Shown here: positions 1 to 64,000 of the stretch, piece after piece | Layout: each line of letters begins with the position of its first letter | Position numbering within the stretch: the first letter of the stretch is position 1 | Assembly: GCA_963705505.1 (NCBI GenBank) | Contig: CAVPJU010000010.1 | Location: forward strand, 28,488-92,487 | DNA from: an uncultured bacterium | GTDB taxonomy: Bacteria; Desulfobacterota_D; UBA1144; Nemesobacterales; UBA2774 | Length of the DNA: 64,000 nt | Direction of reading: 5' to 3' | The notes under the pieces: generated by a model | Databases searched by the model: none | What the model saw: the letters and a program-made list of their open reading frames with translations, nothing else | What the model was told of the DNA's origin: nothing | Translations under genes and position numbers: made by a program

Positions 1-707
1 GGAGGGTTATCCACGATCCTTCTTAAACCGTCCTTGACATCGGTAAGCTTGGGAAATAAAGCCTCGGATGTCCGGGACCGGGCTTCCTCTTTCTTCTTCT
101 CTATCCTTTTTACCGCGTCCTCGTGGTCTTTAAACGCCTCTATCAGGTCATCCAGGGTGATTTTCGAGTACCAAAGCTCTAACATTTTCATATCGGCGTA
201 TTCCCACATACGCGTTCTGTACGACTCGACGGCTGCCCTGACCGCCTCCTCTGCTTCTTTTTTCGAGAAATCGAGATCTCTCGCACATAGCACTATGCTT
301 ACCGCAAGCCGTTTTATGTCCCACTCCCATGCCCCCGGAAATGTTTCATCGAAATCGTTGATGTCGAATGCAAGGTTCCGCTCTGGCGTAGCGAAGCCGC
401 CGAAATTCATCAGGTGGCAATCGCCGCAGGCCTGGACGGTGATCCCCGATGCCGGAGAAAGCATGAGGTCCCGCGCCTGAATAATTGCCGATCCGCGGAA
501 GAAAGCGAAGGGTGTCTGGGCCATTCTGCCGTAGCGGATGGCGATGAGGCCGGGAATCCTGTCGGCGTTGGATTCTTCGAGAAGATCAACAACGGCCTGA
601 GGGCGAGGCCTCGGATTCCATTCCGCATGCGCCGAGCGCGGACACTTTTCGCGAAGGGCTTTACCCCGTTTCCGCCTCTCTGCATTGGTCAAGGTTTTAG
701 GCTTCAT
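1..707 (-). CDS. DUF2252 domain protein (N-terminal part; gene runs off the window start)
   Basis: Reverse-strand translation from ATG at 707 reads MKPKTLTNAERRKRGKALREKCPRS...RYGRMAQTPFAFFRGSA.., typical of the DUF2252 family. It is absent from the ORF track because no stop falls inside the window. Confidence 0.6.
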   Translation of the reverse strand, partial: MKPKTLTNAERRKRGKALREKCPRSAHAEWNPRPRPQAVVDLLEESNADRIPGLIAIRYGRMAQTPFAFFRGSAIIQARDLMLSPASGITVQACGDCHLMNFGGFATPERNLAFDINDFDETFPGAWEWDIKRLAVSIVLCARDLDFSKKEAEEAVRAAVESYRTRMWEYADMKMLELWYSKITLDDLIEAFKDHEDAVKRIEKKKEEARSRTSEALFPKLTDVKDGLRRIVDNP

Positions 708-961
708 CCGAATGTATGCTCCGCTCTTATTTCCCCGGCCGCTTCAAGTTTCAGACAATAGGCTGCATCAACCGGAGGCTGATTGAATACTTATCAGTAT
801 TCATTACAAAAAATTATAATTGATATACATGGATCAACGCAATGGATAACTTTCTGTTTGCCGGATAGAATGAGGTGAACTGCCGGAACCGATTCAGTCA
901 TAGATTATCACTCCCGCTGCGGCCCCCTGGGCGGTCGTGCCTGCCCATTTCCTGTTGTGAA

Positions 962-1423
962 TTAAATATTTGCCGAGTGCTCTTTCCAATGTTCCTTAGG
1001 TGAGCCAAGTTCTTTAAGCTTCGTTTCGAATTCGCTCAGAATCTGTAACTGCCTTTTATCCAGAGGCCGGTCGAATTGATCGCTGTGGAGTATTCGAATG
1101 ACGACGACATAGTCTTTTCTCTTTGTCTTGAGGTCGTCCGGGAGGTAGAAGACGACATTGTCATGTCTCCTTATCTCGAACCTGACATCCGGCTCGTCTC
1201 CGGAGGTGAGCCACAGGGCAAGCTCGTAGAGCTTGTCGAATACAGTCGGCTCTCCACTGGTATCTTCCCTAACTAAATTATCTGCATCCGTACCTACGAG
1301 CGCTACTGCCATGCCGACTTTGACGGGTCTGCCCTCGTCTCCCGGCAACTCTATCGGCAGGGTAGTCCAGAATACCTTGTGGTCTCTCACTAGACGTTTC
1401 ATTTCACTACTTTCCTTATCCAT
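962..1423 (-). CDS. hypothetical protein (153 aa), no recognisable domain
   Basis: Complete ORF in the six-frame track. I recognise no motif. Confidence 0.4.
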   Translation of the reverse strand: MDKESSEMKRLVRDHKVFWTTLPIELPGDEGRPVKVGMAVALVGTDADNLVREDTSGEPTVFDKLYELALWLTSGDEPDVRFEIRRHDNVVFYLPDDLKTKRKDYVVVIRILHSDQFDRPLDKRQLQILSEFETKLKELGSPKEHWKEHSANI

Positions 1424-1711
1424 CTACCGACCCTTACCTATTTCTTCGGCTGCAATTGCGGCACTCCACTTTACAATGTTGTAGAGTATACTTTGATTTC
1501 CCCTGTAAATCCATGATGAAATTTTAATCAACGAAGTCGTAACCCCCGTCTATCTCTATTATTTTTCCTGTAATTAGCTTTGAAATGTCCATGTCGAGGC
1601 CAGCTTCGGTTTCCGCCTTTTTTTGTAGCTGGCTTAAGTGATCTCTCGATTCGAGCAATCTCGCCAGTCAGGACGAGGCTAACAACCGGAATGATTTCGG
1701 TCATGAGTTCG

Positions 1712-2626
1712 TTACACCCGCCGCGGCCCCTTTTCCAGTCGGCCCCAGCCGAGCGCAATCAGGGCGGAGGCTAAAGTCTGGAATATGCCGTACACCAATA
1801 CCGCGGTCACGGCCGGCGTGCCCGGGAAGCTCCCCGTGGCAATGACGAGGCTCACACTGACATTGCGCACGGATGTCGTGAGCGCCATACTCTTACGGTT
1901 CGCGCTCCCGGATTCGCTCAGCAGAAAACCCGCCGCCAGGGATAAAATAAGGAGCGCGATCATTCCGGCGTAACCTCTCATGCTGACCGCGGTGAGCACG
2001 TGGAACTGGACTACAAGGATAAACCCCAGAACCAGTAGATTGAGAGCCTTGCTTAACTGGTTGAACGGTTTCTGCAGCCTTGCTGCTAGTGCAGGACGCC
2101 ACTGGCGAACGAAAAGCCCGATGCACAAAGGCATTAATTGAGTCACGAGGAGCGTGATGAGAACCCTGCCCGCATCTACGCTAAGCGTTTCGCCTCCCCC
2201 CATCAACGGCAGTAGCAAATACAACAGCACCGGGGCGACGATCGCAGACGATCCCGCTAGAATTACCATCAACCCGACCGCTGCGGACACATTGCCTTTG
2301 GCGATCGCGGTGAAGGGCGGAGCGTAGGGAGCGCCGGGGCACGCAGCGACAATGAGAAACCCCGCGGCCACCAGGGGATCGGGATGAAACAAAAGCAGTA
2401 ATCCAAGCACGGCAAGGGGAACGCAAACATAGTTGGCAAGCGCGGCACGCGTCACGAGGCGGAGGTTCCGGGCAACGCCCATTATCTCCGCAAACCTCAC
2501 GCTCAGACCGATGGCCACCATCATCTCAAACAGAGTGATCGTAATGAGGATGTTGATCAGCTTGTCAATCGTCATCGCGGTACCCCATATCGGCCGGGTG
2601 AGGACTATGCTATCGCTCACGAACAA
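1712..2626 (-). CDS. bile acid:sodium symporter (BASS/SBF) family transporter
   Basis: A 304-aa polytopic membrane protein with Gly/Pro-rich helices, resembling SBF-family transporters. Confidence 0.6.
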   Translation of the reverse strand: MFVSDSIVLTRPIWGTAMTIDKLINILITITLFEMMVAIGLSVRFAEIMGVARNLRLVTRAALANYVCVPLAVLGLLLLFHPDPLVAAGFLIVAACPGAPYAPPFTAIAKGNVSAAVGLMVILAGSSAIVAPVLLYLLLPLMGGGETLSVDAGRVLITLLVTQLMPLCIGLFVRQWRPALAARLQKPFNQLSKALNLLVLGFILVVQFHVLTAVSMRGYAGMIALLILSLAAGFLLSESGSANRKSMALTTSVRNVSVSLVIATGSFPGTPAVTAVLVYGIFQTLASALIALGWGRLEKGPRRV

Positions 2627-2947
2627 TAACCTTCATGGACTATAGCATACTTAGAGCTGTTCATCGTCCGTCGGCCGGGATTCGGGCAGCTCAAAAAAAC
2701 TTTTAGTGGATGAGAGTTAGTTAAATAGTAGTGGTCAAGACCGTCCGGTTAAAATAGATTTAGCCAACTTCCCTAAGCAAACATTAAGAAATGTAACCCG
2801 AAATCTGTATGTTTTTCTGACAATCTCATTCATTTCATCGATTGTAAAATAACAAAACAATCAATATTTCTAGAATGATACACCGAATCCCCAAATTGGC
2901 ATGAAATGTGCCCATAATTAATAAGAAGCATAAAAGGGAGGCGTAGC

Positions 2948-4672
2948 ATGAAAAGAATCCTGTTTGCAATATTCTTGATTTGTTCTTTTTCAATCGTTGT
3001 CAATCAAACTGCATTCTGCAAGGGAAACGACGCCAGGGCCGGTCAGGCCTACGAGCATAAGGAGACTCTCGATATAGTCGCTTTGGTAGATGACGCGGCA
3101 GAGTTGGTCAGCACCAAAGGAGAAGCGGCCTTTAGCGATTTCCGTGTGTCCGGCAGCCGCTGGCGGCAGGGAGATATGTATATATTTGTGCTGGATACTC
3201 AGGGGAACATGCTTGTTCATCCCGATCCGTCAATGGAAGGCAAGAACGAGCTTGATCTGAAGGACATCAACGGGAAACCCGTCATCCGGGGACTCATCGG
3301 CGCAGCTATGGTTCCAGGCAAATCCGAAGGCTGGTACCACTACGAATGGCCTGTTCCGGGGGGCATTCTTCCCCGATGGAAGAGCACCTACGTCCGGCTC
3401 GTGACGGCTCCCGACGGCAAGAGTTATATCGTGGGCAGCGGCATCTACAACGACCGCATGGAAAGAGCCTTCGTCGTGGATATGGTGCGGGACGCAGTCG
3501 CGCAGATCGAGAAGAACGGCGAGGCGGCTTTTAGCCTCTTCCATGATAGGACAGGTCCATTTATCGCAAAGGACGCCTACATTTTTGTCATCGACCCGAG
3601 CGGAGTCGATCTCGTCAATCCGGGCTTTCCGAACCTGGAAGGCCGCAACATTCTGGACGTGAAGGACACCCAGGGAAGGATGTTGATCCGGGAGATGCTC
3701 CGGGTCGTCGAAACCAGCGGTTCCGGCTGGGTCGACTATATGTGGCCCAAACCGGGAGAAAGTGTCTCCACTCAGAAATCCGCTTATGTGAGCAAGGCGA
3801 AGATGGGCGACCAGTGGGTGCTGGTAGGTAGCGGTGTATACCTTGCCGATGCTCCCAAAGCGGTCCAGGCCGGCGAGAAGATGACCGCTTCGGAGCTGAT
3901 GACGCTTGTCCGGGAAGGAGCAGCGGTCCTGGAAAAGCAAGGCGAGAAGGCTTATCCCGAGTTCCGACAGAAAGGATCAAAGTGGTTCCGTGATGATACT
4001 TATTTCTTTGTCTGGACCATGGACGGAACCAGAGTTTTTCATGCCGCGGATCCATCACTCGAGGGCCGGAATGCAAGCGGTGTCAAGGATGTCCTGGGAA
4101 GACCCTATGGCAAGATGTTCCTGGAGACGGCTGCCGGACCTGCCGGTGAGGGGTGGGTCCACTACATGTATCCCGAGCCGGGGAACATTTTCCCGACGTG
4201 GAAGTCAACTTTCGTGAAGCGGGTGACCTTTCCTTCCGGGAAAGAGTACATCATCGGTTCCGGTATCTACAACATGCAGATGGATAAGCCCTTCGTCGAG
4301 GATGTGGTGAATCGTGCCGCTGCCCTTGTCGCGGAACAGGGGAAGGATGCCTTTAGCCAATTGCGCGACAAGACGGGGCCCTTCATATTTATGGATACCT
4401 ATGTGTTTGTCGATACACCCGATGGCACCGAGCTGGTGAATCCCGCCCAGCCCAGCCTGGAAGGAAAGAATCTCATTGACCTGAGGGATCTGAAGGGGAA
4501 AGCGGTAGTCCGGGAGGAAATCGCCGCCGCCATGAAAGACGGCAGCGCCTGGCTCGATCTCTACTGGTACAAGCCCGGACAAAATACTCCTGCACGAAAG
4601 CGGACCTTCGTGAGGAAGGTGCAATCCGGTGAGGAGACTTATATCGTCGGCTCGGGTTTCTACCCGGAATAG
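2948..4672 (+). CDS. secreted protein with four tandem single-Cache (sCache_2-like) domains
   Basis: N-terminal signal peptide (MKRILFAIFLICSFSIVVNQTAFC). Four ~140-aa repeats each carry the motif YIFV.D..G..LVHP......G.N..D..D..G.......W..Y.WP.PG.......KS.YV......YI.GSGIY. RBS AAGGGAGG lies upstream. Confidence 0.7.
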   Translation: MKRILFAIFLICSFSIVVNQTAFCKGNDARAGQAYEHKETLDIVALVDDAAELVSTKGEAAFSDFRVSGSRWRQGDMYIFVLDTQGNMLVHPDPSMEGKNELDLKDINGKPVIRGLIGAAMVPGKSEGWYHYEWPVPGGILPRWKSTYVRLVTAPDGKSYIVGSGIYNDRMERAFVVDMVRDAVAQIEKNGEAAFSLFHDRTGPFIAKDAYIFVIDPSGVDLVNPGFPNLEGRNILDVKDTQGRMLIREMLRVVETSGSGWVDYMWPKPGESVSTQKSAYVSKAKMGDQWVLVGSGVYLADAPKAVQAGEKMTASELMTLVREGAAVLEKQGEKAYPEFRQKGSKWFRDDTYFFVWTMDGTRVFHAADPSLEGRNASGVKDVLGRPYGKMFLETAAGPAGEGWVHYMYPEPGNIFPTWKSTFVKRVTFPSGKEYIIGSGIYNMQMDKPFVEDVVNRAAALVAEQGKDAFSQLRDKTGPFIFMDTYVFVDTPDGTELVNPAQPSLEGKNLIDLRDLKGKAVVREEIAAAMKDGSAWLDLYWYKPGQNTPARKRTFVRKVQSGEETYIVGSGFYPE

Positions 4673-4837
4673 CAAATGAATATCTGCGCTAAGCTTGCAA
4701 GAAACGAATAAGGGTGAAATTCACGGAACGATAAAATGGTAAAAGCTGTGCTGGAGGCTGAATGAGCGGTCTGCCAGTCGGATAAAACGGCTGGGAGAAG
4801 GCGGGCCGGACTTGCAGAAAATCTATGAATTAGCTAA

Positions 4838-4867
4838 TGTTATTAATATGATAGAATACGTAACGCC
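4838..4867 (+). repeat. direct repeat copy 1 (28/30 identical to 12042..12071); contains a pseudo-start ATG ATA GAA TAC GTA ACG CCA TAG
   Basis: tgttattaatatgatagaatacgtaacgcc here versus tgttattaatatgatagattacgtaactcc at the radical-SAM gene start. Confidence 0.7.
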
Positions 4868-4914
4868 ATAGGTCAGTTATGTATTCCAATATCACAATCA
4901 ACGCATATGTCGGT

Positions 4915-7299
4915 TTAGTGCGTGTTCCATTTCCAGTCCCGAATCTCGGGCATGTCTTCGCCGTGTTTGTGAATATAGTGTTTGTGGTCGAGCAGTTTGT
5001 CGCGGATGAATTGTTTGGCGTAGGCGCCCCTCGAGCCCAGACTCGAAACACGATCGATCACGTCACCGACCAAATGAAATCGGTCGAGGTCATTCAGGAC
5101 CGCCATGTCGAAGGGAGTTGTAGTGGTTCCCTCTTCCTTGTAACCGCGAACGTGCAAGTTCTTGTGGTTATTTCGGCGATAGGTCAGACGATGAATCAAC
5201 CAGGGATAACCATGATAGGCGAAGATGATCGGTTTGTCCTTGGTGAAGAGCAGATCGAAGTCATTGTCACTCAGTCCATGGGGATGCTCGCTTGCAGGCT
5301 GGAGCTTCATCAAGTCCACCACGTTAATCACGCGGATCTTTAGGTCTGGTAAGTGGTGTCGCAGTATCTCCACAGCTGCCAGCGTTTCCAAGGTCGGGAC
5401 ATCTCCCGCACAAGCCATCACTACATCCGGCTCGTCCCCCTCATCGTTGCTGGCCCACTCCCAAATGCCCAGCCCAGCCGTGCAGTGTTTAACGGCGGAA
5501 TCAATATCCAGCCATTGGAGCCCCGGCTGTTTGCCTGCAACAATAACATTGACGTAATGGCGGCTGCGCAGACAATGGTCGGCCACCGACAGCAAGGTGT
5601 TGGCATCAGGCGGTAGATATACGCGGATGATATTGGACTTCTTATTCACCACATGGTCGATGAAACCCGGGTCCTGGTGACTGAAACCGTTGTGGTCTTG
5701 ACGCCACACATGAGAGGTGAGCAGATAATTCAGCGAGGCGATGGGGCGTCTCCACGGGATGTGACGTGTCACCTTGAGCCATTTGGCATGTTGGTTGAAC
5801 ATCGAGTCCACGATGTGAATGAACGCTTCATAGCAGGAGAACAACCCGTGGCGACCGGTGAGGAGATAACCTTCCAACCAACCCTGACACAAATGCTCGC
5901 TCAGCACCTCCATTACCCGGCCGTCGGGTGATACATGGTCATCCGTTTTCAGAATTTCAGCGGTGGAGACGCGGTCGGTGATGTCGAACAAGTTCGTGAG
6001 ACGGTTCGACGCGGTTTCATCGGGGCCAAAAACCCGGAAGTTACGTTCTTCCCAATTCATTTTCATGACGTCCCGTACGAACGCTCCCATGATCCGAGTC
6101 GCTTCTGCAATTTCTGTGCCAGGCTGGGGAACAGCCACTGCATAATCTCGAAAATCCGGCATTTTCAGATCGCGAAGGAGAATCCCTCCATTAGCATGAG
6201 GATTGGCCCCCATTCGCCGCTCGCCCTTCGGGGCCAGTTCAGCGAGTTCTGGAATGAGTTTACCGCTCTCATCGAAAAGCTCCTCAGGCTTGTAGCTCTT
6301 CATCCATTGCTCCAGCATTTTCAGGTGCTGGGGGTTCGTCCCAATTTCTGAAAGAGGCACTTGGTGCGAGCGAAACGTGCCCTCGACCGGCAGGCCATCC
6401 ACTTCCTTCGGGCCTGTCCAACCCTTGGGTGTGCGCAAAATGATCATGGGCCACTGCGGCCGCTTCTTAAATCCTCCAGCGCGAGCCGTAGTCTGGATGT
6501 GTGTGATCTCCTCGATGATCGTATCCAGTGTGCCGGCCATGACCTGGTGAATTTCTTCGGGCTCTTCCCCCTCGACGAAATATGGATGGTAGCCATACCC
6601 ACGAAAGAGTTGGTCCAATTCCTCGTGACTGATACGCGCTAGGATGGTGGGGTTGGCAATCTTGTAGCCATTCAGGTGAAGAATGGGCAGGACCCCTCCA
6701 TCGTGGACGGGATTGAGGAATTTGTTCGAGTGCCAACTGGCGGCCAATGGACCAGTTTCTGCTTCGCCATCGCCGACTACACATGCGACCAGCAGGCCAG
6801 GATTGTCAAACGCAGCGCCATAAGCGTGGGCTAGCGAGTAGCCAAGTTCCCCTCCTTCGTTAATCGAGCCTGGTGTTTCCGGAGCGACGTGGCTGGGAAT
6901 CCCGCCGGGAAAGGAAAACTGGGTAAACAACTTTTTCATACCCGGTTCATCCTGCGAGACTTCCGGGTAGAATTCGCTGTAGGTGTCCTCCAGATAAGTG
7001 TTGGCTACCAATCCGGGTCCTCCGTGACCAGGACCGGCGACATAGATCATGTCGAGGTTATATTTTTTGATGACCCGGTTGAGATGAACATAGATAAAGT
7101 TCAAACCGGGCGTGGTGCCCCAATGACCGAGGAGTCGTGGCTTTACGTGCTCAAGCTTGAGCGGTTTCTTCAACCGCGGGTTGTCACAAAGATAAATTTG
7201 GCCGACAGATAGATAGTTGGCGGCACGCCAATAGGCATTCATCTTTCGCAGCTCATCGTCTGTGAGCGTCTTATCCGCAGGGTTCGTCTTTTTATTCAT
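4915..7299 (-). CDS. xfp: xylulose-5-phosphate/fructose-6-phosphate phosphoketolase
   Basis: 794/799 aa with the characteristic N-terminus ...[15 protein letters not shown]..., [13 protein letters not shown] and the TPP-binding region. The likely ATG start ([10 protein letters not shown]) is preceded by GAGGAG; the ORF track extends it 5 codons to a TTG. Confidence 0.93.
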
Positions 7300-7463
7300 C
7301 GATCTTCTCCTCAACGCTCACTGAGACTGATTAAGATGCATATACTCATTCATATATAAAATATACTTTCGTCATTCGGAAATAACTAATATGGTTATTC
7401 GTTCACACACGCCGAAGTAATATTGTCTCCGGCTTCATGGACGTTCCCGCGTTAAAAGTCGAG

Positions 7464-10007
7464 TCACCGCTGCCACAGGATGTGAGGGGCTTCCAGGGGA
7501 ACCACAACCCCGGGGTAGCTTGGTATCACTCGCGCCGTATAGTCAGTCGCCGGGCGTGTTGCAGGCACTCGTGCGCTATAGACGTAGACGCTAACTGCCC
7601 CCTCAGGTTGTCGGACCTGTGTCATTTCCTGCCGCACGGAACCGCCGCCGTTGAGTCCCCGGGCATAAAGCTCTACTCGTACCGCACTCGGGTCGAGGTC
7701 ATTAAGATAGACCTGAATTTCAAAGACATATTCTTCCCCATCGGTCTCAACCTTCTCGTCGCTTAAGCGCAGCGTATCCCAATTTTCTTTCAGAGCCTGT
7801 TGCCAATTGACTAGCTGCACACCCACTGCGCCTTTATCATATGCGCGTTTACGGCAGGCAGTTGCAGCCGGGAGGTAGTGATCCTCGGTATATTCGCGGA
7901 CTGTGCGGGCGGCGGAAAAACGCGGCGTCAATTGCGCCATGCTTTCCCGCATCCGCGCCACCCAAGCAGTGGGAATGCCCTTCGCGTCCCGGTTGTAGAA
8001 CTCGGGGATCACCTCGTGTTCGAGCAAGTCGTAGAGCGCTTCCGCTTCGGCAACGTCCCAGGCCGGATCGTTGCCATGTTCCCGGCCGTCACCCAACGCC
8101 CACCCCACTTCCGGAGTGTAGGCTTCCGCCCACCAGCCATCCAACTCCGAGAGGTTGATACCACCATTGACGAGCACCTTCATGCCGCTCGTTCCGCTGG
8201 CCTCCCATGGCCGTCGCGGCGTGTTGATCCAGACATCCACACCCTGTACCAGACGCTCAGCCAATGACATGTCGTAGTCACCGAGGAACATCACATGGTT
8301 GCGCGCCTTGGGCCTCAGGATGAATTGGATCCATTCACGGATCATGGCCTGGCCCGGATGGTCCGCCGGATGGCTCTTGCCGGCAATGATGAGTTGCGCG
8401 GGGCGCTGAGGGTTCGTTAACAGGCGAAGCAACCGGTCCGGGTCGTGCAGAAGGAGATTCGGTCTTTTATAGGTTGCGAAGCGGCGCGCAAAGCCCAACG
8501 TCAGTGTGTTGGGATTGAATAGGCGATTCACCCCCTTTGCCTTGGACGCCATTCCGGAGGCGGTCATTTGCTTTGTCAATCGTTCTCGAGCGTATTCAAT
8601 GAGAGACTTGCGGACAGTGGAGCGCAGTTGCCACAGCTTGGCGTCGGGGACGCGGCGTATGTCCTGGTCCAGGGTTTCCGTCGTTCTCCGCCAGGGGTGT
8701 TTCCCGCAAGCCTCGGTCCAAAGGCCGTCGGCGGCTGCCGAGTCCCAAGTTGTCATGTGGACTCCATTGGTCACGTGCCCGACCGGCACTTCATCCTCCG
8801 GCCAGCTAGGGAAAAGAGGTTGAAAAATGCGCCGGCTTACCTCCCCATGCAGGCGGCTCACCCCGTTTATCGCTCCACTTCCTCGAGCCGCAAGGTAAGC
8901 CATATTGAAAGGCTCTGACGAGTCGTTCGGGTTTTGCCGGCCAAGGGCCAGCAAATCGTAGAGTGCAATGCCGAGCTTATTTCGAGCGTAATCACCGAGG
9001 TACTGCTCGATGAGGTCAGGAGCGAAGCTGTCAAAACCGGCAGCCACCGGCGTGTGTGTGGTGAAGAGGTTACCAGCTCGTGTGACGGCAAGGGCGACCT
9101 CGAAAGATTGTCCTGTTTCCTCCATGAAACATCGTGCGCGTTCCAGCACCGCAAAAGCCGCATGCCCTTCATTCAGGTGGCAGACTTCCGGCTGGATGCC
9201 GAGCGAACGAAGTAGCCGCCAGCCGCCGATCCCTAGTACTAGTTCTTGCTTGAGGCGCAGCTCTGGCCCGCCCCCGTAAAGCTCGCTTGTAATTCCTCTA
9301 TGAGCCGGGAAGTTCACCGCGTCATTGCTGTCCAGCAGGTAAAGCTTCACTCTGCCAACCTGGACCTGCCATGCACGCAGCGAGACCGAGTAACCGGGTA
9401 ATTCGATCTCCACCCGCAACCACTCCCCGCTCGATTCCCGCAGGGGTAGGATCGGCAATTGACCGGCATCATTGAAGGGGAAGAGAGCCTGTTGCGCCCC
9501 GTCCTTGTCGATCACCTGGCGAAAATAGCCCTGCTGGTAGAGCAGCCCCACGGCGACCACCGGCACACCCAGGTCGCTGGCGGCTTTAAGCTGGTCGCCG
9601 GCCACATTGCCAAGCCCGCCTGAATAGATGGGGAGAGCTTCGCTCAACATGAATTCCATGCTGAAATAAGCGATATAGATCAGGGGTGCTTCTGGATGAT
9701 GTTGCTGAAACCATGCAGGCGTCCGGGCTGCCGACTGCCTATCCTGCAGCACGTCACTCAGCTGTTTGCGAAAGTCGGAATCGGATAAGACCCGCTCGAG
9801 CTGTTTCCTCGAGACAGTTTGCAGGACGACCCAGGGATTATGCGTACGTTCCCATAGCGCTGGATCAAGTTGCATCCAGATTCCATCGGCGGCATGATTC
9901 CACGCCGAGCGCATGTCCAGCGCCAACTCTGCGAGCGAATCGAATCCCTCCAGATCAGTGGGTAGAAAAGAGTAGATCGGGTTGTTAATGAGTGCTTGTT
10001 TGCTCAT
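7464..10007 (-). CDS. glgP: alpha-glucan (glycogen) phosphorylase, GT35 / GlgP family
   Basis: 847 aa with the DUF3417 N-terminal region and a GT35 phosphorylase core (..EASGTSGMK.. pyridoxal-phosphate lysine motif). A good RBS lies upstream. Confidence 0.88.
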   Translation of the reverse strand: MSKQALINNPIYSFLPTDLEGFDSLAELALDMRSAWNHAADGIWMQLDPALWERTHNPWVVLQTVSRKQLERVLSDSDFRKQLSDVLQDRQSAARTPAWFQQHHPEAPLIYIAYFSMEFMLSEALPIYSGGLGNVAGDQLKAASDLGVPVVAVGLLYQQGYFRQVIDKDGAQQALFPFNDAGQLPILPLRESSGEWLRVEIELPGYSVSLRAWQVQVGRVKLYLLDSNDAVNFPAHRGITSELYGGGPELRLKQELVLGIGGWRLLRSLGIQPEVCHLNEGHAAFAVLERARCFMEETGQSFEVALAVTRAGNLFTTHTPVAAGFDSFAPDLIEQYLGDYARNKLGIALYDLLALGRQNPNDSSEPFNMAYLAARGSGAINGVSRLHGEVSRRIFQPLFPSWPEDEVPVGHVTNGVHMTTWDSAAADGLWTEACGKHPWRRTTETLDQDIRRVPDAKLWQLRSTVRKSLIEYARERLTKQMTASGMASKAKGVNRLFNPNTLTLGFARRFATYKRPNLLLHDPDRLLRLLTNPQRPAQLIIAGKSHPADHPGQAMIREWIQFILRPKARNHVMFLGDYDMSLAERLVQGVDVWINTPRRPWEASGTSGMKVLVNGGINLSELDGWWAEAYTPEVGWALGDGREHGNDPAWDVAEAEALYDLLEHEVIPEFYNRDAKGIPTAWVARMRESMAQLTPRFSAARTVREYTEDHYLPAATACRKRAYDKGAVGVQLVNWQQALKENWDTLRLSDEKVETDGEEYVFEIQVYLNDLDPSAVRVELYARGLNGGGSVRQEMTQVRQPEGAVSVYVYSARVPATRPATDYTARVIPSYPGVVVPLEAPHILWQR

Positions 10008-10121
10008 GGTTTCTCCTTCAGATTTTTCCGTAAAGAAAATCCGGAACTACATTTACTATGTTTTTCCTTCGCTGCAATACACATCAACAGGCCTGCTTCA
10101 TATGTTGCGATAACGGCTCGA

Positions 10122-11786
10122 TCATGTATCGTTGCTGCTCCTTGCCGCCTTCAAAGCGCAGTTGACGATTGCCTGTGCCTCTTCCTGGATGCGGCGCAAA
10201 TGATCCTTCCCACTAAAACTCTCCGCATAAATCTTGTAGATATCCTCCGTCCCGGAAGGACGAGCCGCGAACCATCCGGTCTCGGCAATAATCTTCAATC
10301 CCCCGATGGAACCGCCATTGCCCGGTGCTTGAGTGAGTATGGCTTGGATTTTTTCGCCCGCCAGATCTGTGGATCGAACCTGGTCGGGTGAGAGTCTTTC
10401 CAGCGCTTCCTTTTGCTCCTGGGTGGCTGGCGCCTCAATCCGTTCGTAAACGGGCTCACCTAACTCACGAGTAAGCTTCCGGTAGATCTCGCCAGGGTCG
10501 CAGCCCATACGTGCTGTGATCTCTGCCGAGAGCAGCGCTGGGATGATACCGTCTTTATCCGTGGTCCATACACTACCATCAAGGCGGAGAAAAGAAGCTC
10601 CCGCGCTTTCTTCACCGACGAAACCAAGCGAACCATCAAGGAGACCATCAACGAACCACTTAAAGCCAACCGGCACCTCATAGAGCTTCCTACCGAGCTT
10701 GGCGGTGACGCGATCTATCATCTGGCTACTTACAACTGTCTTACCTACCGCCGCTTCCTGCCGCCACTTAGGTCGGTATTGGAAAAGGTAGAAGATGGCG
10801 ACTGACAGATAGTCATTGGGCGGCAACAAACCCACACTCTTGGTAACAATGCCGTGTCGGTCATGATCTGTGTCGCAGGCGAATGCGATCTCGAAACGAT
10901 CCTTCAATTTGATTAATCGCTGCATCACATAGGGCGAGGAAGGATCCATGCGTACCTGGCCATCCCAATCAACGGTCATGAAACGAAAGGTCGGATCGAC
11001 CATCTCGTTTACGATCTTGAGGTTCAACCCGTAGCGATCAGCAATCGGACCCCAATAGTGGACCCCGGCTCCACCGAGTGGATCCACGCCCAGGCTGATC
11101 TTCGAACCGCGGATGGCGTCCATGTCAATTACACTGCCGAGGTCGTTCACATAAGCATCAAGGTAGTCGTACCGGTGCGTCGTGTCTGCGCGAAGAGCTT
11201 TTTCAAAGGAAATTCTTTTTACGCCTTGGAGGCGATTTTTGAGAAACTCATTTGCCTTCGCCTCGATCCAGCCGGTAATGTCAGGTCCCGCCGGCCCGCC
11301 GGTGGGGGGATTGTACTTTAAGCCACCATCATCCGGCGGGTTGTGCGAGGGCGTGATCACAATGCCATCGGCAACTCCTGTTGTGCGGTTGCGGTTGTAC
11401 ATTAGAATCGCGTGAGAAACGGCAGGAGTCGGCGTATATTCATCACGCTCAGCGATCATGACATCCAATCCGTTTGCCGCCAGCACTTCAAGCACACTGG
11501 CAAAAGCCGGCACGGAAAGTGCATGGGTGTCCATACCCAGGAACAGCGGGCCATCGATCTTCTGCTGCTGGCGGTACAGGCAAATGGCCTGACTGATTGA
11601 GAGAATATGCCATTCATTGAAAGTCTTCTCGAATGATGAACCACGATGCCCCGAGGTACCGAACACGACCCTTTCTTCAGTAACCGAATGATCAGGCATC
11701 TCACTATAATAAGCAGTGACTAGCTTGGGTATATTAACCAGCCTTGAAGGCTTGACAGGCTTTCCTGCAAAATGATTCAAATTCAT
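10122..11786 (-). CDS. pgm: phosphoglucomutase (alpha-D-glucose-phosphate specific)
   Basis: 554 aa with the active-site TPSHNP and GGPAG.. motifs of the PGM/PMM family. Confidence 0.9.
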   Translation of the reverse strand: MNLNHFAGKPVKPSRLVNIPKLVTAYYSEMPDHSVTEERVVFGTSGHRGSSFEKTFNEWHILSISQAICLYRQQQKIDGPLFLGMDTHALSVPAFASVLEVLAANGLDVMIAERDEYTPTPAVSHAILMYNRNRTTGVADGIVITPSHNPPDDGGLKYNPPTGGPAGPDITGWIEAKANEFLKNRLQGVKRISFEKALRADTTHRYDYLDAYVNDLGSVIDMDAIRGSKISLGVDPLGGAGVHYWGPIADRYGLNLKIVNEMVDPTFRFMTVDWDGQVRMDPSSPYVMQRLIKLKDRFEIAFACDTDHDRHGIVTKSVGLLPPNDYLSVAIFYLFQYRPKWRQEAAVGKTVVSSQMIDRVTAKLGRKLYEVPVGFKWFVDGLLDGSLGFVGEESAGASFLRLDGSVWTTDKDGIIPALLSAEITARMGCDPGEIYRKLTRELGEPVYERIEAPATQEQKEALERLSPDQVRSTDLAGEKIQAILTQAPGNGGSIGGLKIIAETGWFAARPSGTEDIYKIYAESFSGKDHLRRIQEEAQAIVNCALKAARSSNDT

Positions 11787-12041
11787 TGCATAACGACCTG
11801 ATGCTGTTCTAAATCATGTATGAATAAATAAGACAATAAAGAATCCGGAAGCCGCTATATCAAAAACCAAGACCCCAACCTTATTCTAAACAATTATTAT
11901 TAAGGTATTGTGAAAATCAGAGCAATAGAAACCGATGAATGAATTTTTTATCAGATTTTTACGCGAGACTATATGTTAATTCGTCTGATATTTCGCATGC
12001 TTTAGCGAACGTGATTTGTAAAAATCCTGAACATTTGTTAG

Positions 12042-12071
12042 TGTTATTAATATGATAGATTACGTAACTCC
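12042..12071 (+). repeat. direct repeat copy 2, overlapping the true start of the radical-SAM gene
   Basis: See copy 1. Confidence 0.7.
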
Positions 12072-12948
12072 CTACTTCAGGCCCCCGAGCGAGGGTAATA
12101 GCTTCATTCTCCAGGCGACGATAGGCTGCTCCCACAACCAGTGCACTTACTGTGCAATGTACAGAGAGGAGGAGCAGAGGTTCCGCATACGTCCGATGGA
12201 AGAGATAAAGCAGATCATAGACGAAGCGAGCGAATCGGGACAAATAGACGACCGTGTATTCATAGCCGACGGCAATGCGCTTGTACTTTCGCAGAAGAAG
12301 CTCATCGAAATCATGGAGTATCTCAGAGAAAAATCCCCCGGCATCGGGCGTATCAGGATGTATGCGAACGTCGGCGATATACTGAGGAAAGGGGTCGGGA
12401 ACCTGAAAGAGCTGAAGATGCTCGGCCTCGACATGGTTTATATAGGTTTTGAGAGCGGGGACGATATAGTCCTCGAGCGGATAAAAAAAGGGGCGAGCTT
12501 TGATCAGACGGTGAAGGCGTCCCGGATGCTGAAGGAAGCGGGGATAATGAACTCAGCCATGGTGCTTCTCGGCATGGGCGGCGTCGAGAGGAGTGCCGAG
12601 CACGCGGAAGCGACAGGCAGGCTCCTCACTGCGTGCGACCCCGAATACGTCGGCGCGCTTTCCCTCCAGCTCCGTCCGGGTGCGCCCGTGTACGACGAAT
12701 GGAAGAGGGGGGAATTCGAGCTTCCGGGTAAGTTTCAGATGATCACGGAGCTTCGAATACTCGTCGAGAATACGGAGCTTACAGACGGGTACTTCTTCTC
12801 GAACCACATCTCGAATTATCTGCCTATCAAGGCGAAGTTCCCCGAGGACAAGGAAGAGGTGCTCCGGCAGATAAGAGCCGTGCTCGAGAGCGGGGACGAG
12901 TCGCTTCTCCGCCCCGATTATTACAGGGACGTCATAAACCAGTACTGA
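12052..12948 (+). CDS. radical SAM protein
   Basis: 298 aa with the CxxxCxxC motif (CSHNQCTYC) near the N-terminus. Confidence 0.7.
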   Translation: MIDYVTPYFRPPSEGNSFILQATIGCSHNQCTYCAMYREEEQRFRIRPMEEIKQIIDEASESGQIDDRVFIADGNALVLSQKKLIEIMEYLREKSPGIGRIRMYANVGDILRKGVGNLKELKMLGLDMVYIGFESGDDIVLERIKKGASFDQTVKASRMLKEAGIMNSAMVLLGMGGVERSAEHAEATGRLLTACDPEYVGALSLQLRPGAPVYDEWKRGEFELPGKFQMITELRILVENTELTDGYFFSNHISNYLPIKAKFPEDKEEVLRQIRAVLESGDESLLRPDYYRDVINQY

Positions 12949-12987
12949 ACTATCTTTAATAATAACCAAACTTAAAGGAGAAATATT

Positions 12988-13923
12988 ATGCCCAGGATCG
13001 CCACGATTTCACCTGTCTGGGGATGCAGTATAGCCGACCTCCGCGCCCTCGCGAATGAGGCGGAAGCGGGGGGTTTCGAAGCTATATTCTCCCCCGAGGT
13101 GCCGCCGTATAACGGTTTATCGAACGCTCAGGTCTTTGCCGAAGCTACGAGCAAGATCAAGGTAGGCACGTGGATAACAAATATTTACATGCGTCTGCCC
13201 GTGATCGCGGCCGCGACCGCCCTCACTATTCAGGAGTTATCGGGCGGCAGGATGGTGCTCGGTCTCGGCGTTAGCCATAAGCCCGTAAACGACAGGTACG
13301 GCATAGAGATGGGGGACCCCATAGAGAAAATGAGGGGATACGTGAAGGCTGTGAAGTCCTTCATGGACGGTACGGCCCCGCAGCTGACCCTCAAACGCGA
13401 GCTGCCGAAAGTCCCCGTGTATATCGCGGGACTCACGAAAGGGGCGGCCAAGCTCGCTGGTGAAGTAGCGGACGGAATAATGCCTTACATGTCCACGCCG
13501 GAATATATCAAGACGCTGGCGGGATACGTTGCCGAAGGTGCTAAGGCTGCCGGACGAGACCCTTCTGAGATAGACATCACGCTCGGCATACCGTCTGTCG
13601 TATCGGACGACCTCGGGCTCGCCAGGAAGGCGGGCAAGCGCGGCCTCTCCGGATATCTTCGGTTTCCGTTCTATCAGAGGCTCATGAGGAATAACGGCTT
13701 CGGCGACGTAATTGACAAGATCAATGGCGGAGCGGATCCGGCAGAGGTATTCACGGACGAGATGCTCGACGCCGTTGCGCTCGTAGGCCCGGCGGAAAGG
13801 TGCAGGGAGAGGCTCGAGGCATACAGAAAAGCAGGGGTCGGTCTCCCGATAATCGTGCCCAACGCCGCGGGAAAACAGAGCAACATCGAGGTAATGAAAA
13901 TCACCGTCGCGGCGTATAAGTAG
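12988..13923 (+). CDS. LLM-class (luciferase-like) flavin/F420-dependent oxidoreductase
   Basis: 311 aa with an LLM TIM-barrel signature (..GRMVLGLGVSHK..). RBS AAAGGAG upstream; co-directional with the radical-SAM gene across a 39-nt gap. Confidence 0.7.
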   Translation: MPRIATISPVWGCSIADLRALANEAEAGGFEAIFSPEVPPYNGLSNAQVFAEATSKIKVGTWITNIYMRLPVIAAATALTIQELSGGRMVLGLGVSHKPVNDRYGIEMGDPIEKMRGYVKAVKSFMDGTAPQLTLKRELPKVPVYIAGLTKGAAKLAGEVADGIMPYMSTPEYIKTLAGYVAEGAKAAGRDPSEIDITLGIPSVVSDDLGLARKAGKRGLSGYLRFPFYQRLMRNNGFGDVIDKINGGADPAEVFTDEMLDAVALVGPAERCRERLEAYRKAGVGLPIIVPNAAGKQSNIEVMKITVAAYK

Positions 13924-14145
13924 TAGTACTTCATTTGTATGAGCGGCTTCCGCCGCGTCCGAACGAAGACCAGGCTTATCTGTCATTTCGAACACACGTG
14001 AGAAATCTATTTTTTAATCCCCTCTCCCCTCCGAGGGAGAGGGCAAGGGTGAGGGGGTACATTAGAAATAAAAACTGCGTTCGTCACTGAGCGCACACGT
14101 AGTGTGCCGTCGAAGGGTGAGTTGGGATGGGTAAAAACAGCTGCC

Positions 14146-15858
14146 TCACTTCTGCTCCACTTGCAATGTCCTCAGCCTGTTTATCGCCGCGGCAAGCTCG
14201 ATCTTCCTGAACTCCGCATAGCCTCCCGAAATCCTCGTACCTATGACATCGAGCCCGTCCCTCGCTATGTCCATCATTACGAGGGATGCCACCTCCCTCA
14301 ATGTCCTCTTCCCGTCCATGTACCTCCGCGCGTACTCTATGGCGTCCCCGATCGCCGCAGTCTGGCATATATCCACAAGCTGCTCGACGGCGTGCAGGTC
14401 TATCTTCTGTCTCCCGAAAGATATCGATTGGAGGCTCTTGGCCGAAATCTTGACGTCCTTCTTCCCCTTCCTCGGGTCGAAGCTCCCGGCAAGAGGTATC
14501 CTGTCGGTCACCCTCCCTAATGGGCCTCCCCCCTCCTTCTTCCTCTCGCTCGGGAACCTCCGCGCTATTTCGAGCGCCTCGGCAGTGACATTCGCAGGCT
14601 TATATTCGATCATACAGATCACGTGGTCTGCCACATCGAAGTAGTCCCCGGAGCCCCCCATCACGAGCACCGTTGATACCCTCTGGTCCGTGTAGAGGCT
14701 CCTGACCGTGTCTATGTAGGGCGTTATAGGCTCCCTGTCCTTCGATACGAGCTCCTGCATGCGGTGGTCCCTTATCATGAAGTTCGTCGCCGAGGTGTCC
14801 TCGTCGATCAGCAGCACGTGAGCGCCCGATTCGAGCGATTCCAGTATGTTCGCCGCCTGAGACGTGCTTCCGCTCGCATCCTCGGTTGAGAAGGACTTGG
14901 TGTCCTTCCCGTAGGGGAGGTTCGAGATGAATGGCGATATGTCCACCTTCTCGATCCGCCTCCCGTCCTCGGCCCTTATCCTGACCGCGTTCGGGTTGGT
15001 GACGACGAACTCCCTCCCGTCCCCGGGAATGTGGTTGTAGATGCCCTCGGATACGGCCTCAAGCAGAGTGGACTTGCCGTGATACCCGCCTCCGACGATG
15101 AGCGTCACCCCTTTCGGTATCCCCATCCCGGATATCTGCCCCCTGTTCGGAAGCTCTACGTCCATTTTGAGTGAAGGAGGGGACTCGAACGGGACCGCCT
15201 CGTCTTCACTCATAGGCCCCGGGTCGATTCCGCTCGCTCGGGGGAGTATGCTCCCCTCAGCGATGAAGGATACGCAGCCGAGCCCTTCTATCTCGTTCCG
15301 GAGAAAATCCGCGTCCTCAGCCGTCTCGATGTGCTCGTATAGAGCGTCCTCGTCGAGGTTCCCGAATATCATCGAAAACCTGACTATCTTCGGAAGCTCC
15401 TCGAAGAACATGGCCTCCGCGTGCTTCCCGGCCACACTGCGTCCGAAAGCCGGCAGGCCCATCCCGAACCTCGCTTCGGCATACATGTGCGTGACGACCA
15501 CCGACGAGCGCTCGAGTATCTGCTGGCCCGGCCTGCTCATGGATATCAGGCCGCTCTTCCCGCTCCCCCTGTTCCCTAAGGAGAACTTCTCCGACGCTGA
15601 GTTGAATGCCCTGGCGATGAAGTCCCTGAGCGCGATCTCCCTCGTCTTCCCGGAGTAGGTGTCCTTCGGGAACCCGGCGGTGTCCTGATAGACCCTTACC
15701 CTCACGCGGGACGGCGAGGCGAAGGGGTCCCCCTGCACCCGGTCTATATAGAATACGAAATCGTCAAACCCGTACTCGCCCGCAATATCCCTGTACGCTG
15801 GGTATCCCCTGCCGTCTATAATCCTGAGCGCGTCCCTCAAATCGTGTGCGGTCTTCAT
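14146..15858 (-). CDS. ABC_ATPase domain protein (COG3044 / PF09818-like predicted ATPase of the ABC class)
   Basis: 570 aa. Walker A GGGYHGKST, Walker B LLIDE, overall similarity to the 'predicted ABC-class ATPase' family. Confidence 0.65.
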   Translation of the reverse strand: MKTAHDLRDALRIIDGRGYPAYRDIAGEYGFDDFVFYIDRVQGDPFASPSRVRVRVYQDTAGFPKDTYSGKTREIALRDFIARAFNSASEKFSLGNRGSGKSGLISMSRPGQQILERSSVVVTHMYAEARFGMGLPAFGRSVAGKHAEAMFFEELPKIVRFSMIFGNLDEDALYEHIETAEDADFLRNEIEGLGCVSFIAEGSILPRASGIDPGPMSEDEAVPFESPPSLKMDVELPNRGQISGMGIPKGVTLIVGGGYHGKSTLLEAVSEGIYNHIPGDGREFVVTNPNAVRIRAEDGRRIEKVDISPFISNLPYGKDTKSFSTEDASGSTSQAANILESLESGAHVLLIDEDTSATNFMIRDHRMQELVSKDREPITPYIDTVRSLYTDQRVSTVLVMGGSGDYFDVADHVICMIEYKPANVTAEALEIARRFPSERKKEGGGPLGRVTDRIPLAGSFDPRKGKKDVKISAKSLQSISFGRQKIDLHAVEQLVDICQTAAIGDAIEYARRYMDGKRTLREVASLVMMDIARDGLDVIGTRISGGYAEFRKIELAAAINRLRTLQVEQK

Positions 15859-16099
15859 CGATTCGGGAATAATATGATACTTTGAGAGTGAAGTCCACAG
15901 CGGGAATATCTAAAACCGGACAGCCCGAAAACAGACATTGAGGGCACCGGTTTTCATAGACTCAGCCGCGGCTATAAATTTGTGAACGGGTGCTGTTAAA
16001 ACTTGTGGAAATGCAAAAATAAATATTGTATGTTGTTTGGTGGTTGGGGGATATAACACACCGCGGGCGGATTTCAATTTCACTGAAGGAGGTATTGGT

Positions 16100-16431
16100 A
16101 TGAAGTCTAATTTCAGCAAGTGGTTAATCATCCTTTGCGCCGGAGTGCTTGTGGGCTCGGGCTGGGCGCATGCAAGCGGAACGAAGAGCCTGCAGAGGAA
16201 AAGGTCGAAGAGGTCGAGGTTGACGAGGTCGAGACACCGTCTGCGCAGGATACTACCGAAGATATGACGGAGGAGTCTGTTGAGATGTCAGTCCAGGAAT
16301 CGACCGGTTCCGGCACTGAAGTAGAGGAAACGGTTGAAGAGACCGTGGATTCCGTTCAGGACGCGGACCAGCCAGCGCCCGACCAGACGCCCGACAAGAG
16401 CGGACAGGATTCCGGTCAAAACGCGCAGTAG
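16100..16431 (+). CDS. small acidic lipoprotein, apparent frameshift between signal peptide and mature part
   Basis: AGGAGG RBS, then ATG 16100 encoding MKSNFSKWLIILCAGVLVG... The acidic body (EEPAEEKVEEVEVDEVETP...) sits in the -1 frame from 16120. One extra G in the GGG run at 16153-16155 would restore a lipobox ...LGLGAC-K. Confidence 0.5.
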
Positions 16432-16646
16432 GATTTAAAACGGTATCGTTAACGGAGTTCAAGGGTAGGTTTTATTTATAGAACATAATCGGGGCGGGCA
16501 TATACGGTGTCCGCCCTTTTTGTTGATTCTTCCGATCCGGACCTGACTTAAGCTCTTATTTCACCCTCCTCACAGTCTCTCGATTTATTCCTCACGCGCC
16601 GGCCCCGCCTTGTGCGGAGTCCGCTTCAAAGATAAAATACCTCTCT

Positions 16647-16874
16647 ATGAAATCCAGGAGAACGTTCGAGGACGCCCTTAAGGAGCTCAAGGAAATAATA
16701 CGCAAGCTCGAGAGCGGCAACCTCCCCCTCGAAGATTCGATAAAGCTCTTCCAGGAAGGGACCGAGCTCATCTCGTTTTCGCATAAAAAGCTCAATGAAA
16801 TCAGGAAGAAAGTCGAGATACTCGTCGAAAAGAACGGGGAGACGGCTTTTGAGGATTTCGAGCCCGAGAGCTGA
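16647..16874 (+). CDS. xseB: exodeoxyribonuclease VII small subunit
   Basis: 75 aa, typical XseB helical sequence (FEDALKELKEIIRKLESGNLPLEDSIKLFQEG). Confidence 0.85.
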   Translation: MKSRRTFEDALKELKEIIRKLESGNLPLEDSIKLFQEGTELISFSHKKLNEIRKKVEILVEKNGETAFEDFEPES

Positions 16875-16880
16875 TCCGCA

Positions 16881-17777
16881 ATGGGATTCGATATAAAAAG
16901 CTATCTTAATCATAAGCGGGAGCTTGTGGACAGCAAGCTCGACTCGCTGCTGGCGGACGGGGGCGGTCATCCGACGAGGCTCCTCGAGTCCATGCGTTAC
17001 AGCGCTCTCGCCGGGGGCAAGAGGCTCCGGCCGATACTCACGATCGCGGCGGGAGAGGCTGTGGGAGGCGACCCTTTAGAGGTCCTGCCCGTAGCGTGCG
17101 CTATAGAGATGATCCATACCTATTCGCTCATACACGACGACCTCCCTTCCATGGACGACGATGCGCTCAGGAGGGGTGTGCCGACGAACCACAAAGTCTT
17201 CGGGGAGTCGACCGCGATACTCGCGGGGGACGCGCTTCTGACGGACGCATTCAGCATTATCGTGAGAGACGGGCTTAAAGCAGGCATAAGCCCCGAAGTT
17301 ATCTGCGGCGTCGTGAGCGATATATCGCAGGCCGCGGGCTCACACGGTATGATAGAGGGGCAGGCTATAGACCTCGCTCTTGCGGGAATTAAGGACGTAA
17401 CTATAGGCGAAGTCGAGCGAATGCACGCTCTCAAAACAGGCGCAATGATAAGGGTATCCGTCACGACGGGCGCGAGGATCGGCGGGGCGGATAAAGTACA
17501 ACTCGCAAAACTCACTTCCTACGCCGAAGCAGTCGGCCTCGCGTTTCAGATAATTGACGACGTGCTCGATGTAGAGGGGGAGGGGGACCTCGGCAAGGAG
17601 AGGGGCAACGACGCGAGACAGGGGAAATCCACTTACCCGGGGCTTGCGGGGATCGAGGAGTCGAAAAGGAAAGCTTCCGACCTCACGCGGAGCGCCGTCC
17701 GTATGCTTGAGGGCTTCGACGAAAAAGCCGAGCCGCTAAGGCAAATTGCGCTCTATCTGGGCTGCAGAAATCACTGA
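16881..17777 (+). CDS. ispA: polyprenyl (farnesyl/geranylgeranyl) diphosphate synthase
   Basis: First and second aspartate-rich motifs: LIHDDLPSMDDD and FQIIDDVLD. Confidence 0.88.
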   Translation: MGFDIKSYLNHKRELVDSKLDSLLADGGGHPTRLLESMRYSALAGGKRLRPILTIAAGEAVGGDPLEVLPVACAIEMIHTYSLIHDDLPSMDDDALRRGVPTNHKVFGESTAILAGDALLTDAFSIIVRDGLKAGISPEVICGVVSDISQAAGSHGMIEGQAIDLALAGIKDVTIGEVERMHALKTGAMIRVSVTTGARIGGADKVQLAKLTSYAEAVGLAFQIIDDVLDVEGEGDLGKERGNDARQGKSTYPGLAGIEESKRKASDLTRSAVRMLEGFDEKAEPLRQIALYLGCRNH

Positions 17778-18550
17778 TGAACATTAAAGAAGGCAGGGAA
17801 CGCGCCTCGGGGAGGAAGAGGCTCGACGCAGTCCTCGTCGAGAGGGGGCTTGTTGAGACGAGGGCCAGGGCGCGCGCCGTCATCATGGCCGGGGACGTCT
17901 ACGTCGACGGCGTCAAGACGGACAAGGCGGGCGCTCTCGTAAAGGAAGGCTCGGAGGTCGCGGTCAGGGATACCTCCCTTAAATACGTTAGCCGGGGAGG
18001 GCTCAAGCTCGAAGCAGCCTTGAGGGAGTTCGGCATAGACCCGAAGGGGAAGACGGCAATAGATATAGGCGCCTCCACAGGGGGCTTCACCGACTGCCTG
18101 CTCAAATCCGGAGCCGAGAAGGTTTACGCGATCGACGTGGGCTACGGCCAGCTCGACTGGAAGCTCAGGCAGGACCCGAGGGTCACGGTAAGAGAGAAGC
18201 TGAACGCCCGATACATCAAGCCCGAAGACATAGGGGAGCCCGCGGATATAGTTGTTATAGACGTCTCATTCATTTCCCTCACGATGATAATCCCTCCCGC
18301 GATTGCGCTCCTTAAGCCGGGCGGAGTCCTCGTCGCGCTCATAAAGCCGCAGTTCGAGGTAGGGAAGGGGGAAGTGGGGAAGGGCGGCATAGTCAGGGAC
18401 GAATCGAAGCACAGGGAAGTAGTGGATAAGATCACTGAATTCGTTAAGAGTCACGGTCTCGGAGTCCTCGGGGTTATTCCTTCGCCCATCGAAGGGGCTG
18501 AGGGGAATAAGGAATTTCTGATTGCCGCGGTTAAAGGGAACGAAGATTAG
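17777..18550 (+). CDS. tlyA: TlyA-family rRNA 2'-O-methyltransferase (S4 domain + FtsJ fold)
   Basis: 257 aa. S4 RNA-binding N-terminus and an AdoMet methyltransferase core (IDIGASTGGFTD). Start overlaps the ispA stop (TGATG). Confidence 0.85.
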   Translation: MNIKEGRERASGRKRLDAVLVERGLVETRARARAVIMAGDVYVDGVKTDKAGALVKEGSEVAVRDTSLKYVSRGGLKLEAALREFGIDPKGKTAIDIGASTGGFTDCLLKSGAEKVYAIDVGYGQLDWKLRQDPRVTVREKLNARYIKPEDIGEPADIVVIDVSFISLTMIIPPAIALLKPGGVLVALIKPQFEVGKGEVGKGGIVRDESKHREVVDKITEFVKSHGLGVLGVIPSPIEGAEGNKEFLIAAVKGNED

Positions 18551-18565
18551 GAGAGTACGATCGGG

Positions 18566-19210
18566 CTATTTCTTTCCCCAGTCTGCGAGGAACCTTTCAA
18601 GCCCGATATCAGTGAGCGGGTGTTTCACTAACTGTTTGAATACCTTGTACGGCATTGTCGCAATGTCTGCACCCATTTTCGCCGCTTCGACTACGTGGAG
18701 CGGGTGTCTCACGCTCGCTACGAGCACTTCCGTTTTGATGTCGTAGTTCTCGAAAATTTGAACGATGTCCTTGACCATCTCCATGCCGAATTCCGATATA
18801 TCGTCGAGCCTGCCGACGAACGGGCTCACGTAAGCGGCTCCTGCTTTCGCGGCGAGGAGCGCCTGAGAAGGGGAGAATATCAGCGTCACGTTCACGTTTA
18901 TGCCTTCGTCTGACACAATTTTCGTCGCCTTAATCCCGTCCTCGGTGAGCGGCATCTTCACGACCACGTGCTCGTGTATTTCAGCGAGGTCCCTCGCCTC
19001 GTCTATCATGCGCTCTATGTCCGTCGAGAGCACCTCGGCGCTCACGGGCCCCTTTACGATCTCGCATATCTCCCTGACGAGTTCCTTGAACCCCTTCTGC
19101 TCGCCTTCCTTGGATACGAGGGACGGGTTAGTCGTCACGCCGTCGAGCACGCCGTAGCTCGCGGCGTCCCTTATCTCGTCGAGATTCGCGGTATCGAGAA
19201 AGAATTTCAT
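18566..19210 (-). CDS. tal: transaldolase / fructose-6-phosphate aldolase (short Tal/FSA type)
   Basis: 214 aa: [13 protein letters not shown]...GVTTNPSL...Schiff-base Lys region VKMP. Confidence 0.88.
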
Positions 19211-19367
19211 GACTGCCTCCTCATCGAAATTGAGGTGGAATATACCATAATTCCCGCGGGCTTTGAAATTATAAGCGCTATTGAGATCGATTATCCCCGG
19301 AATTATTTGACAAATATGGTATTCCCTGCAAAATATTCACGATTATCCGCAGGAGGGATGTAATTTA

Positions 19368-19658
19368 ATGGCTAAAAGAATTAAATCCGGAATCAAGAAA
19401 CACCGTCAGAGCATAAAGAAAAGAGACAGGAACACCATAGTTAAATCCGACCTCAAGACTCAGGTAAAGAAGATCAGCACACTTATTGAGAATAAGGACG
19501 TAAAGGCTGCGGAAGAAATTCTGAGAGAGACGGAATCAAAGCTCAAGAAAGCCGCTTCGAAGGGCGTAATCAATAAAAAAACTGCATCGAGGAAGACCGG
19601 CAGGCTCGCGAAAAGGATATCTCAGCTCTCAAAAGCTCCTGAAGCCCCCGCTTCGTAA
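19368..19658 (+). CDS. rpsT: 30S ribosomal protein S20
   Basis: 96 aa, MAKRIKSGIKKHRQS..., very basic. Confidence 0.9.
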   Translation: MAKRIKSGIKKHRQSIKKRDRNTIVKSDLKTQVKKISTLIENKDVKAAEEILRETESKLKKAASKGVINKKTASRKTGRLAKRISQLSKAPEAPAS

Positions 19659-19666
19659 ATACCCCC

Positions 19667-20671
19667 TCAGCTCCTGGCACACAATTCAAGCACGAGCTTC
19701 GTTAGCACGAAGCTCTTAGGCACGTAGCTCAGCTTGAGCTTCCTATCGCACTCGGCGAGCGCCTCCATTATGCGCGCTATGTCCTCGTACGTGAACTTTT
19801 TCAGATCCTCGCTCAGGTAATAGTACTGTCCGGGGGAAATCTTCAGCTCCTTGATCATCTCCGCCTGCGGCGTCTTCTTGTCCAGGAGCTCCTTCGCCCT
19901 CCATATTAGCCTGAACCTCCAGGTCAGAAGCCCCAGTATGGACAGAGGCTCCTCGCCGGCCGCTTCGAGATCACTCAAAACCATGTGGGCTGTCCGCTTG
20001 TCTCTTTTAGAGACCGCATTTATGAGCTGATAGATGTCGGCGAACTTCGTCTTGCTCGTAAGGCTCTCGACGTCGTTTGGTCCTATGGTCTTTTTGTCCC
20101 CTTTGTATATCGAAATCTTTATAAGCTCGTTGTGTATCTCCTGGAGGTCATCCCCGACGAGGCCGATCAGGGTCTCGGCTCCAGCGTTTGTAATTTCGTA
20201 TCCGAGCCTCCGTGCTTCCTCCTTCACCGCGGACATAGCGTCACCCTTCCCGAGTGTGAAGTCGAATACGGATACGTTTTTCCCTCCGCCGAGCCTGGGT
20301 TTCTTCCCCTCGGAAAATATGAGGACGAGGCACGCCGCAGGCGATGGGGACGATATATAAGGTTCGAGCGCGGTAAGCTCCTTAGCCGATAATTTGTCGG
20401 CGTTTTTCACCACAATGAGCTTCTTTTTCGAGAACATCGGGTATGTGCTCGCGTTATCCGCGATCTCCTTCCCCGACGCGCTTTCCCCGTGGAAGACTAT
20501 GTAATTTATATCCCCCGAAGGGCCGAGAAGCTTTTGCCTTAGCTCAGATACCGCCTTCTCAATGAGATATGACTGGTCTCCCGTGAATACGAGCACCGGC
20601 GCGGGATCGCCCGAAGCTATGTAATCCGTGAAGTCATCCGAGCCTGATTTCCCCCTGGGTTTTTGTTTCAT
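19667..20671 (-). CDS. holA: DNA polymerase III subunit delta
   Basis: 334 aa, HolA-like. Convergent with rpsT. Confidence 0.8.
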   Translation of the reverse strand: MKQKPRGKSGSDDFTDYIASGDPAPVLVFTGDQSYLIEKAVSELRQKLLGPSGDINYIVFHGESASGKEIADNASTYPMFSKKKLIVVKNADKLSAKELTALEPYISSPSPAACLVLIFSEGKKPRLGGGKNVSVFDFTLGKGDAMSAVKEEARRLGYEITNAGAETLIGLVGDDLQEIHNELIKISIYKGDKKTIGPNDVESLTSKTKFADIYQLINAVSKRDKRTAHMVLSDLEAAGEEPLSILGLLTWRFRLIWRAKELLDKKTPQAEMIKELKISPGQYYYLSEDLKKFTYEDIARIMEALAECDRKLKLSYVPKSFVLTKLVLELCARS

Positions 20672-20805
20672 CTTCGGTTCACGTATCGGATGGATTAATC
20701 ATCGCGCCTGAAAGCGGGATGGATTACAGGTGAGTATATTCGAGCGCGGGAGGGGAGGCAAGCGGGCTGGAAAGGGGCGCGCAATCGTTTACACTCTACA
20801 CTGAA

Positions 20806-21477
20806 ATGGACTCGGACACGAAAGGCGTTATAAGCTGGGAATACCTCGGCACCGTGAGTTATTCCGACGGCTTGGCGCTCCAGAACGAGCGGCGCGAGAG
20901 AATGCGCTCGGGAGGCTCCGGTACAGGCGGCTACCTTCTCCTCCTCCAGCATCACCCCGTCATCACGGACGGCAGGTTCGGGCGCGGCGGCAACATCATA
21001 CTCACGCCCGAAGCGATGGAGAAGCGCGGCGTCGAGTTATATAAAACCGAGAGGGGAGGGGACGTCACGTTCCACGGCCCCGGCCAGCTCGTCGCGTACC
21101 CGATAATCGATCTCCGGGCTTTCGGTCTCGGGGCGAAAGCCTACGTCGGCGCTCTCGAGGACACCGTCGTACGCGTGATCGGGGATTTCGGTCTGCAAGG
21201 TGTGCGCATGGAGAAGCTTCGCGGCGTCTGGGCTTACGGAGGCAAGATCGCGTCTGTCGGGGTCTCGGTCAGGGGCGGAATAACCATGCACGGCTGCGCG
21301 CTTAACGTGAATACCGACCTCAGCTATTTCTCCATGATAATCCCCTGCGGCATCGAGGGCGTTATGATAACGTCGATGAAGGATATTCTGGACGAGGAGA
21401 TCGACTTCGAAGCGGTTAGCGCATCGTTCGTCCGTCATTTCGGCGAGGTCTTCAAAGCCGAGATGAGAAGTTCGTAG
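20806..21477 (+). CDS. lipB: lipoyl(octanoyl) transferase
   Basis: LipB motifs: LLLLQHHPV.T.G, ...RGGDVTFHGPGQLV.YP..., catalytic Cys in IPCG. Confidence 0.88.
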   Translation: MDSDTKGVISWEYLGTVSYSDGLALQNERRERMRSGGSGTGGYLLLLQHHPVITDGRFGRGGNIILTPEAMEKRGVELYKTERGGDVTFHGPGQLVAYPIIDLRAFGLGAKAYVGALEDTVVRVIGDFGLQGVRMEKLRGVWAYGGKIASVGVSVRGGITMHGCALNVNTDLSYFSMIIPCGIEGVMITSMKDILDEEIDFEAVSASFVRHFGEVFKAEMRSS

Positions 21478-21793
21478 CACTCGTGCCCCAAAACTACCCT
21501 GATAGCAGCACGAAAGCAGACCGATTACGTCATTTCATGTTTCAATCCATCATCCTGACAGCATATACCCTTAAGCAATATGCTGATTGGCTATTATCTA
21601 TTATACGGTGTCATTCCCGCAACGATTGCGCACGAGTAAGCAATCGGACGCCATGACAACAAAGGCACCGACGTAAAATAACTCCTGCCTGAATGTTGCT
21701 GAAGTCCAAATAGGGGTAGGGAGGATTTTAAGTTCGTCGTTATTATATGATTATCTAAGTAGTTTTGAACAATTGATAATTCAATGCCTAGAG

Positions 21794-22219
21794 TTATCCC
21801 CCGCAAAGCTCGAGCGCATTGAAGAAGTAGCCGATCTCGAACGCGGCAGATTCGGGCGAGTCCGAACCGTGTACGGTATTCTCCTCGATGCTCGTCGCGA
21901 AATCCTTCCTTATTGTCCCTTCAGCGGCCTGGGCGGGATTGGTGGCCCCCATAATCTCTCTATTTTTGGCGATGGCGTTCTCCCCTTCGAGCACCATCAG
22001 GACGACAGGGCCCCGCGACATGAAATCGGTCAGGCTCCCGTAAAAGGGCCTATCCTTGTGCACTATGTAGAAGCCCTCCGCGTCCTTTTTGGTGAGCTTT
22101 ACCATTTTGAGAGCAGCGATTCTGAGCCCGTTCTTCTCGAACCTGCTTATGACTTCTCCGATTACGTTTTTTTCGACACCGTCAGGTTTTATGATCGATA
22201 AAGTGCGTTCCAATTTCAT
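21794..22219 (-). CDS. ndk: nucleoside diphosphate kinase
   Basis: 141 aa: [12 protein letters not shown]..., NxxHGSD active site. Confidence 0.93.
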
Positions 22220-22709
22220 GCCTCCAGGTTATTTTTGCCCCTTAATTTTTTCGGCAAATTCAGTTTTGTCAAATGCCGGGCGCCCCGCGGCCCCATGTCC
22301 CTTATCCCCGAGCGAAGGGTTTTACAGCCCTATTTCATTCCGGGAGTCCCCATTATCTGCCGCAACTATTCGGTTTCCGGCAAAAATACTGAAAATTAAC
22401 TCTTGCCCTATTTGCTTTCATGCCCGATAATTAAATATAGACCGGATTATACGCTTTATGTCCGGTAATGGATGATGGAATAAGACTCGGAGGTGTCCCG
22501 GTCTTTTCATCGGCATACGGACTATATGACTTACGGTTCATCGGCGATCCCGGCTCTCAGGGTACGGAGATTGCGACATATTTTACTGCCCCGCTCATTT
22601 TTAGGAGCTTATTTTTCTCTCCCGGTAAGGAAAAATTCTGTAAATATGATAAATTAATACCTGTTATGGTACGGGATGATGAGACCGCGCCGCCAAGAGA
22701 AGGGAAAAC

Positions 22710-24773
22710 ATGTTAATTCTGGATAAGAGGAAATACGAGAGAATCGTATCGGATCTTATTGACGCAAAGGATATAAGGGAAATCGTCGATAAGTTCTCGA
22801 TAGACAGGATTTATTACTACCACGTACTTAAGGATATATCTTCGGGACAGCGCTCGCCTAATTTCAAACACCTTCAGAGTATAGCCCGGAAGAGGAAGCT
22901 CAGCGAAAATTTCATTATAGAGCAGTCAAAATCGGTCCTGAATTATTTCGTACCGTACTATCAGAGCTACCCGACCGACTCGCTCGACTACTACAAGATA
23001 CTGAATGTCCCCCGCAACGCCGCTGAGGAAGAGATAAGGCGGAGCTGGATAGAGCTCATGAAATCCCACCACCCGGACAAGGCGGGGGCAGATGGGCTGG
23101 ACGCCGCGAAAAAGATAAACGAAGCCTATGATGTCCTGGGCAACAGCACTAAAAGGGAGGCGTACGACAATAAGCACCTCCCCGCGATGCCCGTCATAAT
23201 CCCCGACAGCGGGCTCAGGAGATACTACTATGCAGTGCCGATCGCTCTCACCATATTCGTGGTGCTTATGTACGCCCTGGGCTCGGGACTCATATTCAAA
23301 TCTCAGGAAGAAAAAGAAAGGCTCGCAAGGGTGATAGAAGACCCGAGCATCCCCAATGCCGTCTATAAGGGCGATTTAATGAAAGACGAATCCGATGAAA
23401 AAGCTGCTTCCGAAATAAAACCCGTCGAGCCCGCCGGCGATACGAACAGGATGATAGCGGAGAGGGAGAAGGAATCAGTCGAAGCCGGAAATAATCAGGA
23501 ACAGAGAGGGGCCGAAATACCCGCTGAGGAGACTCTTGCCGAAAGTCGTAGTGCCGCGGAAATGAAGACGGAATCAGCGGCTGCGGAGTCGCCGGATAAA
23601 AAGGTTCCGGAAGAAACGGCGGAGAAGCCCGGGGCAATAGAAGTCGCCGATGCGGATAAAGGCGAGGTACCGCCTGTAGCGGCCGAGCCTGAAAAAAAGT
23701 TGGAGATAACCGAAATAATTCCCGATAAAGAGGAAAAGGCCGCTCCTGCCGAGGAAAAATCAGCCGGGGGTGAAAAGGTTCTGGCCGAAGCCGGCAGCGC
23801 TGAAATAAAAGAGAACCCAGAGGAAAATGAGAATACGGACAAGGCTGTTCCCGAGAAAAAGACGGAGGCTCAGCCGAAGGACGAGGAGCCCGTCAAGAAG
23901 GCGGTTATAGCCGAAAAGGCCCCGGAACCCGGTTCGGGGACGGAAGAGACGGCTAAAATTGCCGTACCCGAAAAAGAAGGAACATATACCGGCGGCACGT
24001 ATCATACCGTCAAGAAAGGCGAGTCGTTATGGACGATAGCCCGCAAGTTCGACACGACTACCGCCGAGCTTACCAGGCTCAATAACATTGGGAACAGCAA
24101 GATAAACATCGGCGATAGATTATTAATATCCGGCAACGGTGTCCCTCTCCGCGAGACCGATTCAGGGCCCGGCATTATGGCAAGAAAGGCGGAGGCTGCT
24201 GAACCCGCTCCCGTTACTGCGGCAAAGAAGCCGGAAATCCCCAAGACTATAATTACAAAAACGGAACTAAACGGAAAGTCCCCGGAAAAGTCGGATATCG
24301 CCGCTGATTTCAATCCCGAGCTCGCCACCTCGGCCGTGGCGATAAGGAATACCGAGGTCAGGGCTCCCGCGCCCGCTCCGCCTGTTTCCTCGCCGGACAC
24401 GAACTCGCTTTACTCTTTTGTTTCCAGTTACGTATCCGCTTACAAGAACAGGGACCTGGACCGTGTGAAGGCACTTTTTGCGCCTGATGCCGTCGAGAAC
24501 GGCGTCAGCATAGCGAGGGTGCTCAGCAGCTACAGCTCGAACTTCTCAAAGCTCGAGATAGTCAGCTACGACGTAAAGGTCAAAAGGGCAACCCTTCAGA
24601 ATTCCCTGGGGTACGTAAGAGGGGATTTTTTCATAACGTTCAAGGACCAGCGCACGGGCGTGCTCAAGAACTCGAGAGGGAATATCAACTGGAAACTTGC
24701 CTGGGCGGGAGGCGCGTGGAAGATCCAGGAGCTTACCTATAAAATCGAATCAACCGATTCTGTCGGCGGATAA
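22710..24773 (+). CDS. J-domain / LysM-domain membrane protein with C-terminal NTF2-like (SnoaL/DUF4440-like) domain
   Basis: 687 aa. J domain with HPD (DYYKILNV...HPDKAG), one TM helix, ~250 aa of E/A/K/P-rich low complexity, a LysM (TYHTVKKGESLWTIARKF...), and a C-terminal ~130-aa globular domain. Confidence 0.65.
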   Translation: MLILDKRKYERIVSDLIDAKDIREIVDKFSIDRIYYYHVLKDISSGQRSPNFKHLQSIARKRKLSENFIIEQSKSVLNYFVPYYQSYPTDSLDYYKILNVPRNAAEEEIRRSWIELMKSHHPDKAGADGLDAAKKINEAYDVLGNSTKREAYDNKHLPAMPVIIPDSGLRRYYYAVPIALTIFVVLMYALGSGLIFKSQEEKERLARVIEDPSIPNAVYKGDLMKDESDEKAASEIKPVEPAGDTNRMIAEREKESVEAGNNQEQRGAEIPAEETLAESRSAAEMKTESAAAESPDKKVPEETAEKPGAIEVADADKGEVPPVAAEPEKKLEITEIIPDKEEKAAPAEEKSAGGEKVLAEAGSAEIKENPEENENTDKAVPEKKTEAQPKDEEPVKKAVIAEKAPEPGSGTEETAKIAVPEKEGTYTGGTYHTVKKGESLWTIARKFDTTTAELTRLNNIGNSKINIGDRLLISGNGVPLRETDSGPGIMARKAEAAEPAPVTAAKKPEIPKTIITKTELNGKSPEKSDIAADFNPELATSAVAIRNTEVRAPAPAPPVSSPDTNSLYSFVSSYVSAYKNRDLDRVKALFAPDAVENGVSIARVLSSYSSNFSKLEIVSYDVKVKRATLQNSLGYVRGDFFITFKDQRTGVLKNSRGNINWKLAWAGGAWKIQELTYKIESTDSVGG

Positions 24774-25053
24774 TAAGATAAGCCGGCGGCGTACCCCGGA
24801 GAAAATTAAACCTTTATAACTTCACAGGATAGGGAGAACGCATCTAAACTTACCGAAGCGGCGGGGATAGGGAATTATTATCCGCGGAGGAGTTCATCAT
24901 ACGGCATACGAGCCGATATCGCGTGACGGCGCAAATATAACAAAAACTGTTCAAAAGGCGGTTAGTCGGGTAGTTTTTAGCTTCTTTAACAATTTAAATT
25001 GCCGTGCTGAAAGCCGTAATTGCGGTGAATTCTTGGCAAGCCAAAAAAGGGAG

Positions 25054-25341
25054 ATGGTATTCGAAATGGCTATATCAGGCAGAAGAAAAAAGAAAGACGC
25101 GAAGAAGAACATTTTAAAAAGGATATGGGACGGATGGAAGAAGATCGCGAGAAAAATAGGCGACTTCAATGCGAGGGTGATACTTACGATTTTTTATTTC
25201 GTGCTGCTTCTGCCCTTTGCTCTGGTGGTCAAATTTTTTACCGATCCCCTTGAGATAAAAAAGGGTGCCAAAAAAGGGTGGCAGGTAAAGGAGGAGAAGG
25301 CCGACATTCCTCCCATGGAAAGGGCGGCGAGGCAGTTTTAA
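25054..25341 (+). CDS. SxtJ-like small membrane protein (short form)
   Basis: C-terminal half matches the SxtJ consensus N.R(I/V)IL.(I/V)FY..L.P..LV......DPL (FNARVILTIFYFVLLLPFALVVKFFTDPL). ATG sits just after AAGGGAG; the ORF track starts it at an upstream TTG. Confidence 0.55.
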   Translation: MVFEMAISGRRKKKDAKKNILKRIWDGWKKIARKIGDFNARVILTIFYFVLLLPFALVVKFFTDPLEIKKGAKKGWQVKEEKADIPPMERAARQF

Positions 25342-25390
25342 ACGCATTTTATAGAGGAATTTGCCGGGGGTCAGCCCGCACGGAGACAAT

Positions 25391-27178
25391 ATGAATATTC
25401 TTGGAATTTCCTGTTACTTTCACGACGCGGCGGCCGCGCTCATCAAGGACGGAGTGCTTGTCGCGGCGGCCGAGGAAGAGAGGTTCAGCCGTATTAAACA
25501 TGATTACGAATTCCCTGAGAACGCGATAGAGTTCTGCCTCGAGATGGGCGGCATCGAAACCGGCGACCTGGACTATGTAATGTTTTTTGAAAAGCCCTTC
25601 ATCAAGTTCGAGAGGCTCCTTCTGTGCTCCATGCAGACCTACCCCCGCTCGATGAAGCTCTTCAGGGAAGCCATGGTCACATGGCTCGGCGACAAGCTCT
25701 GGGTGAAGCACCTGCTTCTTAAGAAGCTCGGAGTCCCCGCGTCCAAGGTCCTCTTCAGCGAACACCACCTCTCGCATGCCGCGAGCAGCTTCTACTGCTC
25801 CCCATTCGACGAGGCCGCGATACTGACGGTAGACGGTGTGGGTGAATGGACGACGGCTGCGCTCGGAGTGGGTAAAGGCACCGACATAAAGCTCCTTAAG
25901 GAAATAAGGTTCCCGCATTCACTGGGCCTGCTGTATAGCGCATTTACGGCTTTTCTCGGCTTCGAGGTAAACGAGGGGGAGTACAAAGTCATGGGAATGG
26001 CGCCATTCGGCCAGCCCAAATATGTAGATAAGGTCTACGAGCTTGTCCATGTGGACGACGACGGCGGGTTCGAGCTCGATATGGATTACTTCTGTTTCCA
26101 CTACTCGTCCGAAAAGACCTTCAACAAGAAGTTCGAAAAGCTGTTCGGAGACCCGAGGGACCAGAAGGCGCATTTCTTCACCCCCTCGACCGGATACCCT
26201 TCATATTTCGGAGACAGGCCCCCGAATTTCGACGAGCTTGGGAAACAGAACCAGTACTACGCCGACATAGCGGCGAGCATACAGGTGGTGACCGAGCAGA
26301 TAATGCTCAAAATGGCGCAGTACGCCTACAGGGAGACGGGCATCAACAAGCTCTGCATGGCAGGCGGTGTAGCGCTCAACAGTGTGGCGAACAGAAAAAT
26401 ACTGGCGGAGACGCCTTTTGACGATATATATATCCAGCCGGCTGCGGGCGATGGAGGCGGAGCCGTGGGCGCCGCGCTTTACGGTTATCATGCGCTTCTG
26501 GGCAAGCCCAGGAATTTCGTAATGGAGCACGCATACTGGGGCGAGGAGCACAGCGCCTCCGATACGGAGGAATTCCTCAAGGAAAACAACATACCTTACG
26601 AGAGGCTCGAAGACGACGAGAAGCTCATCGGGCGGGTGGTCGATAACCTCACTCGGGGGAAGGTCATCGGGTGGCATCAGGGGAGGTTCGAATGGGGGCC
26701 GCGCGCTCTCGGGAACAGGAGCATCCTGGCCGACCCGAGGAGGGCCGACATGAAAGATATAGTCAACGTAAAAATAAAGTTCAGGGAGCCTTTCCGTCCG
26801 TTCGCGCCTTCCGTGCTCGAGGAGAAGGCCGGGGATTATTTCGCGCTCGACGATCCGGCGAGGCATTACCCGGCGCGTTTCATGCTCTATGTGACGGACG
26901 TACACGAGGACAAGCGCGGCGTGCTGCCGGCTATAACGCACGTGGACGGGACCGGGAGGCTTCAGACCGTGAAGAGGGAGCTCAACCCCAAATACTACAG
27001 GCTCATCGAGACATTCGGCGATGCAACGGGCGTGCCGGTTGTGCTCAACACATCGTTCAACCTCAAGGGCGAGCCGATAGTGAACACGCCCGGAGAGGCG
27101 TTCAACTCATTCAGCAAGAGCGGGATGGACGTTCTCGTACTCGGAAATTATTTAATAGACAAGGAAAAACTTCCTTAA
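25391..27178 (+). CDS. O-carbamoyltransferase, NodU/CmcH/SxtI family
   Basis: ~595 aa: MNILGIS.YFHD(A/S)AAAL..., central ATP/carbamoyl-phosphate region, YrdC-like and Kae1/HypF-like C-terminal half. Confidence 0.88.
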   Translation: MNILGISCYFHDAAAALIKDGVLVAAAEEERFSRIKHDYEFPENAIEFCLEMGGIETGDLDYVMFFEKPFIKFERLLLCSMQTYPRSMKLFREAMVTWLGDKLWVKHLLLKKLGVPASKVLFSEHHLSHAASSFYCSPFDEAAILTVDGVGEWTTAALGVGKGTDIKLLKEIRFPHSLGLLYSAFTAFLGFEVNEGEYKVMGMAPFGQPKYVDKVYELVHVDDDGGFELDMDYFCFHYSSEKTFNKKFEKLFGDPRDQKAHFFTPSTGYPSYFGDRPPNFDELGKQNQYYADIAASIQVVTEQIMLKMAQYAYRETGINKLCMAGGVALNSVANRKILAETPFDDIYIQPAAGDGGGAVGAALYGYHALLGKPRNFVMEHAYWGEEHSASDTEEFLKENNIPYERLEDDEKLIGRVVDNLTRGKVIGWHQGRFEWGPRALGNRSILADPRRADMKDIVNVKIKFREPFRPFAPSVLEEKAGDYFALDDPARHYPARFMLYVTDVHEDKRGVLPAITHVDGTGRLQTVKRELNPKYYRLIETFGDATGVPVVLNTSFNLKGEPIVNTPGEAFNSFSKSGMDVLVLGNYLIDKEKLP

Positions 27179-27245
27179 CTGGCGCGAGGTTAACGAGTGC
27201 TGTAAAATTAGATATAATTTATTATCTCATCGGGGGGATATTCAT

Positions 27246-27425
27246 ATGTCGTTCCTAAAGGGCATAACTGACAGAATGGGCATAATCGGCGAGCTGCTCC
27301 AGTTCTTCATACAGAACAAGTGGTGGTGGATTACGCCGATGATTCTGATACTACTCATATTCGCATTATTGATTATATTTGCGCAGAGCTCCGCAGTGGC
27401 TCCCTTCATATACACGCTATTTTAA
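27246..27425 (+). CDS. DUF5989 (SxtK-like) small membrane protein
   Basis: 59 aa, so not in the ORF track: MSFLKGITDRMGIIGELLQFFIQNKWWWITPMILILLIFALLIIFAQSSAVAPFIYTLF. It carries the highly conserved KWW...P and SSA(I/V)APFIYTLF ends of DUF5989. Confidence 0.75.
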   Translation: MSFLKGITDRMGIIGELLQFFIQNKWWWITPMILILLIFALLIIFAQSSAVAPFIYTLF

Positions 27426-27437
27426 TAGCCGATTCAT

Positions 27438-27470
27438 GCCCGGCCGCGCGCACGGCCGGGCTTCTTCTGT
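27438..27470 (+). terminator. rho-independent terminator after the SxtJ-carbamoyltransferase-DUF5989 operon
   Basis: gcccggccg cgcgca cggccgggc (9-bp GC stem, 6-nt loop) followed by ttcttctgtaatttct. Confidence 0.6.
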
Positions 27471-27824
27471 AATTTCTCAATCGCTCAACTCCCTTACATT
27501 CCGTTTTCACCGGAGCATCCCGGACGTACTCTATACCGGGTTTAATCACACGTTGTACTTCTCCGGTCAGATCTTTTTTATCCGGCAACTTTGATATTTA
27601 CCCTCCGGCAAATAAGGGTATAGAATTAGGGAAAGGGGATGTTATCGGTTTCCATAATTCCGACGACATGTATGCGGTTGTTCAAGTGCTCGGGAGTTTA
27701 TCCGTCCTGCGAGCGGAGAGCTTGCTGAGTGATTATGCGCCGGACCGATCTTTATGCGGCGGGATATGAATCAGTCAGATGCTCGGAATTAAAAGTTGAT
27801 TAAACAACGCGAGAGTGCCACCGG

Positions 27825-28868
27825 ATGAAAAGAGCGGTCATCAGCGGTATTACAGGTCAGGACGGCTCGTACATGACGGAGTTTCTGCTGTCGGTCGGTT
27901 ACGAGGTGCACGGTATCATCAGCTGGTCTAATCCGTCTAAAGACGAATATATAGACCGTTCTTATCTCGATCACGGGGAGCAGGACCCGGGGCTCTACCA
28001 CCATTCCTGGGACACGTCCGATTCCGGGCAGCTCACTAAACTCATTTACGAGATTCATCCTGACGAGGTCTATCACTTCGGGGCCCAGGGCCGCACGAGT
28101 GTCAGGTACGATATGCACGAATTCAGCGGGGATATAACGGGGCTCAGCTCATCGACGATTTTAGAGGCGATAAGGCAGAGCGGCATTAAGTGCAGGTTCT
28201 GTCACGCTTCATCGAGCGAGATATTCGGCTCGACACCGGCTCCGCAGAGAGAGTCTTCCCCTTTCCGCCCGCACAGTCCCTATGCGTGCGCGAAGCTCAT
28301 GTCCCACCTGTCGGCGGTAAACTACAGGGAGGCGTACGGCATATTCGCAGCGAACGGGATACTTTTCAACCACGAGTCCCCGAGGAGGGGAGAGATATTC
28401 GTATCGAGGAAGATAACCAGCGCCGTAGCGCGGATCAAGGCGTGCGAGGAGAGATACCTCATTCTCGGAGACCTCAAGCCAGAAAGGGACTGGGGTTATG
28501 CGCCCGAGTACATAGAGATGATGTGGAAAATGCTCGATAACGATTCACCCTGCGACTACGTGATAGGCACGGGCGAGTCGCATCCGGTGGGGGAGTTCGT
28601 CGAGGAAGCGTTCGCATACGCAGGGCTTGACTGGAACGAGCATGTGAGGATAGACCCGAGGTATTTCCGTACCCCGGAGGCGCCGGTCTTGAAAGCCGAC
28701 CCCTCGAGGGCGAAAATGGAATTGGGATGGGAGCCGCATATCAGGTTCAGGGAGCTTGTAAGGGTCATGGTCGACGCCGATATGAGGGCGCTCGGTCTCG
28801 AGCCTCCGGGACAAGGGGACAGGCTGCTTGAAGAGACGTTCCCCGTGAGCTGGTGGAAGAAGGAATAA
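27825..28868 (+). CDS. gmd: GDP-mannose 4,6-dehydratase
   Basis: 347 aa: ITGITGQDGSY..EFLL..GYEVHGI, SPYA.AKL, NHESPRRGE.FV.RKIT. The usual QASTSE reads HASSSE here. Confidence 0.85.
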   Translation: MKRAVISGITGQDGSYMTEFLLSVGYEVHGIISWSNPSKDEYIDRSYLDHGEQDPGLYHHSWDTSDSGQLTKLIYEIHPDEVYHFGAQGRTSVRYDMHEFSGDITGLSSSTILEAIRQSGIKCRFCHASSSEIFGSTPAPQRESSPFRPHSPYACAKLMSHLSAVNYREAYGIFAANGILFNHESPRRGEIFVSRKITSAVARIKACEERYLILGDLKPERDWGYAPEYIEMMWKMLDNDSPCDYVIGTGESHPVGEFVEEAFAYAGLDWNEHVRIDPRYFRTPEAPVLKADPSRAKMELGWEPHIRFRELVRVMVDADMRALGLEPPGQGDRLLEETFPVSWWKKE

Positions 28869-29044
28869 CCGCCTCACACCGTGAAGCTGTACTCTCACGG
28901 ATACCGCTTTCCCGTCCGACGCTTCGGGGTGTATCGCGATCCGGCGGGAAATAAATTTTGACCTTTCCGTATTTTCCCTTAAACTCTTGTCCGAAAAAAC
29001 GATGATTAATTTATTCTTACCGGAAGGTAAAAGAGGAGGCTTTA

Positions 29045-29647
29045 ATGCAGAGATTTGTTATCCCTCACAATCACGAGATAACTAAAGAGGACAGACGCAA
29101 GCTAAGCGGCCACGGCTCGCTTATCCTTTGGTTCACGGGCCTTCCGTGCTCGGGTAAATCGACGCTCGCAAACGAGGTCGAAAAAAGGCTGATCTCCTCG
29201 GGGGTCAGGACTTTCATTCTCGACGGCGATAACGTCAGGATGGGGCTTTGCAAGGACCTCGGGTTCTCGGAGGCGGACAGGGCGGAGAATATAAGGCGCA
29301 TCGGAGAGGTGTCCAAGCTCTTCGTTCAGGCCGGATGCATAGTGCTTTCGGCATTCGTGAGCCCGTACAGGAGGGACAGGGACGCTGTCAGGGCGCTCGT
29401 CGATGAAGGCGAGTTCGTGGAGGTGTTCGTGAGCGCTCCCCTCGAGGTCTGCGAGCAGAGGGACGTAAAGGGTCTTTACAAGAAGGCGAGAGAGGGGGTT
29501 ATAAAAGGGTTTACAGGAATCGACGACCCCTACGAGGCGCCGCTGAAGCCGGAAATAGTCATAGAGACGGACAAGATGACGCTCGAGAAGGGAGCCGATT
29601 ACATAATCAGCTACCTCGCCGCGAAAAAGGTTTTGAATTCGAACTAA
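29045..29647 (+). CDS. cysC: adenylyl-sulfate (APS) kinase
   Basis: 200 aa: P-loop [17 protein letters not shown], typical CysC. Confidence 0.9.
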
Positions 29648-29678
29648 CCCGGCAATGGCCGTAGAGGAGATATATAGT

Positions 29679-30620
29679 ATGCGTAAAAGGGTCCTCGTAA
29701 CCGGAGGGGCGGGATTTATAGGGTCCCACCTCTGTGAAAGGCTCCTCGGAGAGGGGAACGAGGTCATTTGCGTGGATAACTTCTTCACGGGGTCGAGGGA
29801 AAATATCAAGCACCTACTTCCCGACCCCTATTTCGAGGTCGTCAGGCACGATATATGCTTCCCTCTTTACCTCGAGGTGGACGAGATATATAACCTCGCG
29901 TGTCCCGCATCCCCGATCCATTATCAGCTCGATCCTGTCCAGACGACCAAGGTCAACGTCTCGGGGTCGATAAACATGCTGGGGCTCGCAAAGAGGCTGA
30001 AGATAAAGATATTCCAGGCATCGACGAGCGAGGTCTACGGAGACCCCGCAGTTCACCCCCAGACCGAGGATTACTGGGGGAACGTAAACCCGATAGGGCT
30101 GCGTGCCTGCTACGACGAGGGGAAGAGGTGCGCGGAAACCCTCTTTTTCGATTACCACCGCCAGCACGGCATAGAAATCAAGGTGCTCAGGATATTCAAC
30201 ACGTACGGCCCGAGGATGCACCCAAACGACGGCAGGGTAGTGAGCAACTTCATCATCCAGGCGCTCAGGGGGGAGGACATTACCATTTACGGGAGTGGCT
30301 CGCAAACGAGGTCCTTCTGCTACGTGGACGATACCGTGGACGCCGTTATACGCATGATGAACTCTCCCCGCGGGTTTACGGGTCCCGTAAACGCCGGGAA
30401 CCCGGATGAAGTCACGATGCTCGACCTCGCAAAGAGGATTATAGACTTAACGGACTCTCCATCGAAGCTCGTATTCAGCGACCTGCCCGGGGATGACCCG
30501 CGGAGAAGGAAGCCCGACATATCGCTTGCGCAAAAGAACCTCGGGTGGAATCCGGAGATAGATCTCGGAACCGGGCTCTTAAGGACAATTGAGTATTTCA
30601 GGTCGCGCCTCGGTGAGTAG
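29679..30620 (+). CDS. UDP-glucuronate decarboxylase (UDP-xylose synthase) type NAD-dependent epimerase/dehydratase
   Basis: [25 protein letters not shown] and ...[19 protein letters not shown]..., all UXS-typical. ATG at 29679 is preceded by GAGGAG; the ORF track starts at an earlier ATG (29655). Confidence 0.82.
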
Positions 30621-30807
30621 CGGGTCGAGAAAGGCCTTTCTTATGCAATCGGTCTGGGCGCTGCTATGTCCCTGGGTCCGGCATAAACTGTGCCGCGTCC
30701 GGATTCCCGCGAATAATGCGTGACATATCTGATTATAGAATTATATAAACGATTGCGGTGCGCATGCCTCTTTTGACGGTTTTTCCCCGTAGCTGACAAA
30801 AATAGTC

Positions 30808-30834
30808 TTGACTTTTTGTAAGCAGTTGTATTAT
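30808..30834 (+). promoter_or_regulatory. candidate sigma70-like promoter for proA (TTGACT - 15 nt - TATTAT)
   Basis: ttgact ttttgtaagcagttg tattat lies ~40 nt upstream of the proA ATG. The 15-nt spacer is shorter than optimal. Confidence 0.3.
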
Positions 30835-30872
30835 CATTTAAATACCAGTTCTAGGACCGAAGAAATATCTAA

Positions 30873-32165
30873 ATGTCTGATATTAAAGCAAAAAATAAAC
30901 TTCAGCATACTCGATTATCCAAGCTCATGACTGAAATCGCCGAAAGGGCGAAGGGAGCTTCGCTTAAGCTCGCAAAATCCCCTTCCGGCCCCAAGAACGA
31001 CGCGCTTCTCAGGATGTCAAAAGGCATCATCGAAAGGGCGGGGCATATAATCGCTGAGAATAAGAAGGACGTGGACGAGGCCCTGTCGAAGGGGCTCTCC
31101 GGAGCCATGATAGACCGTCTCACGCTGACAGAGGAGCGTATCGCGAAGATTTCGGACGGACTCAGGGAAGTCTCGGCCCTCGATGACCCCGTCGGGGAGA
31201 TCGTCCGCATGTGGAAGCGTCCGAACGGGCTTCTCGTGGGGAAGATGAGGATACCGCTTGGCGTGATAGGGATAATTTACGAGTCGAGGCCCAACGTCAC
31301 GGCCGACGCCGCGGGCCTATGCATTAAGTCGGGCAACGCGGTTATACTCCGCGGCGGCTCTGAATCGATAAGGACTAACCTCGCGATAGGCGAGGTGCTG
31401 AGGGGCTCCCTGAAAGAGTCCGGTCTGCCCGAGGACGCGGTGCAGATCGTCCCGGTCGCAGAGAGGGAGGCGGTTCTCGAGATGCTCAAGCTCGAGGAGT
31501 ATATCGACCTCATAATACCGAGGGGAGGGGAGGGACTCATCAGGTTCGTGTCGGAGAACTCGAGAATACCCGTCCTCAAACATTATAAGGGTGTTTGCCA
31601 CATATTCGTCGACGAGAGCGCCGACCCTGAGATGGCCGAGAGGATTTGCGTTAACGCCAAGGTGGAGCGCCCGGGCGTATGCAACGCCATGGAGACGATG
31701 CTCGTCCATGAAAATATTGCGGGTAAATTCCTGCCGCGTATCGCGAAGAGGTTCGCCGAAGAGGGGGTTGAGCTCAGGGGCTGCGAGCGCACGAGGGAAA
31801 TAGTGCCCGGTATGAAGAAAGCCGAAGAGGCGGACTGGTACGAGGAATACCTCGACCTCATACTGAGCGTGAAGGTCGTAAAAGATATCGATGAAGCGAT
31901 AAACCATATAGAGAAATACGGCTCCATGCACACGGAGTCGATAATCACGGAGAACTACACAAATTCTCAAAAGTTCCTAAACGGAGTAAATTCGTCGACC
32001 GTCATGGTCAACGCGTCCACGCGGTTCAGTGACGGGTACGAGCTCGGACTCGGCGCCGAGATCGGAATAAGCACGTCCAAGCTGCACGCTTTCGGACCGA
32101 TGGGCGCACTCGAGCTTACGACGACGAAGTTCATCGTTTTCGGAGAAGGGCAGATTAGAAAGTAG
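30873..32165 (+). CDS. proA: gamma-glutamyl phosphate reductase
   Basis: 430 aa aldehyde dehydrogenase-fold ProA (..[24 protein letters not shown]..). Confidence 0.9.
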
Positions 32166-32193
32166 TGCCATCTAAATTAGAGGAGGATGGAAA

Positions 32194-33537
32194 TTGAGAA
32201 AAGCCAGGCTTAAGACCAAAACCCTTCCTGCGTCCGACAGAAAGAGTTCGAGGATCGGATCCATATCCAAGAAGAAGGAAAAGAAGAAAGAGAATTTCAC
32301 GAATGCCGAGTACGATAATTTCCCCGAGGATATCGAGAGCGTCCCGCAGGAGGAAGAGTTCCTGATGGATATCGACGATAAGGTGCTTGTCGAGCTCTCG
32401 GAGGCGGAGATCGACCTGAAAGAGGAGAACCCGGAGGACGAATCGTCCGAGGAAAGCGGAAAGCAGTTTACGCCTGATGAGGAATTCAGGCTCTTACAGG
32501 TTTATTTCAAGGAGATGGGGATGGAGCCTCTCCTTACCCCGAAAGAGGAAATAGAGGTTTCGGCCAAGATAAAAAGGTGCGAGGCGAAAGCGGCCGAGAT
32601 GAGGTCGATACTCGAAAACCTTTTTCAAAAACGGCTCGGCAAAGCGCTTGAAAGCACGATCTCCCAGGTGGAAGGCCTTAAACGCAGAGGCATGTCCGCG
32701 CGGATGAAAAACTCGAAAAAGCTGAAATCGGCCGTAAGGAAGCTCGACGGCGAAGCGGCAAAGAAAAGCATCAGGAGATCGACCCTCCTTTCAAAGGTGT
32801 ACATGATGCGCGCGAGGCGCTTCAAGGAAAGGTTTATAAAAGCCAATCTCAGGCTCGTCGTGAGCATTGCGAAAAGGTATATGAGCAGGGGCCTCCCGCT
32901 GCCCGACCTGATTCAGGAAGGGAACGTGGGTCTCATGAGGGCGGTCGAGAGGTTTGACCATACGAAGGGGTATAAGTTCTCTACGTACGCGTCGTGGTGG
33001 ATACATCAGGCGATATCGCGCTCCCTTCTGGACCAGACGAGAACTATCAGGGTCCCGGTTTATGTGCTCGAGCAGGCGACCAAGGTCCACAGGGTCAGCT
33101 CGGCGATGAATAAGGAGATGGGAAGAAAGCCGCTCCCCGAAGAGATTTCGAGGAAGACCGGCATTTCCGTCGAGGGCGTAAAGAGGGTGCTCGAAGCGAC
33201 CAAGGAAGTAGTTCAGCTCGACTCCCCTGTTCTCGACGGTGAGAAGACGACGCTCCTCGATTTCATACAGGACGACGTTACGGGCTCTCCCGACTTTGCC
33301 GTTGCGAAAGCCACGCTTACATCGAAGATAAAGGACGCCCTCTCGACGCTCACGCCGCGCGAGGAACAGATACTCAAAATGAGGTTCGGCATAGGTTTCG
33401 AGACGACATTCACGCTGGACGAGATAGGGAAACACTTCAGGCTGACCAGGGAACGCATCAGGCAGATAGAAAAGAGGGCTCTGGAGAAGCTCGAAGATTC
33501 CGACGTAGGGGCGATACTTAAAAGTTTTATAGAGTAG
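32194..33537 (+). CDS. RNA polymerase sigma-70 family factor (RpoD/SigA-like regions 1.2-4 with an acidic N-terminal extension)
   Basis: Region 2 DLIQEGNVGLMRAVERFD..GYKFSTYASWWI.QAI.RS; region 4 ...TLDEIGKHFRLTRERIRQIEKRAL.KL. Confidence 0.85.
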   Translation: MRKARLKTKTLPASDRKSSRIGSISKKKEKKKENFTNAEYDNFPEDIESVPQEEEFLMDIDDKVLVELSEAEIDLKEENPEDESSEESGKQFTPDEEFRLLQVYFKEMGMEPLLTPKEEIEVSAKIKRCEAKAAEMRSILENLFQKRLGKALESTISQVEGLKRRGMSARMKNSKKLKSAVRKLDGEAAKKSIRRSTLLSKVYMMRARRFKERFIKANLRLVVSIAKRYMSRGLPLPDLIQEGNVGLMRAVERFDHTKGYKFSTYASWWIHQAISRSLLDQTRTIRVPVYVLEQATKVHRVSSAMNKEMGRKPLPEEISRKTGISVEGVKRVLEATKEVVQLDSPVLDGEKTTLLDFIQDDVTGSPDFAVAKATLTSKIKDALSTLTPREEQILKMRFGIGFETTFTLDEIGKHFRLTRERIRQIEKRALEKLEDSDVGAILKSFIE

Positions 33538-33542
33538 AGTCG

Positions 33543-35198
33543 ATGCTCGTCGGACTCAACCTCAAAAATTTTACCGTCATTGACGAAATCGCCGTAAGCT
33601 TCGGTCCCGGACTCAATATAATCACCGGAGAGACAGGGGCGGGCAAATCCGTCATAGTCGATGCCGTGAACGTGATACTCGGGGATAAGGTGTCCCCGGA
33701 GTACATAAAAACGGGCAGGGAGGAGGCACACCTGGAGGCGCTTTTCGACGTATCCGAAAATGCCGCTCTCAGGGAGAGGCTCGATTCCCTCGGATTCGAC
33801 ACCCCGGACGGCGAACTCCTCGTAAAGCGCATAATCTACCGTAAGGGCAGGAGCAGGGCCTTTATAAACGGCGGCATAGCCACTCTCTCCATACTCGAGC
33901 AGGCAAGCGAAGGAATAATAGACATATTCAGCCAGCACGAGCACCAGAGCCTCCTCAGGGCGGAGAACCATGTGAAAGTTTTGGATGAGTACGGCGGGCA
34001 CGCAGGGCTCGTATCGGAGTTGAGGGAGATTTACGGCAGGTGGAGGGGCGTGAATAGAGAGCTCGACAGGCTCGTGGAGAGTCAGAAAACGCTCTTCGAG
34101 AGGGAAGACTTCCTCAAGTTCCAGTGCGCTGAGATAGACGACGCGCTCTTGAGAGAAGGGGAGGACACGGAGCTCGAGGACGAAAAGAAGAGGCTCCTTA
34201 ACAGCGAGCGTCTCCTTTCGGCGGCGCGGGGTGCGTACGAGGCTCTATACGAGAGCGAGCCTTCACTCCTCGGGTCATTGAAGAGGCTCTCCTCGGATGT
34301 TCAGGACGCGAGCAGGATAGACGTCTCGCTCAGGCAGGCGGCGGAATCCATCGAAAACGCGGCTCTCCAGTTAAAGGACGCCGCTTTCACACTCAGGGAC
34401 TACGCATCGGAGCTCAGCTTCGAGAGCGGCAGGCTCGAAGTGATCGAGAGCAGGCTTCAGGAGATAAAGGACCTCAAAAGGAAATTCGGCGAGACGATCA
34501 TAGATATACTGAGAAAGAGAGAAGAGCTCGGAAGGGAGCTCCACGGCATAGCGAGCTACGAGGGTGAGGTCTCGAAGCTGAGAGAGGAGTCCGAGAAGAT
34601 TAGGATCGAGCTCTATTCAAAGGCTGAAAAGCTCTCGAAGCTGAGGAAGGAATCGGCGGTTAAATTGAGCAGGTCCATCGAAAAGGAGCTCAAGGATGTA
34701 GGCATAAAGGGCGCAAGGTTTTCAGTAGCTTTCGGAGAGAAGGACGTCTCCGCCGACGGAATGGACGACGTCTCGTTCCTCTTCTCTGCAAACCCGGACG
34801 AAGATCCGAAACCCCTTACGAGAGTGGCTTCGGGTGGAGAGCTCTCGCGCATAATGCTCGTCTTAAAGGAGCTCATCGCGAAGATGGAGGGTGGCTCCGT
34901 GATCATATTCGACGAGGCGGATTCGGGTATAGGCGGCGCCGTCGCCGAGACTGTCGGAAAGAAGATACGGAATCTCTCGGAGCACTGTCAGGTGATATGC
35001 ATCACGCACCTGCCTCAAGTGGCTAAATTCGCCGATACGCATCTACTCGTGACGAAGACGCTTGAGGACAAAAAAACGCGTGTCGGGATACGGAGCCTCG
35101 GGCGGGAAGAAAGGGTCAGGGAGCTCGCCCGCATGATTGGCGGTATAAACGTAACCGAGAAAACTATCGAAACCGCAAAGGAGATGCTCGGCAACTAG
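33543..35198 (+). CDS. recN: DNA repair protein RecN
   Basis: 551 aa SMC-like: Walker A GETGAGKS at the N-terminus, coiled coil, C-terminal signature/Walker B ...LSGGE.SRI.LVL...IFDE.D.GIGG. Confidence 0.9.
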   Translation: MLVGLNLKNFTVIDEIAVSFGPGLNIITGETGAGKSVIVDAVNVILGDKVSPEYIKTGREEAHLEALFDVSENAALRERLDSLGFDTPDGELLVKRIIYRKGRSRAFINGGIATLSILEQASEGIIDIFSQHEHQSLLRAENHVKVLDEYGGHAGLVSELREIYGRWRGVNRELDRLVESQKTLFEREDFLKFQCAEIDDALLREGEDTELEDEKKRLLNSERLLSAARGAYEALYESEPSLLGSLKRLSSDVQDASRIDVSLRQAAESIENAALQLKDAAFTLRDYASELSFESGRLEVIESRLQEIKDLKRKFGETIIDILRKREELGRELHGIASYEGEVSKLREESEKIRIELYSKAEKLSKLRKESAVKLSRSIEKELKDVGIKGARFSVAFGEKDVSADGMDDVSFLFSANPDEDPKPLTRVASGGELSRIMLVLKELIAKMEGGSVIIFDEADSGIGGAVAETVGKKIRNLSEHCQVICITHLPQVAKFADTHLLVTKTLEDKKTRVGIRSLGREERVRELARMIGGINVTEKTIETAKEMLGN

Positions 35199-35250
35199 AT
35201 TCGCCGCGAGGGGATTTCAAACCGGCGAATGAGTAAGGGCTTGATCGAAA

Positions 35251-35811
35251 ATGCCTATAAGCGTTAAAGAGACGGAGCTTCCCGGAGTACTGGTGATAGA
35301 GTCCGAAATACACTCGGACGCCAGGGGTTTCTACAAAGACGTATACCACCTTGAAAAGTACAGCTCCTCCGGCCTCGGTATGACGTTCGTTCAGGACAAC
35401 CACTCACATTCGGTCAAGAATGTGCTCCGCGGAATTTATTACCAGATGACTAAGCCCCAGGGCAAACTCGTTATGGCAATAACCGGAGAGATTTTCGACG
35501 TGGCGGTGGATATAAGGGCAGGCTCGCCTAATTTCGGGAAGTGGACGGGTGTTTACCTCTCGCCTCTCAATAACCGTCAGCTATATATACCCGAGGGTTT
35601 CGCACACGGGTTCTGCGTCCTCAGCGATTCCGCGGACGTAATATATAAATGCACGCAGTTTTATGCCGTCGATGAGGACTACGGCATACTCTGGTCGGAC
35701 CCAACTCTCGATATAAATTGGCCTGTGAAAGAGCCGATTCTATCGGAGAAGGACAAAAACAACCCCCCTCTCCACGAAATACCGCTCACGCTTCTTCCTT
35801 CTTACAAATAG
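35251..35811 (+). CDS. rfbC: dTDP-4-dehydrorhamnose 3,5-epimerase
   Basis: 186 aa cupin: ..D.RGFF.......QDN.S.S...VLRG.H.Q......KLV....G.I.DVAVD.R..S. Confidence 0.88.
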   Translation: MPISVKETELPGVLVIESEIHSDARGFYKDVYHLEKYSSSGLGMTFVQDNHSHSVKNVLRGIYYQMTKPQGKLVMAITGEIFDVAVDIRAGSPNFGKWTGVYLSPLNNRQLYIPEGFAHGFCVLSDSADVIYKCTQFYAVDEDYGILWSDPTLDINWPVKEPILSEKDKNNPPLHEIPLTLLPSYK

Positions 35812-35902
35812 AGTTGTTCGAAATAGATTCAGCCCGGCTGCAACGGGACGGTCCCTGAGACGTTTTTCGGTTCCGCGGGCCGCGTTTCTTATTCGGGCTG
35901 CC

Positions 35903-36457
35903 TTATGACTGGTAGGCTGCGAAGACGACGGCGGCGATCACCGTAGTCCATAGACCGCTCTTGTCCCCGACCGCTGTCTGGGTGTTATTCATCGTCTTTA
36001 CGGTGTGCCCGCTTATCTTCCATATATCCTTTTGCTCGTCATAGCTCTTATCCGGGTCGAAAGGCGCGCCCAGCGTCGTGGCAAGCATGTACGCAGCGAG
36101 GTCCTCCGCGTACTCCCCCGCTATCGTATCGTTCTGTCCGAAGCTGTGGTGCTCGGATATATAGCCGTGGTGCTCAGGGTCTTTCGGTATCGCGATGCCT
36201 GTGGTGGCCGCCACGAGCCTGTTGGGCTCATTCGTGGCGTTTTCGCTCATCACTACGTGCACTATCTGTCCCGGGCTCAGATATTTTAGCCCGTTCGTGC
36301 GCGATATGAGTTTGCAGTTGGGAGGGAAAATACTCGACACCTTTACCAGGTTATATGCGGCAATCCCCGCGTCCCTGAGGGCCATTTCGAAGCTCGTGAG
36401 TTTCTCTTTGTGTTTCCCGACGCCTTTTGTGATGAAAGCCTTTTTTGGTAAAAGCAA
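35903..36457 (-). CDS. pdaD: pyruvoyl-dependent arginine decarboxylase
   Basis: 184 aa: ...LVKVSSIFPP... (self-cleavage Ser-Ser site), PdaD family. Confidence 0.82.
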   Translation of the reverse strand: MLLPKKAFITKGVGKHKEKLTSFEMALRDAGIAAYNLVKVSSIFPPNCKLISRTNGLKYLSPGQIVHVVMSENATNEPNRLVAATTGIAIPKDPEHHGYISEHHSFGQNDTIAGEYAEDLAAYMLATTLGAPFDPDKSYDEQKDIWKISGHTVKTMNNTQTAVGDKSGLWTTVIAAVVFAAYQS

Positions 36458-36747
36458 TTTTGTTACCTCCTTGAATTAAAAGCAGAATTTTCTACTATAA
36501 GGCGGCAATTGTCAAACCCAGGGGCGTTTAAATAATGAGACAGGGCGCGCTGTGCCGGTTTTGCATTTTTTGTAATCCCGTTCTGACGTCATTTGTGACT
36601 GTTTTTCCTGCTTAATTTTCAACATTTAATATTTATTTGTTCCTAACCCCTTGAAAACATTCGATTGGTGACTAGGTTGTATATTGGCACGCAAATTGCA
36701 TGTAAATAATACATGACGTTGTAAAAATTTCAACAGGAGGTAGGTAA

Positions 36748-36966
36748 ATGGACATCAAAATAGTACCATATAGGTTCGAGCCGTCATGCGATTGTTCGCC
36801 CGAAGCCGTAGGTTTTGACAAGAGCCTCCACATAGGCAGCGTTCACGCTCCCATTACTTATTGGGGGGTTTTCCTGAACGAGAACAGGGTTTCTACGACC
36901 TCTTCGAGAGAACTCGCCGAAAAGACCAAGGAGTGGATGGAGAACTGGCTGGCAAGCCCGCAATAA
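36748..36966 (+). CDS. small hypothetical protein (72 aa) with own RBS and terminator
   Basis: Strong RBS (AGGAGG-N7-ATG) and a strong terminator directly downstream. I recognise no domain. Confidence 0.5.
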   Translation: MDIKIVPYRFEPSCDCSPEAVGFDKSLHIGSVHAPITYWGVFLNENRVSTTSSRELAEKTKEWMENWLASPQ

Positions 36967-36994
36967 CGAAAAAAATATCCGATACCCCCTATCT

Positions 36995-37040
36995 GCCGCA
37001 TTGATGCATATGCTTTATGCATCAATGCGGCTTTGTTTCG
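36995..37040 (+). terminator. rho-independent terminator
   Basis: Perfect 15-bp stem gccgcattgatgcat / atgcatcaatgcggc with loop atgcttt, then tttgtttcg. Confidence 0.8.
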
Positions 37041-37186
37041 CAAATCCCTCATACACCCCATATGGATTATCCCGGCGCGGAGAGCCGCCGGACCTCTATG
37101 ATTGCCCGGTCTTTGACTGCGGGCTCCGTTTGGAAGTATATTAGTCGCAGAAGGCTTATATATATCTGACGAGGAGACGGGTTGAT

Positions 37187-38218
37187 ATGAAGGCTGTCGT
37201 TACGGGCGGAACCGGGTTCATAGGCGGACGGCTCGTCGAAGAGCTCGTTGAAAAGGGATACAAAGTCAGATGTCTCGTCAGGGACACGAGCGACGTAAAG
37301 ATGCTTAAGGAGCTGGGCGCCGAGCTTTACCACGGCGACCTCGGCGATAGCCGAAGCCTCGAGAGACTGCCCGAGGGCGGCGACGTGGTATTCCACCTGG
37401 CTGCTCTGGTTTCCGACTGGGGGGAGAGGTCGGAGTTCCGGAGATTCAATGTAGATGCAACCAACACCCTTCTCGAAGCTTCGCTGAAGTCGGGCGTGAA
37501 GAGGTTCGTCCATATGAGCTCCTCCACGGTCGTCTGGAAGTCCGACTTCTGGAACGTCCACAACCTGATCGACATAGACGAGACTTTCCCGTACAGGGAC
37601 AGATACAACGATTATTACAACGAGTCGAAGGCGGATGCTGAAAGGCTCGTATTAAGATTTTACAGGGACCGTGGTCTCGGGACCGTGGTCATCAGGCCCT
37701 CAAACGTCTGGGGCGCCGGAGATACGGTGATTCTTCCGCGGGTGGCGATGGCAGCCCGGAAAGGAATTCTTTTCCCCATGGGCAGCGGCGTGAGGACCGT
37801 CACTCCCTGCCATGTCTCGAACCTCGCCAGGGCTCTCGTCCTCGCGGCGGAGAGCGGGAGAGCGCCGGGCAATATCTACTTCGTAAACGACGGGGTAAAA
37901 ATAAGCTACATGGAGTTTCTTAAGAAACAGTTAAAAGCGGCGGGGATCGACTGGACTCCGGGTTTCTCTATACCGTATAAATTCGCGTATGCTCTGGCGT
38001 CGATCATGGAGTCCGCATACCGCGCGAGGAAATCGAAGAAGCCCCCCGTGCTCACCAGGTTTGCCGTGGCTGCGCTCGCCGGCAGCAGGAGCTACTCCAT
38101 AGAAAAGGCGAGGCGGGACCTCGGTTACGAGCCTTCCGTCGATATGGACCTGGGGATGAGAGAGATGGAGAACTGGGTCAAGCTCCTGGGCGGAACCGAC
38201 GCGCTTTTGAAATCATGA
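37187..38218 (+). CDS. NAD(P)-dependent epimerase/dehydratase family protein (SDR fold)
   Basis: VVTGGTGFIGGRLVEEL, a Rossmann fold. 343 aa. Confidence 0.75.
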   Translation: MKAVVTGGTGFIGGRLVEELVEKGYKVRCLVRDTSDVKMLKELGAELYHGDLGDSRSLERLPEGGDVVFHLAALVSDWGERSEFRRFNVDATNTLLEASLKSGVKRFVHMSSSTVVWKSDFWNVHNLIDIDETFPYRDRYNDYYNESKADAERLVLRFYRDRGLGTVVIRPSNVWGAGDTVILPRVAMAARKGILFPMGSGVRTVTPCHVSNLARALVLAAESGRAPGNIYFVNDGVKISYMEFLKKQLKAAGIDWTPGFSIPYKFAYALASIMESAYRARKSKKPPVLTRFAVAALAGSRSYSIEKARRDLGYEPSVDMDLGMREMENWVKLLGGTDALLKS

Positions 38219-38308
38219 CCGGTATAAATATTTTCCTGACATCATGAATGCACGACCGTTTGATTGAAAGAAGGCTTCATTTAATGTAGTTTTCTTCACG
38301 CCCCCGAT

Positions 38309-39040
38309 ATGCAGGACTCACACACGGATTCAGGATTCGATATCCAAGCCCAGGGACTGACGAAGTCGTTCGGTAATTTTGAAGCCCTCTGCGGGATAGA
38401 CCTCGATATCAGAAAGGGGGAGTTCTTCACCCTGTTCGGCCCGAACGGAGCGGGCAAGACCACTTTTATCCGGATACTCTCCACCCTTGCAAAACCCTCC
38501 TCGGGAAAGCTGACGATATCGGGGTTCGATGCGAGGAAGGAGCCCGACAAGGTGAGACGGGTTACCGGGGTGATATCGCACGACCCGTTTTTATACGAGA
38601 ACCTGAGCGCGTTCGAGAATATAAAATTCTTCGGGACCCTTTACGGGGTCGAGAACATAGATGACAGGGGCGAGGAAGTCATAAAACAGGTCGGACTCGG
38701 TCAGCGCATGCACGATCTCGTGAGGAATTTCAGCCGGGGCATGAAGCAGCGCCTGGCGGTAGCGCGGGCGATAGTACACGAGCCCGGGATACTCCTCCTG
38801 GATGAGCCTTATACGGGGCTCGACCAGCACGGGGCAAAAGTATTCGGGGAGATGCTCACACTCCTTAAATCCCGGAACCGGACGATACTAATGACAACTC
38901 ACAATATGGATGAAGGCCTTGACCGGAGCGACCGTATAGGCATTCTCGCCGGGGGGCGTATAGTCTATGAATGCGGAAGGGAAGGGGTGGATAAGGACAC
39001 CTTCAAGGAAATATACATTTCGAGTGTGGAAAATTCATAA
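38309..39040 (+). CDS. ccmA: ABC transporter ATP-binding protein, heme exporter CcmA-like
   Basis: Walker A GPNGAGKTT, signature FSRGMKQRL, Walker B LLLDEP. It is followed by ccmB and ccmC. Confidence 0.75.
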   Translation: MQDSHTDSGFDIQAQGLTKSFGNFEALCGIDLDIRKGEFFTLFGPNGAGKTTFIRILSTLAKPSSGKLTISGFDARKEPDKVRRVTGVISHDPFLYENLSAFENIKFFGTLYGVENIDDRGEEVIKQVGLGQRMHDLVRNFSRGMKQRLAVARAIVHEPGILLLDEPYTGLDQHGAKVFGEMLTLLKSRNRTILMTTHNMDEGLDRSDRIGILAGGRIVYECGREGVDKDTFKEIYISSVENS

Positions 39041-39318
39041 AACGTAAAATTACTTGAAGTATTTGGATGGCAGGCATGCCAGTTATTACAGGATGATACA
39101 GCAAATATATAATGCAATAACTGATGTTGGTAAATTAATATTTCGGATCACGGTTTAGAGTTAAAATACTTTTATTTACGAGCATTATGCAGAATATTAA
39201 ATATGTATAGTAATAACTACATATCATTGGATATTATGGCTCCACACTGCATCGATTGCCCGTATCCCGGAGTCAAAGTCTCAATCCACGAGAGCCGGAA
39301 GACGGAGGCTGACCCGGA

Positions 39319-39990
39319 TTGAAAAAGGTTTGGGCGATAATCAGGAAGGATTTTGTGACGGAGATGAGGACAAAAGAGCTCTTCTCCTCCATGCTGACAT
39401 TTTCACTCCTGGTTACGGTGATATTCAGCTTCGCTTTCGGGTTCTCGACGGAGCTTGTCAGGCTTTCGGCACCGGCGATGCTATGGATCACGTTCACGTT
39501 CGCCGGGGTCCTCGGCCTCTCCCGCTCGTTCGCGCTGGAGAAGGAAGGTAACGCCGTCCTCGGCCTCCTCCTCACGCCGACGGACAGGAGTCTCATTTAC
39601 TTCGGTAAAATGATAAGCGGCACGGTCTTCGTTTTCATAGTCGGCATTATAATCGTCCCGATGTTCATTCTCTTCTTCAATCTCAGCTTCCTGGCCACTC
39701 TCGTGCCTCTCGTGCCCGTCATATTCCTGGGCGCGCTCGGATTCGTCTCCGTGGGCACGTTGTTTTCAGCTATGGCCGTCAATACGCGGCTCCGCGAGGT
39801 GCTCCTCCCGATACTCCTCTTTCCGATAATCATCCCGCTCATTGTGAGCGCGGTGAAGCTGACGGGACTCGTGCTTGAGGGGAAGCCGCTCTCGGAGGGA
39901 TCTTCCGCTTTACAACTCCTCATAGCATTCGATATAATCTTTATTGCCGCGTGCGCCGTGGTCTTCGAATTCGTGATAGAGGAATCGTAG
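39319..39990 (+). CDS. ccmB: heme exporter protein B
   Basis: 223 aa, 6-TM CcmB-like (FSFAFGF..., ..LLTPTDR...). Confidence 0.75.
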   Translation: MKKVWAIIRKDFVTEMRTKELFSSMLTFSLLVTVIFSFAFGFSTELVRLSAPAMLWITFTFAGVLGLSRSFALEKEGNAVLGLLLTPTDRSLIYFGKMISGTVFVFIVGIIIVPMFILFFNLSFLATLVPLVPVIFLGALGFVSVGTLFSAMAVNTRLREVLLPILLFPIIIPLIVSAVKLTGLVLEGKPLSEGSSALQLLIAFDIIFIAACAVVFEFVIEES

Positions 39991-40003
39991 GGGGCAATTC
40001 AAC

Positions 40004-40675
40004 ATGAGCCGGATAATGAGAAAAGTGCTGGTAGTCCTCACGTTCATAGGCATGGCTGCTTCCCTCTATGCCGCCTTCGTTTACGCACCCACCGAGCCCA
40101 AGATGGGGCACATACAGAGGATATTCTATATCCACATGGGGACTGTGTGGGTTGCGACTGTGGCGTTCATAATCGTATTCGTATCGAGCATTATGTATCT
40201 CTGGAAGGAGAGCAGGAAGTGGGACATCCTCGCTTACTGCTCAGCGGAGATAGGCGTCGTTTTCCTTACCATCACGATACTCACCGGGAGCATCTGGGCA
40301 AAGCCCATATGGGGCACATGGTGGACCTGGGACCCCCAGCTCACGACGACATTTATATTGTGGATACTCTATATCGTTTACCTCGTGCTCAGGTCGTCTG
40401 CCGGCAGCGACACGAAAAAGGCCAAGTTCGCTGCGGTCTTCGGAATAATCGCGTTTATCGACCTGCCGCTCGTATACATATCCGTGAGGGTCATGAGGGG
40501 TATCTCCCCCGTGGTGTTCGGCCCCGGAGGCGGGGGCATTACGCCCGAGATGCTGTATGCCCTCCTGATTAACCTTGCGACGTGTTCCCTTTTATTCATT
40601 TTGCTCCTCCTCGAGCGGATGGACATTGAGCGGATGGGCGACCGACTCGCGGGCTTAAAGGCCGGTAGAACCTGA
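40004..40675 (+). CDS. ccmC: heme exporter protein C
   Basis: WWD-type motif WGTWWTWDPQLTTTFILW and conserved His residues. 223 aa. Confidence 0.82.
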   Translation: MSRIMRKVLVVLTFIGMAASLYAAFVYAPTEPKMGHIQRIFYIHMGTVWVATVAFIIVFVSSIMYLWKESRKWDILAYCSAEIGVVFLTITILTGSIWAKPIWGTWWTWDPQLTTTFILWILYIVYLVLRSSAGSDTKKAKFAAVFGIIAFIDLPLVYISVRVMRGISPVVFGPGGGGITPEMLYALLINLATCSLLFILLLLERMDIERMGDRLAGLKAGRT

Positions 40676-40813
40676 TCCGGGGCGTGTGCGGTCTCATCGC
40701 CGGTCCGCCGCAGCGGGCGGCAATACTTAAGACGTAACATTACTAATACTGTATAATTAGCTTTCAATTAATAAGTATTAAATACGGCTCGGCTCTCTTT
40801 CAGGCAAAAGGCA

Positions 40814-41479
40814 ATGGAAAGTCAAGGCGAAATGTATGACTACTACGTAATAGCGGCGGTAGTCATCGGACTCATCGAGTGCTTTTTCGGCTACAGGATT
40901 CTCAGGTTCCTCCTGGGCGTGCTGGGCTTCATCGCAGGCGCCGTGGTGGCCGGGAGCCTCGGGTACGAGCTCTCAAACGGAAGCGAGCTGATTTCCATTA
41001 TCTCCGGTATAGCGGGCGGTGTCATAGGCGCTTTCATCATGTACACGCTCTACGTAGTGGGGGTGTTTGCCATAGGGGCGGCGCTCGGCTTCATGATAGC
41101 GTCCTACGTTTTCGGCATTATGAATACGGGCCCTGTCACTCTGATGCTCGTAGCCGCAGCCGCGGCAGGCGGTATTCTCGCGGCTGTTTTCCGGAAGCCC
41201 ATGCTTATACTCGCGACCGCTTACGGCGGCTCGTATGCGGCGGTTACGGGGGTTTCGTACCTGCTCGCAAAGAATTTCAATCCTCTCGATCCGGAGTTCC
41301 TGAATTCCCTCGGTGAGGACCAGCTCTACAGGATGGCGATTATATGGTTCGGCCTCGGGGTATTCGGCTTCGTCGTCCAGCTTATGACTCTTCCCGCCGC
41401 TGGAGAAGCCGGGGATTCCGCCGCGGACGACGTCGGGGAAGCGGGTGCCGGAGAGGAGGACGGGGGAAAGGAGTCCTGA
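40814..41479 (+). CDS. multi-pass membrane protein with Gly-zipper helices (possibly DUF4203-like), inserted in the ccm operon
   Basis: 221 aa, ~6 predicted TM helices, acidic C-terminal tail. Confidence 0.5.
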   Translation: MESQGEMYDYYVIAAVVIGLIECFFGYRILRFLLGVLGFIAGAVVAGSLGYELSNGSELISIISGIAGGVIGAFIMYTLYVVGVFAIGAALGFMIASYVFGIMNTGPVTLMLVAAAAAGGILAAVFRKPMLILATAYGGSYAAVTGVSYLLAKNFNPLDPEFLNSLGEDQLYRMAIIWFGLGVFGFVVQLMTLPAAGEAGDSAADDVGEAGAGEEDGGKES

Positions 41480-41552
41480 GGGCGGGCAAAAATCTGCTTT
41501 TATAACTAAAATTAGTCATTGACCGCGGTTAAAATATCCGTGAAACTGAGTA

Positions 41553-42323
41553 TTGCCGATTATTTCCGGCTGCGGGCGTGGTTTTAATAGGGGTAGCGTA
41601 TGGTTTTTTAATTTCCCGTGGGTGCAGGTATTCTTTTTAGAGCCGGTGAGGGAGATTGATTCTATCTTGAAAGCTGTATTGCTTCTCATAGCGCTTGCGG
41701 GTTTATGTTTTGCGGCATCGTGCTACGACTCTGAAGAAAAGGAGTCGAGCGTGATGAGGTTCCCGGTCTCGGACCAGGGTGAATTTAATGCGCTCGGAAA
41801 CGCCGTGATCGATAAGAACGTGACGAGCGACGGGAACGGCTCTCTCTCCGTAGATACTCAGTCGCCGGTGAGCATAGAGCTTTTCACGGTGGACGGCTCC
41901 GGCCTCGACCATACACGCGCCGCTTATAAGGCCATGATCAAGACTGAAGGGCTGACTGCCGCAGGGGATACGAAGGGTATAGCGTATCTCGAAATGAAGG
42001 TGCGTTACCCCGGAGGGGAGGAGCTCGTTTCCCGCGGCCCGCGCATCCCGCCTACGGGGACGACCGATTGGATGCCGGCTGAAGCCGTGCTCTATGCGGA
42101 TAAAGGCGTAAAACCTGACAGGGTCTCGCTCTCTCTTGTGGTCGACGGGAAAGGGAAGGTCTGGATAGACGACGTAATGCTGGTCACGCAGCCCCTAAGG
42201 CTCGAGTACCTCTTTTGGGGGAACACTGTTGTCTGGATAGTACTAATTATATATATTTATCAACTACTCGCGAAACAAAAAAGGCTCCGAAGGGAGCTCG
42301 GCTCGATGAGTCAGGGAACTTAA
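41553..42323 (+). CDS. hypothetical exported protein with N-terminal signal/lipoprotein-like segment and C-terminal TM anchor
   Basis: Hydrophobic N-terminus ..LKAVLLLIALAGLCFAASC and a C-terminal helix VVWIVLIIYIYQLL. The real start may be the TTG near 41658. Confidence 0.45.
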   Translation: MPIISGCGRGFNRGSVWFFNFPWVQVFFLEPVREIDSILKAVLLLIALAGLCFAASCYDSEEKESSVMRFPVSDQGEFNALGNAVIDKNVTSDGNGSLSVDTQSPVSIELFTVDGSGLDHTRAAYKAMIKTEGLTAAGDTKGIAYLEMKVRYPGGEELVSRGPRIPPTGTTDWMPAEAVLYADKGVKPDRVSLSLVVDGKGKVWIDDVMLVTQPLRLEYLFWGNTVVWIVLIIYIYQLLAKQKRLRRELGSMSQGT

Positions 42324-42368
42324 GATAGAATTTTTTGTAACCCCGGTCGTGAAGCCAAGGGTGAGCGA

Positions 42369-42806
42369 ATGCTTAAAGGCAAATTAAAATTCATCGTAGC
42401 GATCGTCGTGATAGCGCTTGCCGTGAGCTATCTGGTTTACGGCGGCGTGAAGGACACCATGGTGTATTACCTCACCGTGAAGGAGCTCAAGAGCAGAGTC
42501 CCTTCTATCTACGGCGAGAAGATCAGGGTGTCGGGGAAGGTCGTGCCGGGGTCCATAAAGCACGGCGCGGACGGGGCGCTCGAGTTCAGCATCGCTGACG
42601 GCGGAGGGGATATCGCTGTCGCTTACAGCGGGATCGTCCCCGATATCTTCAAGGATAACGTTGAAGCCGTCGTCGAAGGCGAGTACACTCCAAAGAACGT
42701 CTTTGAGGCGGATGTGCTCCTGGCCAAGTGTCCGACGAAGTACGAATCGACCGAGGCGCTGTATAATAAACCGGCCTCGGAAAACAAAGGGGTAAAATCC
42801 TACTGA
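42369..42806 (+). CDS. ccmE: cytochrome c-type biogenesis heme chaperone CcmE, Cys-variant (CxxxY instead of HxxxY)
   Basis: N-terminal TM anchor and an OB-fold. ...VLLAKCPTKYES aligns with E. coli ...LAKHDENY (heme-binding His130 replaced by Cys). Confidence 0.8.
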   Translation: MLKGKLKFIVAIVVIALAVSYLVYGGVKDTMVYYLTVKELKSRVPSIYGEKIRVSGKVVPGSIKHGADGALEFSIADGGGDIAVAYSGIVPDIFKDNVEAVVEGEYTPKNVFEADVLLAKCPTKYESTEALYNKPASENKGVKSY

Positions 42807-44812
42807 TGGTAGAGACAGGAAAGATATCAATATATCTGGCTTTCGCCGTATCCATCTATGTCGTATGCGCGTCGATTTACGGCGCGAGGACGGGGAAAGG
42901 CGATTTCATAAACAGCGCCCGGAACGGAGCGCTGGCAGTGTGTTTTCTCCTCATCGTTGCCGCGGGCTCTCTCCTTCATTCTCTCGTAAACCTCGATTTC
43001 AGTCTCAAGTACGTGGCGCTTAACACGAGCACCGATCTCCCGGTGATATACAGGTTTACTTCGCTCTGGGCGGGACAGGCGGGCTCACTCCTCCTCTGGT
43101 CGCTCATCCTGTCCATATACACTGCTCTCGTCGTCCTTTCGACCAGAAACAGATCGAGGAAGCTCATGCCCTATGTCCTGGCCGTTCTCGCGGCCATATT
43201 AGTCTTCTTCACCTACATAGTAGGCTTCGTTGAAAACCCTTTCGAAAAGCTCCCCGTAGCTCCGCTTGAGGGCAGGGGGCTTAACCCCATTCTCCAGAAC
43301 GCGTACATGGCTATCCATCCGGTCACGCTTTACCTCGGCTACGTCGGCGTGAGCGTCCCGTTCGCGTTCGGCATGGGCGCGCTGCTGAGCGGTCAGCTCG
43401 GCGACGAATGGATAAGATACTCCCGCAAATGGACCCTCCTCGCATGGACGTTCCTGAGCGTGGGGCTCCTGCTGGGCGCGCGCTGGGCTTACCTCGAGCT
43501 CGGGTGGGGAGGATACTGGGCGTGGGACCCGGTGGAGAACGCGGCTTTCATGCCCTGGCTTGCGGGCACGGCTTTCCTCCACTCGGTCATGATCCAGGAA
43601 AAGAAGGGCATGCTCAAGAAATGGAACATGGTTCTGTTGATCATCACTTTCTTTCTCGCTATATTCGGCACATTCATAACGCGAAGCGGCGTCATATCGT
43701 CGGTCCACTCATTCGCGCAGAGCGATATAGGCCCGCTCTTTCTGGGCTTCATAGCATTCTTACTTCTTTTTTCGTTCGCCGTGTTCCTCTACCGGATGCG
43801 GGACCTCGAATCCGAAAACAAATTCGACTCGATACTTTCGAGGGAAAGCGCTTTCATATTCAATAACCTGCTTTTCCTGGGCGCCGCGTTCGCGGTTTTC
43901 CTGGGCACGATCTTCCCGATCATGTCGGAGGCCGTGACAGGGCATAAGATCCTCGTGGGCTCGCCGTATTTCAACAGGGTGAACGTTCCGATTGCGCTCG
44001 TGCTTATTTTCCTCATGGGCGTGGGTCCGCTCATATCATGGAGGAAGGCGTCTAAGGAAAACCTCATGAAAAACTTTTTCGTCCCCGTCCTCATAGGCGT
44101 GGTCACTGCCGTCGTGCTGCTGTCGATCGGGGTGAGGGATGTTTACGCGCTCCTCTCTTACGCGTTCTGCGCGTTCGTCACGGGGACGGTATTCACGGAG
44201 TTCTTCCGCGGGGTGCGGGTCAGGAGCGGGAGGGGCGAGAATCCGGCTCTCGCTTTCGTGCGTCTCGTGTCGAGGAACAAGAGGAGATACGGCGGCTACA
44301 TTGTGCATATAGGCGTCGTATTGATAGTCCTGGGCATCACGTCTTCTTCCGTTTTCGTAACGGAGAAGCAGGCGACGCTCACGAAAGGGCAGTCGGTCGA
44401 GATAGGCGGATATACTCTCACGTACCGGGGGCTCGAGCAGTATACGACCGACGCAAAGAACGCCACAGTGGCCAAGCTCGACGGCTTTAAGAACGGAAAG
44501 GACATAGGTCTGATAGCACCCGAAAAGAACGTCTATAAATACGAAGGGAACCGCGAGATAAACCAGGAGACCGAAGTCTCCCTGAGATCGACATTCACCG
44601 ACGACCTCTATGTGATACTGATGAATTACAGCGGGGACGGCTCGGCGACCATCAGGGTCATAGTGAACCCTATGGTAAGCTGGATATGGGCGGGCGGACT
44701 CGTGCTGCTGATGGGGGCTATCGTAACCATGTGGCCCGGCGGACGGAAGGGGCGCGAGGAAGCTTTTGTCAGGTACACGTTAGGCGACAGTGACGGGACC
44801 GTAAAGGTGTAG
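42806..44812 (+). CDS. ccmF: cytochrome c-type biogenesis protein CcmF
   Basis: 668 aa polytopic protein with the WWD domain WGGYWAWDPVENAAFMPWL. Start overlaps the ccmE stop. Confidence 0.88.
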   Translation: MVETGKISIYLAFAVSIYVVCASIYGARTGKGDFINSARNGALAVCFLLIVAAGSLLHSLVNLDFSLKYVALNTSTDLPVIYRFTSLWAGQAGSLLLWSLILSIYTALVVLSTRNRSRKLMPYVLAVLAAILVFFTYIVGFVENPFEKLPVAPLEGRGLNPILQNAYMAIHPVTLYLGYVGVSVPFAFGMGALLSGQLGDEWIRYSRKWTLLAWTFLSVGLLLGARWAYLELGWGGYWAWDPVENAAFMPWLAGTAFLHSVMIQEKKGMLKKWNMVLLIITFFLAIFGTFITRSGVISSVHSFAQSDIGPLFLGFIAFLLLFSFAVFLYRMRDLESENKFDSILSRESAFIFNNLLFLGAAFAVFLGTIFPIMSEAVTGHKILVGSPYFNRVNVPIALVLIFLMGVGPLISWRKASKENLMKNFFVPVLIGVVTAVVLLSIGVRDVYALLSYAFCAFVTGTVFTEFFRGVRVRSGRGENPALAFVRLVSRNKRRYGGYIVHIGVVLIVLGITSSSVFVTEKQATLTKGQSVEIGGYTLTYRGLEQYTTDAKNATVAKLDGFKNGKDIGLIAPEKNVYKYEGNREINQETEVSLRSTFTDDLYVILMNYSGDGSATIRVIVNPMVSWIWAGGLVLLMGAIVTMWPGGRKGREEAFVRYTLGDSDGTVKV

Positions 44813-44858
44813 AAATTCTTAGCAGCTGTATTCAGCACAATTCATAAAAGGGATTAAA

Positions 44859-45398
44859 TTGGAAATTATACTGGCTTTAGTTATAGCTGCGCTTGCGGCT
44901 CTTTTTATTTCGATGCCCTTTTTCTTCAGGAGTAAAAAAAGATTCGGAGCGGAATATTTCCCCGACCCGCGCCAGGAGAAGCTGAAGGCGCTCCTTTCTC
45001 AAAAGGATTCCCTCCTCACGGCGATAAAGGATATCGAGTTCGATCACGGACTCGGAAAATTGTCGGGGGAGGATTTCGAGGAGCTGCACGGGAAGTACAG
45101 GAGCGAAGCCGCCCTGGTGCTGAAACAGATAGACTCTCTCGGCAAAGGAGACGCGGCGGTCGACGATTATGACGATATAGAGAAGGAAATCAGGGCGGAG
45201 CGGATGAAGTTTCTGACGTCTTACGATGACGAAGAGCTTGAGAAGGAGATACTGCGCGCACGCGAGGCAACATGGAATGCCGGCGGCGGAACGGTATTCT
45301 GTTCCAAATGCGGGAGCGCCTGCGAGGAGCAGGATCTCTACTGCTCAAAATGCGGCGCAAAGCTAAAGAATATTACGGAGAATAAAAATGCAGGGTAG
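44859..45398 (+). CDS. membrane-anchored protein with C-terminal zinc-ribbon (CxxC...CxxC)
   Basis: N-terminal TM (MEIILALVIAALAALFISMPFFF), a charged coiled region, and a C-terminal FCSKCGSACEEQDLYCSKCG. Confidence 0.5.
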   Translation: MEIILALVIAALAALFISMPFFFRSKKRFGAEYFPDPRQEKLKALLSQKDSLLTAIKDIEFDHGLGKLSGEDFEELHGKYRSEAALVLKQIDSLGKGDAAVDDYDDIEKEIRAERMKFLTSYDDEELEKEILRAREATWNAGGGTVFCSKCGSACEEQDLYCSKCGAKLKNITENKNAG

Positions 45399-46851
45399 GT
45401 CAGGCGCGTTCATCCTCACGTTTACTTTTCTGGCACTCTTGTTCATCCCCGGTGTATACAGGTCCTACGCCCAGAACCCGCACGATATGGACAAGATGGG
45501 GAAGGACCTTTTTATAGAGAACCGCTGCGTCAGATGCCATACGATAGGGAGGGGGAGGTTTGTGGGCCCCGATTTGAACGGCGTCGGCCAAAGGTACAAC
45601 CGGGACGAGTTAATCAAATGGATCGAGAACCCGCAGGCGGTCTATCAGTCAACGGGCAAGATGCCCATGAATGAAGGCTATCCTCCCATGCCCCCGATGG
45701 ACATCAACCCGATGGTGGCACAGGCCATAGCGGATTATCTCCTCGCTGTCAAAGTGAAGCCCGACACGGGGAAGGGCGGGACTATTATCGGAAAGGTGCT
45801 CAATAAGACCGAGAACACTGCAGTCCCCGACATAAAAGTCACGCTCGTGTCCTATATGGGAGATAAGGAAACGGGCAGGACGGATTCCAAAACTTCAAAG
45901 GACGGCAGCTTCTCGTTCACGGCCCTGCCCTGGGACAGGAGCTACGCGGTCACTATCGAATACGACAGCGCCGAGTACTCTACCGATAAGATGGTCTTCT
46001 ATCCGGACGAGGAGACGAAGACGCTCGACTTGCCCGTGTACGCACCCACGACGAGCGGAGATAGTATAGGCGTGACCGAAGCTCACATGATAGTTCAGGT
46101 GGTCGAGGGAGGCCTTTCTATAGCCGACCTCTCGGTCTTCGACAATAAAGGGGATAAGATGTATGTGGGAAGCGGGGAGCTCGCCGACGGAAAGAAGGAG
46201 ACGCTGAAATTCAGCGTCCCGCCGGACGCGGCTAATATTAATTTCATAAGCGGCCTCGCGCCCGAAAGCATTGTGAGGACACCGTCGGGCTTCTCCGATA
46301 CCGGGAGCGTTGCCCCGGGATCCAAAAGAATTGTATTTGCATATACGCTGCCGCTCGGCTCCGGCAGCGGATCAGTGGAGAAGACGATAGAATACCCCAC
46401 CGAGAAGTTCCTGCTCCTCGTATCGAAATCGAATGACACAGTCACGGTCGAGGGCCTCAGCGGAGGCGATACCGTGCAGATAGAGAAGGAGGATTTCATC
46501 AGGTGGTCGGGCGAGAACCTGAAGCCGGGACAGAAGTTTACGGTCAGGTTTGTGAACCCGACCGCGTGGAAGGAGTATATCAAGTGGGGAGCAATAGGGC
46601 TTTTAATTCTCGTCGTCGGAGGAGGAATAATTTATTCCTCGTTTGCGCGGGGCGGGAGTAAAGATGCCGACGAAGAGAAAAAGAACGGACGGAGAGAATC
46701 GCTCATGGAGAGGAGGAGCCATCTGGTAAAGGAGATAGCGGCTCTTGACGACGGATACGAAGCGGGGCGTATCGACGAAACGGCTTATAAGGAACTCAGG
46801 GAATCTAAGAAGGCGGAGCTTCTTGAAGTTACACGGAGACTGCGATTTTGA
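45388..46851 (+). CDS. monoheme cytochrome c domain protein with carboxypeptidase-regulatory-like beta domain and C-terminal TM anchor
   Basis: Signal peptide; CVRCHT heme-binding motif with a downstream Met; CarbopepD_reg-like segment (IGKVLNKTENTAVPDIKVTLVSY...SFSF); TM WGAIGLLILVVGGGIIY; cytoplasmic coiled tail. Confidence 0.6.
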   Translation: MQGRSGAFILTFTFLALLFIPGVYRSYAQNPHDMDKMGKDLFIENRCVRCHTIGRGRFVGPDLNGVGQRYNRDELIKWIENPQAVYQSTGKMPMNEGYPPMPPMDINPMVAQAIADYLLAVKVKPDTGKGGTIIGKVLNKTENTAVPDIKVTLVSYMGDKETGRTDSKTSKDGSFSFTALPWDRSYAVTIEYDSAEYSTDKMVFYPDEETKTLDLPVYAPTTSGDSIGVTEAHMIVQVVEGGLSIADLSVFDNKGDKMYVGSGELADGKKETLKFSVPPDAANINFISGLAPESIVRTPSGFSDTGSVAPGSKRIVFAYTLPLGSGSGSVEKTIEYPTEKFLLLVSKSNDTVTVEGLSGGDTVQIEKEDFIRWSGENLKPGQKFTVRFVNPTAWKEYIKWGAIGLLILVVGGGIIYSSFARGGSKDADEEKKNGRRESLMERRSHLVKEIAALDDGYEAGRIDETAYKELRESKKAELLEVTRRLRF

Positions 46852-47574
46852 TCACAAGTCTCCATGATGAAACTGGATTATAGAAAGAACCGCGATGCTT
46901 GCGGTTTCCGTTCTAAGAGTCCTGGGACCCAGACCCAGGGGGGTAAAACCCATTTCACTAGCAAGGAGGACTTCCTTTTCCGAAAATCCACCTTCCGGTC
47001 CTATCAATACTATAATATTTTTAGGAAGTTGTAAAGAGTATTTTAGATGATCTTTGATGGAATGTTCATAATTAACATGGAATATCAGTGATAAGTCGCT
47101 CATATTCTTATAGTTTAATGCCTCAGAAAAATTTAAAGTATTTTCTATGATTGCCGGTCTGGTCCTTCCGCACTGCTTTGAGGCCTCAAGCGCGATCCTC
47201 TCCCATCTCTTTTTTTTATCCGCCGTCCTCACCTGCGACCTTTCGGTTATTACGGGCACGATTGTATGTACGCCTAACTCCGTCGCCTTCTCCACTATGT
47301 AGTCCATCTTGTCTCCCTTCGTGAGCCCCTGAAGAAGGGTAATATTAAGCGGGGAATCGGTCGTCACTTTCCGGGACGAAATGATATCGATGACTATCTC
47401 TTTGCTTCCGATCCCGGCTATCTTCCCGGTGTATTCCCTGGAGCACTCATCGAAGAGCGTTATGGTGTCTCCTTCCCTGAGTCTCAGCACCTTCACGATG
47501 TGTTTGTAATCGGTGCCGGAGATGAGCGCCTTATCACCTTCTATGTTTTTTTCTTTTATCGGGAATCTCGGCAT
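46852..47574 (-). CDS. rsmE: 16S rRNA (uracil1498-N3)-methyltransferase
   Basis: 240 aa with a PUA-like N-terminus and a SPOUT C-terminus (..LIGPEGGFS..E.). Confidence 0.82.
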   Translation of the reverse strand: MPRFPIKEKNIEGDKALISGTDYKHIVKVLRLREGDTITLFDECSREYTGKIAGIGSKEIVIDIISSRKVTTDSPLNITLLQGLTKGDKMDYIVEKATELGVHTIVPVITERSQVRTADKKKRWERIALEASKQCGRTRPAIIENTLNFSEALNYKNMSDLSLIFHVNYEHSIKDHLKYSLQLPKNIIVLIGPEGGFSEKEVLLASEMGFTPLGLGPRTLRTETASIAVLSIIQFHHGDL

Positions 47575-47651
47575 CGTTTATGCTGGAATCAGGAATGTGT
47601 TTTTATGAGACGGTTATTGTGACAGGGCCCAGCTCACCACATCCGCGGCTT

Positions 47652-49190
47652 TTATTTTTTCTGCTTCTCATGTGTAACGAAGTACTCCGCGATCTCTTCC
47701 GCGAGCTTATCGACTGTATATTCGGGTGCGGTTATCTGAGCGACGTATCCGGCGTCCCTGAGCGTCTTCGCTGTTATCGGCCCGATGCATGCGACGGCGG
47801 GGCGTCCTGATGCGGGTCTGAATCCGGGAAATATCGAGAGGAAGTTCCTCACGGTGGATGAGCTGGTGAATGTAACTGCATCTATCATGTTCCGCTCAAG
47901 CATATTTTTTATTTTCTCCGATTTCTTCTTTCCGGGCTTCCTCGTCTCATAAGCCGTCACTACATCGACCGCGGCTCCCATCTCTCCGAGCGTGACGGGC
48001 AGGACGTCGCGCGCTTTGCTCGCCCTCGGTATCAGTATCCGCTTGCCCTTTACATTTTCCTTCCCGAACCTTTCTATGAGTCCCTCGGCCCTGTACTCGC
48101 CGGGAATGATCTCCACATCGATGCCTTTCTTCCCGATCTCTCCCGCGGTGACTTCACCGATCGCGGCTATCCTGATGCCGTAGAGCGCCCTCACGTCCTT
48201 CCCCGAGAGCCTGAGCCTCTCGAAGAACTTTCCCACGCCGTTTACACTCGTGAATACAATCCAGTCATAACTCGCGAGACTGCCGATAGCCCTGTCGAGG
48301 GCCTTAAAGCTTTTGGGAGGGGCTATCTCTATGACGGGGAACTCTATGACCTCCGCTCCCTTTTCTTCGAGCAGCCTGACGAAGGACTCCGCCTGCTCCC
48401 TCGCCCTCGTGACTATGACCCTCTTTCCGAAGAGCGGTTTCCGCTCGTACCAGTTTATTATTTCTCTTAGATTTATGACTTCCCCCGTGACGACTATCGC
48501 GGGAGAGATAATGTCCTTCCTATCTTTCACGGATCGCGCGATGTCCCCGACAGTCCCTGTAACGACTGCCTGCGCCGGGTATGTCCCCCACGTGATGACC
48601 GCAGCGGGAGTGCCGGAAGGCTTCCCGGAATCCATGAGCTTCCGCATGTTTTTTTCGATGTTCCTCACTCCCATGAGGAATACCACCGTGCCTATTTTCG
48701 CGAGCGCATCCCAGGGGATGTTCGATTCCTCCTTCCCCGGGTCTTCGTGCCCGGTGACTACCGCGAAGGATGAAGTGACGTCCCTGTGCGTAAGGGGTAT
48801 GCCCGCATACGCCGGGACCGCGGAGGCGGAAGAGACTCCGGGCACTATCTCGAAAGGGACTCCTTTCTTCGCGAGCGCCTCTGCTTCCTCTCCGCCCCTC
48901 CCGAATATGAAAGGGTCCCCGCCCTTCAAGCGCGCGACAGTCTTTCCCTTTTTCGCCCGCGCGACCAGAAGCCTGTTTATCTCGCCTTGTGACATCTCCT
49001 TTGCGCCTGCTTTCTTGCCTACGTAAATCACCTCCGCGCTCGTTCGGGCGAATGAGAGCAGCCTCCGGTTGACGAGGTAGTCGTATACGATTACGTCTGA
49101 TTTCTCGAGTATTTCTTTTCCTCTGAGAGTGAGGAGGCCCGGGTCTCCGGGTCCAGCGCCTATCAGATATACGGTTCCGGCTTTAGACAT
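47652..49190 (-). CDS. cobA: bifunctional uroporphyrinogen-III C-methyltransferase / uroporphyrinogen-III synthase (CobA-HemD fusion)
   Basis: N-terminal VYLIGAGPGDPGLLTL..., GGDPFIFGRGGEE (SUMT). C-terminal HemD domain (RVIVTRAREQA...). 512 aa. Confidence 0.88.
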   Translation of the reverse strand: MSKAGTVYLIGAGPGDPGLLTLRGKEILEKSDVIVYDYLVNRRLLSFARTSAEVIYVGKKAGAKEMSQGEINRLLVARAKKGKTVARLKGGDPFIFGRGGEEAEALAKKGVPFEIVPGVSSASAVPAYAGIPLTHRDVTSSFAVVTGHEDPGKEESNIPWDALAKIGTVVFLMGVRNIEKNMRKLMDSGKPSGTPAAVITWGTYPAQAVVTGTVGDIARSVKDRKDIISPAIVVTGEVINLREIINWYERKPLFGKRVIVTRAREQAESFVRLLEEKGAEVIEFPVIEIAPPKSFKALDRAIGSLASYDWIVFTSVNGVGKFFERLRLSGKDVRALYGIRIAAIGEVTAGEIGKKGIDVEIIPGEYRAEGLIERFGKENVKGKRILIPRASKARDVLPVTLGEMGAAVDVVTAYETRKPGKKKSEKIKNMLERNMIDAVTFTSSSTVRNFLSIFPGFRPASGRPAVACIGPITAKTLRDAGYVAQITAPEYTVDKLAEEIAEYFVTHEKQKK

Positions 49191-49364
49191 GACGATCAGT
49201 AAAGAAAACCGAAGGGGTGCTCCATTGTCAAGAAATTTCTCAGGCGCTTTAAATAGTGCCTGATATATGTATTATATTAGCGCTTGCCCGATAATTCTGT
49301 ATGATAATATTAAGTTATTCCTGGGAATCAGAATACACGATAACTTTTTGGGCGGAGGCGAACT

Positions 49365-49955
49365 ATGCTCGTTAAAGACTTCATGACACCCGATCCGATT
49401 ACCGTTACATCCGATAAAAGGGCGGACGAAACCCTCGAGATGATGAGGAGCCTCAATTTCAGGCAGTGCCCTGTCGTCGAGGGCGGAAAGCTTGTGGGGA
49501 TAGTGACACAGCGTGATATACGGGCGGCGCTCGTTCAAGGCGGCAACCTCAAGGTCGGCGATATTATGGCCAGGAACCCGATAACGATACTCGATTACGC
49601 TTCCGTCGAGGGCGCGGCCGAGATCATAAGGAGCGGCAAGTTCAACGCCCTCCCCGTCGTCTCGAACAGGGGAGACCTGGTCGGTATTCTGACCGTCACC
49701 GACCTGCTCGACGCATTACTCAGGATGCTGGGGTTCCATGAAAAACCCCAGAGGCTCGAAGTCCAGATGCCTGACGGCATAGGCCTCTTCGACGTGCTGC
49801 ATGTAATCCAGAACAATTCGGAGAAGGTGCTCTCTTTCAGCGCCGCGCCCGAGAACCGGAAGCTCTACTATTTCTGGGTGGTCAACTGCAACTTCGGCGA
49901 GACCGAGAAAGCGCTCCGTAAAATGGATACCAAAATAAGCACGATCAATTCGTGA
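49365..49955 (+). CDS. CBS-domain pair protein with C-terminal regulatory domain
   Basis: Two CBS motifs (MTPDPITV..., IMARNPITI...). Confidence 0.7.
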   Translation: MLVKDFMTPDPITVTSDKRADETLEMMRSLNFRQCPVVEGGKLVGIVTQRDIRAALVQGGNLKVGDIMARNPITILDYASVEGAAEIIRSGKFNALPVVSNRGDLVGILTVTDLLDALLRMLGFHEKPQRLEVQMPDGIGLFDVLHVIQNNSEKVLSFSAAPENRKLYYFWVVNCNFGETEKALRKMDTKISTINS

Positions 49956-50037
49956 GGTGTCTATTCAGTGATATGAACGCCTGCGGAACTTCTGGTATAA
50001 TACAAAAAGGCCGGTAGATAAAAGGGTCCTTTCTGTC

Positions 50038-50412
50038 ATGGAAGCGGAACAGTACGAATTCATTCTGGATCACTATAAAAACCCGAGAAACTACGGAACG
50101 ATAGAAGACGCGGACGCCTCCTTTGAAGAGGGGATACCTTCCTGCGGGGACGTCGTAAGACTAGACCTCAAGCTCAGGGACGGCAGGGTTGAGGACATAA
50201 AATTCTCGGGGAAAGGATGCGCAATAAGCCAGGCTTCCGTTTCCATACTTACTGAAAACGTGCGTGGTAAAACGGTGGAAGAAATATTATCGTTAAAAGA
50301 CGAAGAGATGCTGGGCGCTCTCGGAAAGCCGATCTCGCCCGTCAGGTTCAAATGCGCTCTCCTGGGAGTGAAAGTTCTCAAAAAAGCGCTCCTCGCCAAA
50401 CGGGCGCCCTGA
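50038..50412 (+). CDS. Fe-S cluster assembly scaffold, NifU-N/IscU/SufU-like
   Basis: Conserved Cys in ..PSCGD.., ..GKGCAISQAS.., ..FKCALL... 124 aa. Confidence 0.8.
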   Translation: MEAEQYEFILDHYKNPRNYGTIEDADASFEEGIPSCGDVVRLDLKLRDGRVEDIKFSGKGCAISQASVSILTENVRGKTVEEILSLKDEEMLGALGKPISPVRFKCALLGVKVLKKALLAKRAP

Positions 50413-50451
50413 GCTTCCATTCCGCGATAAAACCCGGATTCATGAAACCTT

Positions 50452-51699
50452 ATGGAAAGAGCAGCAGATAAAAAGACAGTTTTCGACCCGCTCAGGCTGA
50501 GGGAGGATTTCCCCATTCTCGGGCGGAAGGTAAACGGCAAGCCGCTCGTCTATCTCGACAACGCCGCCACGACGCAGAAACCGAAGCCTGTCATCGATAC
50601 CTTAAAGAATTACTACGAGACGCATAACTCCAATATCCACAGGGGCGTCCACACCCTGAGCTACGAATCCACCGTCTTGTACGAGGATGCGCACAAGAAG
50701 GTCGCCGGGTTCATAGGGGCTCCCGACTGGCGCAGCATCGTATTTACGAGGAACACTACAGAATCGATAAACCTCGTCGCGTACGCGTGGGGGCTTCGTA
50801 ATTTAAAAGAGGGTGACGAGGTCCTAATAACGCTGATGGAGCACCACTCGAATATAGTCCCGTGGCAGATGCTCCGCGATAGAATAGGCGTCAAGCTGAA
50901 TTTTCTTCCCATAGACGGCCGCGGCAACCTGAATCTGGACGAGCTTCCTCGGCTCCTCAATGAGAGAACCAAGCTCGTGGGCATCGTACACGCCTCTAAC
51001 GTGCTGGGCACTATAAATCCGGTAAAGCGCATCGCCGAAGAGGCACGGAAGGTCCGGGCGCTCGTGTTGATAGACGCGGCTCAGTCGGTCCCTCACCTGC
51101 CCGTCGACGTAACGGACATAGGCTGTGATTTCCTCGCGGCTTCCGGGCACAAGATGATGGGACCCACGGGCACGGGGTTCCTGTACGGGAGGCCCGAGCT
51201 GCTGGAAGGGATGGAGCCTTTCCTTTACGGCGGGGACATGATAGAAAAGGTCACGATTGAAAAGTCCACATGGAACGAGCTCCCCTGGAAGTTCGAGGCA
51301 GGCACACCGGACATAGGCGGAGGCATAGCTTTAGGCGCGGCGGTCGATTACCTCGAAAGCGTAGGTCTTGATAACATTATGGCCCACGAAGAGGAACTCC
51401 TCAGATACGCGCTTGAAAAACTTTCAGAGCATGAATGGATAAAGATATACGGGCACGGGAATGGCGAAAGGGTAGGTGTCATATCCTTTAACGTCGAGGG
51501 CATCCACCCCCACGATGTGGCCGGCATACTCGACGAAGATGGTATAGCCGTCCGCTCCGGTCACCACTGCGCCCAGCCTCTCATGGCGGAATTAGGCATG
51601 GACTACACGGTCCGCATGAGCTTTTACCTCTACAACACGAAAGACGAGATAGACCTCGCCGTCCGGGCGCTCAAGAGGGCGAAAAAGATTTTCGGATAA
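50452..51699 (+). CDS. sufS: cysteine desulfurase, SufS-type (class V aminotransferase)
   Basis: PLP-Lys region ..ASGHKMMGPTGTGFLYG.. and active-site Cys ..RSGHHCAQPLM... Confidence 0.9.
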   Translation: MERAADKKTVFDPLRLREDFPILGRKVNGKPLVYLDNAATTQKPKPVIDTLKNYYETHNSNIHRGVHTLSYESTVLYEDAHKKVAGFIGAPDWRSIVFTRNTTESINLVAYAWGLRNLKEGDEVLITLMEHHSNIVPWQMLRDRIGVKLNFLPIDGRGNLNLDELPRLLNERTKLVGIVHASNVLGTINPVKRIAEEARKVRALVLIDAAQSVPHLPVDVTDIGCDFLAASGHKMMGPTGTGFLYGRPELLEGMEPFLYGGDMIEKVTIEKSTWNELPWKFEAGTPDIGGGIALGAAVDYLESVGLDNIMAHEEELLRYALEKLSEHEWIKIYGHGNGERVGVISFNVEGIHPHDVAGILDEDGIAVRSGHHCAQPLMAELGMDYTVRMSFYLYNTKDEIDLAVRALKRAKKIFG

Positions 51700-51838
51700 C
51701 CTCAGCTCATTCGAATTCATCTAAATTAAATTCCCATCATTTCCATTCTCCGGAACTCCCGGCGAACATTACCTCTCTTGGGTTACAGAGCCGCAGTCTG
51801 CGGCTTCTTCCGACATGTTCTTACCCTTCCCAATACCA

Positions 51839-51863
51839 TGAGTGAGCGCACACTCATTTTTTG
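51839..51863 (+). terminator. candidate intrinsic terminator downstream of sufS
   Basis: tgagtg agcgca cactca inverted repeat followed by ttttttg. Confidence 0.4.
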
Positions 51864-51972
51864 TACTATTTTCTGACATACGACAGGGACGGGTTTCATT
51901 AATATCAATCGTTCCCGATAGTTACGATTGGCATTTAACTTTCTTAATAGTAATCGCAAAAGGAGGCTTTGC

Positions 51973-52380
51973 ATGTTGAAAAATAAGACTTTCTCATTCC
52001 CCGCCAGGATGCTGTTTATGATGCTGGTCGTTACTTTAAGTTTTCACATTTTTGTTCCCGTTTCCATCGGTTCGTCTGACGATGAGGTCGTGGAGAAGGG
52101 CCAAAAGGTTTTTCAGGACAAGGGATGTGTGGCGTGTCACTCGATAGGGAAGGGCAAGATCACAGGGCCCGACCTCTTCGGCGTTACTCAAAGGAGAGAT
52201 CCGGCTTGGATTAAGAAATGGATCATGTCCCCCGATACCATGATCATGTCGGACCCCATCGCGAAAGAATTATTCAAACAATACATGGTTCCGATGCCTA
52301 ATCAGGGGCTCACGGACGAACAGGCGGACATACTCATTGAGTATTTCAAGTATCAAGATGCTAACAACGCAAAAAAGTAA
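51973..52380 (+). CDS. monoheme c-type cytochrome (nos-associated)
   Basis: AGGAGG RBS before ATG 51973; signal/TM MLKNKTFSFPARMLFMMLVV...; CVACHS heme motif. Located immediately upstream of nosZ. Confidence 0.75.
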   Translation: MLKNKTFSFPARMLFMMLVVTLSFHIFVPVSIGSSDDEVVEKGQKVFQDKGCVACHSIGKGKITGPDLFGVTQRRDPAWIKKWIMSPDTMIMSDPIAKELFKQYMVPMPNQGLTDEQADILIEYFKYQDANNAKK

Positions 52381-52419
52381 ATCTATGAGAAACCTTTTTA
52401 CACAAGGAGGTACGTAAAC

Positions 52420-54464
52420 ATGTCAGGATTGAAGAAGTGGATCACATTATTGCCGGTTTTTTTCTTGGCTCTGACTACGGTCTTTTTTACGAGCTGTAGG
52501 AATTCCGGTAGTGAGAAGCAGGCGAGTAAACAGGAGACCGTAACATGGGGATTGTCCGAGAGGCGGAGCAGGTAGCGGAGTCGAGGGGTCTTACGCCCAA
52601 GGACGTTGAGGCCGCTCTCAAGACTTACGTGCCTTCGGGGAAATATGACGATTACCTGATGTTTGCCTCCGGAGGACATTCCGGTCAGGTGTTCGTCATT
52701 GGCGTTCCTTCTATGAGGCTCCTCAAAGAGATAGCGGTATTCACGCCGGAGCCCTGGCAGGGATTTGCGACCGGATCGAAGGAGTCGGACGATTTACTGA
52801 AAGAAGGCTATATGCCCAACGGAAAAGACGGAAAGCTTACCTGGGCGGATACACACCACCCCGCTCTAAGCGAGACGAAAGGCGATTACGACGGACAGTT
52901 CTTATTCATAAACGATAAAGCCAATGCGAGGATCGCAGTCATCGACCTCCGCGACTTTGAAGTAAAACAGATCGTAAAGACGCCGAACATGATCTCGGAT
53001 CACGGCGCTACCTTTGTTACCCCGAATACCGAATACGTAATTGAGGGTTCCCAGTATGCAACGCCCCTTCCTTTCGAACGATACGCTCCTATGGATGAGT
53101 ATAAGGACAAATACAGGGGTCTCATTACGTTTCATAAGTTCGACAGGGAGAAGGGAAGGATAGACGAGTCCCAGTCATTCCAGATCGAGCTGCCTCCCTA
53201 CTGGCAGGACCTCTGCGACGCCGGGAAGAAAGTCAGTGAAGGATGGGTATTCTGCAACTCCATAAATACGGAGCTCGCCACAGGCGGCATTGAGCAGGGC
53301 AACCCTCCCTATGAAGCGGGCGTATCTCAAAGAGACATGGACTATATGCACGTAATTAACCTGAACAAGGCCGTCGAGGTTTCAAAAGAGGCGGGCAAGA
53401 CAGAGGTTATTAACGGAATGAAGGTAATTCCGCTCAACACGGCTATCTCGGAAGGTCTTTTGTATTTCATACCGGAGCCCAAGAGCCCCCACGGAGTCGA
53501 TGTAGCCCCGGGAGGAGATTATATAGTCGCTTCCGGCAAGCTCGACACACACGCGACGGTATATTCCTTCGACAAGATAATGGATGCCATGAAAAATAGC
53601 AAAATCGAGGGTAAGGATCCCTTCGGCGTCCCTGTACTGAACTTTAAGGATGTCGTCGCAGCGCAGGTCGAGATAGGCCTCGGGCCTCTCCATACGCAGT
53701 TCGATAACGAGGGTAACGCATATACGAGCGTTTTTATCGAGAGTACGGTTGCAAAATGGAAACTGGGCCCTCCTTACAATACGGGGGCAGACGCCTGGAC
53801 CCTCGTTGAGAAGATGCCGGTTGACTACAACATAGGCCACCTGGTTTGTGCGGAGGGCGATACCGTGTCCCCGGACGGCAAGTACTGTGTCGCGCTGAAC
53901 AAGTGGTCCATAGACAGGTTTACTCCGGTCGGCCCGCTGCATCCTCAGAATTTCCAGCTGATAGACATTTCGGGAAAGAAGATGCAGCTGCTTTACGATA
54001 TGCCTATAGGCTCAGGCGAGCCGCATTACGTTCAGATGATCAAGGCTGACAAGCTCAAACCATGGCTCGTTTATCCGGAGGTGGGATTTGATCCGGCGAC
54101 GATGAGCGTCAATCCCGACGCGGCAAAAGCCGGGGGTGAGAAAGTCGTGCGGAGTAACGGAAAAGTCGAGGTATGGATGACCGCTATCAGGAGCCATTAC
54201 AACCCCGAGCACATAGTCGCGAGCGAAGGGGATAAAGTAATAATACATATCACGAGCGTGGAGCGGGCGAGGGACGCTACACACGGTTTCGCCATCGACG
54301 GCTACAACGTTAACCTGAGCCTGGAGCCGGGTGAAAGCGAGACGGTGGAGTTCGTCGCGGACAAGGTTGGTGTGTATCCGTTCTACTGCACGGAGTTCTG
54401 CTCGGCGCTTCACCTGGAGATGATGGGTTATCTCCTTGTTGAGCCAAAACAGCCAAAGTCATGA
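52420..54464 (+). CDS. nosZ: nitrous-oxide reductase NosZ, Sec/lipoprotein-type (clade II-like); signal peptide and mature domain in different frames
   Basis: C-terminal CuA cupredoxin site ...FYCTEFCSALHLEMMGY; N-terminal beta-propeller region. The signal peptide MSGLKKWITLLPVFFLALTTVFFTSC (no twin-Arg) starts at 52420 and ends at a stop near 52570. The body ORF starts at 52545 in the -1 frame. One extra G in the G4 run at 52547-52550 would fuse the two parts. Confidence 0.85.
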
Positions 54465-54558
54465 ACTACTGAGGGCGCCCCATCCGGACCTTTAGTCACG
54501 GGAAGTGAAGGAGGGGGCGTCCTCGGTTCTAACCCAAAACGGAATAAGGAGGTTTGTT

Positions 54559-54928
54559 ATGAAAAAGTTAATAGCGCCGTTTTTACTTGTAACTTTGTTA
54601 GTGTTAGCGGGCGCCGTTTACGGAGCCCAAAATGCAAGAGACTGCCCAGTCGTGGCAGAAGCAGGCAAACGATACCAGGGCAGCTGTTATGAAAGTCTAC
54701 GGCGAGCTCGAGAAGCTGGATGTCAAGTCAGCAGCCGATGCGAAGGATCTTATTGCCGATGCCGTCGCCCAGCTCGGCGAAGGGGATAAGTACCTTAAGC
54801 AGGGGGACGAAGCCATGAATAAACAGGATTGGGAAAAGGCTAATTACGGTTATAACATGGCATGGCAGTATTACGTAAAAGCCGCAACATCCGGATTAAA
54901 TGCAAAGAGAATTTTAACCGGACAATAA
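54559..54928 (+). CDS. small secreted protein downstream of nosZ, apparent +1 frameshift between signal peptide and body
   Basis: AGGAGG RBS; signal peptide MKKLIAPFLLVTLLVLAGAVYGAQ; helical body MQETAQSWQKQ...AWQYYVKAA in the next frame. The A4 run at 54629-54632 is the likely indel site. Confidence 0.5.
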
Positions 54929-55061
54929 AAACTCAGGAGAACGGCGGTTCTCCCATACGACTGGGGACGCTCTTGAATAGCGGATATTTTAGAGTATTCC
55001 CCGCCGGTTGTTCAGAAGGGCCGATCTGAATACGATGTTATTACGAACGGAGGTTTAAAAA

Positions 55062-55715
55062 ATGAAAGAAAACGAATTGATATTCGGGCCGCGAATACCG
55101 AAGGAGCTGTGGGAGAAGGAGAGAAAGAGGTTTCTTGTTCCTTCGATCGTCCTCGTCGTTGCCGCGGTGCTGCTTTTCATCTCGATATTTCTCCCTTATT
55201 GGAAACTTACACTTTTCGCGCCTCAGTATCCTCAGGGTCTCAAAGCCAGTATGTACGTAAACAGGCTTGCGGGGGATATTCAGGAGATAGACGGGCTCAA
55301 TCACTATATAGGAATGAAGCCCATGGACGAGGCTGCCGTGCTCGAACGCACGCTCAGCATATTCATGATCATCGGTATAGCGCTCCTCATCGCGGGGGCC
55401 GTATACGTGCACAGCCCGATTGCGCTTTTCCTGTGCATCCCGGCGGTGCTTTACCCCGCGTTCTTTCTGGGCGACCTCTATTTCTGGATGCGGACCTTCG
55501 GCACGAACCTTAATCCGCACGCCCCTTTAAGCAGTGCGATAAAGCCCTTCGTACCACCCATACTCGGCGTGGGCCAGATCGCACAATTCAAGACTATCGC
55601 GAGCTGGGAGATAGGTCTCTATATGTCTATCGCGGCTTCGGTACTGATTGTCATAGGCCTCTACTTTCATCGTAAAGCTTATAAGCCGTTAATAGTAAAT
55701 GAAGGCGTCAGGTAG
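55062..55715 (+). CDS. nosB: NosB-like integral membrane protein (nos cluster)
   Basis: 217 aa, ~4-5 TM helices, positioned between nosZ and nosD as in clade II nos clusters. Confidence 0.55.
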   Translation: MKENELIFGPRIPKELWEKERKRFLVPSIVLVVAAVLLFISIFLPYWKLTLFAPQYPQGLKASMYVNRLAGDIQEIDGLNHYIGMKPMDEAAVLERTLSIFMIIGIALLIAGAVYVHSPIALFLCIPAVLYPAFFLGDLYFWMRTFGTNLNPHAPLSSAIKPFVPPILGVGQIAQFKTIASWEIGLYMSIAASVLIVIGLYFHRKAYKPLIVNEGVR

Positions 55716-55741
55716 AGAAAGGTGTAAATCCCGGGTGACCC

Positions 55742-57142
55742 GTGACTAAATATTGCCTTCTACATTTTTCCACGATCGTTATTCTTGCCCTCTCCGGAGC
55801 TGTGAACGGAGCGGCTGTCGCCAGGACAATCCATGTCTCACCGGACGGCCCCGTAAGATCAATTACTGAGGCTATAGCTTCTGCTGAGAGCGGTGATACC
55901 ATACGCATCCTGAAGGGAGACTATAAAGAACATATAGTAATCAACAAGACTTTAACAATTATAGGAGAGGGTTATCCCCGCATAGACGGCGGGGGGAAAG
56001 GAGTCGTCGTTTTAATAAAAGCCCCGAGTACCGTATTCAGGGGTATTCATGTGACGGGGAGCGGCGACAGCCTGAACCTTGAGGACGCTGGTATTATCCT
56101 CGATTCCGCACACGGGAGCGTCATAAAAGAAAACCGGCTCGATGATGTGCTCTTCGGTATATACCTCAAAAACTCTCCCGACAGTGTAATAGAAAAGAAC
56201 GTCGTCGAGGGCAAGCGGCTTACACTTCCCGAACGCGGCGACGGAATAAAGCTCTGGTACAGCTCAGGGACGAAGATACTCTATAACCGGGTCCTCCACA
56301 CTAGGGACCTTGTTATTTGGTGGTCGAGCAATACGCTTATAAAAGGGAATACCGTCGAGGAAGGAAGATACGGACTTCATTACATGTCGAGTAACCATAA
56401 CAGGTTCGAGGACAACATTTTCAGGAATAACTATGTGGGCGGGTTCCTCATGTATAGCAAGGGGATTGAGTTTTACAGGAATAGGTTCGTCAGTAACCGC
56501 GGCACGGGGTCGGGCTACGGAGTCGGGTTCAAGGACCTCGACGACGTAGTAGCCAAAGACAACCTTATCGCGGACAACCGCGTTGGAATCTTTCTCGATA
56601 ACTCGCCCTACCTCATCGATTCGTGGAATAATATAAGCGACAACGTTATAGCTTTCAACGACATAGGCGTCTCCCTCATGCCTTCGATAAGGAGGAACGC
56701 TTTTCACAAGAACAGCTTCGTAGATAACGACGAGCAGGTGGAGATAAGGGGAGGGGGAGAGCTTGCAGGGAACGAATGGTCCAAGGACGGCAGCGGGAAT
56801 TACTGGAGCGATTACATCGGATATGACGAGGACGGGGACGGGATAGGAGAGATACCCTACAAGTCCGAGAGCCTCTTCGAGAGCCTTATAGACTCGAAGC
56901 CCGAGCTCAGGATATTCGTGTTCAGCCCTGTTGCGAAGGCAATAGAGCTCGCTTCTCAGGCGTTTCCCGTGATCAAGCCCGAGCCCAAGCTCACGGACGA
57001 CTATCCGCTCGTCAGCTCGGCGATACCGCCTGACCTCAGGGCAGGCGGGAGGGAAAGGGAGTTGTCGCCGAGGCTTCTTTTCCTGTCCCTCTCTATGGTG
57101 ATGCTTCCCCTGATCTTTTACGGCTACATTATGAAACGGTAA
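55742..57142 (+). CDS. nosD: NosD, periplasmic parallel beta-helix copper-processing protein
   Basis: Signal peptide, repeated right-handed beta-helix units (NxxxxNxxxGI...), C-terminal TM. 466 aa. Confidence 0.82.
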   Translation: MTKYCLLHFSTIVILALSGAVNGAAVARTIHVSPDGPVRSITEAIASAESGDTIRILKGDYKEHIVINKTLTIIGEGYPRIDGGGKGVVVLIKAPSTVFRGIHVTGSGDSLNLEDAGIILDSAHGSVIKENRLDDVLFGIYLKNSPDSVIEKNVVEGKRLTLPERGDGIKLWYSSGTKILYNRVLHTRDLVIWWSSNTLIKGNTVEEGRYGLHYMSSNHNRFEDNIFRNNYVGGFLMYSKGIEFYRNRFVSNRGTGSGYGVGFKDLDDVVAKDNLIADNRVGIFLDNSPYLIDSWNNISDNVIAFNDIGVSLMPSIRRNAFHKNSFVDNDEQVEIRGGGELAGNEWSKDGSGNYWSDYIGYDEDGDGIGEIPYKSESLFESLIDSKPELRIFVFSPVAKAIELASQAFPVIKPEPKLTDDYPLVSSAIPPDLRAGGRERELSPRLLFLSLSMVMLPLIFYGYIMKR

Positions 57143-57155
57143 ACGGGAGCTTGAA

Positions 57156-58055
57156 TTGATTGAGATTAAGAACGTAACGAAGCGTTTCGGAAAGCTGACT
57201 GCAGTCGATTCGGTGAGCTTCAGGGCTGAAAAGGGTGAAGCGGTTTCCCTCCTCGGCGCGAACGGCGCCGGAAAGAGCACGCTTATCAAATGCATACTCG
57301 GGCTCCTCGATTATACGGGCGAGATTACGGTGAGCGGGCTCAGGGTGAAAGACCACCCGAAGGAGGCGAAGTCCCTAATCGGATACCTGCCGCAGGAGCC
57401 TCTTTTCTACGATATGCGCACACTCGATATAGTACGTTTCTTCGCGCGGCTCAGGAAAATTGACGAGAGGGGTTCATTGTCGGTCCTGGAGAAAGTGGGG
57501 CTTGGGGAGCACTCTTCCAAATACGCTTCAGAGCTTTCGGGAGGCATGAGGCAGCGCCTCTCTTTCGCTATAGCGCTTCTATCAGAGCCTATGTTCCTGA
57601 TACTGGACGAGCCCACTTCCAACCTCGATGCTCACGCGCGCGCTGAATTCCTCAGGCTAATCAAGGAATACAAGGAGAACGGTAAGACGGTGATCTTTTC
57701 CTCGCACAGGCTCGACGAGGTGGACTATCTGGCTGACAGGGCGGTCCTGATGAAAGACGGCAGTGTCGTCATGGACGAGGAGCCGCACAGGCTGAGGCAG
57801 TCCCTCGGGCTCGGCACGAAGATGAATATCGCTGTCCCTGAGGAGTATGTCACACTGGCGTATTCGGCGTTCGCCGGTGCCGGCATAATAGTTCACGGCA
57901 GAAACGGAAGGGGCTTCCTCGTGGAGGTGAAGAGCGGGGACAGCCTCCATCCTCTGAGGGAGCTGATGTCGAGAGACATACCCGTCCTCGGGTTCAGCGT
58001 CGAGGAGCCTACCATGGAAAATATACTCGAAGGAGCGGGAAAAGATGGAGCTTAG
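57156..58055 (+). CDS. nosF: NosF, ABC transporter ATP-binding protein
   Basis: Walker A GANGAGKST, signature LSGGMRQRL, Walker B LILDEPTSNLD. Confidence 0.82.
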   Translation: MIEIKNVTKRFGKLTAVDSVSFRAEKGEAVSLLGANGAGKSTLIKCILGLLDYTGEITVSGLRVKDHPKEAKSLIGYLPQEPLFYDMRTLDIVRFFARLRKIDERGSLSVLEKVGLGEHSSKYASELSGGMRQRLSFAIALLSEPMFLILDEPTSNLDAHARAEFLRLIKEYKENGKTVIFSSHRLDEVDYLADRAVLMKDGSVVMDEEPHRLRQSLGLGTKMNIAVPEEYVTLAYSAFAGAGIIVHGRNGRGFLVEVKSGDSLHPLRELMSRDIPVLGFSVEEPTMENILEGAGKDGA

Positions 58056-58884
58056 AAATATTCTCATACTGGCGGGGAAGGAAACGAGGGAGTCGCTCAA
58101 GAACAGGTGGTTCGTTTTATATACCGTCTCTTTTTCCGTCCTCGCCGTGCTCATCTTTTCTATAGCGCCCGGGAGGGGCGAGATCACGGGCATATCGGGC
58201 TACGGCAGGACGGCCGCGAGCCTGGTCAACCTCGTGCTTCTCTTTGTCCCGCTAATAGCGCTTATAACCGGAGCGATAAGCATATCCGGGGAGAGAGAGA
58301 ACGGAACGCTGCAGTACCTGCTCTCGCACCCCGTAACCAAATCCGAGGTGTTCGTGGGCAAGTTCTGCGGGATACTCATCCCGATCTGTTTTTCAATTTC
58401 GCTCGGTTTCGGGCTCGCCGGTATAGGAGTCGCGCTCAGAGGCGGGAGCGGGAACTCGGCGGAGTTCATACTGACTGCGCTCCTATCGGGGCTCCTGGCT
58501 GCGTCCCTGCTGAGCGTGGGGTTTGTCGTCTCGGTGTTTTCGGGCAGGGCTTCGAAGGCGATAGGCGTCGCGGTGTTCCTCTGGCTCCTTTTTATCGTTC
58601 TCGGAGACCTCGGCATCATGGGCACAGCTGCAGCGATGGACCTCGGCATAAAGCAGGTCTTCGTGCTCGCGCTGCTAAACCCGGCGGAGGTGTTCAAGAT
58701 CGCTTCCGTGCTCGTGCTCAGTCCGCGGTTCGAGATACTGGGCCCAGTCGGAGTTTACGCCGTCAGGACGTTCGGCAGGGAAGGGGTGGTCTATCTGCTC
58801 CTCTCCGTCATGGCGCTATGGACCATCATACCGTTCGTATATGCATTTATAACTTTCAGCATATTCAGGAGGGAAGAAGCATGA
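58045..58884 (+). CDS. nosY: NosY, ABC-2 type permease
   Basis: 279 aa, 6-TM permease. Overlaps nosF and nosL. Confidence 0.78.
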   Translation: MELRNILILAGKETRESLKNRWFVLYTVSFSVLAVLIFSIAPGRGEITGISGYGRTAASLVNLVLLFVPLIALITGAISISGERENGTLQYLLSHPVTKSEVFVGKFCGILIPICFSISLGFGLAGIGVALRGGSGNSAEFILTALLSGLLAASLLSVGFVVSVFSGRASKAIGVAVFLWLLFIVLGDLGIMGTAAAMDLGIKQVFVLALLNPAEVFKIASVLVLSPRFEILGPVGVYAVRTFGREGVVYLLLSVMALWTIIPFVYAFITFSIFRREEA

Positions 58885-59315
58885 AATACTTGCTCATACT
58901 GCTTGTGCTCCTGGGTTTCGCCGCCTGTAAGGATAAAATCGATACCGGGCCTCATATTATTCATTACGGGGAAGATGTCTGCGAGAGGTGCAAGATGATT
59001 ATAAGCGACAAGCGTTTTGCCGCCCAATACATCACGGAGAGCGGCGAGGCTAAAAAATTCGACGATATAGGGTGCATGATGGAGGCGCTCAAAGAGAAAA
59101 ACAAGGACGGTGGCGGCGTGCTCGCCGTCTATGTCACCGACTACGTCACCGGGGAATGGATAGACGGCGGAAAGGCTTTTTATCTCAAAAACACGGAGCT
59201 CAAGACCCCTATGGGGTACGGTATTGCAGCTTTCGGAAACGAGGAATCGATGCGGGCGAGCCCATTTTATAAGGACGGGCGGGCGCTCGGGGGAATCGAT
59301 GACCTCCAGAAATAA
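58881..59315 (+). CDS. nosL: NosL, copper-chaperone lipoprotein
   Basis: MKYLLILLVLLGFAAC (lipobox), then a conserved NosL core (...GPHIIHYGEDVCERCKMII...DIGCM...). It sits in frame inside the spurious 402-aa ORF 58107..59315. Confidence 0.8.
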   Translation: MKYLLILLVLLGFAACKDKIDTGPHIIHYGEDVCERCKMIISDKRFAAQYITESGEAKKFDDIGCMMEALKEKNKDGGGVLAVYVTDYVTGEWIDGGKAFYLKNTELKTPMGYGIAAFGNEESMRASPFYKDGRALGGIDDLQK

Positions 59316-59334
59316 ATAATCCCGGACGGTTCCC

Positions 59335-59922
59335 ATGGATAAAAGGATTATAGATCCTAGTGAGAAGATTCAGAGCGCCGCGCTTGCGCTCTTTATCAAA
59401 AAAGGCATAGCGGGCACGACGACAAAAGAGATCGCGAGGAAGGCGGGTGTATCCGAAGGCTCCATTTATAATTACTTCGAGAGCAAGGGAGACCTCGCGT
59501 ATAAGCTCTTTGTCCGGTATATGGACAAGTTCAGGGACGAGCTCTCGGTAAAATCGGCAGGCGCGGACGGCCCCGCGGGAAAGCTATCCGCCGTCGTCGG
59601 GGCTTTCTTCGGATTTGCCGAGAGAGAGCCCGAGGCATACGCCTATATAATGATAGGACACTACACCGAGCTCCAGAAAATGAAATATGACAAAAAGAAG
59701 CCCAAGGACGTATTCGTCGAAATAATCGGGGAAGGCGTTAAAAACGGCGTATTCATGAGCATGGACGAGAACCTCGGGGCAGCCTTCGTCATAGGGATGG
59801 TTACCAGGGCGATCCTTTTTCATAAGAGCGGCATGCTCGGTATGCCCTATGCGAGGCTTATAGAGGATACCGTGGCCTCTTCCTTACGCGTCCTCGGCGC
59901 AGACACGCCGCGGCCCTTGTAA
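59335..59922 (+). CDS. TetR/AcrR family transcriptional regulator
   Basis: HTH region TTTKEIARKAGVSEGSIYNYFESKGDL. Confidence 0.8.
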   Translation: MDKRIIDPSEKIQSAALALFIKKGIAGTTTKEIARKAGVSEGSIYNYFESKGDLAYKLFVRYMDKFRDELSVKSAGADGPAGKLSAVVGAFFGFAEREPEAYAYIMIGHYTELQKMKYDKKKPKDVFVEIIGEGVKNGVFMSMDENLGAAFVIGMVTRAILFHKSGMLGMPYARLIEDTVASSLRVLGADTPRPL

Positions 59923-60035
59923 ACCCGTATAAAATTTTCATAGTATTAAACTTATCCGCTGGAATTATATCCCGGAATGTGCAGGTTATATTTATACTTT
60001 ATGCATGCTGGTAAAAATTACACGGAGGATATAGA

Positions 60036-60428
60036 ATGCTCGTAAAAGAATGTATGACCGTAAACCCTGTGACCTTTTCCCCTAAAGAGGACGTCAGGGT
60101 CGCCTTTAACACACTTACCGACCGCAAGATTCGTCAGGCGCCTGTACTCGAGAATGGAAAGCTGGCCGGTATAGTCACGGACAGGGACCTCAGGCTCGCG
60201 GTGGTGGAGACCCTTACGGAGCCGGGTTTGACTGTGGGTTCCGTCATGACGCGGGACCCCGTAACGGTCAACGAGAATTCTTTACTCAAAGATGCGGCCA
60301 GGGTGATCGGTAAAAACAAGTTCAACGCGCTCCCGGTGCTTTCCGATTCCGGTGAGCTCGTGGGCGTCCTCACTACCACCGATATACTCAACGGTCTCGT
60401 TAGAGCGCTCGATGCGGAGAAAAAATGA
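60036..60428 (+). CDS. CBS-domain pair protein
   Basis: 130 aa, two CBS motifs. Confidence 0.7.
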   Translation: MLVKECMTVNPVTFSPKEDVRVAFNTLTDRKIRQAPVLENGKLAGIVTDRDLRLAVVETLTEPGLTVGSVMTRDPVTVNENSLLKDAARVIGKNKFNALPVLSDSGELVGVLTTTDILNGLVRALDAEKK

Positions 60429-60486
60429 CGACCCGTTTCTTTCTATGTTTAAGGCATTAATATATTGTTGACAAAGGAGAGCCTTT

Positions 60487-60927
60487 ATGAAGATTGAGAA
60501 AATATTGTTTCCGACGGATTTCTCCGCCAGGTCGCTCAGCGCGAGGGAGCACGCGCTTTACCTCGCCCGGGCCCTCGACTCGTCCGTTTATCTGCTTCAC
60601 GCGATAGAGCCTCTGAAATACGAGGAGGTGGACGACGAGATCAGGGAATTTTATAAGACGCTCGAGACCCAGCTCGGTGAAAAAATGGAACGGGAAAAAG
60701 AGGTCTTTGAAAAAAGGGGTCTAAGGGTGGATACGGACATAGTTATCGGTCAGAGGTGGAGGGTAATAGACACATATGCCAAAGAGAAGGGAATCGACCT
60801 GATAATCATGGGGTCGCACGGCATCAGGACCGAGACGGGGGAGGTTTCCGTGGGCACGACTAGCCACAAGGTCATGTTCTCGTCCCCATGCCCCGTTCTG
60901 ATAGTGAGGCACGACGAAGCCCGTTAG
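60487..60927 (+). CDS. universal stress protein (UspA family)
   Basis: 146 aa: ILFPTDFS..., ...DLIIMGSHG..., ...S.VLIV. Confidence 0.8.
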   Translation: MKIEKILFPTDFSARSLSAREHALYLARALDSSVYLLHAIEPLKYEEVDDEIREFYKTLETQLGEKMEREKEVFEKRGLRVDTDIVIGQRWRVIDTYAKEKGIDLIIMGSHGIRTETGEVSVGTTSHKVMFSSPCPVLIVRHDEAR

Positions 60928-60991
60928 TAATATTCTTAATGAGATTTTTACAAAACTGATATAAAATTAGGGCATATTATTACAGGAGGAG

Positions 60992-61810
60992 ATGCTTGAT
61001 ATGACGAGATTCCTGCCGGATTTGAAGCGGTTTGTCCTTTTAATCGCTGTCGTTGCGGCACCATTTCTATTATCGTCCGGGCCGGGCTTAAACGCGTACG
61101 CTCAGGACGGCGGTACTCAGGCCGCGCCTATAAAACCCGTGATAGACCCGGTCGCAGACAAGCTGCTGAAGTCTATGGGGGCTACGCTCTCTTCCGCCAA
61201 GGCTTTCACTTTCAGGGCCGATATAAACTTCGACCAGCTCCTTGTTTCCGGGCAGCAGATTCAATACGGAGGGACGGCGAACCTGACGGTCGAGAGGCCC
61301 AACAAGGTTTATGTTGAGTTCACGGGGGACCTGGACGGAAAAAGAATATGGTATACGGGTAAGGACGTTACAGTGCTCGACGTGAATAAGAATTTTTACG
61401 GCAAGCTGGCCGTACCCGCAACTATTGATGAAGCCATGGATAACCTTATGGATCAATACGGGTTCACCCTCCCGCTTTCCGACGTAATGGTGAGCGACCC
61501 GTATAAGGCGTTTATCAGAAACGTCGCCGCGGGCGTAGTCATCGGGGACAGCATGATAAACGGTCAGCAGTGCAAGCACCTGGCTTTCGTCGAGAAGTAT
61601 ATAGATTGGCAGATATGGATTTCAGACGGGGCGCAGGCGCTTCCCTGCAAGCTGGTCATAACGTACAAGACCATACCGGGCGGGCCTCAATATTCGGCGG
61701 TATTTTCCAACTGGGCGATCAACCCGGCTATAAACGCGTCGGTATTCACGCCTGTGCTGCCTGAAGGGGCAGAACGGATAGAGTTTATAAAAATGGGTAA
61801 TCAACAATAA
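60992..61810 (+). CDS. periplasmic DUF2092-like (LolA-like fold) protein
   Basis: Signal peptide, 272 aa. Family assignment is tentative. Confidence 0.45.
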   Translation: MLDMTRFLPDLKRFVLLIAVVAAPFLLSSGPGLNAYAQDGGTQAAPIKPVIDPVADKLLKSMGATLSSAKAFTFRADINFDQLLVSGQQIQYGGTANLTVERPNKVYVEFTGDLDGKRIWYTGKDVTVLDVNKNFYGKLAVPATIDEAMDNLMDQYGFTLPLSDVMVSDPYKAFIRNVAAGVVIGDSMINGQQCKHLAFVEKYIDWQIWISDGAQALPCKLVITYKTIPGGPQYSAVFSNWAINPAINASVFTPVLPEGAERIEFIKMGNQQ

Positions 61811-61823
61811 TCCGGGGGCTGAT

Positions 61824-62921
61824 ATGAGAAACCTGAGACAAATGATAAATAGAACGACTATAGCTGCTGCCGTATTCGCGTTCGCAGCATCGGGGGTATT
61901 AATGACGGGAGACGCCTATTCCCGGGGCGGGTTCGGAGGAGGAGGGTTCGGAGGCGGTTACAGGGGCGCGGATTTCGGCTCAGGAATGGGCGACAGGGGC
62001 TTCGGAAACGTCAGGTATTCGGGGAACAGCATGGGTGACATGTCCGGCTACAAGGGCTTTCAGGGGGATAATTTCGGAAGCAAACAGTCCTTCCAGAACT
62101 CCGATTTCAGTCAGGACAAGAGCGACTTCGGCGGGGATCAGGACTCATTCTCGGGCCGCCAGTCCGAGTCCCAGGACAATACGGGCATGACCCAACGCCA
62201 GGCCACGAGCCAGAACCGCGCCATAGAATCCGATAACGGGCAGAATACCAGCAAAACGACCAACGGCACGACGACTAACGGCAAGACCAACAGCAGCACG
62301 AACAGCAACAGCACGAACAAAAATAACACCAACAACACCAATAACAGCAACAATTCCAACAACAAGAATAACAACAACAATAACAACAATAATAATAATA
62401 ATAACACCTACAACACCTACAACAATTACAACAACTACAATCACTATTGGGGCGGATACTGGGGCTCATGGGGCGGTTATTACGGCGGGTGGGCTTTCGC
62501 GGGCGGCCTGGCCATGGGAGCCGCAATAGCGAGTATCCCGGCAAGCTCCTCCACTGTCTATGTATCGGGAAATCCGTTCTATTATTCGGACGGCGTGTAC
62601 TACGCTCCTCAGGGCAGCCAGTACATAGTCGTTCCGCCTCCGCCGGGCGCAGTCGTCGATACGCTCCCACCGTCATGCGACACCGTATATGCAGGTGATG
62701 ATTCGTATTTTGACTGCGGGGGCGCGTTCTATTCGTCTGCGGACGCGGGGTTTCAGGTCGTACAGCCCCCTGTGGGCGCGACAGTGGACTCTCTCCCCCA
62801 GGGAGCGCAGCGGAAAACAATAAACGGGACGACTTACTATCTCTTCGGCGCCGCGTATTACCAGCCGTTTTACAGCGGGAGCAGCGTGATATACCAGGTA
62901 GTCCCCGATCCGACTGCTTAA
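61824..62921 (+). CDS. secreted Gly-rich / poly-Asn low-complexity protein with C-terminal duplicated Pro/Cys motif
   Basis: Signal peptide; GGFGGGGFGGGY...; ~50-residue N/T/K run encoded by an (AAC/AAT)n tract; YWGGYWGSWGGYYGGW; two copies of VVPPPPGAVVDTLP... / VVQPPVGATVDSLP.... Confidence 0.55.
   Translation: MRNLRQMINRTTIAAAVFAFAASGVLMTGDAYSRGGFGGGGFGGGYRGADFGSGMGDRGFGNVRYSGNSMGDMSGYKGFQGDNFGSKQSFQNSDFSQDKSDFGGDQDSFSGRQSESQDNTGMTQRQATSQNRAIESDNGQNTSKTTNGTTTNGKTNSSTNSNSTNKNNTNNTNNSNNSNNKNNNNNNNNNNNNNTYNTYNNYNNYNHYWGGYWGSWGGYYGGWAFAGGLAMGAAIASIPASSSTVYVSGNPFYYSDGVYYAPQGSQYIVVPPPPGAVVDTLPPSCDTVYAGDDSYFDCGGAFYSSADAGFQVVQPPVGATVDSLPQGAQRKTINGTTYYLFGAAYYQPFYSGSSVIYQVVPDPTA
62300..62450 (+). 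repeat. imperfect (AAC/AAT)n trinucleotide microsatellite inside the CDS
   Basis: aacaacaagaataacaacaacaataacaacaataataataataat... The coding frame gives poly-Asn. Confidence 0.8.
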
Positions 62922-62957
62922 GCGACCCGACAGGGGACTCATCAGGGCTTTACGGCT

Positions 62958-64000
62958 TCAGAGCCTTTTCAGGGACGTGTATAACTGTCCTGCAGCCAGA
63001 GGCAGCAGGCTCATGATTGCTATGAGCGTCCAGCCGCCGCGGCCGGGATCGACGACCCCCAGCACATTCGCGACTGGTTCTATATAGACCGCGGCCAGGA
63101 TTATCAGCGTGCAGAGAGCTATGGCTCCCCAAACGTATACGTTGCGTGTCACCTCGTTCTTCAACATCCCCGACCTGGCGCCGCGCATGTTGAATACGTG
63201 CAGGATCTGAGCGAAAGCCAGAGTGAGGAACGAGACCGAGACGGCCCTTTTGTCCCCGAATCCGAGTTTATACATAGCCAGGAGTAACGCACCGAGCACG
63301 GCTGCGGTGATGACCGTGCCGTAACCCGCTATACCGAGCCAGCTCCTCTGCGTTATGATGTGCTCTTTCGGGTCTCTCGGCGGGGAACGCATGACCCTTT
63401 CGTCACCTTCGCCCATCCCGAGGGCGAGCGCCGGGAATACGTCCGTCACGAGGTTAAGGAATAGTATCTGGAGGGGCATGAGCGGAAGGGGGATATGGAC
63501 GAAGGAAGCGATAGTCACGACCATGATTTCGCTCACGTTGCATGAAAGGAGGTAGAATATGAACTTCCTTATGTTCCCGAATATAATCCTTCCCTGCTCC
63601 ACGGCGTGGACTATGGTCGAAAAAGAGTCGTCCTTGAGAACTATATCGGCTGCCTCCTTAGCCACCTGAGTCCCCCGCTTCCCCATCGCGATGCCTATGT
63701 CCGCCTGCTTGAGCGCCGGAGCGTCGTTAACGCCGTCCCCGGTCATCGCGACTACGAACCCCTCTTCCTGATAGAATTTAACGAGCGCGAGCTTCTGCTC
63801 CGGGCTTACGCGCGCTAATATCAGCGACTCGGCTACGCTTATTTTAAATTCCTCGGGCAGCTCTTCGATCGCTTTCAGGTCTTTACCGTGAATTACGGGT
63901 TCGTCTGCCCTGTCCGTCAGTCCGACCGCGAGAGCGATATTCCTTGCTGTCGAGGGGTGGTCGCCCGTTACCATTACGACCTTTATCCCGGCCTCTAGAC
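62958..64000 (-). CDS. P-type cation-transporting ATPase (type II, Ca/Mg-like), C-terminal ~345 aa; gene continues past the window end
   Basis: Hinge motif MTGDGVNDAPALKQADIGIAMG followed by C-terminal TM helices (M5-M10). Confidence 0.82.
   Translation of the reverse strand, partial: LEAGIKVVMVTGDHPSTARNIALAVGLTDRADEPVIHGKDLKAIEELPEEFKISVAESLILARVSPEQKLALVKFYQEEGFVVAMTGDGVNDAPALKQADIGIAMGKRGTQVAKEAADIVLKDDSFSTIVHAVEQGRIIFGNIRKFIFYLLSCNVSEIMVVTIASFVHIPLPLMPLQILFLNLVTDVFPALALGMGEGDERVMRSPPRDPKEHIITQRSWLGIAGYGTVITAAVLGALLLAMYKLGFGDKRAVSVSFLTLAFAQILHVFNMRGARSGMLKNEVTRNVYVWGAIALCTLIILAAVYIEPVANVLGVVDPGRGGWTLIAIMSLLPLAAGQLYTSLKRL

Follow-up and report, generated by a model that had tools for sequence, protein, structure and literature searches.

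The locus raises three linked questions: what kind of nitrous-oxide-reductase cluster it carries, whether the small gene lying inside that cluster belongs to the enzyme, and how the one-nucleotide frameshifts in nosZ and in the small gene are to be read. The window (the whole stretch of DNA analysed, 64 kb) belongs to a Dadabacteria-like Thermodesulfobacteriota bacterium. Its region 51973-59315 is a clade II (Sec-type) nitrous-oxide-reductase operon with the order cytochrome c, nosZ, a small gene resembling the tail of NosZ, nosB and nosDFYL. This order and these boundaries had been proposed in the first-pass annotation and both hold; the order is identical in 12 of 12 related GTDB loci and also in L081-L084. 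The elements of the cluster and of its downstream flank are the following.

51973-52380, plus strand: monoheme c-type cytochrome with an N-terminal signal or anchor (PF00034, E 1.5e-12)
52420-52575, plus strand: nosZ 5' fragment, a 51-codon ORF with the Sec/lipoprotein-type signal peptide MSGLKKWITLLPVFFLALTTVFFTSC and a linker
52530-52572, plus strand: interval holding the nosZ frameshift, equivalent to a 1-nt deletion, and containing a G4 run (52547-52550)
52545-54464, plus strand: nosZ body ORF, 639 aa, no in-frame signal peptide (TIGR04246, PF18764, Cupredoxin_1, COX2)
54559-54633, plus strand: small gene 5' fragment with signal peptide MKKLIAPFLLVTLLVLAGAVYGAQN and ribosome-binding site AAGGAGG
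54634, plus strand: most parsimonious site of a 1-nt insertion (G) in the small gene (DNA alignment with L081, L082 and L083)
54632-54928, plus strand: small-protein body ORF, 98 aa, three-helix bundle (AF2 model, hhalign)
54934-54955, plus strand: GC-rich hairpin just 3' of the small gene
55062-55715, plus strand: nosB, polytopic membrane protein, clade II marker gene (hydropathy, LNHYIGM)
55742-57142, plus strand: nosD, periplasmic beta-helix maturation protein (TIGR04247, PF05048)
57156-58055, plus strand: nosF, ABC ATPase (PF00005 and synteny)
58045-58884, plus strand: nosY, ABC-2 permease (PF12679 and synteny)
58881-59315, plus strand: nosL, copper-chaperone lipoprotein (MKYLLILLVLLGFAAC...; PF05573)
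59335-59922, plus strand: TetR-family regulator (PF00440)
60036-60428, plus strand: CBS-pair protein (PF00571)
60487-60927, plus strand: universal stress protein, Usp (PF00582)

The NosZ body comprises a beta-propeller CuZ domain and a cupredoxin CuA domain (PF18764, Cupredoxin_1 and COX2 matches), with the CuA ligand motif CxxFCxxxHxEM present as YCTEFCSALHLEM. It scores 853 bits against the Sec-type model TIGR04246 (cut-off 625), 426 bits against the TAT-type model TIGR04244, under the cut-off of 625, and 205 bits against the clade III L-NosZ model (cut-off 700), which bears out its earlier reading as a Sec-type, non-TAT enzyme. No Tat (twin-arginine) motif was identified in any frame upstream of the body ORF, a motif that the first-pass annotation had named as grounds for doubting its own clade II call. 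NosR, NosX and ApbE were likewise absent from the 40 other ORFs of the window in a Pfam scan, as had been stated for nosR and nosX, so that within these 64 kb the hallmarks of clade I (a Tat signal on NosZ, nosR and nosX) are missing. Because of the Sec-model score, the lack of a Tat motif, the flanking cytochrome c and nosB, the presence of nosDFYL and the absence of nosR and nosX, the cluster is retained in clade II, and the published definition of clade II clusters agrees with the present gene set (PMC11096178, PMC9697520).

The cytochrome c upstream of nosZ, already described as monoheme, matches PF00034 and contains a single CVACH motif. Its gene has the ribosome-binding site AAGGAGG, homologues precede nosZ in L001-L013 and in numerous loci from metagenomes, and the protein is the probable electron donor to NosZ. 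NosB is required for N2O respiration in Wolinella, as seen in a deletion mutant, and is not known to have an assigned function. The protein identified here had been predicted as a NosB-like protein with four transmembrane segments; the hydropathy scan gave four hydrophobic segments, the LNHYIGM motif is exact, and neither Pfam nor NCBIfam returned a match. In some 75 of 80 loci its homologues are neighbours of nosZ or nosD. PMC9697520 names LNHYIGM (citing Spanning 2011) and YGHN as conserved stretches of NosB; the latter site is FGTN in the window and [FY]GxN in 63 instances among the homologues, with His in 33 and Met, Gln, Thr or Leu in the others.

The maturation genes were identified where the earlier reading had placed them, after nosB: NosD reaches 422.7 bits with TIGR04247 (cut-off 300) and NosL 51.6 bits with PF05573 (cut-off 24), while NosF and NosY hit nothing more specific than generic ABC models (ATPase and ABC-2 permease) and owe their assignment to synteny, nosF being syntenic with the nosF of all related loci. 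The TetR, CBS-pair and Usp genes reported 3' of the cluster were recovered too. A TetR homologue lies directly 3' of nosL in L081, L082, L093 and L095, and 5' of the cytochrome c gene in L002, L009, L011 and L140; its place beside the cluster is conserved, and it is a candidate regulator of nos. The CBS-pair and Usp genes are syntenic downstream in L005, L081 and L082. Finally, the hairpin at 54934-54955 may be a partial terminator or an mRNA-stabilising element between the cytochrome c, nosZ and small genes and the nosB-nosDFYL genes; similar hairpins occur 3' of the small gene in L001, L003, L004 and L006 and are absent in some relatives.

Among known systems, the clade II clusters of Wolinella succinogenes (nosZ-B-D-G-C1-C2-H-F-Y-L) and of the Gemmatimonas/Anaeromyxobacter type (PMC11096178, PMC9697520) share with the present one a Sec-type NosZ, a c-type cytochrome, nosB, nosDFYL and the lack of nosR and nosX. 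The cluster differs from these in lacking a NosGH or NosC1C2 quinol-dehydrogenase module as well as Rieske and cytochrome b genes, in the small secreted gene that parts nosZ from nosB, and in a NosZ with neither a cytochrome c domain nor a C-terminal tail. The best solved-structure matches of this NosZ are clade I enzymes (E about 1e-100). The clade I systems of Pseudomonas stutzeri and Paracoccus denitrificans (nosRZDFYLX) have in common with it the NosZ fold, the copper centres and maturation by NosDFYL, whereas here there is no Tat signal, nosR or nosX, nosB is present and the TAT model stays below cut-off. The closest set is formed by Dadabacteria/Thermodesulfobacteriota MAGs (L001-L013, L081-L084 and L092-L146, e.g. 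UBA2774 and HR37), with the same gene order and identities of 78-86% for NosZ and 62-87% for the small protein; the closest of these loci also have sufS upstream and TetR-CBS-Usp-DUF2092 downstream.

The small gene had been set apart as an extra element, not part of the canonical cluster, and this does not stand: it is conserved at the same position across the lineage, 12 of 12 related genomes having it between nosZ and nosB. Of 69 metagenome loci, 63 have nosZ as the immediate upstream gene and 59 have nosB as the immediate downstream one, and it is linked to nosZ in L085 and L086 as well. Thus nosB does not directly follow nosZ, unlike in the textbook arrangement. The search for relatives that the first-pass annotation suggested yielded 194 homologues, mostly of 122 aa with a signal peptide, a family with no Pfam domain. 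The AF2 model of the body consists of three helices (pLDDT 94.4).

The same domain was identified, fused, in another group. A tail of about 115 aa is contained in the NosZ ORF of 18 of 18 Beta/Gammaproteobacterial loci, and tblastn with the small protein hits these 18 loci at E 1e-10 to 2e-4, always inside the NosZ ORF. The hhalign comparison with NosZ tails gave a probability of 98% (E 3e-13, 87 columns), with the common motifs DAxxQLG, WxxA and WQYxVKAAxxGLxAK. The tailed clade II enzymes are those of Thauera, Azonexus, Denitromonas, Accumulibacter, Rhodoferax and Thiohalomonadaceae; small protein and tail are homologous over about 87 residues and both helical, but here the domain has a gene and a signal peptide to itself and identity is only 30-38%. 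Wherever the free gene is present, NosZ is tailless. By these sequence comparisons the small protein corresponds, in free-standing form, to the C-terminal extension of Beta/Gammaproteobacterial clade II NosZ, and the identity of the cluster together with this homology is held with high confidence. No Pfam or NCBIfam model covers the domain, and the tail did not match any solved NosZ structure by sequence. A C-terminal alpha-helix appears in AlphaFold models of some clade II NosZ (PMC11828985) and may correspond to the tail.

Both nosZ and the small gene had been taken as intact secreted proteins. As assembled, each is split by a 1-nt indel just 3' of its signal peptide. For NosZ the Sec/lipobox signal itself stands: MSGLKKWITLLPVFFLALTTVFFTSC has KK and no RR, a strong ribosome-binding site (AAGGAGG) precedes its ORF by 7 nt, and it aligns with the in-frame signal peptide of L082 NosZ. 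Its junction to the body does not, as the fragment ends at an out-of-frame TAG and the body is a separate ORF in another frame. The body frame opens after TAA 52527-52529 and the signal frame stops at 52573; one added G would give a 681-aa precursor, close to the 678 aa of L082. The small protein, likewise, has the helical body and the signal peptide once described for 54559-54928, the latter aligning with the in-frame signal peptides of P0002-P0012, yet not in a single frame, since 370 nt is not divisible by 3. In the alignment with L081, L082 and L083, one extra base at 54634 creates the ATG at 54632 (alternatively, the A4 run beside it has gained an A); without the extra base the precursor has 122 aa, the usual family length. 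With the signal peptides out of frame, the cluster read literally would export neither NosZ nor the small protein.

Both genes are intact in about 100 related loci. Among the evaluable ones, 65 of 69 small genes and 37 of 37 nosZ genes from metagenomes are single-frame with a signal peptide, as are those of all L001-L013, in contrast to the split pair seen here. Consensus or assembly errors in length-variable linkers 3' of the signal peptides are the slightly preferred explanation. Long-standing decay is argued against by NosZ, which keeps 153 of the 153 columns that are at least 98% conserved among 76 homologues, by both intact signal peptides and ribosome-binding sites, and by one-base repairs that restore normal lengths. 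One indel site is a G4 run, and an A4 run adjoins the second; indels in a linker near homopolymers fit consensus errors better than random mutation. The explanation by error is weakened by the clean state of the 40 other ORFs of the window, nearly all with near full-length domain matches, because the absence of internal stops in them makes two errors inside 2.1 kb unexpected. The search for another assembly of this species found none.

Those same 40 unbroken ORFs, which indicate that the assembly is not generally error-prone, belong to the case for real frameshifts, by which N2O reduction was lost very recently and nosZ and its partner are young pseudogenes in a cluster that has not yet decayed. 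This is a serious possibility, rated a little under even. The deposited assembly contains the frameshifts and likewise calls the 98-aa ORF (P0001, 100% identical, 866-kb contig), and the small gene of L115 also has a premature stop. The broken pair are functionally linked genes, and a hit on exactly those that are fused elsewhere would be expected if selection had relaxed once NosZ was lost. However, no conserved NosZ column carries a substitution, all seven other cluster genes are intact as are the signal peptides and ribosome-binding sites, and both indels fall in a variable linker beside homopolymers. That the pair marks a coordinated recent loss of a two-part enzyme is the less likely reading.

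The working of an intact cluster can be sketched from known families. NosZ would be exported unfolded by Sec and then lipid-anchored; NosDFY and the lipoprotein NosL would assemble the copper centres of NosZ in the periplasm, electrons would come from the monoheme cytochrome c, and NosB would be the clade II-specific membrane partner. The small protein, being a free-standing NosZ tail, is inferred to bind NosZ in the periplasm as a separate subunit and would do the tail's job, a role that gene fusion and adjacency put at about an even chance. Somewhat more tentatively, it may be a subunit of clade II N2O reductase that can dissociate and has so far gone unrecognised, needed for stability, for membrane or partner docking, or for electron supply.

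It is unlikely that the small protein, as a helical periplasmic protein of generic kind and a chance passenger in the operon, does not act on NosZ and owes its likeness to the tail to an old domain shuffle without shared function. In favour of this, it lacks Cys and His, and with them metal-binding residues; no structural homologue of known function was found for it, three family members (L141, L143 and L144) lie apart from nos genes, and neither a co-varying NosZ surface nor NosZ residues peculiar to the lineages with tail or small protein were detected. The very tight linkage to nosZ, the exact fusion in all 18 tailed loci, the lack of a tail on NosZ wherever the gene is free and the strong conservation of the family (43 invariant columns among 19 sequences) speak against it. 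It is most improbable that the frameshifts are functional, through programmed ribosomal frameshifting or internal starts giving leaderless cytoplasmic proteins: the ATGs at 52545 and 54632 each have a Shine-Dalgarno-like GGAG 6-8 nt upstream and the latter is made by the inserted base itself, but inspection of both overlaps gave no canonical slippery heptamer or +1 shift site, the evaluable related loci keep both genes single-frame as counted above, and NosZ copper centres are built in the periplasm by NosDFYL with a periplasmic electron donor, so that cytoplasmic NosZ would be inactive.

Organisms with clade II NosZ count as important sinks of the greenhouse gas N2O, and the accessory proteins of this enzyme are poorly understood. 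Any automated survey that lists the genome among N2O reducers would score a nosZ which, in its deposited form, has no export signal. The uncharacterised tail of Thauera/Dechloromonas-type NosZ occurs as a separate exported 98-aa protein in another lineage; being separate, it would be a tractable target, which could be expressed alone, tested for NosZ binding and deleted without touching the catalytic subunit.

The nos cluster occupies positions 51973-59315 on the + strand and comprises nine reading units, listed below with the three genes that come after nosL. The gene list and outer coordinates of the first-pass annotation were correct by ORF and family matches, including the monoheme cytochrome c upstream of nosZ, the four-TM NosB-like protein downstream and the TetR, CBS-pair and Usp genes after nosL.

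Reading units of the nos cluster and downstream neighbours in the window
51973-52380, + strand, cytochrome c of 135 aa (PF00034; one CVACH motif)
52420-52575, + strand, nosZ signal-peptide ORF of 51 codons, ending at TAG
52545-54464, + strand, nosZ catalytic body ORF of 639 aa, in a different frame from the signal peptide
from 54559, + strand, small-gene signal peptide MKKLIAPFLLVTLLVLAGAVYGAQN, with a good ribosome-binding site
54632-54928, + strand, helical body ORF of the small protein, 98 aa, in a different frame from the signal peptide
55062-55715, + strand, NosB-type membrane protein of 217 aa (four hydrophobic segments; LNHYIGM)
55742-57142, + strand, nosD (TIGR04247, 423 bits, cut-off 300)
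57156-58055, + strand, nosF
58045-58884, + strand, nosY
58881-59315, + strand, nosL (PF05573; lipoprotein start MKYLLILLVLLGFAAC)
59335-59922, TetR regulator, 3' of nosL
60036-60428, CBS-pair protein, downstream of the TetR gene
60487-60927, Usp protein, downstream of the CBS-pair gene

The NosZ body ORF scored 853 bits against TIGR04246, the NCBIfam model for 'Sec-dependent nitrous-oxide reductase' (cut-off 625), and remained under the cut-offs of the TAT-dependent model TIGR04244 (426 bits, cut-off 625) and of the clade III lactonase-type model (205 bits, cut-off 700). The nosZ signal peptide, MSGLKKWITLLPVFFLALTTVFFTSC, is lipobox-like with KK instead of RR, and a twin-arginine signal is absent from every frame upstream of the body ORF, as had been read in the first pass. 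NosB contains an exact copy of LNHYIGM, one of two published NosB stretches (PMC9697520); the position of the other, YGHN, reads FGTN in the window, and the pattern at this site is [FY]GxN in 63 motif instances of NosB homologues, 33 of them with His. NosR, NosX/ApbE and NosG/H were not found among the 40 further ORFs of the whole 64-kb window scanned against Pfam, in agreement with the earlier reading that nosR and nosX are absent. Clade II clusters are defined by export through Sec, genes for cytochromes, a nosB next to nosZ and the absence of nosR and nosX (PMC11096178, PMC9697520). The window cluster fits this definition, so that the clade II type proposed at first stands; it is a normal member of that clade, from a known lineage.

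About 5 kb before the nos cluster, at 38309-46851, lies a System I gene set for cytochrome c maturation: an ABC ATPase, CcmB, a CcmC-like protein, CcmE and CcmF, and then a 487-aa protein that contains a cytochrome c domain. Such a set would fit a periplasmic electron chain that depends on c-type cytochromes. On the other side, a DUF2092 periplasmic-protein gene, syntenic in the related Logan locus L082, precedes a gene for a DUF6515 protein (61824-62921) with a long Asn-rich low-complexity stretch, including a run of about 13 Asn inside an N/T/S-rich region. Neither tRNA genes nor Rfam families above the gathering threshold were found in the whole 64-kb window (1-64000).

Among the matches listed, identity to the nearest NosZ relatives is 78-86%, and almost all of these come from MAGs that carry the label Thermodesulfobacteriota, Deltaproteobacteria or Candidatus Dadabacteria. 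The closest loci (L082 and the metagenome contigs L092-L095) share the order sufS - cyt c - nosZ - small gene - nosB - nosDFYL - TetR, and in L082, whose flank reaches far enough, CBS - Usp - DUF2092 come next as in the window. Some related clusters present two nosB paralogues (L002 12647-14164, L009 6573-8210), about 40-45% and 73-75% identical to the window NosB, and L009 has an additional short nosD-like fragment. The TetR-family gene is a conserved neighbour, identified in L002, L009, L011, L081, L082, L093, L095 and L140 either directly 3' of nosL or directly 5' of the cytochrome c gene, and may be the nos regulator of this lineage. A GC-rich hairpin at 54934-54955, directly 3' of the small gene and with similar ones in several relatives, fits a scheme in which cyt c-nosZ-small are expressed as the structural unit and nosB-nosDFYL come after it. 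The 94 nt that separate the small gene from the nosZ stop (54465-54558) also fold into a long hairpin, likewise rich in GC, at about -37 kcal/mol. An FNR/CRP-like palindrome, TTCATTAATATCAA, lies at 51895-51908, about 65 nt 5' of the cytochrome c start, with 9 of 10 matches to TTGAT-N4-ATCAA, and is one of only two such sites in the whole window; it was set aside, as no equivalent was found in 14 related loci.

The small protein between NosZ and NosB is matched by no Pfam or NCBIfam model. A large protein collection contains 194 homologues; those listed are nearly all annotated as hypothetical and have a length of 122-127 aa and a signal peptide, and the named ones are from Thermodesulfobacteriota, Deltaproteobacteria or Dadabacteria MAGs. 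Across 19 diverse members 43 columns are invariant, including SWQxQAxxTR, DAxxxLxxGD and NMAWQYYVKAATxGLNA. The first-pass annotation had placed this gene outside the canonical cluster, a view that does not hold: the order nosZ - small gene - nosB was identified in 12 of the 12 related GTDB loci with sufficient flanking sequence among the matches listed, and again in the Logan contigs L081-L084. Of the 69 metagenome loci, 63 have nosZ directly upstream of the small gene and 59 have nosB directly downstream. The more divergent members (L085, L086, L087 and L147-L159) also adjoin nosZ or nosB, and only L141, L143 and L144 lack nos context. The members in these last three loci are 54% identical to the window protein and have signal peptides; L141 (4124-4552) is a high-GC contig where the neighbours, judged by eye, are luciferase-like and acyl-CoA-dehydrogenase-like ORFs. 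The protein P0149, a weak hit (E 1e-5), was left outside the core family, its neighbour being a TPR/GerE regulator instead of nos genes.

With the small protein as tblastn query, a segment was matched about 70 nt past the end of the NosZ alignment in loci of Thauera, Azonexus, Denitromonas, Accumulibacter, Rhodoferax and Thiohalomonadaceae. In 18 of 18 such loci this segment is inside the NosZ ORF and forms a C-terminal extension of 115-120 aa, as in the 762-aa NosZ of the Thauera locus L066. The profiles of free proteins and tails align over 87 columns with 98% probability (E 3e-13) and have in common the motifs DAxxQLG, WxxA and WQYxVKAAxxGLxAK. Where the free gene is present, NosZ stops within 0-3 residues of the catalytic domain, and some 49 of the 80 listed GTDB loci, with neither a free gene nor a tailed NosZ, were not matched by the small protein in tblastn. 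When 1.8 billion representatives were searched exhaustively with a profile, only 43 clusters were returned, mostly free proteins of about 120-136 aa, with a few of NosZ length or C-terminal NosZ fragments (P0153, of 779 aa, P0148, P0157, P0147 and P0135). By these comparisons the 'extra' protein is a conserved free-standing homologue of the tail of Beta- and Gammaproteobacterial clade II NosZ, and literature searches found no description of such a protein. Because of this homology it is a plausible NosZ subunit. The 122-aa free-standing member P0116 (JGI) carries the source annotation 'nitrous-oxide reductase', presumably due to its likeness to the tail, and entries of this kind could inflate nosZ counts.

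The 98-aa body was modelled by AlphaFold2 as a three-helix bundle (residues 2-27, 35-63 and 67-96; pLDDT 94.4, pTM 0.85), for which Foldseek against the PDB retrieved only generic designed helical bundles, none at E <=0.001. None of the solved NosZ structures aligned by sequence with the L066 tail, the matches stopping at about residue 649 of 762. A possible docking surface was sought as NosZ columns restricted to the lineages with tail or free protein and gave no signal (one column, versus six in a control grouping). The small protein contains neither Cys nor His, and metal binding is therefore a less likely role for it than a structural, docking or stabilising one.

In the assembled sequence, a single-base frameshift separates signal peptide and body in both nosZ and the small gene. 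The Sec/lipobox signal attributed to NosZ is present, with the ribosome-binding site AAGGAGG 7 nt 5' of its start, and is out of frame with the body ORF by 1 nt. The body frame is closed upstream by a TAA at 52527-52529, and the shift, equivalent to a 1-nt deletion, is confined to 52530-52572, with a G4 run inside. One added G gives a 681-aa precursor, the NosZ of the nearest relative having 678 aa. The secreted helical protein of about 120 aa annotated at 54559-54928 likewise has its signal peptide and helical body in split frames, over a span of 370 nt, not a whole number of codons. When three homologous loci are aligned with it at the DNA level, the window shows one extra base (AAAATGCAAG versus GAGAAT-CAGG), and removal of G54634 gives a 122-aa precursor, the standard family length. 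The deposited record carries the same frameshifted state, with an identical 98-aa product (P0001, on an 866,016-bp contig).

Both genes are single-frame with a signal peptide in the GTDB loci L001-L013. In the metagenome loci the signal peptide is in frame for 37 of 37 evaluable nosZ and for 65 of 69 small genes, the remaining four being truncated or N-containing. Exact-protein look-ups with NosB, the NosZ body and the small ORF returned no contig that encodes them, and the nosZ frameshift junction had no exact DNA match in the metagenomes scanned; these searches thus turned up no other assembly of the species. On balance, assembly errors are slightly the more probable origin of the two shifts. 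All 153 of the 153 NosZ columns conserved at 98% or more in 76 homologues are unchanged, the signal peptides and ribosome-binding sites of both genes are intact, the other seven cluster genes are full length and both sites touch homopolymers in the linker of variable length that follows the signal peptide, all of which points to an artefact or a very recent event. Real mutations are a serious possibility, if a somewhat less probable one: the 40 other ORFs checked are open throughout and domain matches are near full-length in nearly all of them, so that indels are not a general weakness of the assembly, and the affected pair is exactly the one fused in other lineages, a pattern expected from relaxed selection after loss of NosZ. 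Bypass by recoding or internal initiation is very improbable, and programmed frameshifting was rejected, since inspection showed no slippery site in either overlap interval and the shift is absent from all relatives, while the NosDFYL system is periplasmic and a cytoplasmic NosZ made by internal initiation could not get its copper centres from it. A second disrupted copy of the small gene, likewise near the 5' end, was identified in the metagenome contig L115 (about 5001-5291), with an in-frame stop at an invariant Trp (...AENEESAKS*QEQ).

The gene content, the homology between free protein and tail and the linkage of nosZ with the free-standing gene are established here. From family knowledge, NosZ would be exported by Sec and anchored by lipid, CuZ and CuA would be built by NosDFY with the copper chaperone NosL, the adjacent monoheme cytochrome c would deliver electrons to NosZ, and NosB would have an essential role. 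The pattern of fusion and fission suggests that the small protein may act in the periplasm as a detachable tail that binds the NosZ body. As nosZ has already been reported in Dadabacteria, the presence of a nos cluster here is not new; worth recording are the two frameshifts that disconnect the signal peptides and the free-standing homologue of the NosZ tail.

Follow-up and report, generated by a model that had tools for sequence, protein, structure and literature searches.

The nosZ gene on a 64,000-nt stretch of DNA from an uncultured bacterium (the window) is, as far as alignment with conspecific strains indicates, put out of frame by a cluster of three single-base indels, and not by a missing G in a G4 run. 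The joined gene is, by all predictive measures applied, an ordinary lipoprotein-type, Sec-dependent clade II NosZ, a predicted N2O reductase, whose frame error is confined to one assembly. The slightly favoured cause, given about an even chance, is an error of consensus or assembly restricted to this locus of a metagenome-assembled contig.

Identity of the enzyme and layout of its reading frames

The two parts of nosZ lie on the + strand, one frame apart, and overlap by 31 nt. The 51-codon ORF at 52420-52575 translates as MSGLKKWITLLPVFFLALTTVFFTSCRNSGSEKQASKQETVTWGLSERRSR up to its stop, beginning with MSGLKKWITLLPVFFLALTTVFFTSC, and the translation of the 639-codon body ORF at 52545-54464 begins with MGIVREAEQVAESRGLTPKDV. 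A TAA at 52527-29 closes the body frame on the upstream side, so that the two frames can be joined only within 52530-52572. The initial annotation had placed the signal peptide and the enzyme body in separate frames, and both ORFs were indeed found, with a net frame error of -1; its further statement that an extra G in the GGGG run at 52547-50 fuses the frames also holds, the product being a continuous protein of 681 aa.

The joined protein was matched by TIGR04246 with 852.7 bits (cut-off 625) over model positions 1-578 of 578, and the clade I (Tat-type) model TIGR04244 gave 426.7, under its own cut-off. Solved NosZ structures in the PDB also matched the joined protein, with a best E of 1e-103. 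The nearest database proteins were intact NosZ of 674-682 aa (P0002-P0016), 78-83% identical and aligned from residue 1, and these nearest relatives come from Thermodesulfobacteriota and 'Candidatus Dadabacteria' MAGs; nosZ was previously reported in Dadabacteria MAGs (PMC5877337). The CuA motif (HGF...CTEFCSALHLEM) and all conserved histidines were found to be present, and the columns of H146, H147, H195, H311, H358, H425, H536, H622, C657, C661, H665 and M668 were invariant across 54 sequences.

The leader displays K5/K6, a 17-residue hydrophobic core and the lipobox F-T-S-C26 (Cys26 codon 52495-97). A regular expression in the style of PROSITE PS51257 matched the lipobox in MSGLKKWITLLPVFFLALTTVFFTSC, the Cys being kept in close relatives, and the NCBIfam lipoprotein models gave weak matches only (E 0.008). 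The lipobox, implying a putative lipoprotein anchor, is common to the window and its close relatives and is absent from more distant clade II NosZ. The leader is of the Sec type, without an RR (twin-arginine) motif, and comes into frame with the enzyme only after a 1-nt repair; the N-terminus of the gene product is 88% identical to that of the intact NosZ of a conspecific contig (L001). Both the TIGR04246 match and the lipobox bear out the earlier naming of the gene as a nosZ with a Sec/lipoprotein-type leader. The features shared with clade II NosZ (TIGR04246) are thus the full-model match, the CuA/CuZ residues and the Sec-type leader, and the difference is that the signal peptide in the window is, as deposited, out of frame with the enzyme.

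The nos cluster is complete, in a Dadabacteria/Thermodesulfobacteriota-like genome, and runs in the order cytochrome c, nosZ, small secreted protein, 217-aa membrane protein, nosD, nosF, nosY, nosL and a TetR regulator (Table 1). It shares with other clade II nos clusters the cytochrome c, a membrane protein and nosDFYL. The cytochrome gene likely starts at ATG 52009, giving 123 aa, and its counterpart in L001 (94% aa identity) has a Pfam Cytochrom_C match. The 217-aa membrane protein stands in the position of clade II nosB, a label that is positional only. NosF, NosY and NosL are 98.6-100% identical to their L001 counterparts at the amino acid level, and the lengths of nosD, nosF, nosY and nosL equal those in L001.

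Table 1. Features of the nos segment, with positions counted from the first nucleotide of the window.
Feature	Position	Strand	Remarks
c-type cytochrome gene	51928..52380	+	CxxCH; NCBIfam heme-binding domain matches; directly 5' of nosZ
Shine-Dalgarno AAGGAGG	52404..52410	+	9 nt 5' of ATG 52420; same in L001, L135 and L002
nosZ 5' fragment	52420..52575	+	51 codons; lipoprotein-type signal peptide and start of linker; out of frame to TAG 52573-75
Internal AGGAG (52532-36) and ATG 52545	52532..52547	+	8-nt spacing; heads body ORF
nosZ lesion patch	52540..52563	+	three 1-nt indels in 23 nt relative to conspecific strains, by alignment
nosZ body	52545..54464	+	intact; 639 codons; seven-bladed propeller (CuZ) and cupredoxin (CuA) domains
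Second frameshifted gene, conserved 122-aa secreted protein	54559..54928	+	body ORF 54632-54928
217-aa membrane protein	55062..55715	+	intact; same length in conspecifics; without Pfam/NCBIfam match
nosD	55742-57142	+	intact; TIGR04247, 423 bits; 83% aa identity to L001
nosF	57156-58055	+	intact; Pfam ABC match via L001 counterpart
nosY	58045-58884	+	intact; 100% aa identical to conspecifics
nosL	58881-59315	+	intact; Pfam NosL match via L001 counterpart

Position of the nosZ frame break

Conspecific contigs from Logan (L001, L134 and L138 from SRR21359223; L135 and L137 from SRR21359053) were fully syntenic with the window, with 98.2-98.7% identity over ~31 kb of flanks, and nosZ is intact in both conspecific strains (680 aa). 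The junction in these two strains reads GACCGCTAACATGGG[A/G]TTGTCCGAAAGTGCGGAG and that of the window GACCG-TAACATGGGGATTGTCCGAGAG-GCGGAG, deposited as GACCGTAACATGGGGATTGTCCGAGAGGCGG; the in-frame form is ...CCGCTAACATGGG[A/G]TTGTCCGARAGTGCGG... Relative to the conspecifics, the window has lost a C after 52540, gained one base in GGGGA at 52547-51 and lost a T after 52562, the net change being -1. The first two indels cancel out, with ANM replaced by VTW, and the frame-1 peptide that follows, GLSE (52549-60), is encoded in frame by the same nucleotides in the relatives. The uncompensated break is therefore located at 52561-63, where the frame is lost between GAGAG and GCGG in at most a GG context.

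The initial annotation had put the lesion at the G4 run and described it as possibly slippage-prone, and neither part agrees with these alignments. The region of the run is one base longer, not shorter, than in the conspecifics: against GGGG+A in the window, L135 shows GGGG(T) and L134 shows GGGA, and both strains keep the frame intact. A homopolymer length error or phase variation at 52547-50 is therefore highly improbable, even though one added G does restore a single ORF and one of the three indels that set the window apart from L134 falls in the run. With one base too many already at this site, a further G is the least parsimonious of the repairs, and the resulting ...WGIVREAEQ... places GIVRE where the relatives have GLSE[S] from the same nucleotides. 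Repair at 52563, in turn, gives ...WGLSE[S/R]AEQVAESRGL..., which fits the L[S/P]Ex-AEQ pattern of the relatives. As for slippage, a run of four is short and common (n=232 G4 runs in the 64,000-nt window), frame-breaking length variation was found in 0 relatives and no frameshift signal accompanies the run. Phase-variable homopolymer tracts usually comprise 7 or more bases, strain length variation toggling the frame; the window has G4 only, far below such tracts, and the conspecific frames are intact. Additionally, a second frameshift, in the next gene, lies outside any homopolymer.

The second frameshift and the strain mosaic

This second lesion affects the small secreted protein encoded directly after nosZ. 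Its signal peptide starts at ATG 54559 in frame 1 (MKKLIAPFLLVTLLVLAGAVYGAQN), and its body follows at 54632-54928 in frame 2 (MQETAQSWQKQANDTR...). An extra G at 54634 (AAT[G]CAAGAG; as deposited, AATGCAAGAG) breaks the frame and at the same time creates the ATG of the body ORF. The relatives read ...GA[QE]N at this junction, followed at once by [QE]ETAxSWQ..., with AAT[C/G]AAGAG as the in-frame DNA form; the window thus has AAT+G+CAA, against CAx or GAx at the same codon in the relatives. Without the extra G the gene encodes 122 aa, the modal length of the family, and the gene was found intact at 37/37 related loci with the region present (frameshift in 0/37). No Pfam or NCBIfam family matched the protein. 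The NosP/NosQ small proteins were considered as a match and set aside, being parts of clade I systems (bioRxiv 10.64898/2025.12.16.694761). The initial annotation mentioned neither the frameshift at 54634 nor the strain-mosaic setting described below; both bear on the cause.

The flanks of the nos block were found to be of high quality. Over the ~31 kb of conspecific alignment outside the block there were 0 frameshifting indels in conserved genes, the differences being an in-frame 3-nt indel at 62403-05, a 1-nt difference at the stop codon at 42322 and, as the only indels close to the start of a coding sequence, two more at the 5' end of a hypothetical gene (41553-42323; sum -6 vs L137). Homopolymer lengths agreed with the conspecifics throughout these ~31 kb, and the T7 at 52455-61 is also the same in them. 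The window was searched for other frameshifts by mapping codon usage in each frame and by running ORF pairs that looked suspicious against Pfam; only ordinary genes came out, namely ndk, xseB, ispA, rpsT, a carbamoyltransferase gene and the gene of a DUF2252 protein, truncated at the edge of the window. Against these clean flanks, four 1-nt indels fall within 2.1 kb of the nos segment.

The same segment differs from its surroundings in identity to the conspecifics, which amounts to 55-82% between 52400 and 56570 and to ~98.5% in the flanks. Identity is 91% at 52350-52650, ~75% across the nosZ core and 55% for the small gene; the membrane protein gene is at 97% over its first half, a further dip to 60-70% extends into the beginning of nosD, and 99% is reached again from 56570 on. 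The nosZ core of the window belongs to neither the L001 nor the L002 type but forms a third allele at about the same distance from both, and two further assemblies (L057 and L058) combine window-like nosB/nosD with an L001-like small gene, a mixture which implies that alleles at the nos locus are shuffled in nature. The stretch from nosZ to nosD is a mosaic formed by recombination inside a single species. Both lesions lie in, or at the edge of, this mosaic, and both fall in the linkers between signal peptide and mature protein, where sequence and length vary most in either gene; the nosZ linker is the short, poorly conserved stretch from the lipobox Cys to the first conserved helix.

Three further observations on the indels were discarded. 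The reading of the lesion patch as a fine hybrid of A-type (L002) and B-type (L001) sequence is weak, the nosZ core being a third allele by site-by-site classification. The 'indels' that blastn places inside nosZ and nosD are paired alignment artefacts between 75%-identical alleles. Finally, a methylation-like GAGAC motif near two of the indel sites must be common in the window, and its other copies are without a frameshift.

Origin of the frame breaks

The lesions are unique to this assembly among the sequences searched. The signal peptide was in frame at 124/124 related nosZ loci with the N-terminal region present, the lesion being found in 0/124. The NosZ body shows no sign of decay: in the 54-sequence alignment it deviates from the columns on which the other 53 sequences are unanimous at one conservative site, I391M, other sequences having up to 8 such deviations each. 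Comparison of the body with L134 gave a dN/dS of 0.086, and with L002 one of ~0.03; among these three sequences the nonsynonymous branch is shortest for the window. The allele itself was found in no independent assembly in the collections searched. Exact matching gave 0 hits for the 639-aa NosZ, the 217-aa protein, the cytochrome c, SufS and NosD, as did a metagenome DNA pattern spanning the junction, and a metagenome protein scan returned nothing closer than 81%. A search for fragments of the same allele with the N-terminal 241-aa protein gave a best match of 78% identity, and the best intact match to the repaired small protein was 81% identical. CcmE and ABC proteins identical to those of the window are encoded on contigs from ERR12036778, ERR15459715 and ERR15459708, which end short of nosZ.

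The initial annotation had offered an assembly error and a genuine inactivating mutation as alternatives, and both stay live. The uniqueness of the lesions to this assembly, the absence of decay in the body, the clustering of the indels and the strain-mosaic locus are the reasons for which an artefact is favoured. A local consensus error would also fit where the lesions lie, how closely they are grouped and the make-up of the insertions: the inserted bases fall on polymorphic sites and read like two alleles set side by side, a coincidence which is less striking in a linker where most positions vary. The proposed course of events begins with a nos segment highly polymorphic and recombining within the species, in which reads from co-occurring strains differing by linker SNPs and small indels would have been merged into one consensus, with the same merging at 54634 in the next gene. 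The actual organism would then make a normal exported, lipid-anchored NosZ of ~680 aa and reduce N2O in the periplasm. The source is an 866-kb MAG contig, a size typical of long-read assemblies, and long-read metagenome assemblies are known to suffer from frameshifts caused by small indels (PMC9262707; bioRxiv 10.1101/2021.08.23.457338). The window resembles the indel-split genes of MAG and long-read genomes in its two adjacent ORFs, confined to one assembly, with intact relatives and purifying selection. It departs from typical cases in that the rest of the window is clean, only 1/4 indels touches a homopolymer and the indels are confined to strain-variable linkers, for which reason a local mixed-haplotype cause is assumed here and not generic homopolymer miscalling.

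Several points weigh against such a local artefact. The rest of the window looks very accurate; the clean ~31 kb flanks exclude a generally error-prone assembly, and a special local cause consequently has to be assumed. The divergent 1.9-kb nosZ core is a clean ORF, uncorrupted by any strain mixing. Furthermore, if short reads with a large k (>31) were used, the 23-nt cluster would be a real haplotype.

Real, very recent frameshifts inactivating nosZ and the adjacent small gene are given a chance somewhat below even. NosZ maturation is periplasmic and dependent on NosL/NosDFY, as stated in PMC8457098 and bioRxiv 10.64898/2025.12.16.694761, so loss of export would inactivate the enzyme. The most that ATG 52545 could then yield is a NosZ lacking its signal peptide, cytoplasmic and without copper centres, which would leave the strain unable to reduce N2O. 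This reading takes the deposited sequence as it stands, and the high consensus quality of the flanks argues against sloppy assembly. Two lesions in one operon fit relaxed selection after the first, and at a recombination hot spot heteroduplex repair across indel-rich linkers could make out-of-frame mosaics. Nevertheless, the NosZ body, nosD, nosF, nosY and nosL are all intact, NosY being 100% identical to that of the conspecifics, three indels in 23 nt are an odd mutational pattern, and either lesion was found in 0 other assemblies searched. Under neutral decay, the probability that both lesions fall within the linkers, ~100 nt in a total of ~8 kb of nos genes, is of the order of 1e-4. The window resembles recent denitrification pseudogenes in having a gene intact but for a frame lesion close to its 5' end, and it differs from them in showing no further body lesions or raised dN/dS, and in that both hits lie in linkers.

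That the frameshifts are real and functional, through a programmed -1 slip (tRNA-Gly on G_GGA) or an internal SD-ATG start yielding deliberate signal-less forms, is considered very unlikely. Both body ORFs are headed by an ATG with an SD-like motif (AGGAG-8nt-ATG 52545; GGAG-6nt-ATG 54632), the G inserted at 54634 itself makes the second ATG, both breaks come directly after signal peptides, and a single-tRNA -1 slip on G_GGA would yield exactly the fusion proposed in the initial annotation. Signal-less products could, judging from these motifs, be translated from the internal ATGs, and ATG 52545 is a conjectural restart site. However, in relatives with intact genes both SD-like motifs are simply part of the coding frame (KQET..M; YGA), as is ATG 52545, there an ordinary Met codon, and the two genes would require opposite shifts, -1 and +1. 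No X_XXY_YYZ heptamer was found in the 52530-52572 overlap, which has only the single-codon G_GGA (52548-51); the RNA structure predicted for 52552-52660 as a possible stimulator (MFE -37.7 kcal/mol) was unremarkable against shuffles (z = -0.99), and there was no Rfam match between 51500 and 55200. Functional recoding is thus left without a heptamer, a notable fold, an Rfam match or conservation (0/124, 0/37). Programmed -1 frameshifting, as in dnaX (A_AAA_AAG) and IS transposases, shares with the window the overlapping ORFs and a -1 shift that gives the full-length product; the slippery heptamer, the structure and the conservation are lacking in the window, and the neighbouring gene needs +1. 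The more elaborate proposal that both frameshifts are genuine and selected, NosZ and its 122-aa partner each being restarted from an SD-ATG pair at the mature N-terminus to form a cytoplasmic system or an export switch, is hardly credible. No route is known by which a cytoplasmic NosZ would obtain its Cu centres or gain access to the copper-insertion machinery and electron donors of the periplasm.

As deposited, the split has consequences mainly for annotation: pipelines call a signal-less NosZ of 639 aa (database entry P0001) and, for the neighbouring gene, a fragment of 98 aa, and the organism may on false grounds be counted among either the N2O reducers or the non-reducers. Should the lesions be real, N2O reduction has only just disappeared from this population and persists in conspecific strains, which would be a small, concrete case of strain-level variation in the N2O sink. 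The more useful by-product of the analysis is the nosZ-nosD mosaic, at 55-82% identity inside flanks of ~98.5%. Another is the 122-aa secreted protein, conserved and unannotated, whose gene follows nosZ throughout the lineage.

Frameshift in the gene 3′ of nosZ

The gene following nosZ is likewise frameshifted. Its product, a conserved secreted protein of 122 aa, had no family match in Pfam or NCBIfam, and at least 37 related loci carry the gene downstream of nosZ. A single surplus G at 54634 uncouples the signal peptide from the body of the protein, and the ATG of the 98-aa ORF called here arises from this extra G. The 217-aa membrane protein, likewise matched by neither Pfam nor NCBIfam, was found to be kept beside nosD in all close relatives, with equal length and 90% amino acid identity.

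Features of the window discussed in this part
Feature	Coordinates	Strand	Remark
Three large ORFs (799, 847 and 554 aa)	4915-11813	minus	
Hypothetical gene	41550-42323		
nosZ-to-nosD segment	52400-56570		
Secreted-protein gene	54559-54928		
Multi-pass membrane protein, 217 aa	55062-55715		occupies the nosB place of clade II clusters; position-based
Island in the segment	55170-55470		97% identity
Gene with in-frame indel	61824-62921		

Mosaicism from nosZ to nosD and the NosZ lipobox

The nosZ-to-nosD segment was compared with the conspecific contigs L134 and L135 and with two further assemblies carrying the nos locus (L057 and L058). Identity to the conspecific contigs was 55–82%, versus about 98.5% in their flanks, with one island of high identity inside the segment, and the allele combinations differ in other assemblies. 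Judged from these alignments, the segment is a recombination mosaic inside one species.

A lipobox (xxSC or xxGC) was observed in NosZ of the window subclade (window 52420-52497; relatives L001–L015 and L059–L080), implying that the N2O reductase of this subclade is a predicted lipid-anchored enzyme. The Cys is absent from NosZ of more distant clade II relatives, such as L010–L013.

Other differences in the window

Relative to L134, the 56570-63435 flank has a single indel, a 3-nt in-frame one at 62403-62405, where an additional AAC follows a TAATAATAAT repeat. In the window the hypothetical gene codes for 256 aa, as it does in Logan contigs of ERR12036778 and ERR15459715, but its counterparts on the conspecific contigs L137 and L138 code for 233 aa. 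Relative to L137, 8 nt are missing from the window at 41550, and relative to L138 the window has 2 surplus nt at 41602; both differences are close to the 5′ end, where the gene call differs. The three large minus-strand ORFs presented codon-usage scores of 0.09–0.12 per codon, well below the 0.25–0.33 found elsewhere in the window, which suggests a different composition or foreign origin.

Follow-up and report, generated by a model that had tools for sequence, protein, structure and literature searches.

Introduction

LolA-fold proteins of the periplasm operate with a client in several described systems, namely LolA/LolB and RseB-RseA / MucB-MucA. Gly-zipper_Omp/YMGG and SlyB-like proteins represent a second point of reference, being exported proteins with a short hydrophobic segment of the pattern GxxxGxxxA/S. 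In E. amylovora, a DUF6515 gene contains (GCC)3-5, the triplet copy number of which differs between strains (PMC12365104). In bacterial proteins of the cell wall and envelope, Q/N-rich regions often constitute disordered linkers (PMC4606120). No functional study of DUF6515 or DUF2092 was found in the literature. Here, a DUF6515 gene and the DUF2092 gene that precedes it were analyzed within a 64 kb stretch of DNA, referred to below as the window, and compared with these systems. The host genome belongs to Candidatus Dadabacteria.

Domain Organization of the DUF6515 Protein

The gene is located at positions 61824..62921 of the + strand, starts with ATG and encodes 365 residues plus a stop codon. 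Its product matches the Pfam profile PF20125 with a score of 108.6 bits (E 4.3e-31) against a gathering threshold of 24.9 bits, residues 183-360 being aligned to profile positions 6-176 of 179, which covers the C-terminal ~180 residues end to end. The match takes in the aromatic-Gly block, the hydrophobic segment, an invariant Pro and, in duplicate, the PPxGAxV..LP / YY hairpin motifs. The 365-residue ORF is genuine and encodes an exported DUF6515 family protein. Three ORFs on the minus strand (62138-62407, 62145-62444 and 62275-62820), encoding poly-Leu/Ile/Val/Cys, mirror the low-complexity coding strand and are artefacts, as an earlier note on this DNA had stated of the poly-Leu/Ile frames. 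Scanning for promoters and terminators around the gene gave signals at chance level only, and no special fold was found in the region 3' of it.

From its N-terminus, the protein comprises a signal peptide, a GGFGGG region, a polar low-complexity linker, an aromatic-Gly block, a hydrophobic Gly/Ala segment and an all-beta C-terminal domain, an order common to homologues from several phyla. The Sec-type signal peptide (aa 1-33, 61824..61922, +) is recognized by its sequence features: an n-region with three Arg, a 17-residue hydrophobic core with a 19-residue Kyte-Doolittle mean of 1.65, and a predicted cleavage site after A-Y-S and before R34. An A-x-A/S site directly before RGGFGG is kept in homologues, in agreement with the signal peptide originally proposed, and no lipobox Cys is present in the sequence in or after it. 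The Gly-rich start that follows is also common to homologues. It opens a region at aa 34-140 (61923..62243, +) whose composition is Gly/aromatic (GGFGGG) and then Ser/Gln/Asp-rich; this low-complexity region, with an AF2 pLDDT of 25-37, is predicted to be disordered. The GGFGGGG repeats reported earlier are present at aa 34-45 but nowhere else, and degenerate G/F/M/D repeats follow them. Across mature aa 34-225 as a whole, pLDDT is 25-45, in comparison with ~90 in the beta domain, and the first ~190 mature residues (Gly/aromatic, polar and Asn-rich) are therefore modeled as disordered.

An Asn/Thr/Ser/Lys tract, regarded as a length-variable spacer from its composition, Tandem Repeats Finder (TRF) output and strain and species comparison, occupies aa 141-206 (62244..62441, +) and consists of 55% Asn and 30% Ser+Thr. 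Its longest uninterrupted run, Asn13, is located at aa 182-194 (62367..62405, +) and is encoded by mixed AAC/AAT codons. Asn represents only 3.4% of residues across the long ORFs of the window; the run is therefore no chance event. A repeat at 62301-62440 with a period of 6/9 and 66-74% matches was detected by TRF, the sole sizeable tandem repeat within the 64 kb. Thus the Asn/Thr/Lys tract on an imperfect AAC/AAT repeat, as previously described, is borne out. An (AAC)n microsatellite is too strong a description, however: the repeat is not pure, AAC and AAT occur in the same proportion as throughout the genome, and since perfect triplet runs reach only 5 units, the longest being (AAT)5, the term was loosely used. 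The tract causes assembly breaks.

The aromatic-glycine block YWGGYWGSWGGYYGGW, claimed from the outset, is found at aa 208-223 (62445..62492, +); it has low pLDDT, and WGGYYxG appears in the family consensus. A metagenome scan with its back-translated pattern retrieved 2 contigs, both repeating species already in the set. Adjacent to it, the hydrophobic Gly/Ala segment AFAGGLAMGAAIASIPA (62493..62543, +), assessed by Kyte-Doolittle values and family comparison, displays a GxxxGxxxA pattern and ends at the invariant Pro239.

The C-terminal domain (62544..62918, +) is modeled as all-beta, with 12 strands in three 4-strand units, and holds the duplicated PPxGAxVDxLP. It is confidently predicted, with pLDDT ~90, has no relative among solved structures and possibly represents a new fold. 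The duplication is recovered when one half is compared with the other by BLASTP (E 3e-6), which upholds the claim of a duplicated C-terminal motif. Cys follows the first PPxGAxVDxLP copy only, and no Cys other than C285 and C298 is present in the protein. Invariant or near-invariant columns in A1/A2 are P239, G300, Y303, P315/316, G318 and P325. A disulfide between Cys285 and Cys298 (62676..62717, +) is probable from co-variation in the family: among 294 aligned domains, both Cys are present in 118, neither in 160 and a single one in 16.

Carriers of the PPxGAxVDxLP motif, for which the earlier note had suggested a homologue search, proved abundant and correspond to Pfam DUF6515, which comprises 4804 representative clusters. 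An annotation look-up of homologues, one from Methylococcus capsulatus included, returned none. As one more ordinary representative of a large, catalogued but uncharacterised bacterial family, the gene overturns nothing; it is interesting yet not extraordinary.

The DUF2092 Partner

Immediately upstream lies a gene that the earlier note missed (60992..61810, +). It encodes a DUF2092 periplasmic protein of 272 residues with its own signal peptide (AYA followed by Q) and a LolA-like fold, in which the unclosed beta-barrel plus helical lid of the LolA superfamily is found. The two genes are separated by a 13-nt spacer (61811..61823, +) containing a GGGGG run that is Shine-Dalgarno-like and located 8 nt upstream of the ATG. 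No terminator-like site occurs between them, and the spacer, as read from its sequence, would imply co-transcription. An exact look-up of the two proteins in the encoding-contig collection found neither.

The arrangement is not peculiar to this window. In 75 of 80 related loci, retrieved with a 6-sequence alignment since a 22-sequence version was too divergent, a DUF2092 gene is located immediately upstream on the same strand (13 nt away here), and the pairing spans Dadabacteria, Alpha-, Gamma- and Deltaproteobacteria, and Verrucomicrobia. No third conserved gene was found at these loci. Other neighbors are limited to single lineages: a sulfatase to Alphaproteobacteria, TetR-CBS-Usp and a P-type ATPase to Dadabacteria, and Fe-S genes to Methylococcaceae. 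Three apparent DUF2092+DUF6515 fusions (P0001, P0004 and P0012) were rejected as Rosetta-stone evidence; since the internal signal peptide is kept they were treated as merged gene calls that demonstrate adjacency only, and the middle of P0001 looks out of frame. In a concatenated AF2 model, obtained without a multimer model or PAE and hence a weak test, the hydrophobic segment was not ordered beside DUF2092, and pLDDT at aa 223-232 was 45, versus 66 with the domain alone, so that a carrier step gains no support from modeling. Strictly conserved in at least five phyla or classes, the module gives both DUFs a testable hypothesis of a periplasmic carrier or chaperone plus client.

Length Variation of the Asn Tract

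The earlier note had predicted slippage that would alter protein length in frame, to be checked by comparing repeat length across strains, and the in-frame variation is confirmed. In three strains with 95-98% nucleotide identity, the linker has 71, 70 and 69 residues with N-runs of 13, 12 and 15, respectively, plus other indels; L086 has a one-codon deletion at 62403-62405, while L090 carries the N15 run. Changed columns are concentrated in the tract, with 22 in 198 nt inside versus 3 in 471 nt outside (Fisher p 9e-10), the length thus varying while the flanks are conserved. Among five related species, the N-run spans N6 to N23. All length changes between strains preserve the frame. The Asn tract therefore displays SSR-driven in-frame length polymorphism. 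A phase-variable, on/off contingency signature was not found at the tract, where perfect runs comprise at most 5 triplets and the frame is kept in every observed change. Over the gene, the codons that differ from L086 number 11 with synonymous and 2 with non-synonymous changes, which reflects purifying selection.

Poly-Asn tracts with N-runs of 6-23 are confined to one Candidatus Dadabacteria clade, and among 78 family representatives no N-run exceeds 3. At the same linker position, other DUF6515 members possess DNNDVNRN, NEANxLQQNR or NRPG repeats, and the L001 paralogue carries an (NRPG)n linker. The poly-Asn tract is the form into which a hypervariable linker has been elaborated in this clade. 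It exemplifies how, in nature, slippage can act in frame on a repeat that is imperfect, here in a lineage without cultivated members, and may serve as a strain marker for Dadabacteria.

Cellular Location and Alternative Explanations

In some relatives, a PG_binding_1 or SH3_3 domain is fused at the C-terminus. Together with the paired Cys and the LolA-fold periplasmic partner, these fusions suggest a periplasmic rather than an extracellular location for the DUF6515 protein. The explanation that we favor, tentatively and as a nearly even chance, is a DUF6515 envelope protein, exported by Sec and residing in the periplasm, whose aromatic/hydrophobic segment is handled by the LolA-like partner and whose disordered region is a flexible spacer. 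The hydrophobic cavity of DUF2092 would shield or deliver this segment in the periplasm, by analogy with LolA bearing the acyl chains of lipoproteins or RseB holding RseA. Subsequently, the beta domain would settle at the membrane or peptidoglycan. The composition of the spacer would be more important than its exact length, and replication slippage may be tolerated for this reason.

The earlier note instead proposed a secreted extracellular matrix, adhesin or phase-separating protein; in the rival explanation built on it, the Asn tract would be an adaptive slippage hotspot producing surface variation. A signal peptide followed by an extended stretch of low complexity, Gly/aromatic and Asn-rich, is consistent with such a role, as are the length differences between strains, one family representative with Lcl_C, the C-terminal domain of a Legionella collagen-like adhesin, and the enrichment of bacterial Q/N-rich regions in envelope proteins (PMC4606120). 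However, no outer-membrane secretion machinery, sortase signal, autotransporter or curli-type genes occur beside the pair in any lineage, and the LolA-fold partner is itself periplasmic. The fusions to PG_binding_1 and SH3_3 suit a cell-wall or periplasmic site. Moreover, perfect triplet runs of at most 5-6 units and a codon mix at the genome-wide ratio do not resemble a contingency locus, and most of the family does not possess a poly-Asn tract. The extracellular role is thus rather unlikely and yields to a periplasmic one.

A broader version of the periplasmic explanation regards DUF2092-DUF6515 as a widespread, unrecognised two-component envelope system. A LolA-fold carrier would ferry a non-lipidated client through the periplasm, holding it by its aromatic-Gly/glycine-zipper segment, a lipid-free analogue of lipoprotein sorting, and the disordered Gly/aromatic/Asn region of the client would be a length-tunable periplasmic spacer or gel, diversified by slippage in this Dadabacteria clade. 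On this scale the proposal is distinctly unlikely.

The hydrophobic segment also raises the question of membrane topology. A bitopic or two-pass inner-membrane protein, with aa 224-239 as a true transmembrane helix and the beta domain in the cytoplasm, is suggested by the uncharged 17-residue hydrophobic stretch, its GxxxGxxxA pattern, the Trp/Tyr belt before it, and the Arg directly after the invariant Pro in many homologues. A single-pass segment was defined as a hydrophobic helix at least ~19 residues long whose Kyte-Doolittle mean is no lower than 1.6. That value is reached in 27% of relatives, but the 19-residue mean is 1.33 here and 1.16 at the family median, a charged residue is located inside the segment in 113 of 231 relatives, and AF2 does not model the segment as a helix. 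In addition, PG_binding_1 and SH3_3, domains that are only extracytoplasmic, are fused C-terminally to the same architecture, and the co-variation of the two Cys speaks for a disulfide. The segment is probably not a membrane-spanning helix, although in part of the family it could still anchor the protein in the membrane; a cytoplasmic beta domain is quite improbable.

A functional amyloid or prion-like assembler would account for the low-complexity region in another way, the Asn/Tyr-rich tract (NNNN...TYNTYNNYNNYNHY) and aromatic-Gly block driving cross-beta self-assembly in the envelope and DUF2092 acting as an anti-aggregation chaperone, as CsgC/CsgE do on curli subunits. Michelitsch and Weissman (2000) reportedly drew the line for a Q/N-rich domain at 30 or more Q/N within a stretch of 80 residues. 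Residues 130-209 contain 40 Q+N, and the tract accordingly counts as Q/N-rich, or prion-like, in composition. Its (N-N-Y) units, which we take to be similar in composition to yeast prion domains, were counted in favor of this explanation, as were the alternating N-V/I-N-V/I stretches ahead of the aromatic block in some relatives. An N-rich tract is no conserved feature of the family, however; the linkers of other members are R/Q/E/P-rich, and a poly-Asn amyloid therefore cannot be the conserved function. With one search pattern the alternating N-V motif was matched by only 4 of 81 representatives, and N-V-N-V was dropped as a family-wide feature. Furthermore, no curli or Fap family was matched at E <= 1, where DUF6515 is the sole Pfam match, and no dedicated secretion operon was found among the neighbors. 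Amyloid assembly is thus very doubtful.

Finally, the reading that there is no true gene, the ORF being merely kept open by the trinucleotide repeat, has practically no chance of being correct: low-complexity DNA does yield ORFs on both strands, but a Pfam score far above the cutoff, homologues in the thousands, conserved synteny, the 11:2 codon substitution pattern and exclusively in-frame indels between strains rule it out.

Comparison with Known Systems

The favored arrangement, a LolA-fold periplasmic protein with a DUF6515 client, differs from LolA/LolB and RseB-RseA / MucB-MucA in that the candidate client has neither a lipobox nor an anti-sigma domain and the partner gene comes first. 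No Cys is located in or after the DUF6515 signal peptide, which sets the protein apart from the lipoprotein clients of LolA. The short GxxxGxxxA segment of this exported protein recalls the glycine-zipper envelope proteins; here, however, the lipobox is again absent, glycine-zipper Pfam families gave zero matches to the window protein at E <= 1, and the pattern is visible by eye only. With the Q/N-rich prion-like domains of bacterial envelope proteins the tract shares its 40 Q+N in 80 residues, a likeness of composition alone, as it is not conserved among orthologues. In comparison with the DUF6515 gene of E. amylovora, the repeat is AAC/AAT rather than GCC and imperfect, and the frame is always kept, so that no on/off switching occurs; what both genes display is a difference in in-frame triplet copy number between strains, represented here by N12, N13 and N15.

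Family membership and architecture

The C-terminal half of the protein encoded at 61824-62921 (+ strand, ATG start, 365 codons, with a GGGGG run 8 nt upstream of the ATG) scores 108.6 bits on PF20125, where the cutoff is 24.9 (E 4e-31), and on this match the gene product clearly belongs to DUF6515. The family is large: when the C-terminal domain was used as a profile in an exhaustive search, 4804 representative clusters had E <= 1e-3 and 2490 had E <= 1e-10, and homologues carrying the C-terminal motif, for which the earlier note had proposed a search, are thus plentiful. No functional study of DUF6515 was found in the literature searched. A scan with one genome per species gave 297 relatives, the closest being Candidatus Dadabacteria / 'Thermodesulfobacteriota' MAGs with 90-93% identity over the domain, which assigns the window to a Dadabacteria genome.

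The N-terminal segment (aa 1-33) contains three Arg and a 17-residue hydrophobic core, with A-Y-S before R34, and the signal peptide noticed earlier can be read in the translation. It is followed by RGGFGGGGFGGGYRG (aa 34-45) and degenerate Gly/Phe/Met/Asp repeats, a Ser/Gln/Asp-rich stretch (aa 86-140), the Asn tract (aa 141-206; 55% Asn, 30% Ser+Thr), the aromatic-Gly block YWGGYWGSWGGYYGGW (aa 208-223), an uncharged, Gly/Ala-rich hydrophobic segment (aa 224-240) and a Tyr/Pro-rich C-terminal region (aa 241-365) in which PPxGAxVDxLP occurs twice. Full-length homologues keep this entire architecture: a signal peptide ending A-x-A/S, RGGFGGG-type repeats and a polar repetitive linker, then a WGGYYxG aromatic block, a GxxxGxxxA/S hydrophobic segment ending at an invariant Pro and a duplicated beta-rich domain. 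The window protein has a single His; in several relatives (P0025, P0019, P0108, P0009) His-rich stretches (such as HYHYHHDYWHDDD and HRHVDVDVHHH) replace the Asn/Tyr stretch before the hydrophobic segment, and may bind metal in parts of the family.

Composition and length variation of the Asn tract

In the 64 kb window TRF located a single substantial tandem repeat, at 62301-62440 (period 6/9, 66-74% matches); two other short repeats, at 16202-16233 and 41394-41439, have periods of 15 and 24 with about 2 copies each. The products of the long ORFs in the window contain 3.4% Asn, so the uninterrupted N13 (aa 182-194, nt 62367-62405) is far beyond chance. An AAC/AAT repeat is present as described earlier, but it is not a pure microsatellite, being imperfect, with (AAT)5 as its longest perfect triplet run and an AAC:AAT ratio of 24:13, equal to that of the window's long ORFs (281:141). 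The minus-strand poly-Leu/Ile/Val ORFs are also present, and are mirror artefacts as the same note stated. The linker sequence is hypervariable across the family but always low-complexity and repetitive, with Asn/Thr/Ser tracts in the nearest Dadabacteria clade, DNNDVNRN octapeptide repeats in a sister Dadabacteria group and NEANxLQQNR-type repeats in Alpha- and Gammaproteobacteria. In the 78 family representatives that have a long N-terminal region, Asn runs reach 3 residues at most, indicating that long poly-Asn is specific to the window's clade. The gene thus belongs to a known, uncharacterised family and carries a low-complexity expansion peculiar to its clade.

Five species of the clade have longest N-runs of 6, 11, 13, 18 and 23, and the linker from SDNGQN to YWGG spans 60-84 residues. 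Two close strains were recovered via a conserved neighbour gene. Compared with the window (linker 71 aa, N13), L086 (95.2% nucleotide identity over 8.4 kb) has a 70-aa linker with N12, one codon fewer and several AAC/AAT differences, and L090 (98.2% over 4.5 kb) has a 69-aa linker with N15, lacking an NSNNSNN block and carrying one extra NNY unit. Differences between window and L090 fall on 22 of the 198 columns in the tract and on 3 of the 471 columns elsewhere in the compared gene (Fisher p 9e-10). The reading frame is kept in all tract changes, which bears out the expectation of in-frame length variation and implies that the tract is not an on/off contingency switch. It is a degenerate repeat that slips. 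Outside the tract, 11 synonymous and 2 non-synonymous codon differences separate window and L086, the pattern of a gene under purifying selection. The DUF6515 gene is 98.8% identical between these two, while the 8.4-kb locus (window 55061-63435) averages 95.2%; judged by this comparison the gene, tract apart, is better conserved than its surroundings. Two metagenomic contigs, L087 (2211) and L089, break off within the poly-Asn tract, their edges carrying at least 15 and at least 23 Asn codons, indicating that the tract breaks assemblies; its length may be under-reported in MAGs.

The DUF2092-DUF6515 pair and its neighbourhood

The gene directly upstream (60992-61810, +), 13 nt from the DUF6515 gene, matches DUF2092 at E 1e-74, and its product likewise begins with a signal peptide, which ends AYA|Q. 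An NCBI/ENA record with an 866-kb contig contains an identical DUF2092 protein. With the window DUF2092 protein as tblastn query, DUF2092 was located immediately upstream and in the same orientation in 75 of 80 fetched loci, and four of the remaining five are contig ends with no upstream sequence. These loci come from Dadabacteria, Acetobacteraceae and other Alphaproteobacteria, Methylococcaceae, Syntrophobacteraceae/Desulfuromonadales and Verrucomicrobiota. The surrounding genes vary from lineage to lineage, and therefore the pair itself is the conserved unit. In L001 (4513-8870) two tandem pairs are separated by a methyltransferase gene, and the first DUF6515 paralogue (5355-6287), with no Pfam hit on record, carries an (NRPG)n linker in place of Asn repeats. 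The apparent DUF2092+DUF6515 fusion proteins P0001, P0004 and P0012 (L005 8001-9812) keep an internal signal peptide; the middle of P0001 looks out of frame, and all three are probably frameshifts or merged gene calls and not genuine fusions. The strict DUF2092-DUF6515 module, together with an apparently new beta fold, is the by-product of more interest.

The order TetR - CBS - Usp - DUF2092 - DUF6515 - convergent P-type cation ATPase (window 59335-63974; L006-L017) is conserved in 9-10 Dadabacteria species and was not seen outside Dadabacteria in the loci compared. A sulfatase gene lies near the pair in 21 loci (see the alphaproteobacterial loci L018-L058), judged from example ORFs and L005 4566-6059; it gives the impression, from loci not counted by taxon, of being limited to Alphaproteobacteria, and could be lineage synteny or a functional hint. 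Just upstream in the window lies a nitrous-oxide reductase cluster (52545-59315), comprising nosZ (nos_propeller, 52545-54464), an ORF of 217 aa that matches no Pfam family (55062-55715), nosD (55742-57142), an ABC ATPase (57156-58055), an ABC-2 permease (58045-58884) and NosL (about 58.9-59.3 kb). For work on N2O sinks, the presence of a complete nos cluster in Candidatus Dadabacteria may be of interest.

Structure, location and possible function

In an AlphaFold model built on a 22-sequence alignment, the last ~125 residues form an all-beta domain whose 12 strands make up three four-strand units (mean pLDDT 83.7, pTM 0.78, domain blocks 89-94). Its two halves align at E 3e-6, confirming the duplication previously reported for the C-terminal motif; the Cys ascribed to that motif follows only one of the two copies. 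The protein has exactly two Cys, C285 and C298, and across 294 aligned domains both are found in 118, neither in 160 and a single one in 16, a both-or-neither pattern such as a disulfide should give. The mature N-terminal ~190 residues, at pLDDT 25-45 in a concatenated DUF2092+DUF6515 model, are predicted to be disordered. Additional PG_binding_1, SH3_3/SH3_4 or Lcl_C domains, at the C-terminus or flanking, occur in P0019, P0044-P0046 and one member of alignment A5, with PG_binding_1 (P0019) or SH3_3 at the C-terminus of relatives of the same architecture.

Signal peptides on both proteins indicate that both are exported. The C-terminal domain is placed outside the cytoplasm by three observations: the PG_binding_1/SH3_3 fusions, the Cys pairing and the obligatory partner, an exported protein with a LolA fold. 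We tentatively favour, at somewhat less than even probability, a reading in which the DUF6515 protein would be an envelope component in the periplasm, the LolA-like partner would shield or deliver that protein's aromatic/hydrophobic segment, on the model of LolA with its lipoprotein cargo or of RseB with RseA, and the low-complexity region would be a flexible spacer of uncritical length. A concatenated AF2 model, a weak test of the carrier step, gave no support for it.

The extracellular matrix, adhesin or phase-separating role proposed in the earlier note found no support and is unlikely: the indications point to the periplasm, no secretion machinery lies nearby, and nothing points to transport of the DUF6515 protein past the outer membrane. 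A functional amyloid driven by the Q/N-rich tract would suit the 40 Q+N per 80 residues in the tract region, but that tract is not conserved among orthologues, which makes such a role rather improbable. Equally doubtful is a bitopic membrane protein with a cytoplasmic beta domain. The hydrophobic segment has no helix in the AlphaFold model, its 19-residue Kyte-Doolittle mean is weak (1.33; family median 1.16) and half of the relatives have a charged residue within it, so that it is not regarded as membrane-spanning; the extracytoplasmic domain fusions in relatives and the Cys pair also argue against this topology. That the ORF is not a gene has a negligible probability, being excluded by homology, synteny and selection, and the ORF first noticed is real.

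Comparison with known systems

The DUF2092 partner has the LolA fold in its predicted model, but the client in a Lol-type pair is a lipoprotein and the DUF6515 client is not, so that strictly speaking the two do not form a Lol-type pair. Nor is the DUF6515 gene a phase-variable locus, strictly defined. The tract resembles Q/N-rich domains in composition and in nothing beyond it; bacterial envelope proteins are already known to contain Q/N-rich linkers (PMC4606120). In Erwinia amylovora the DUF6515 gene contains a (GCC)3-5 repeat differing among strains, an independent precedent for a strain-variable triplet repeat (PMC12365104).
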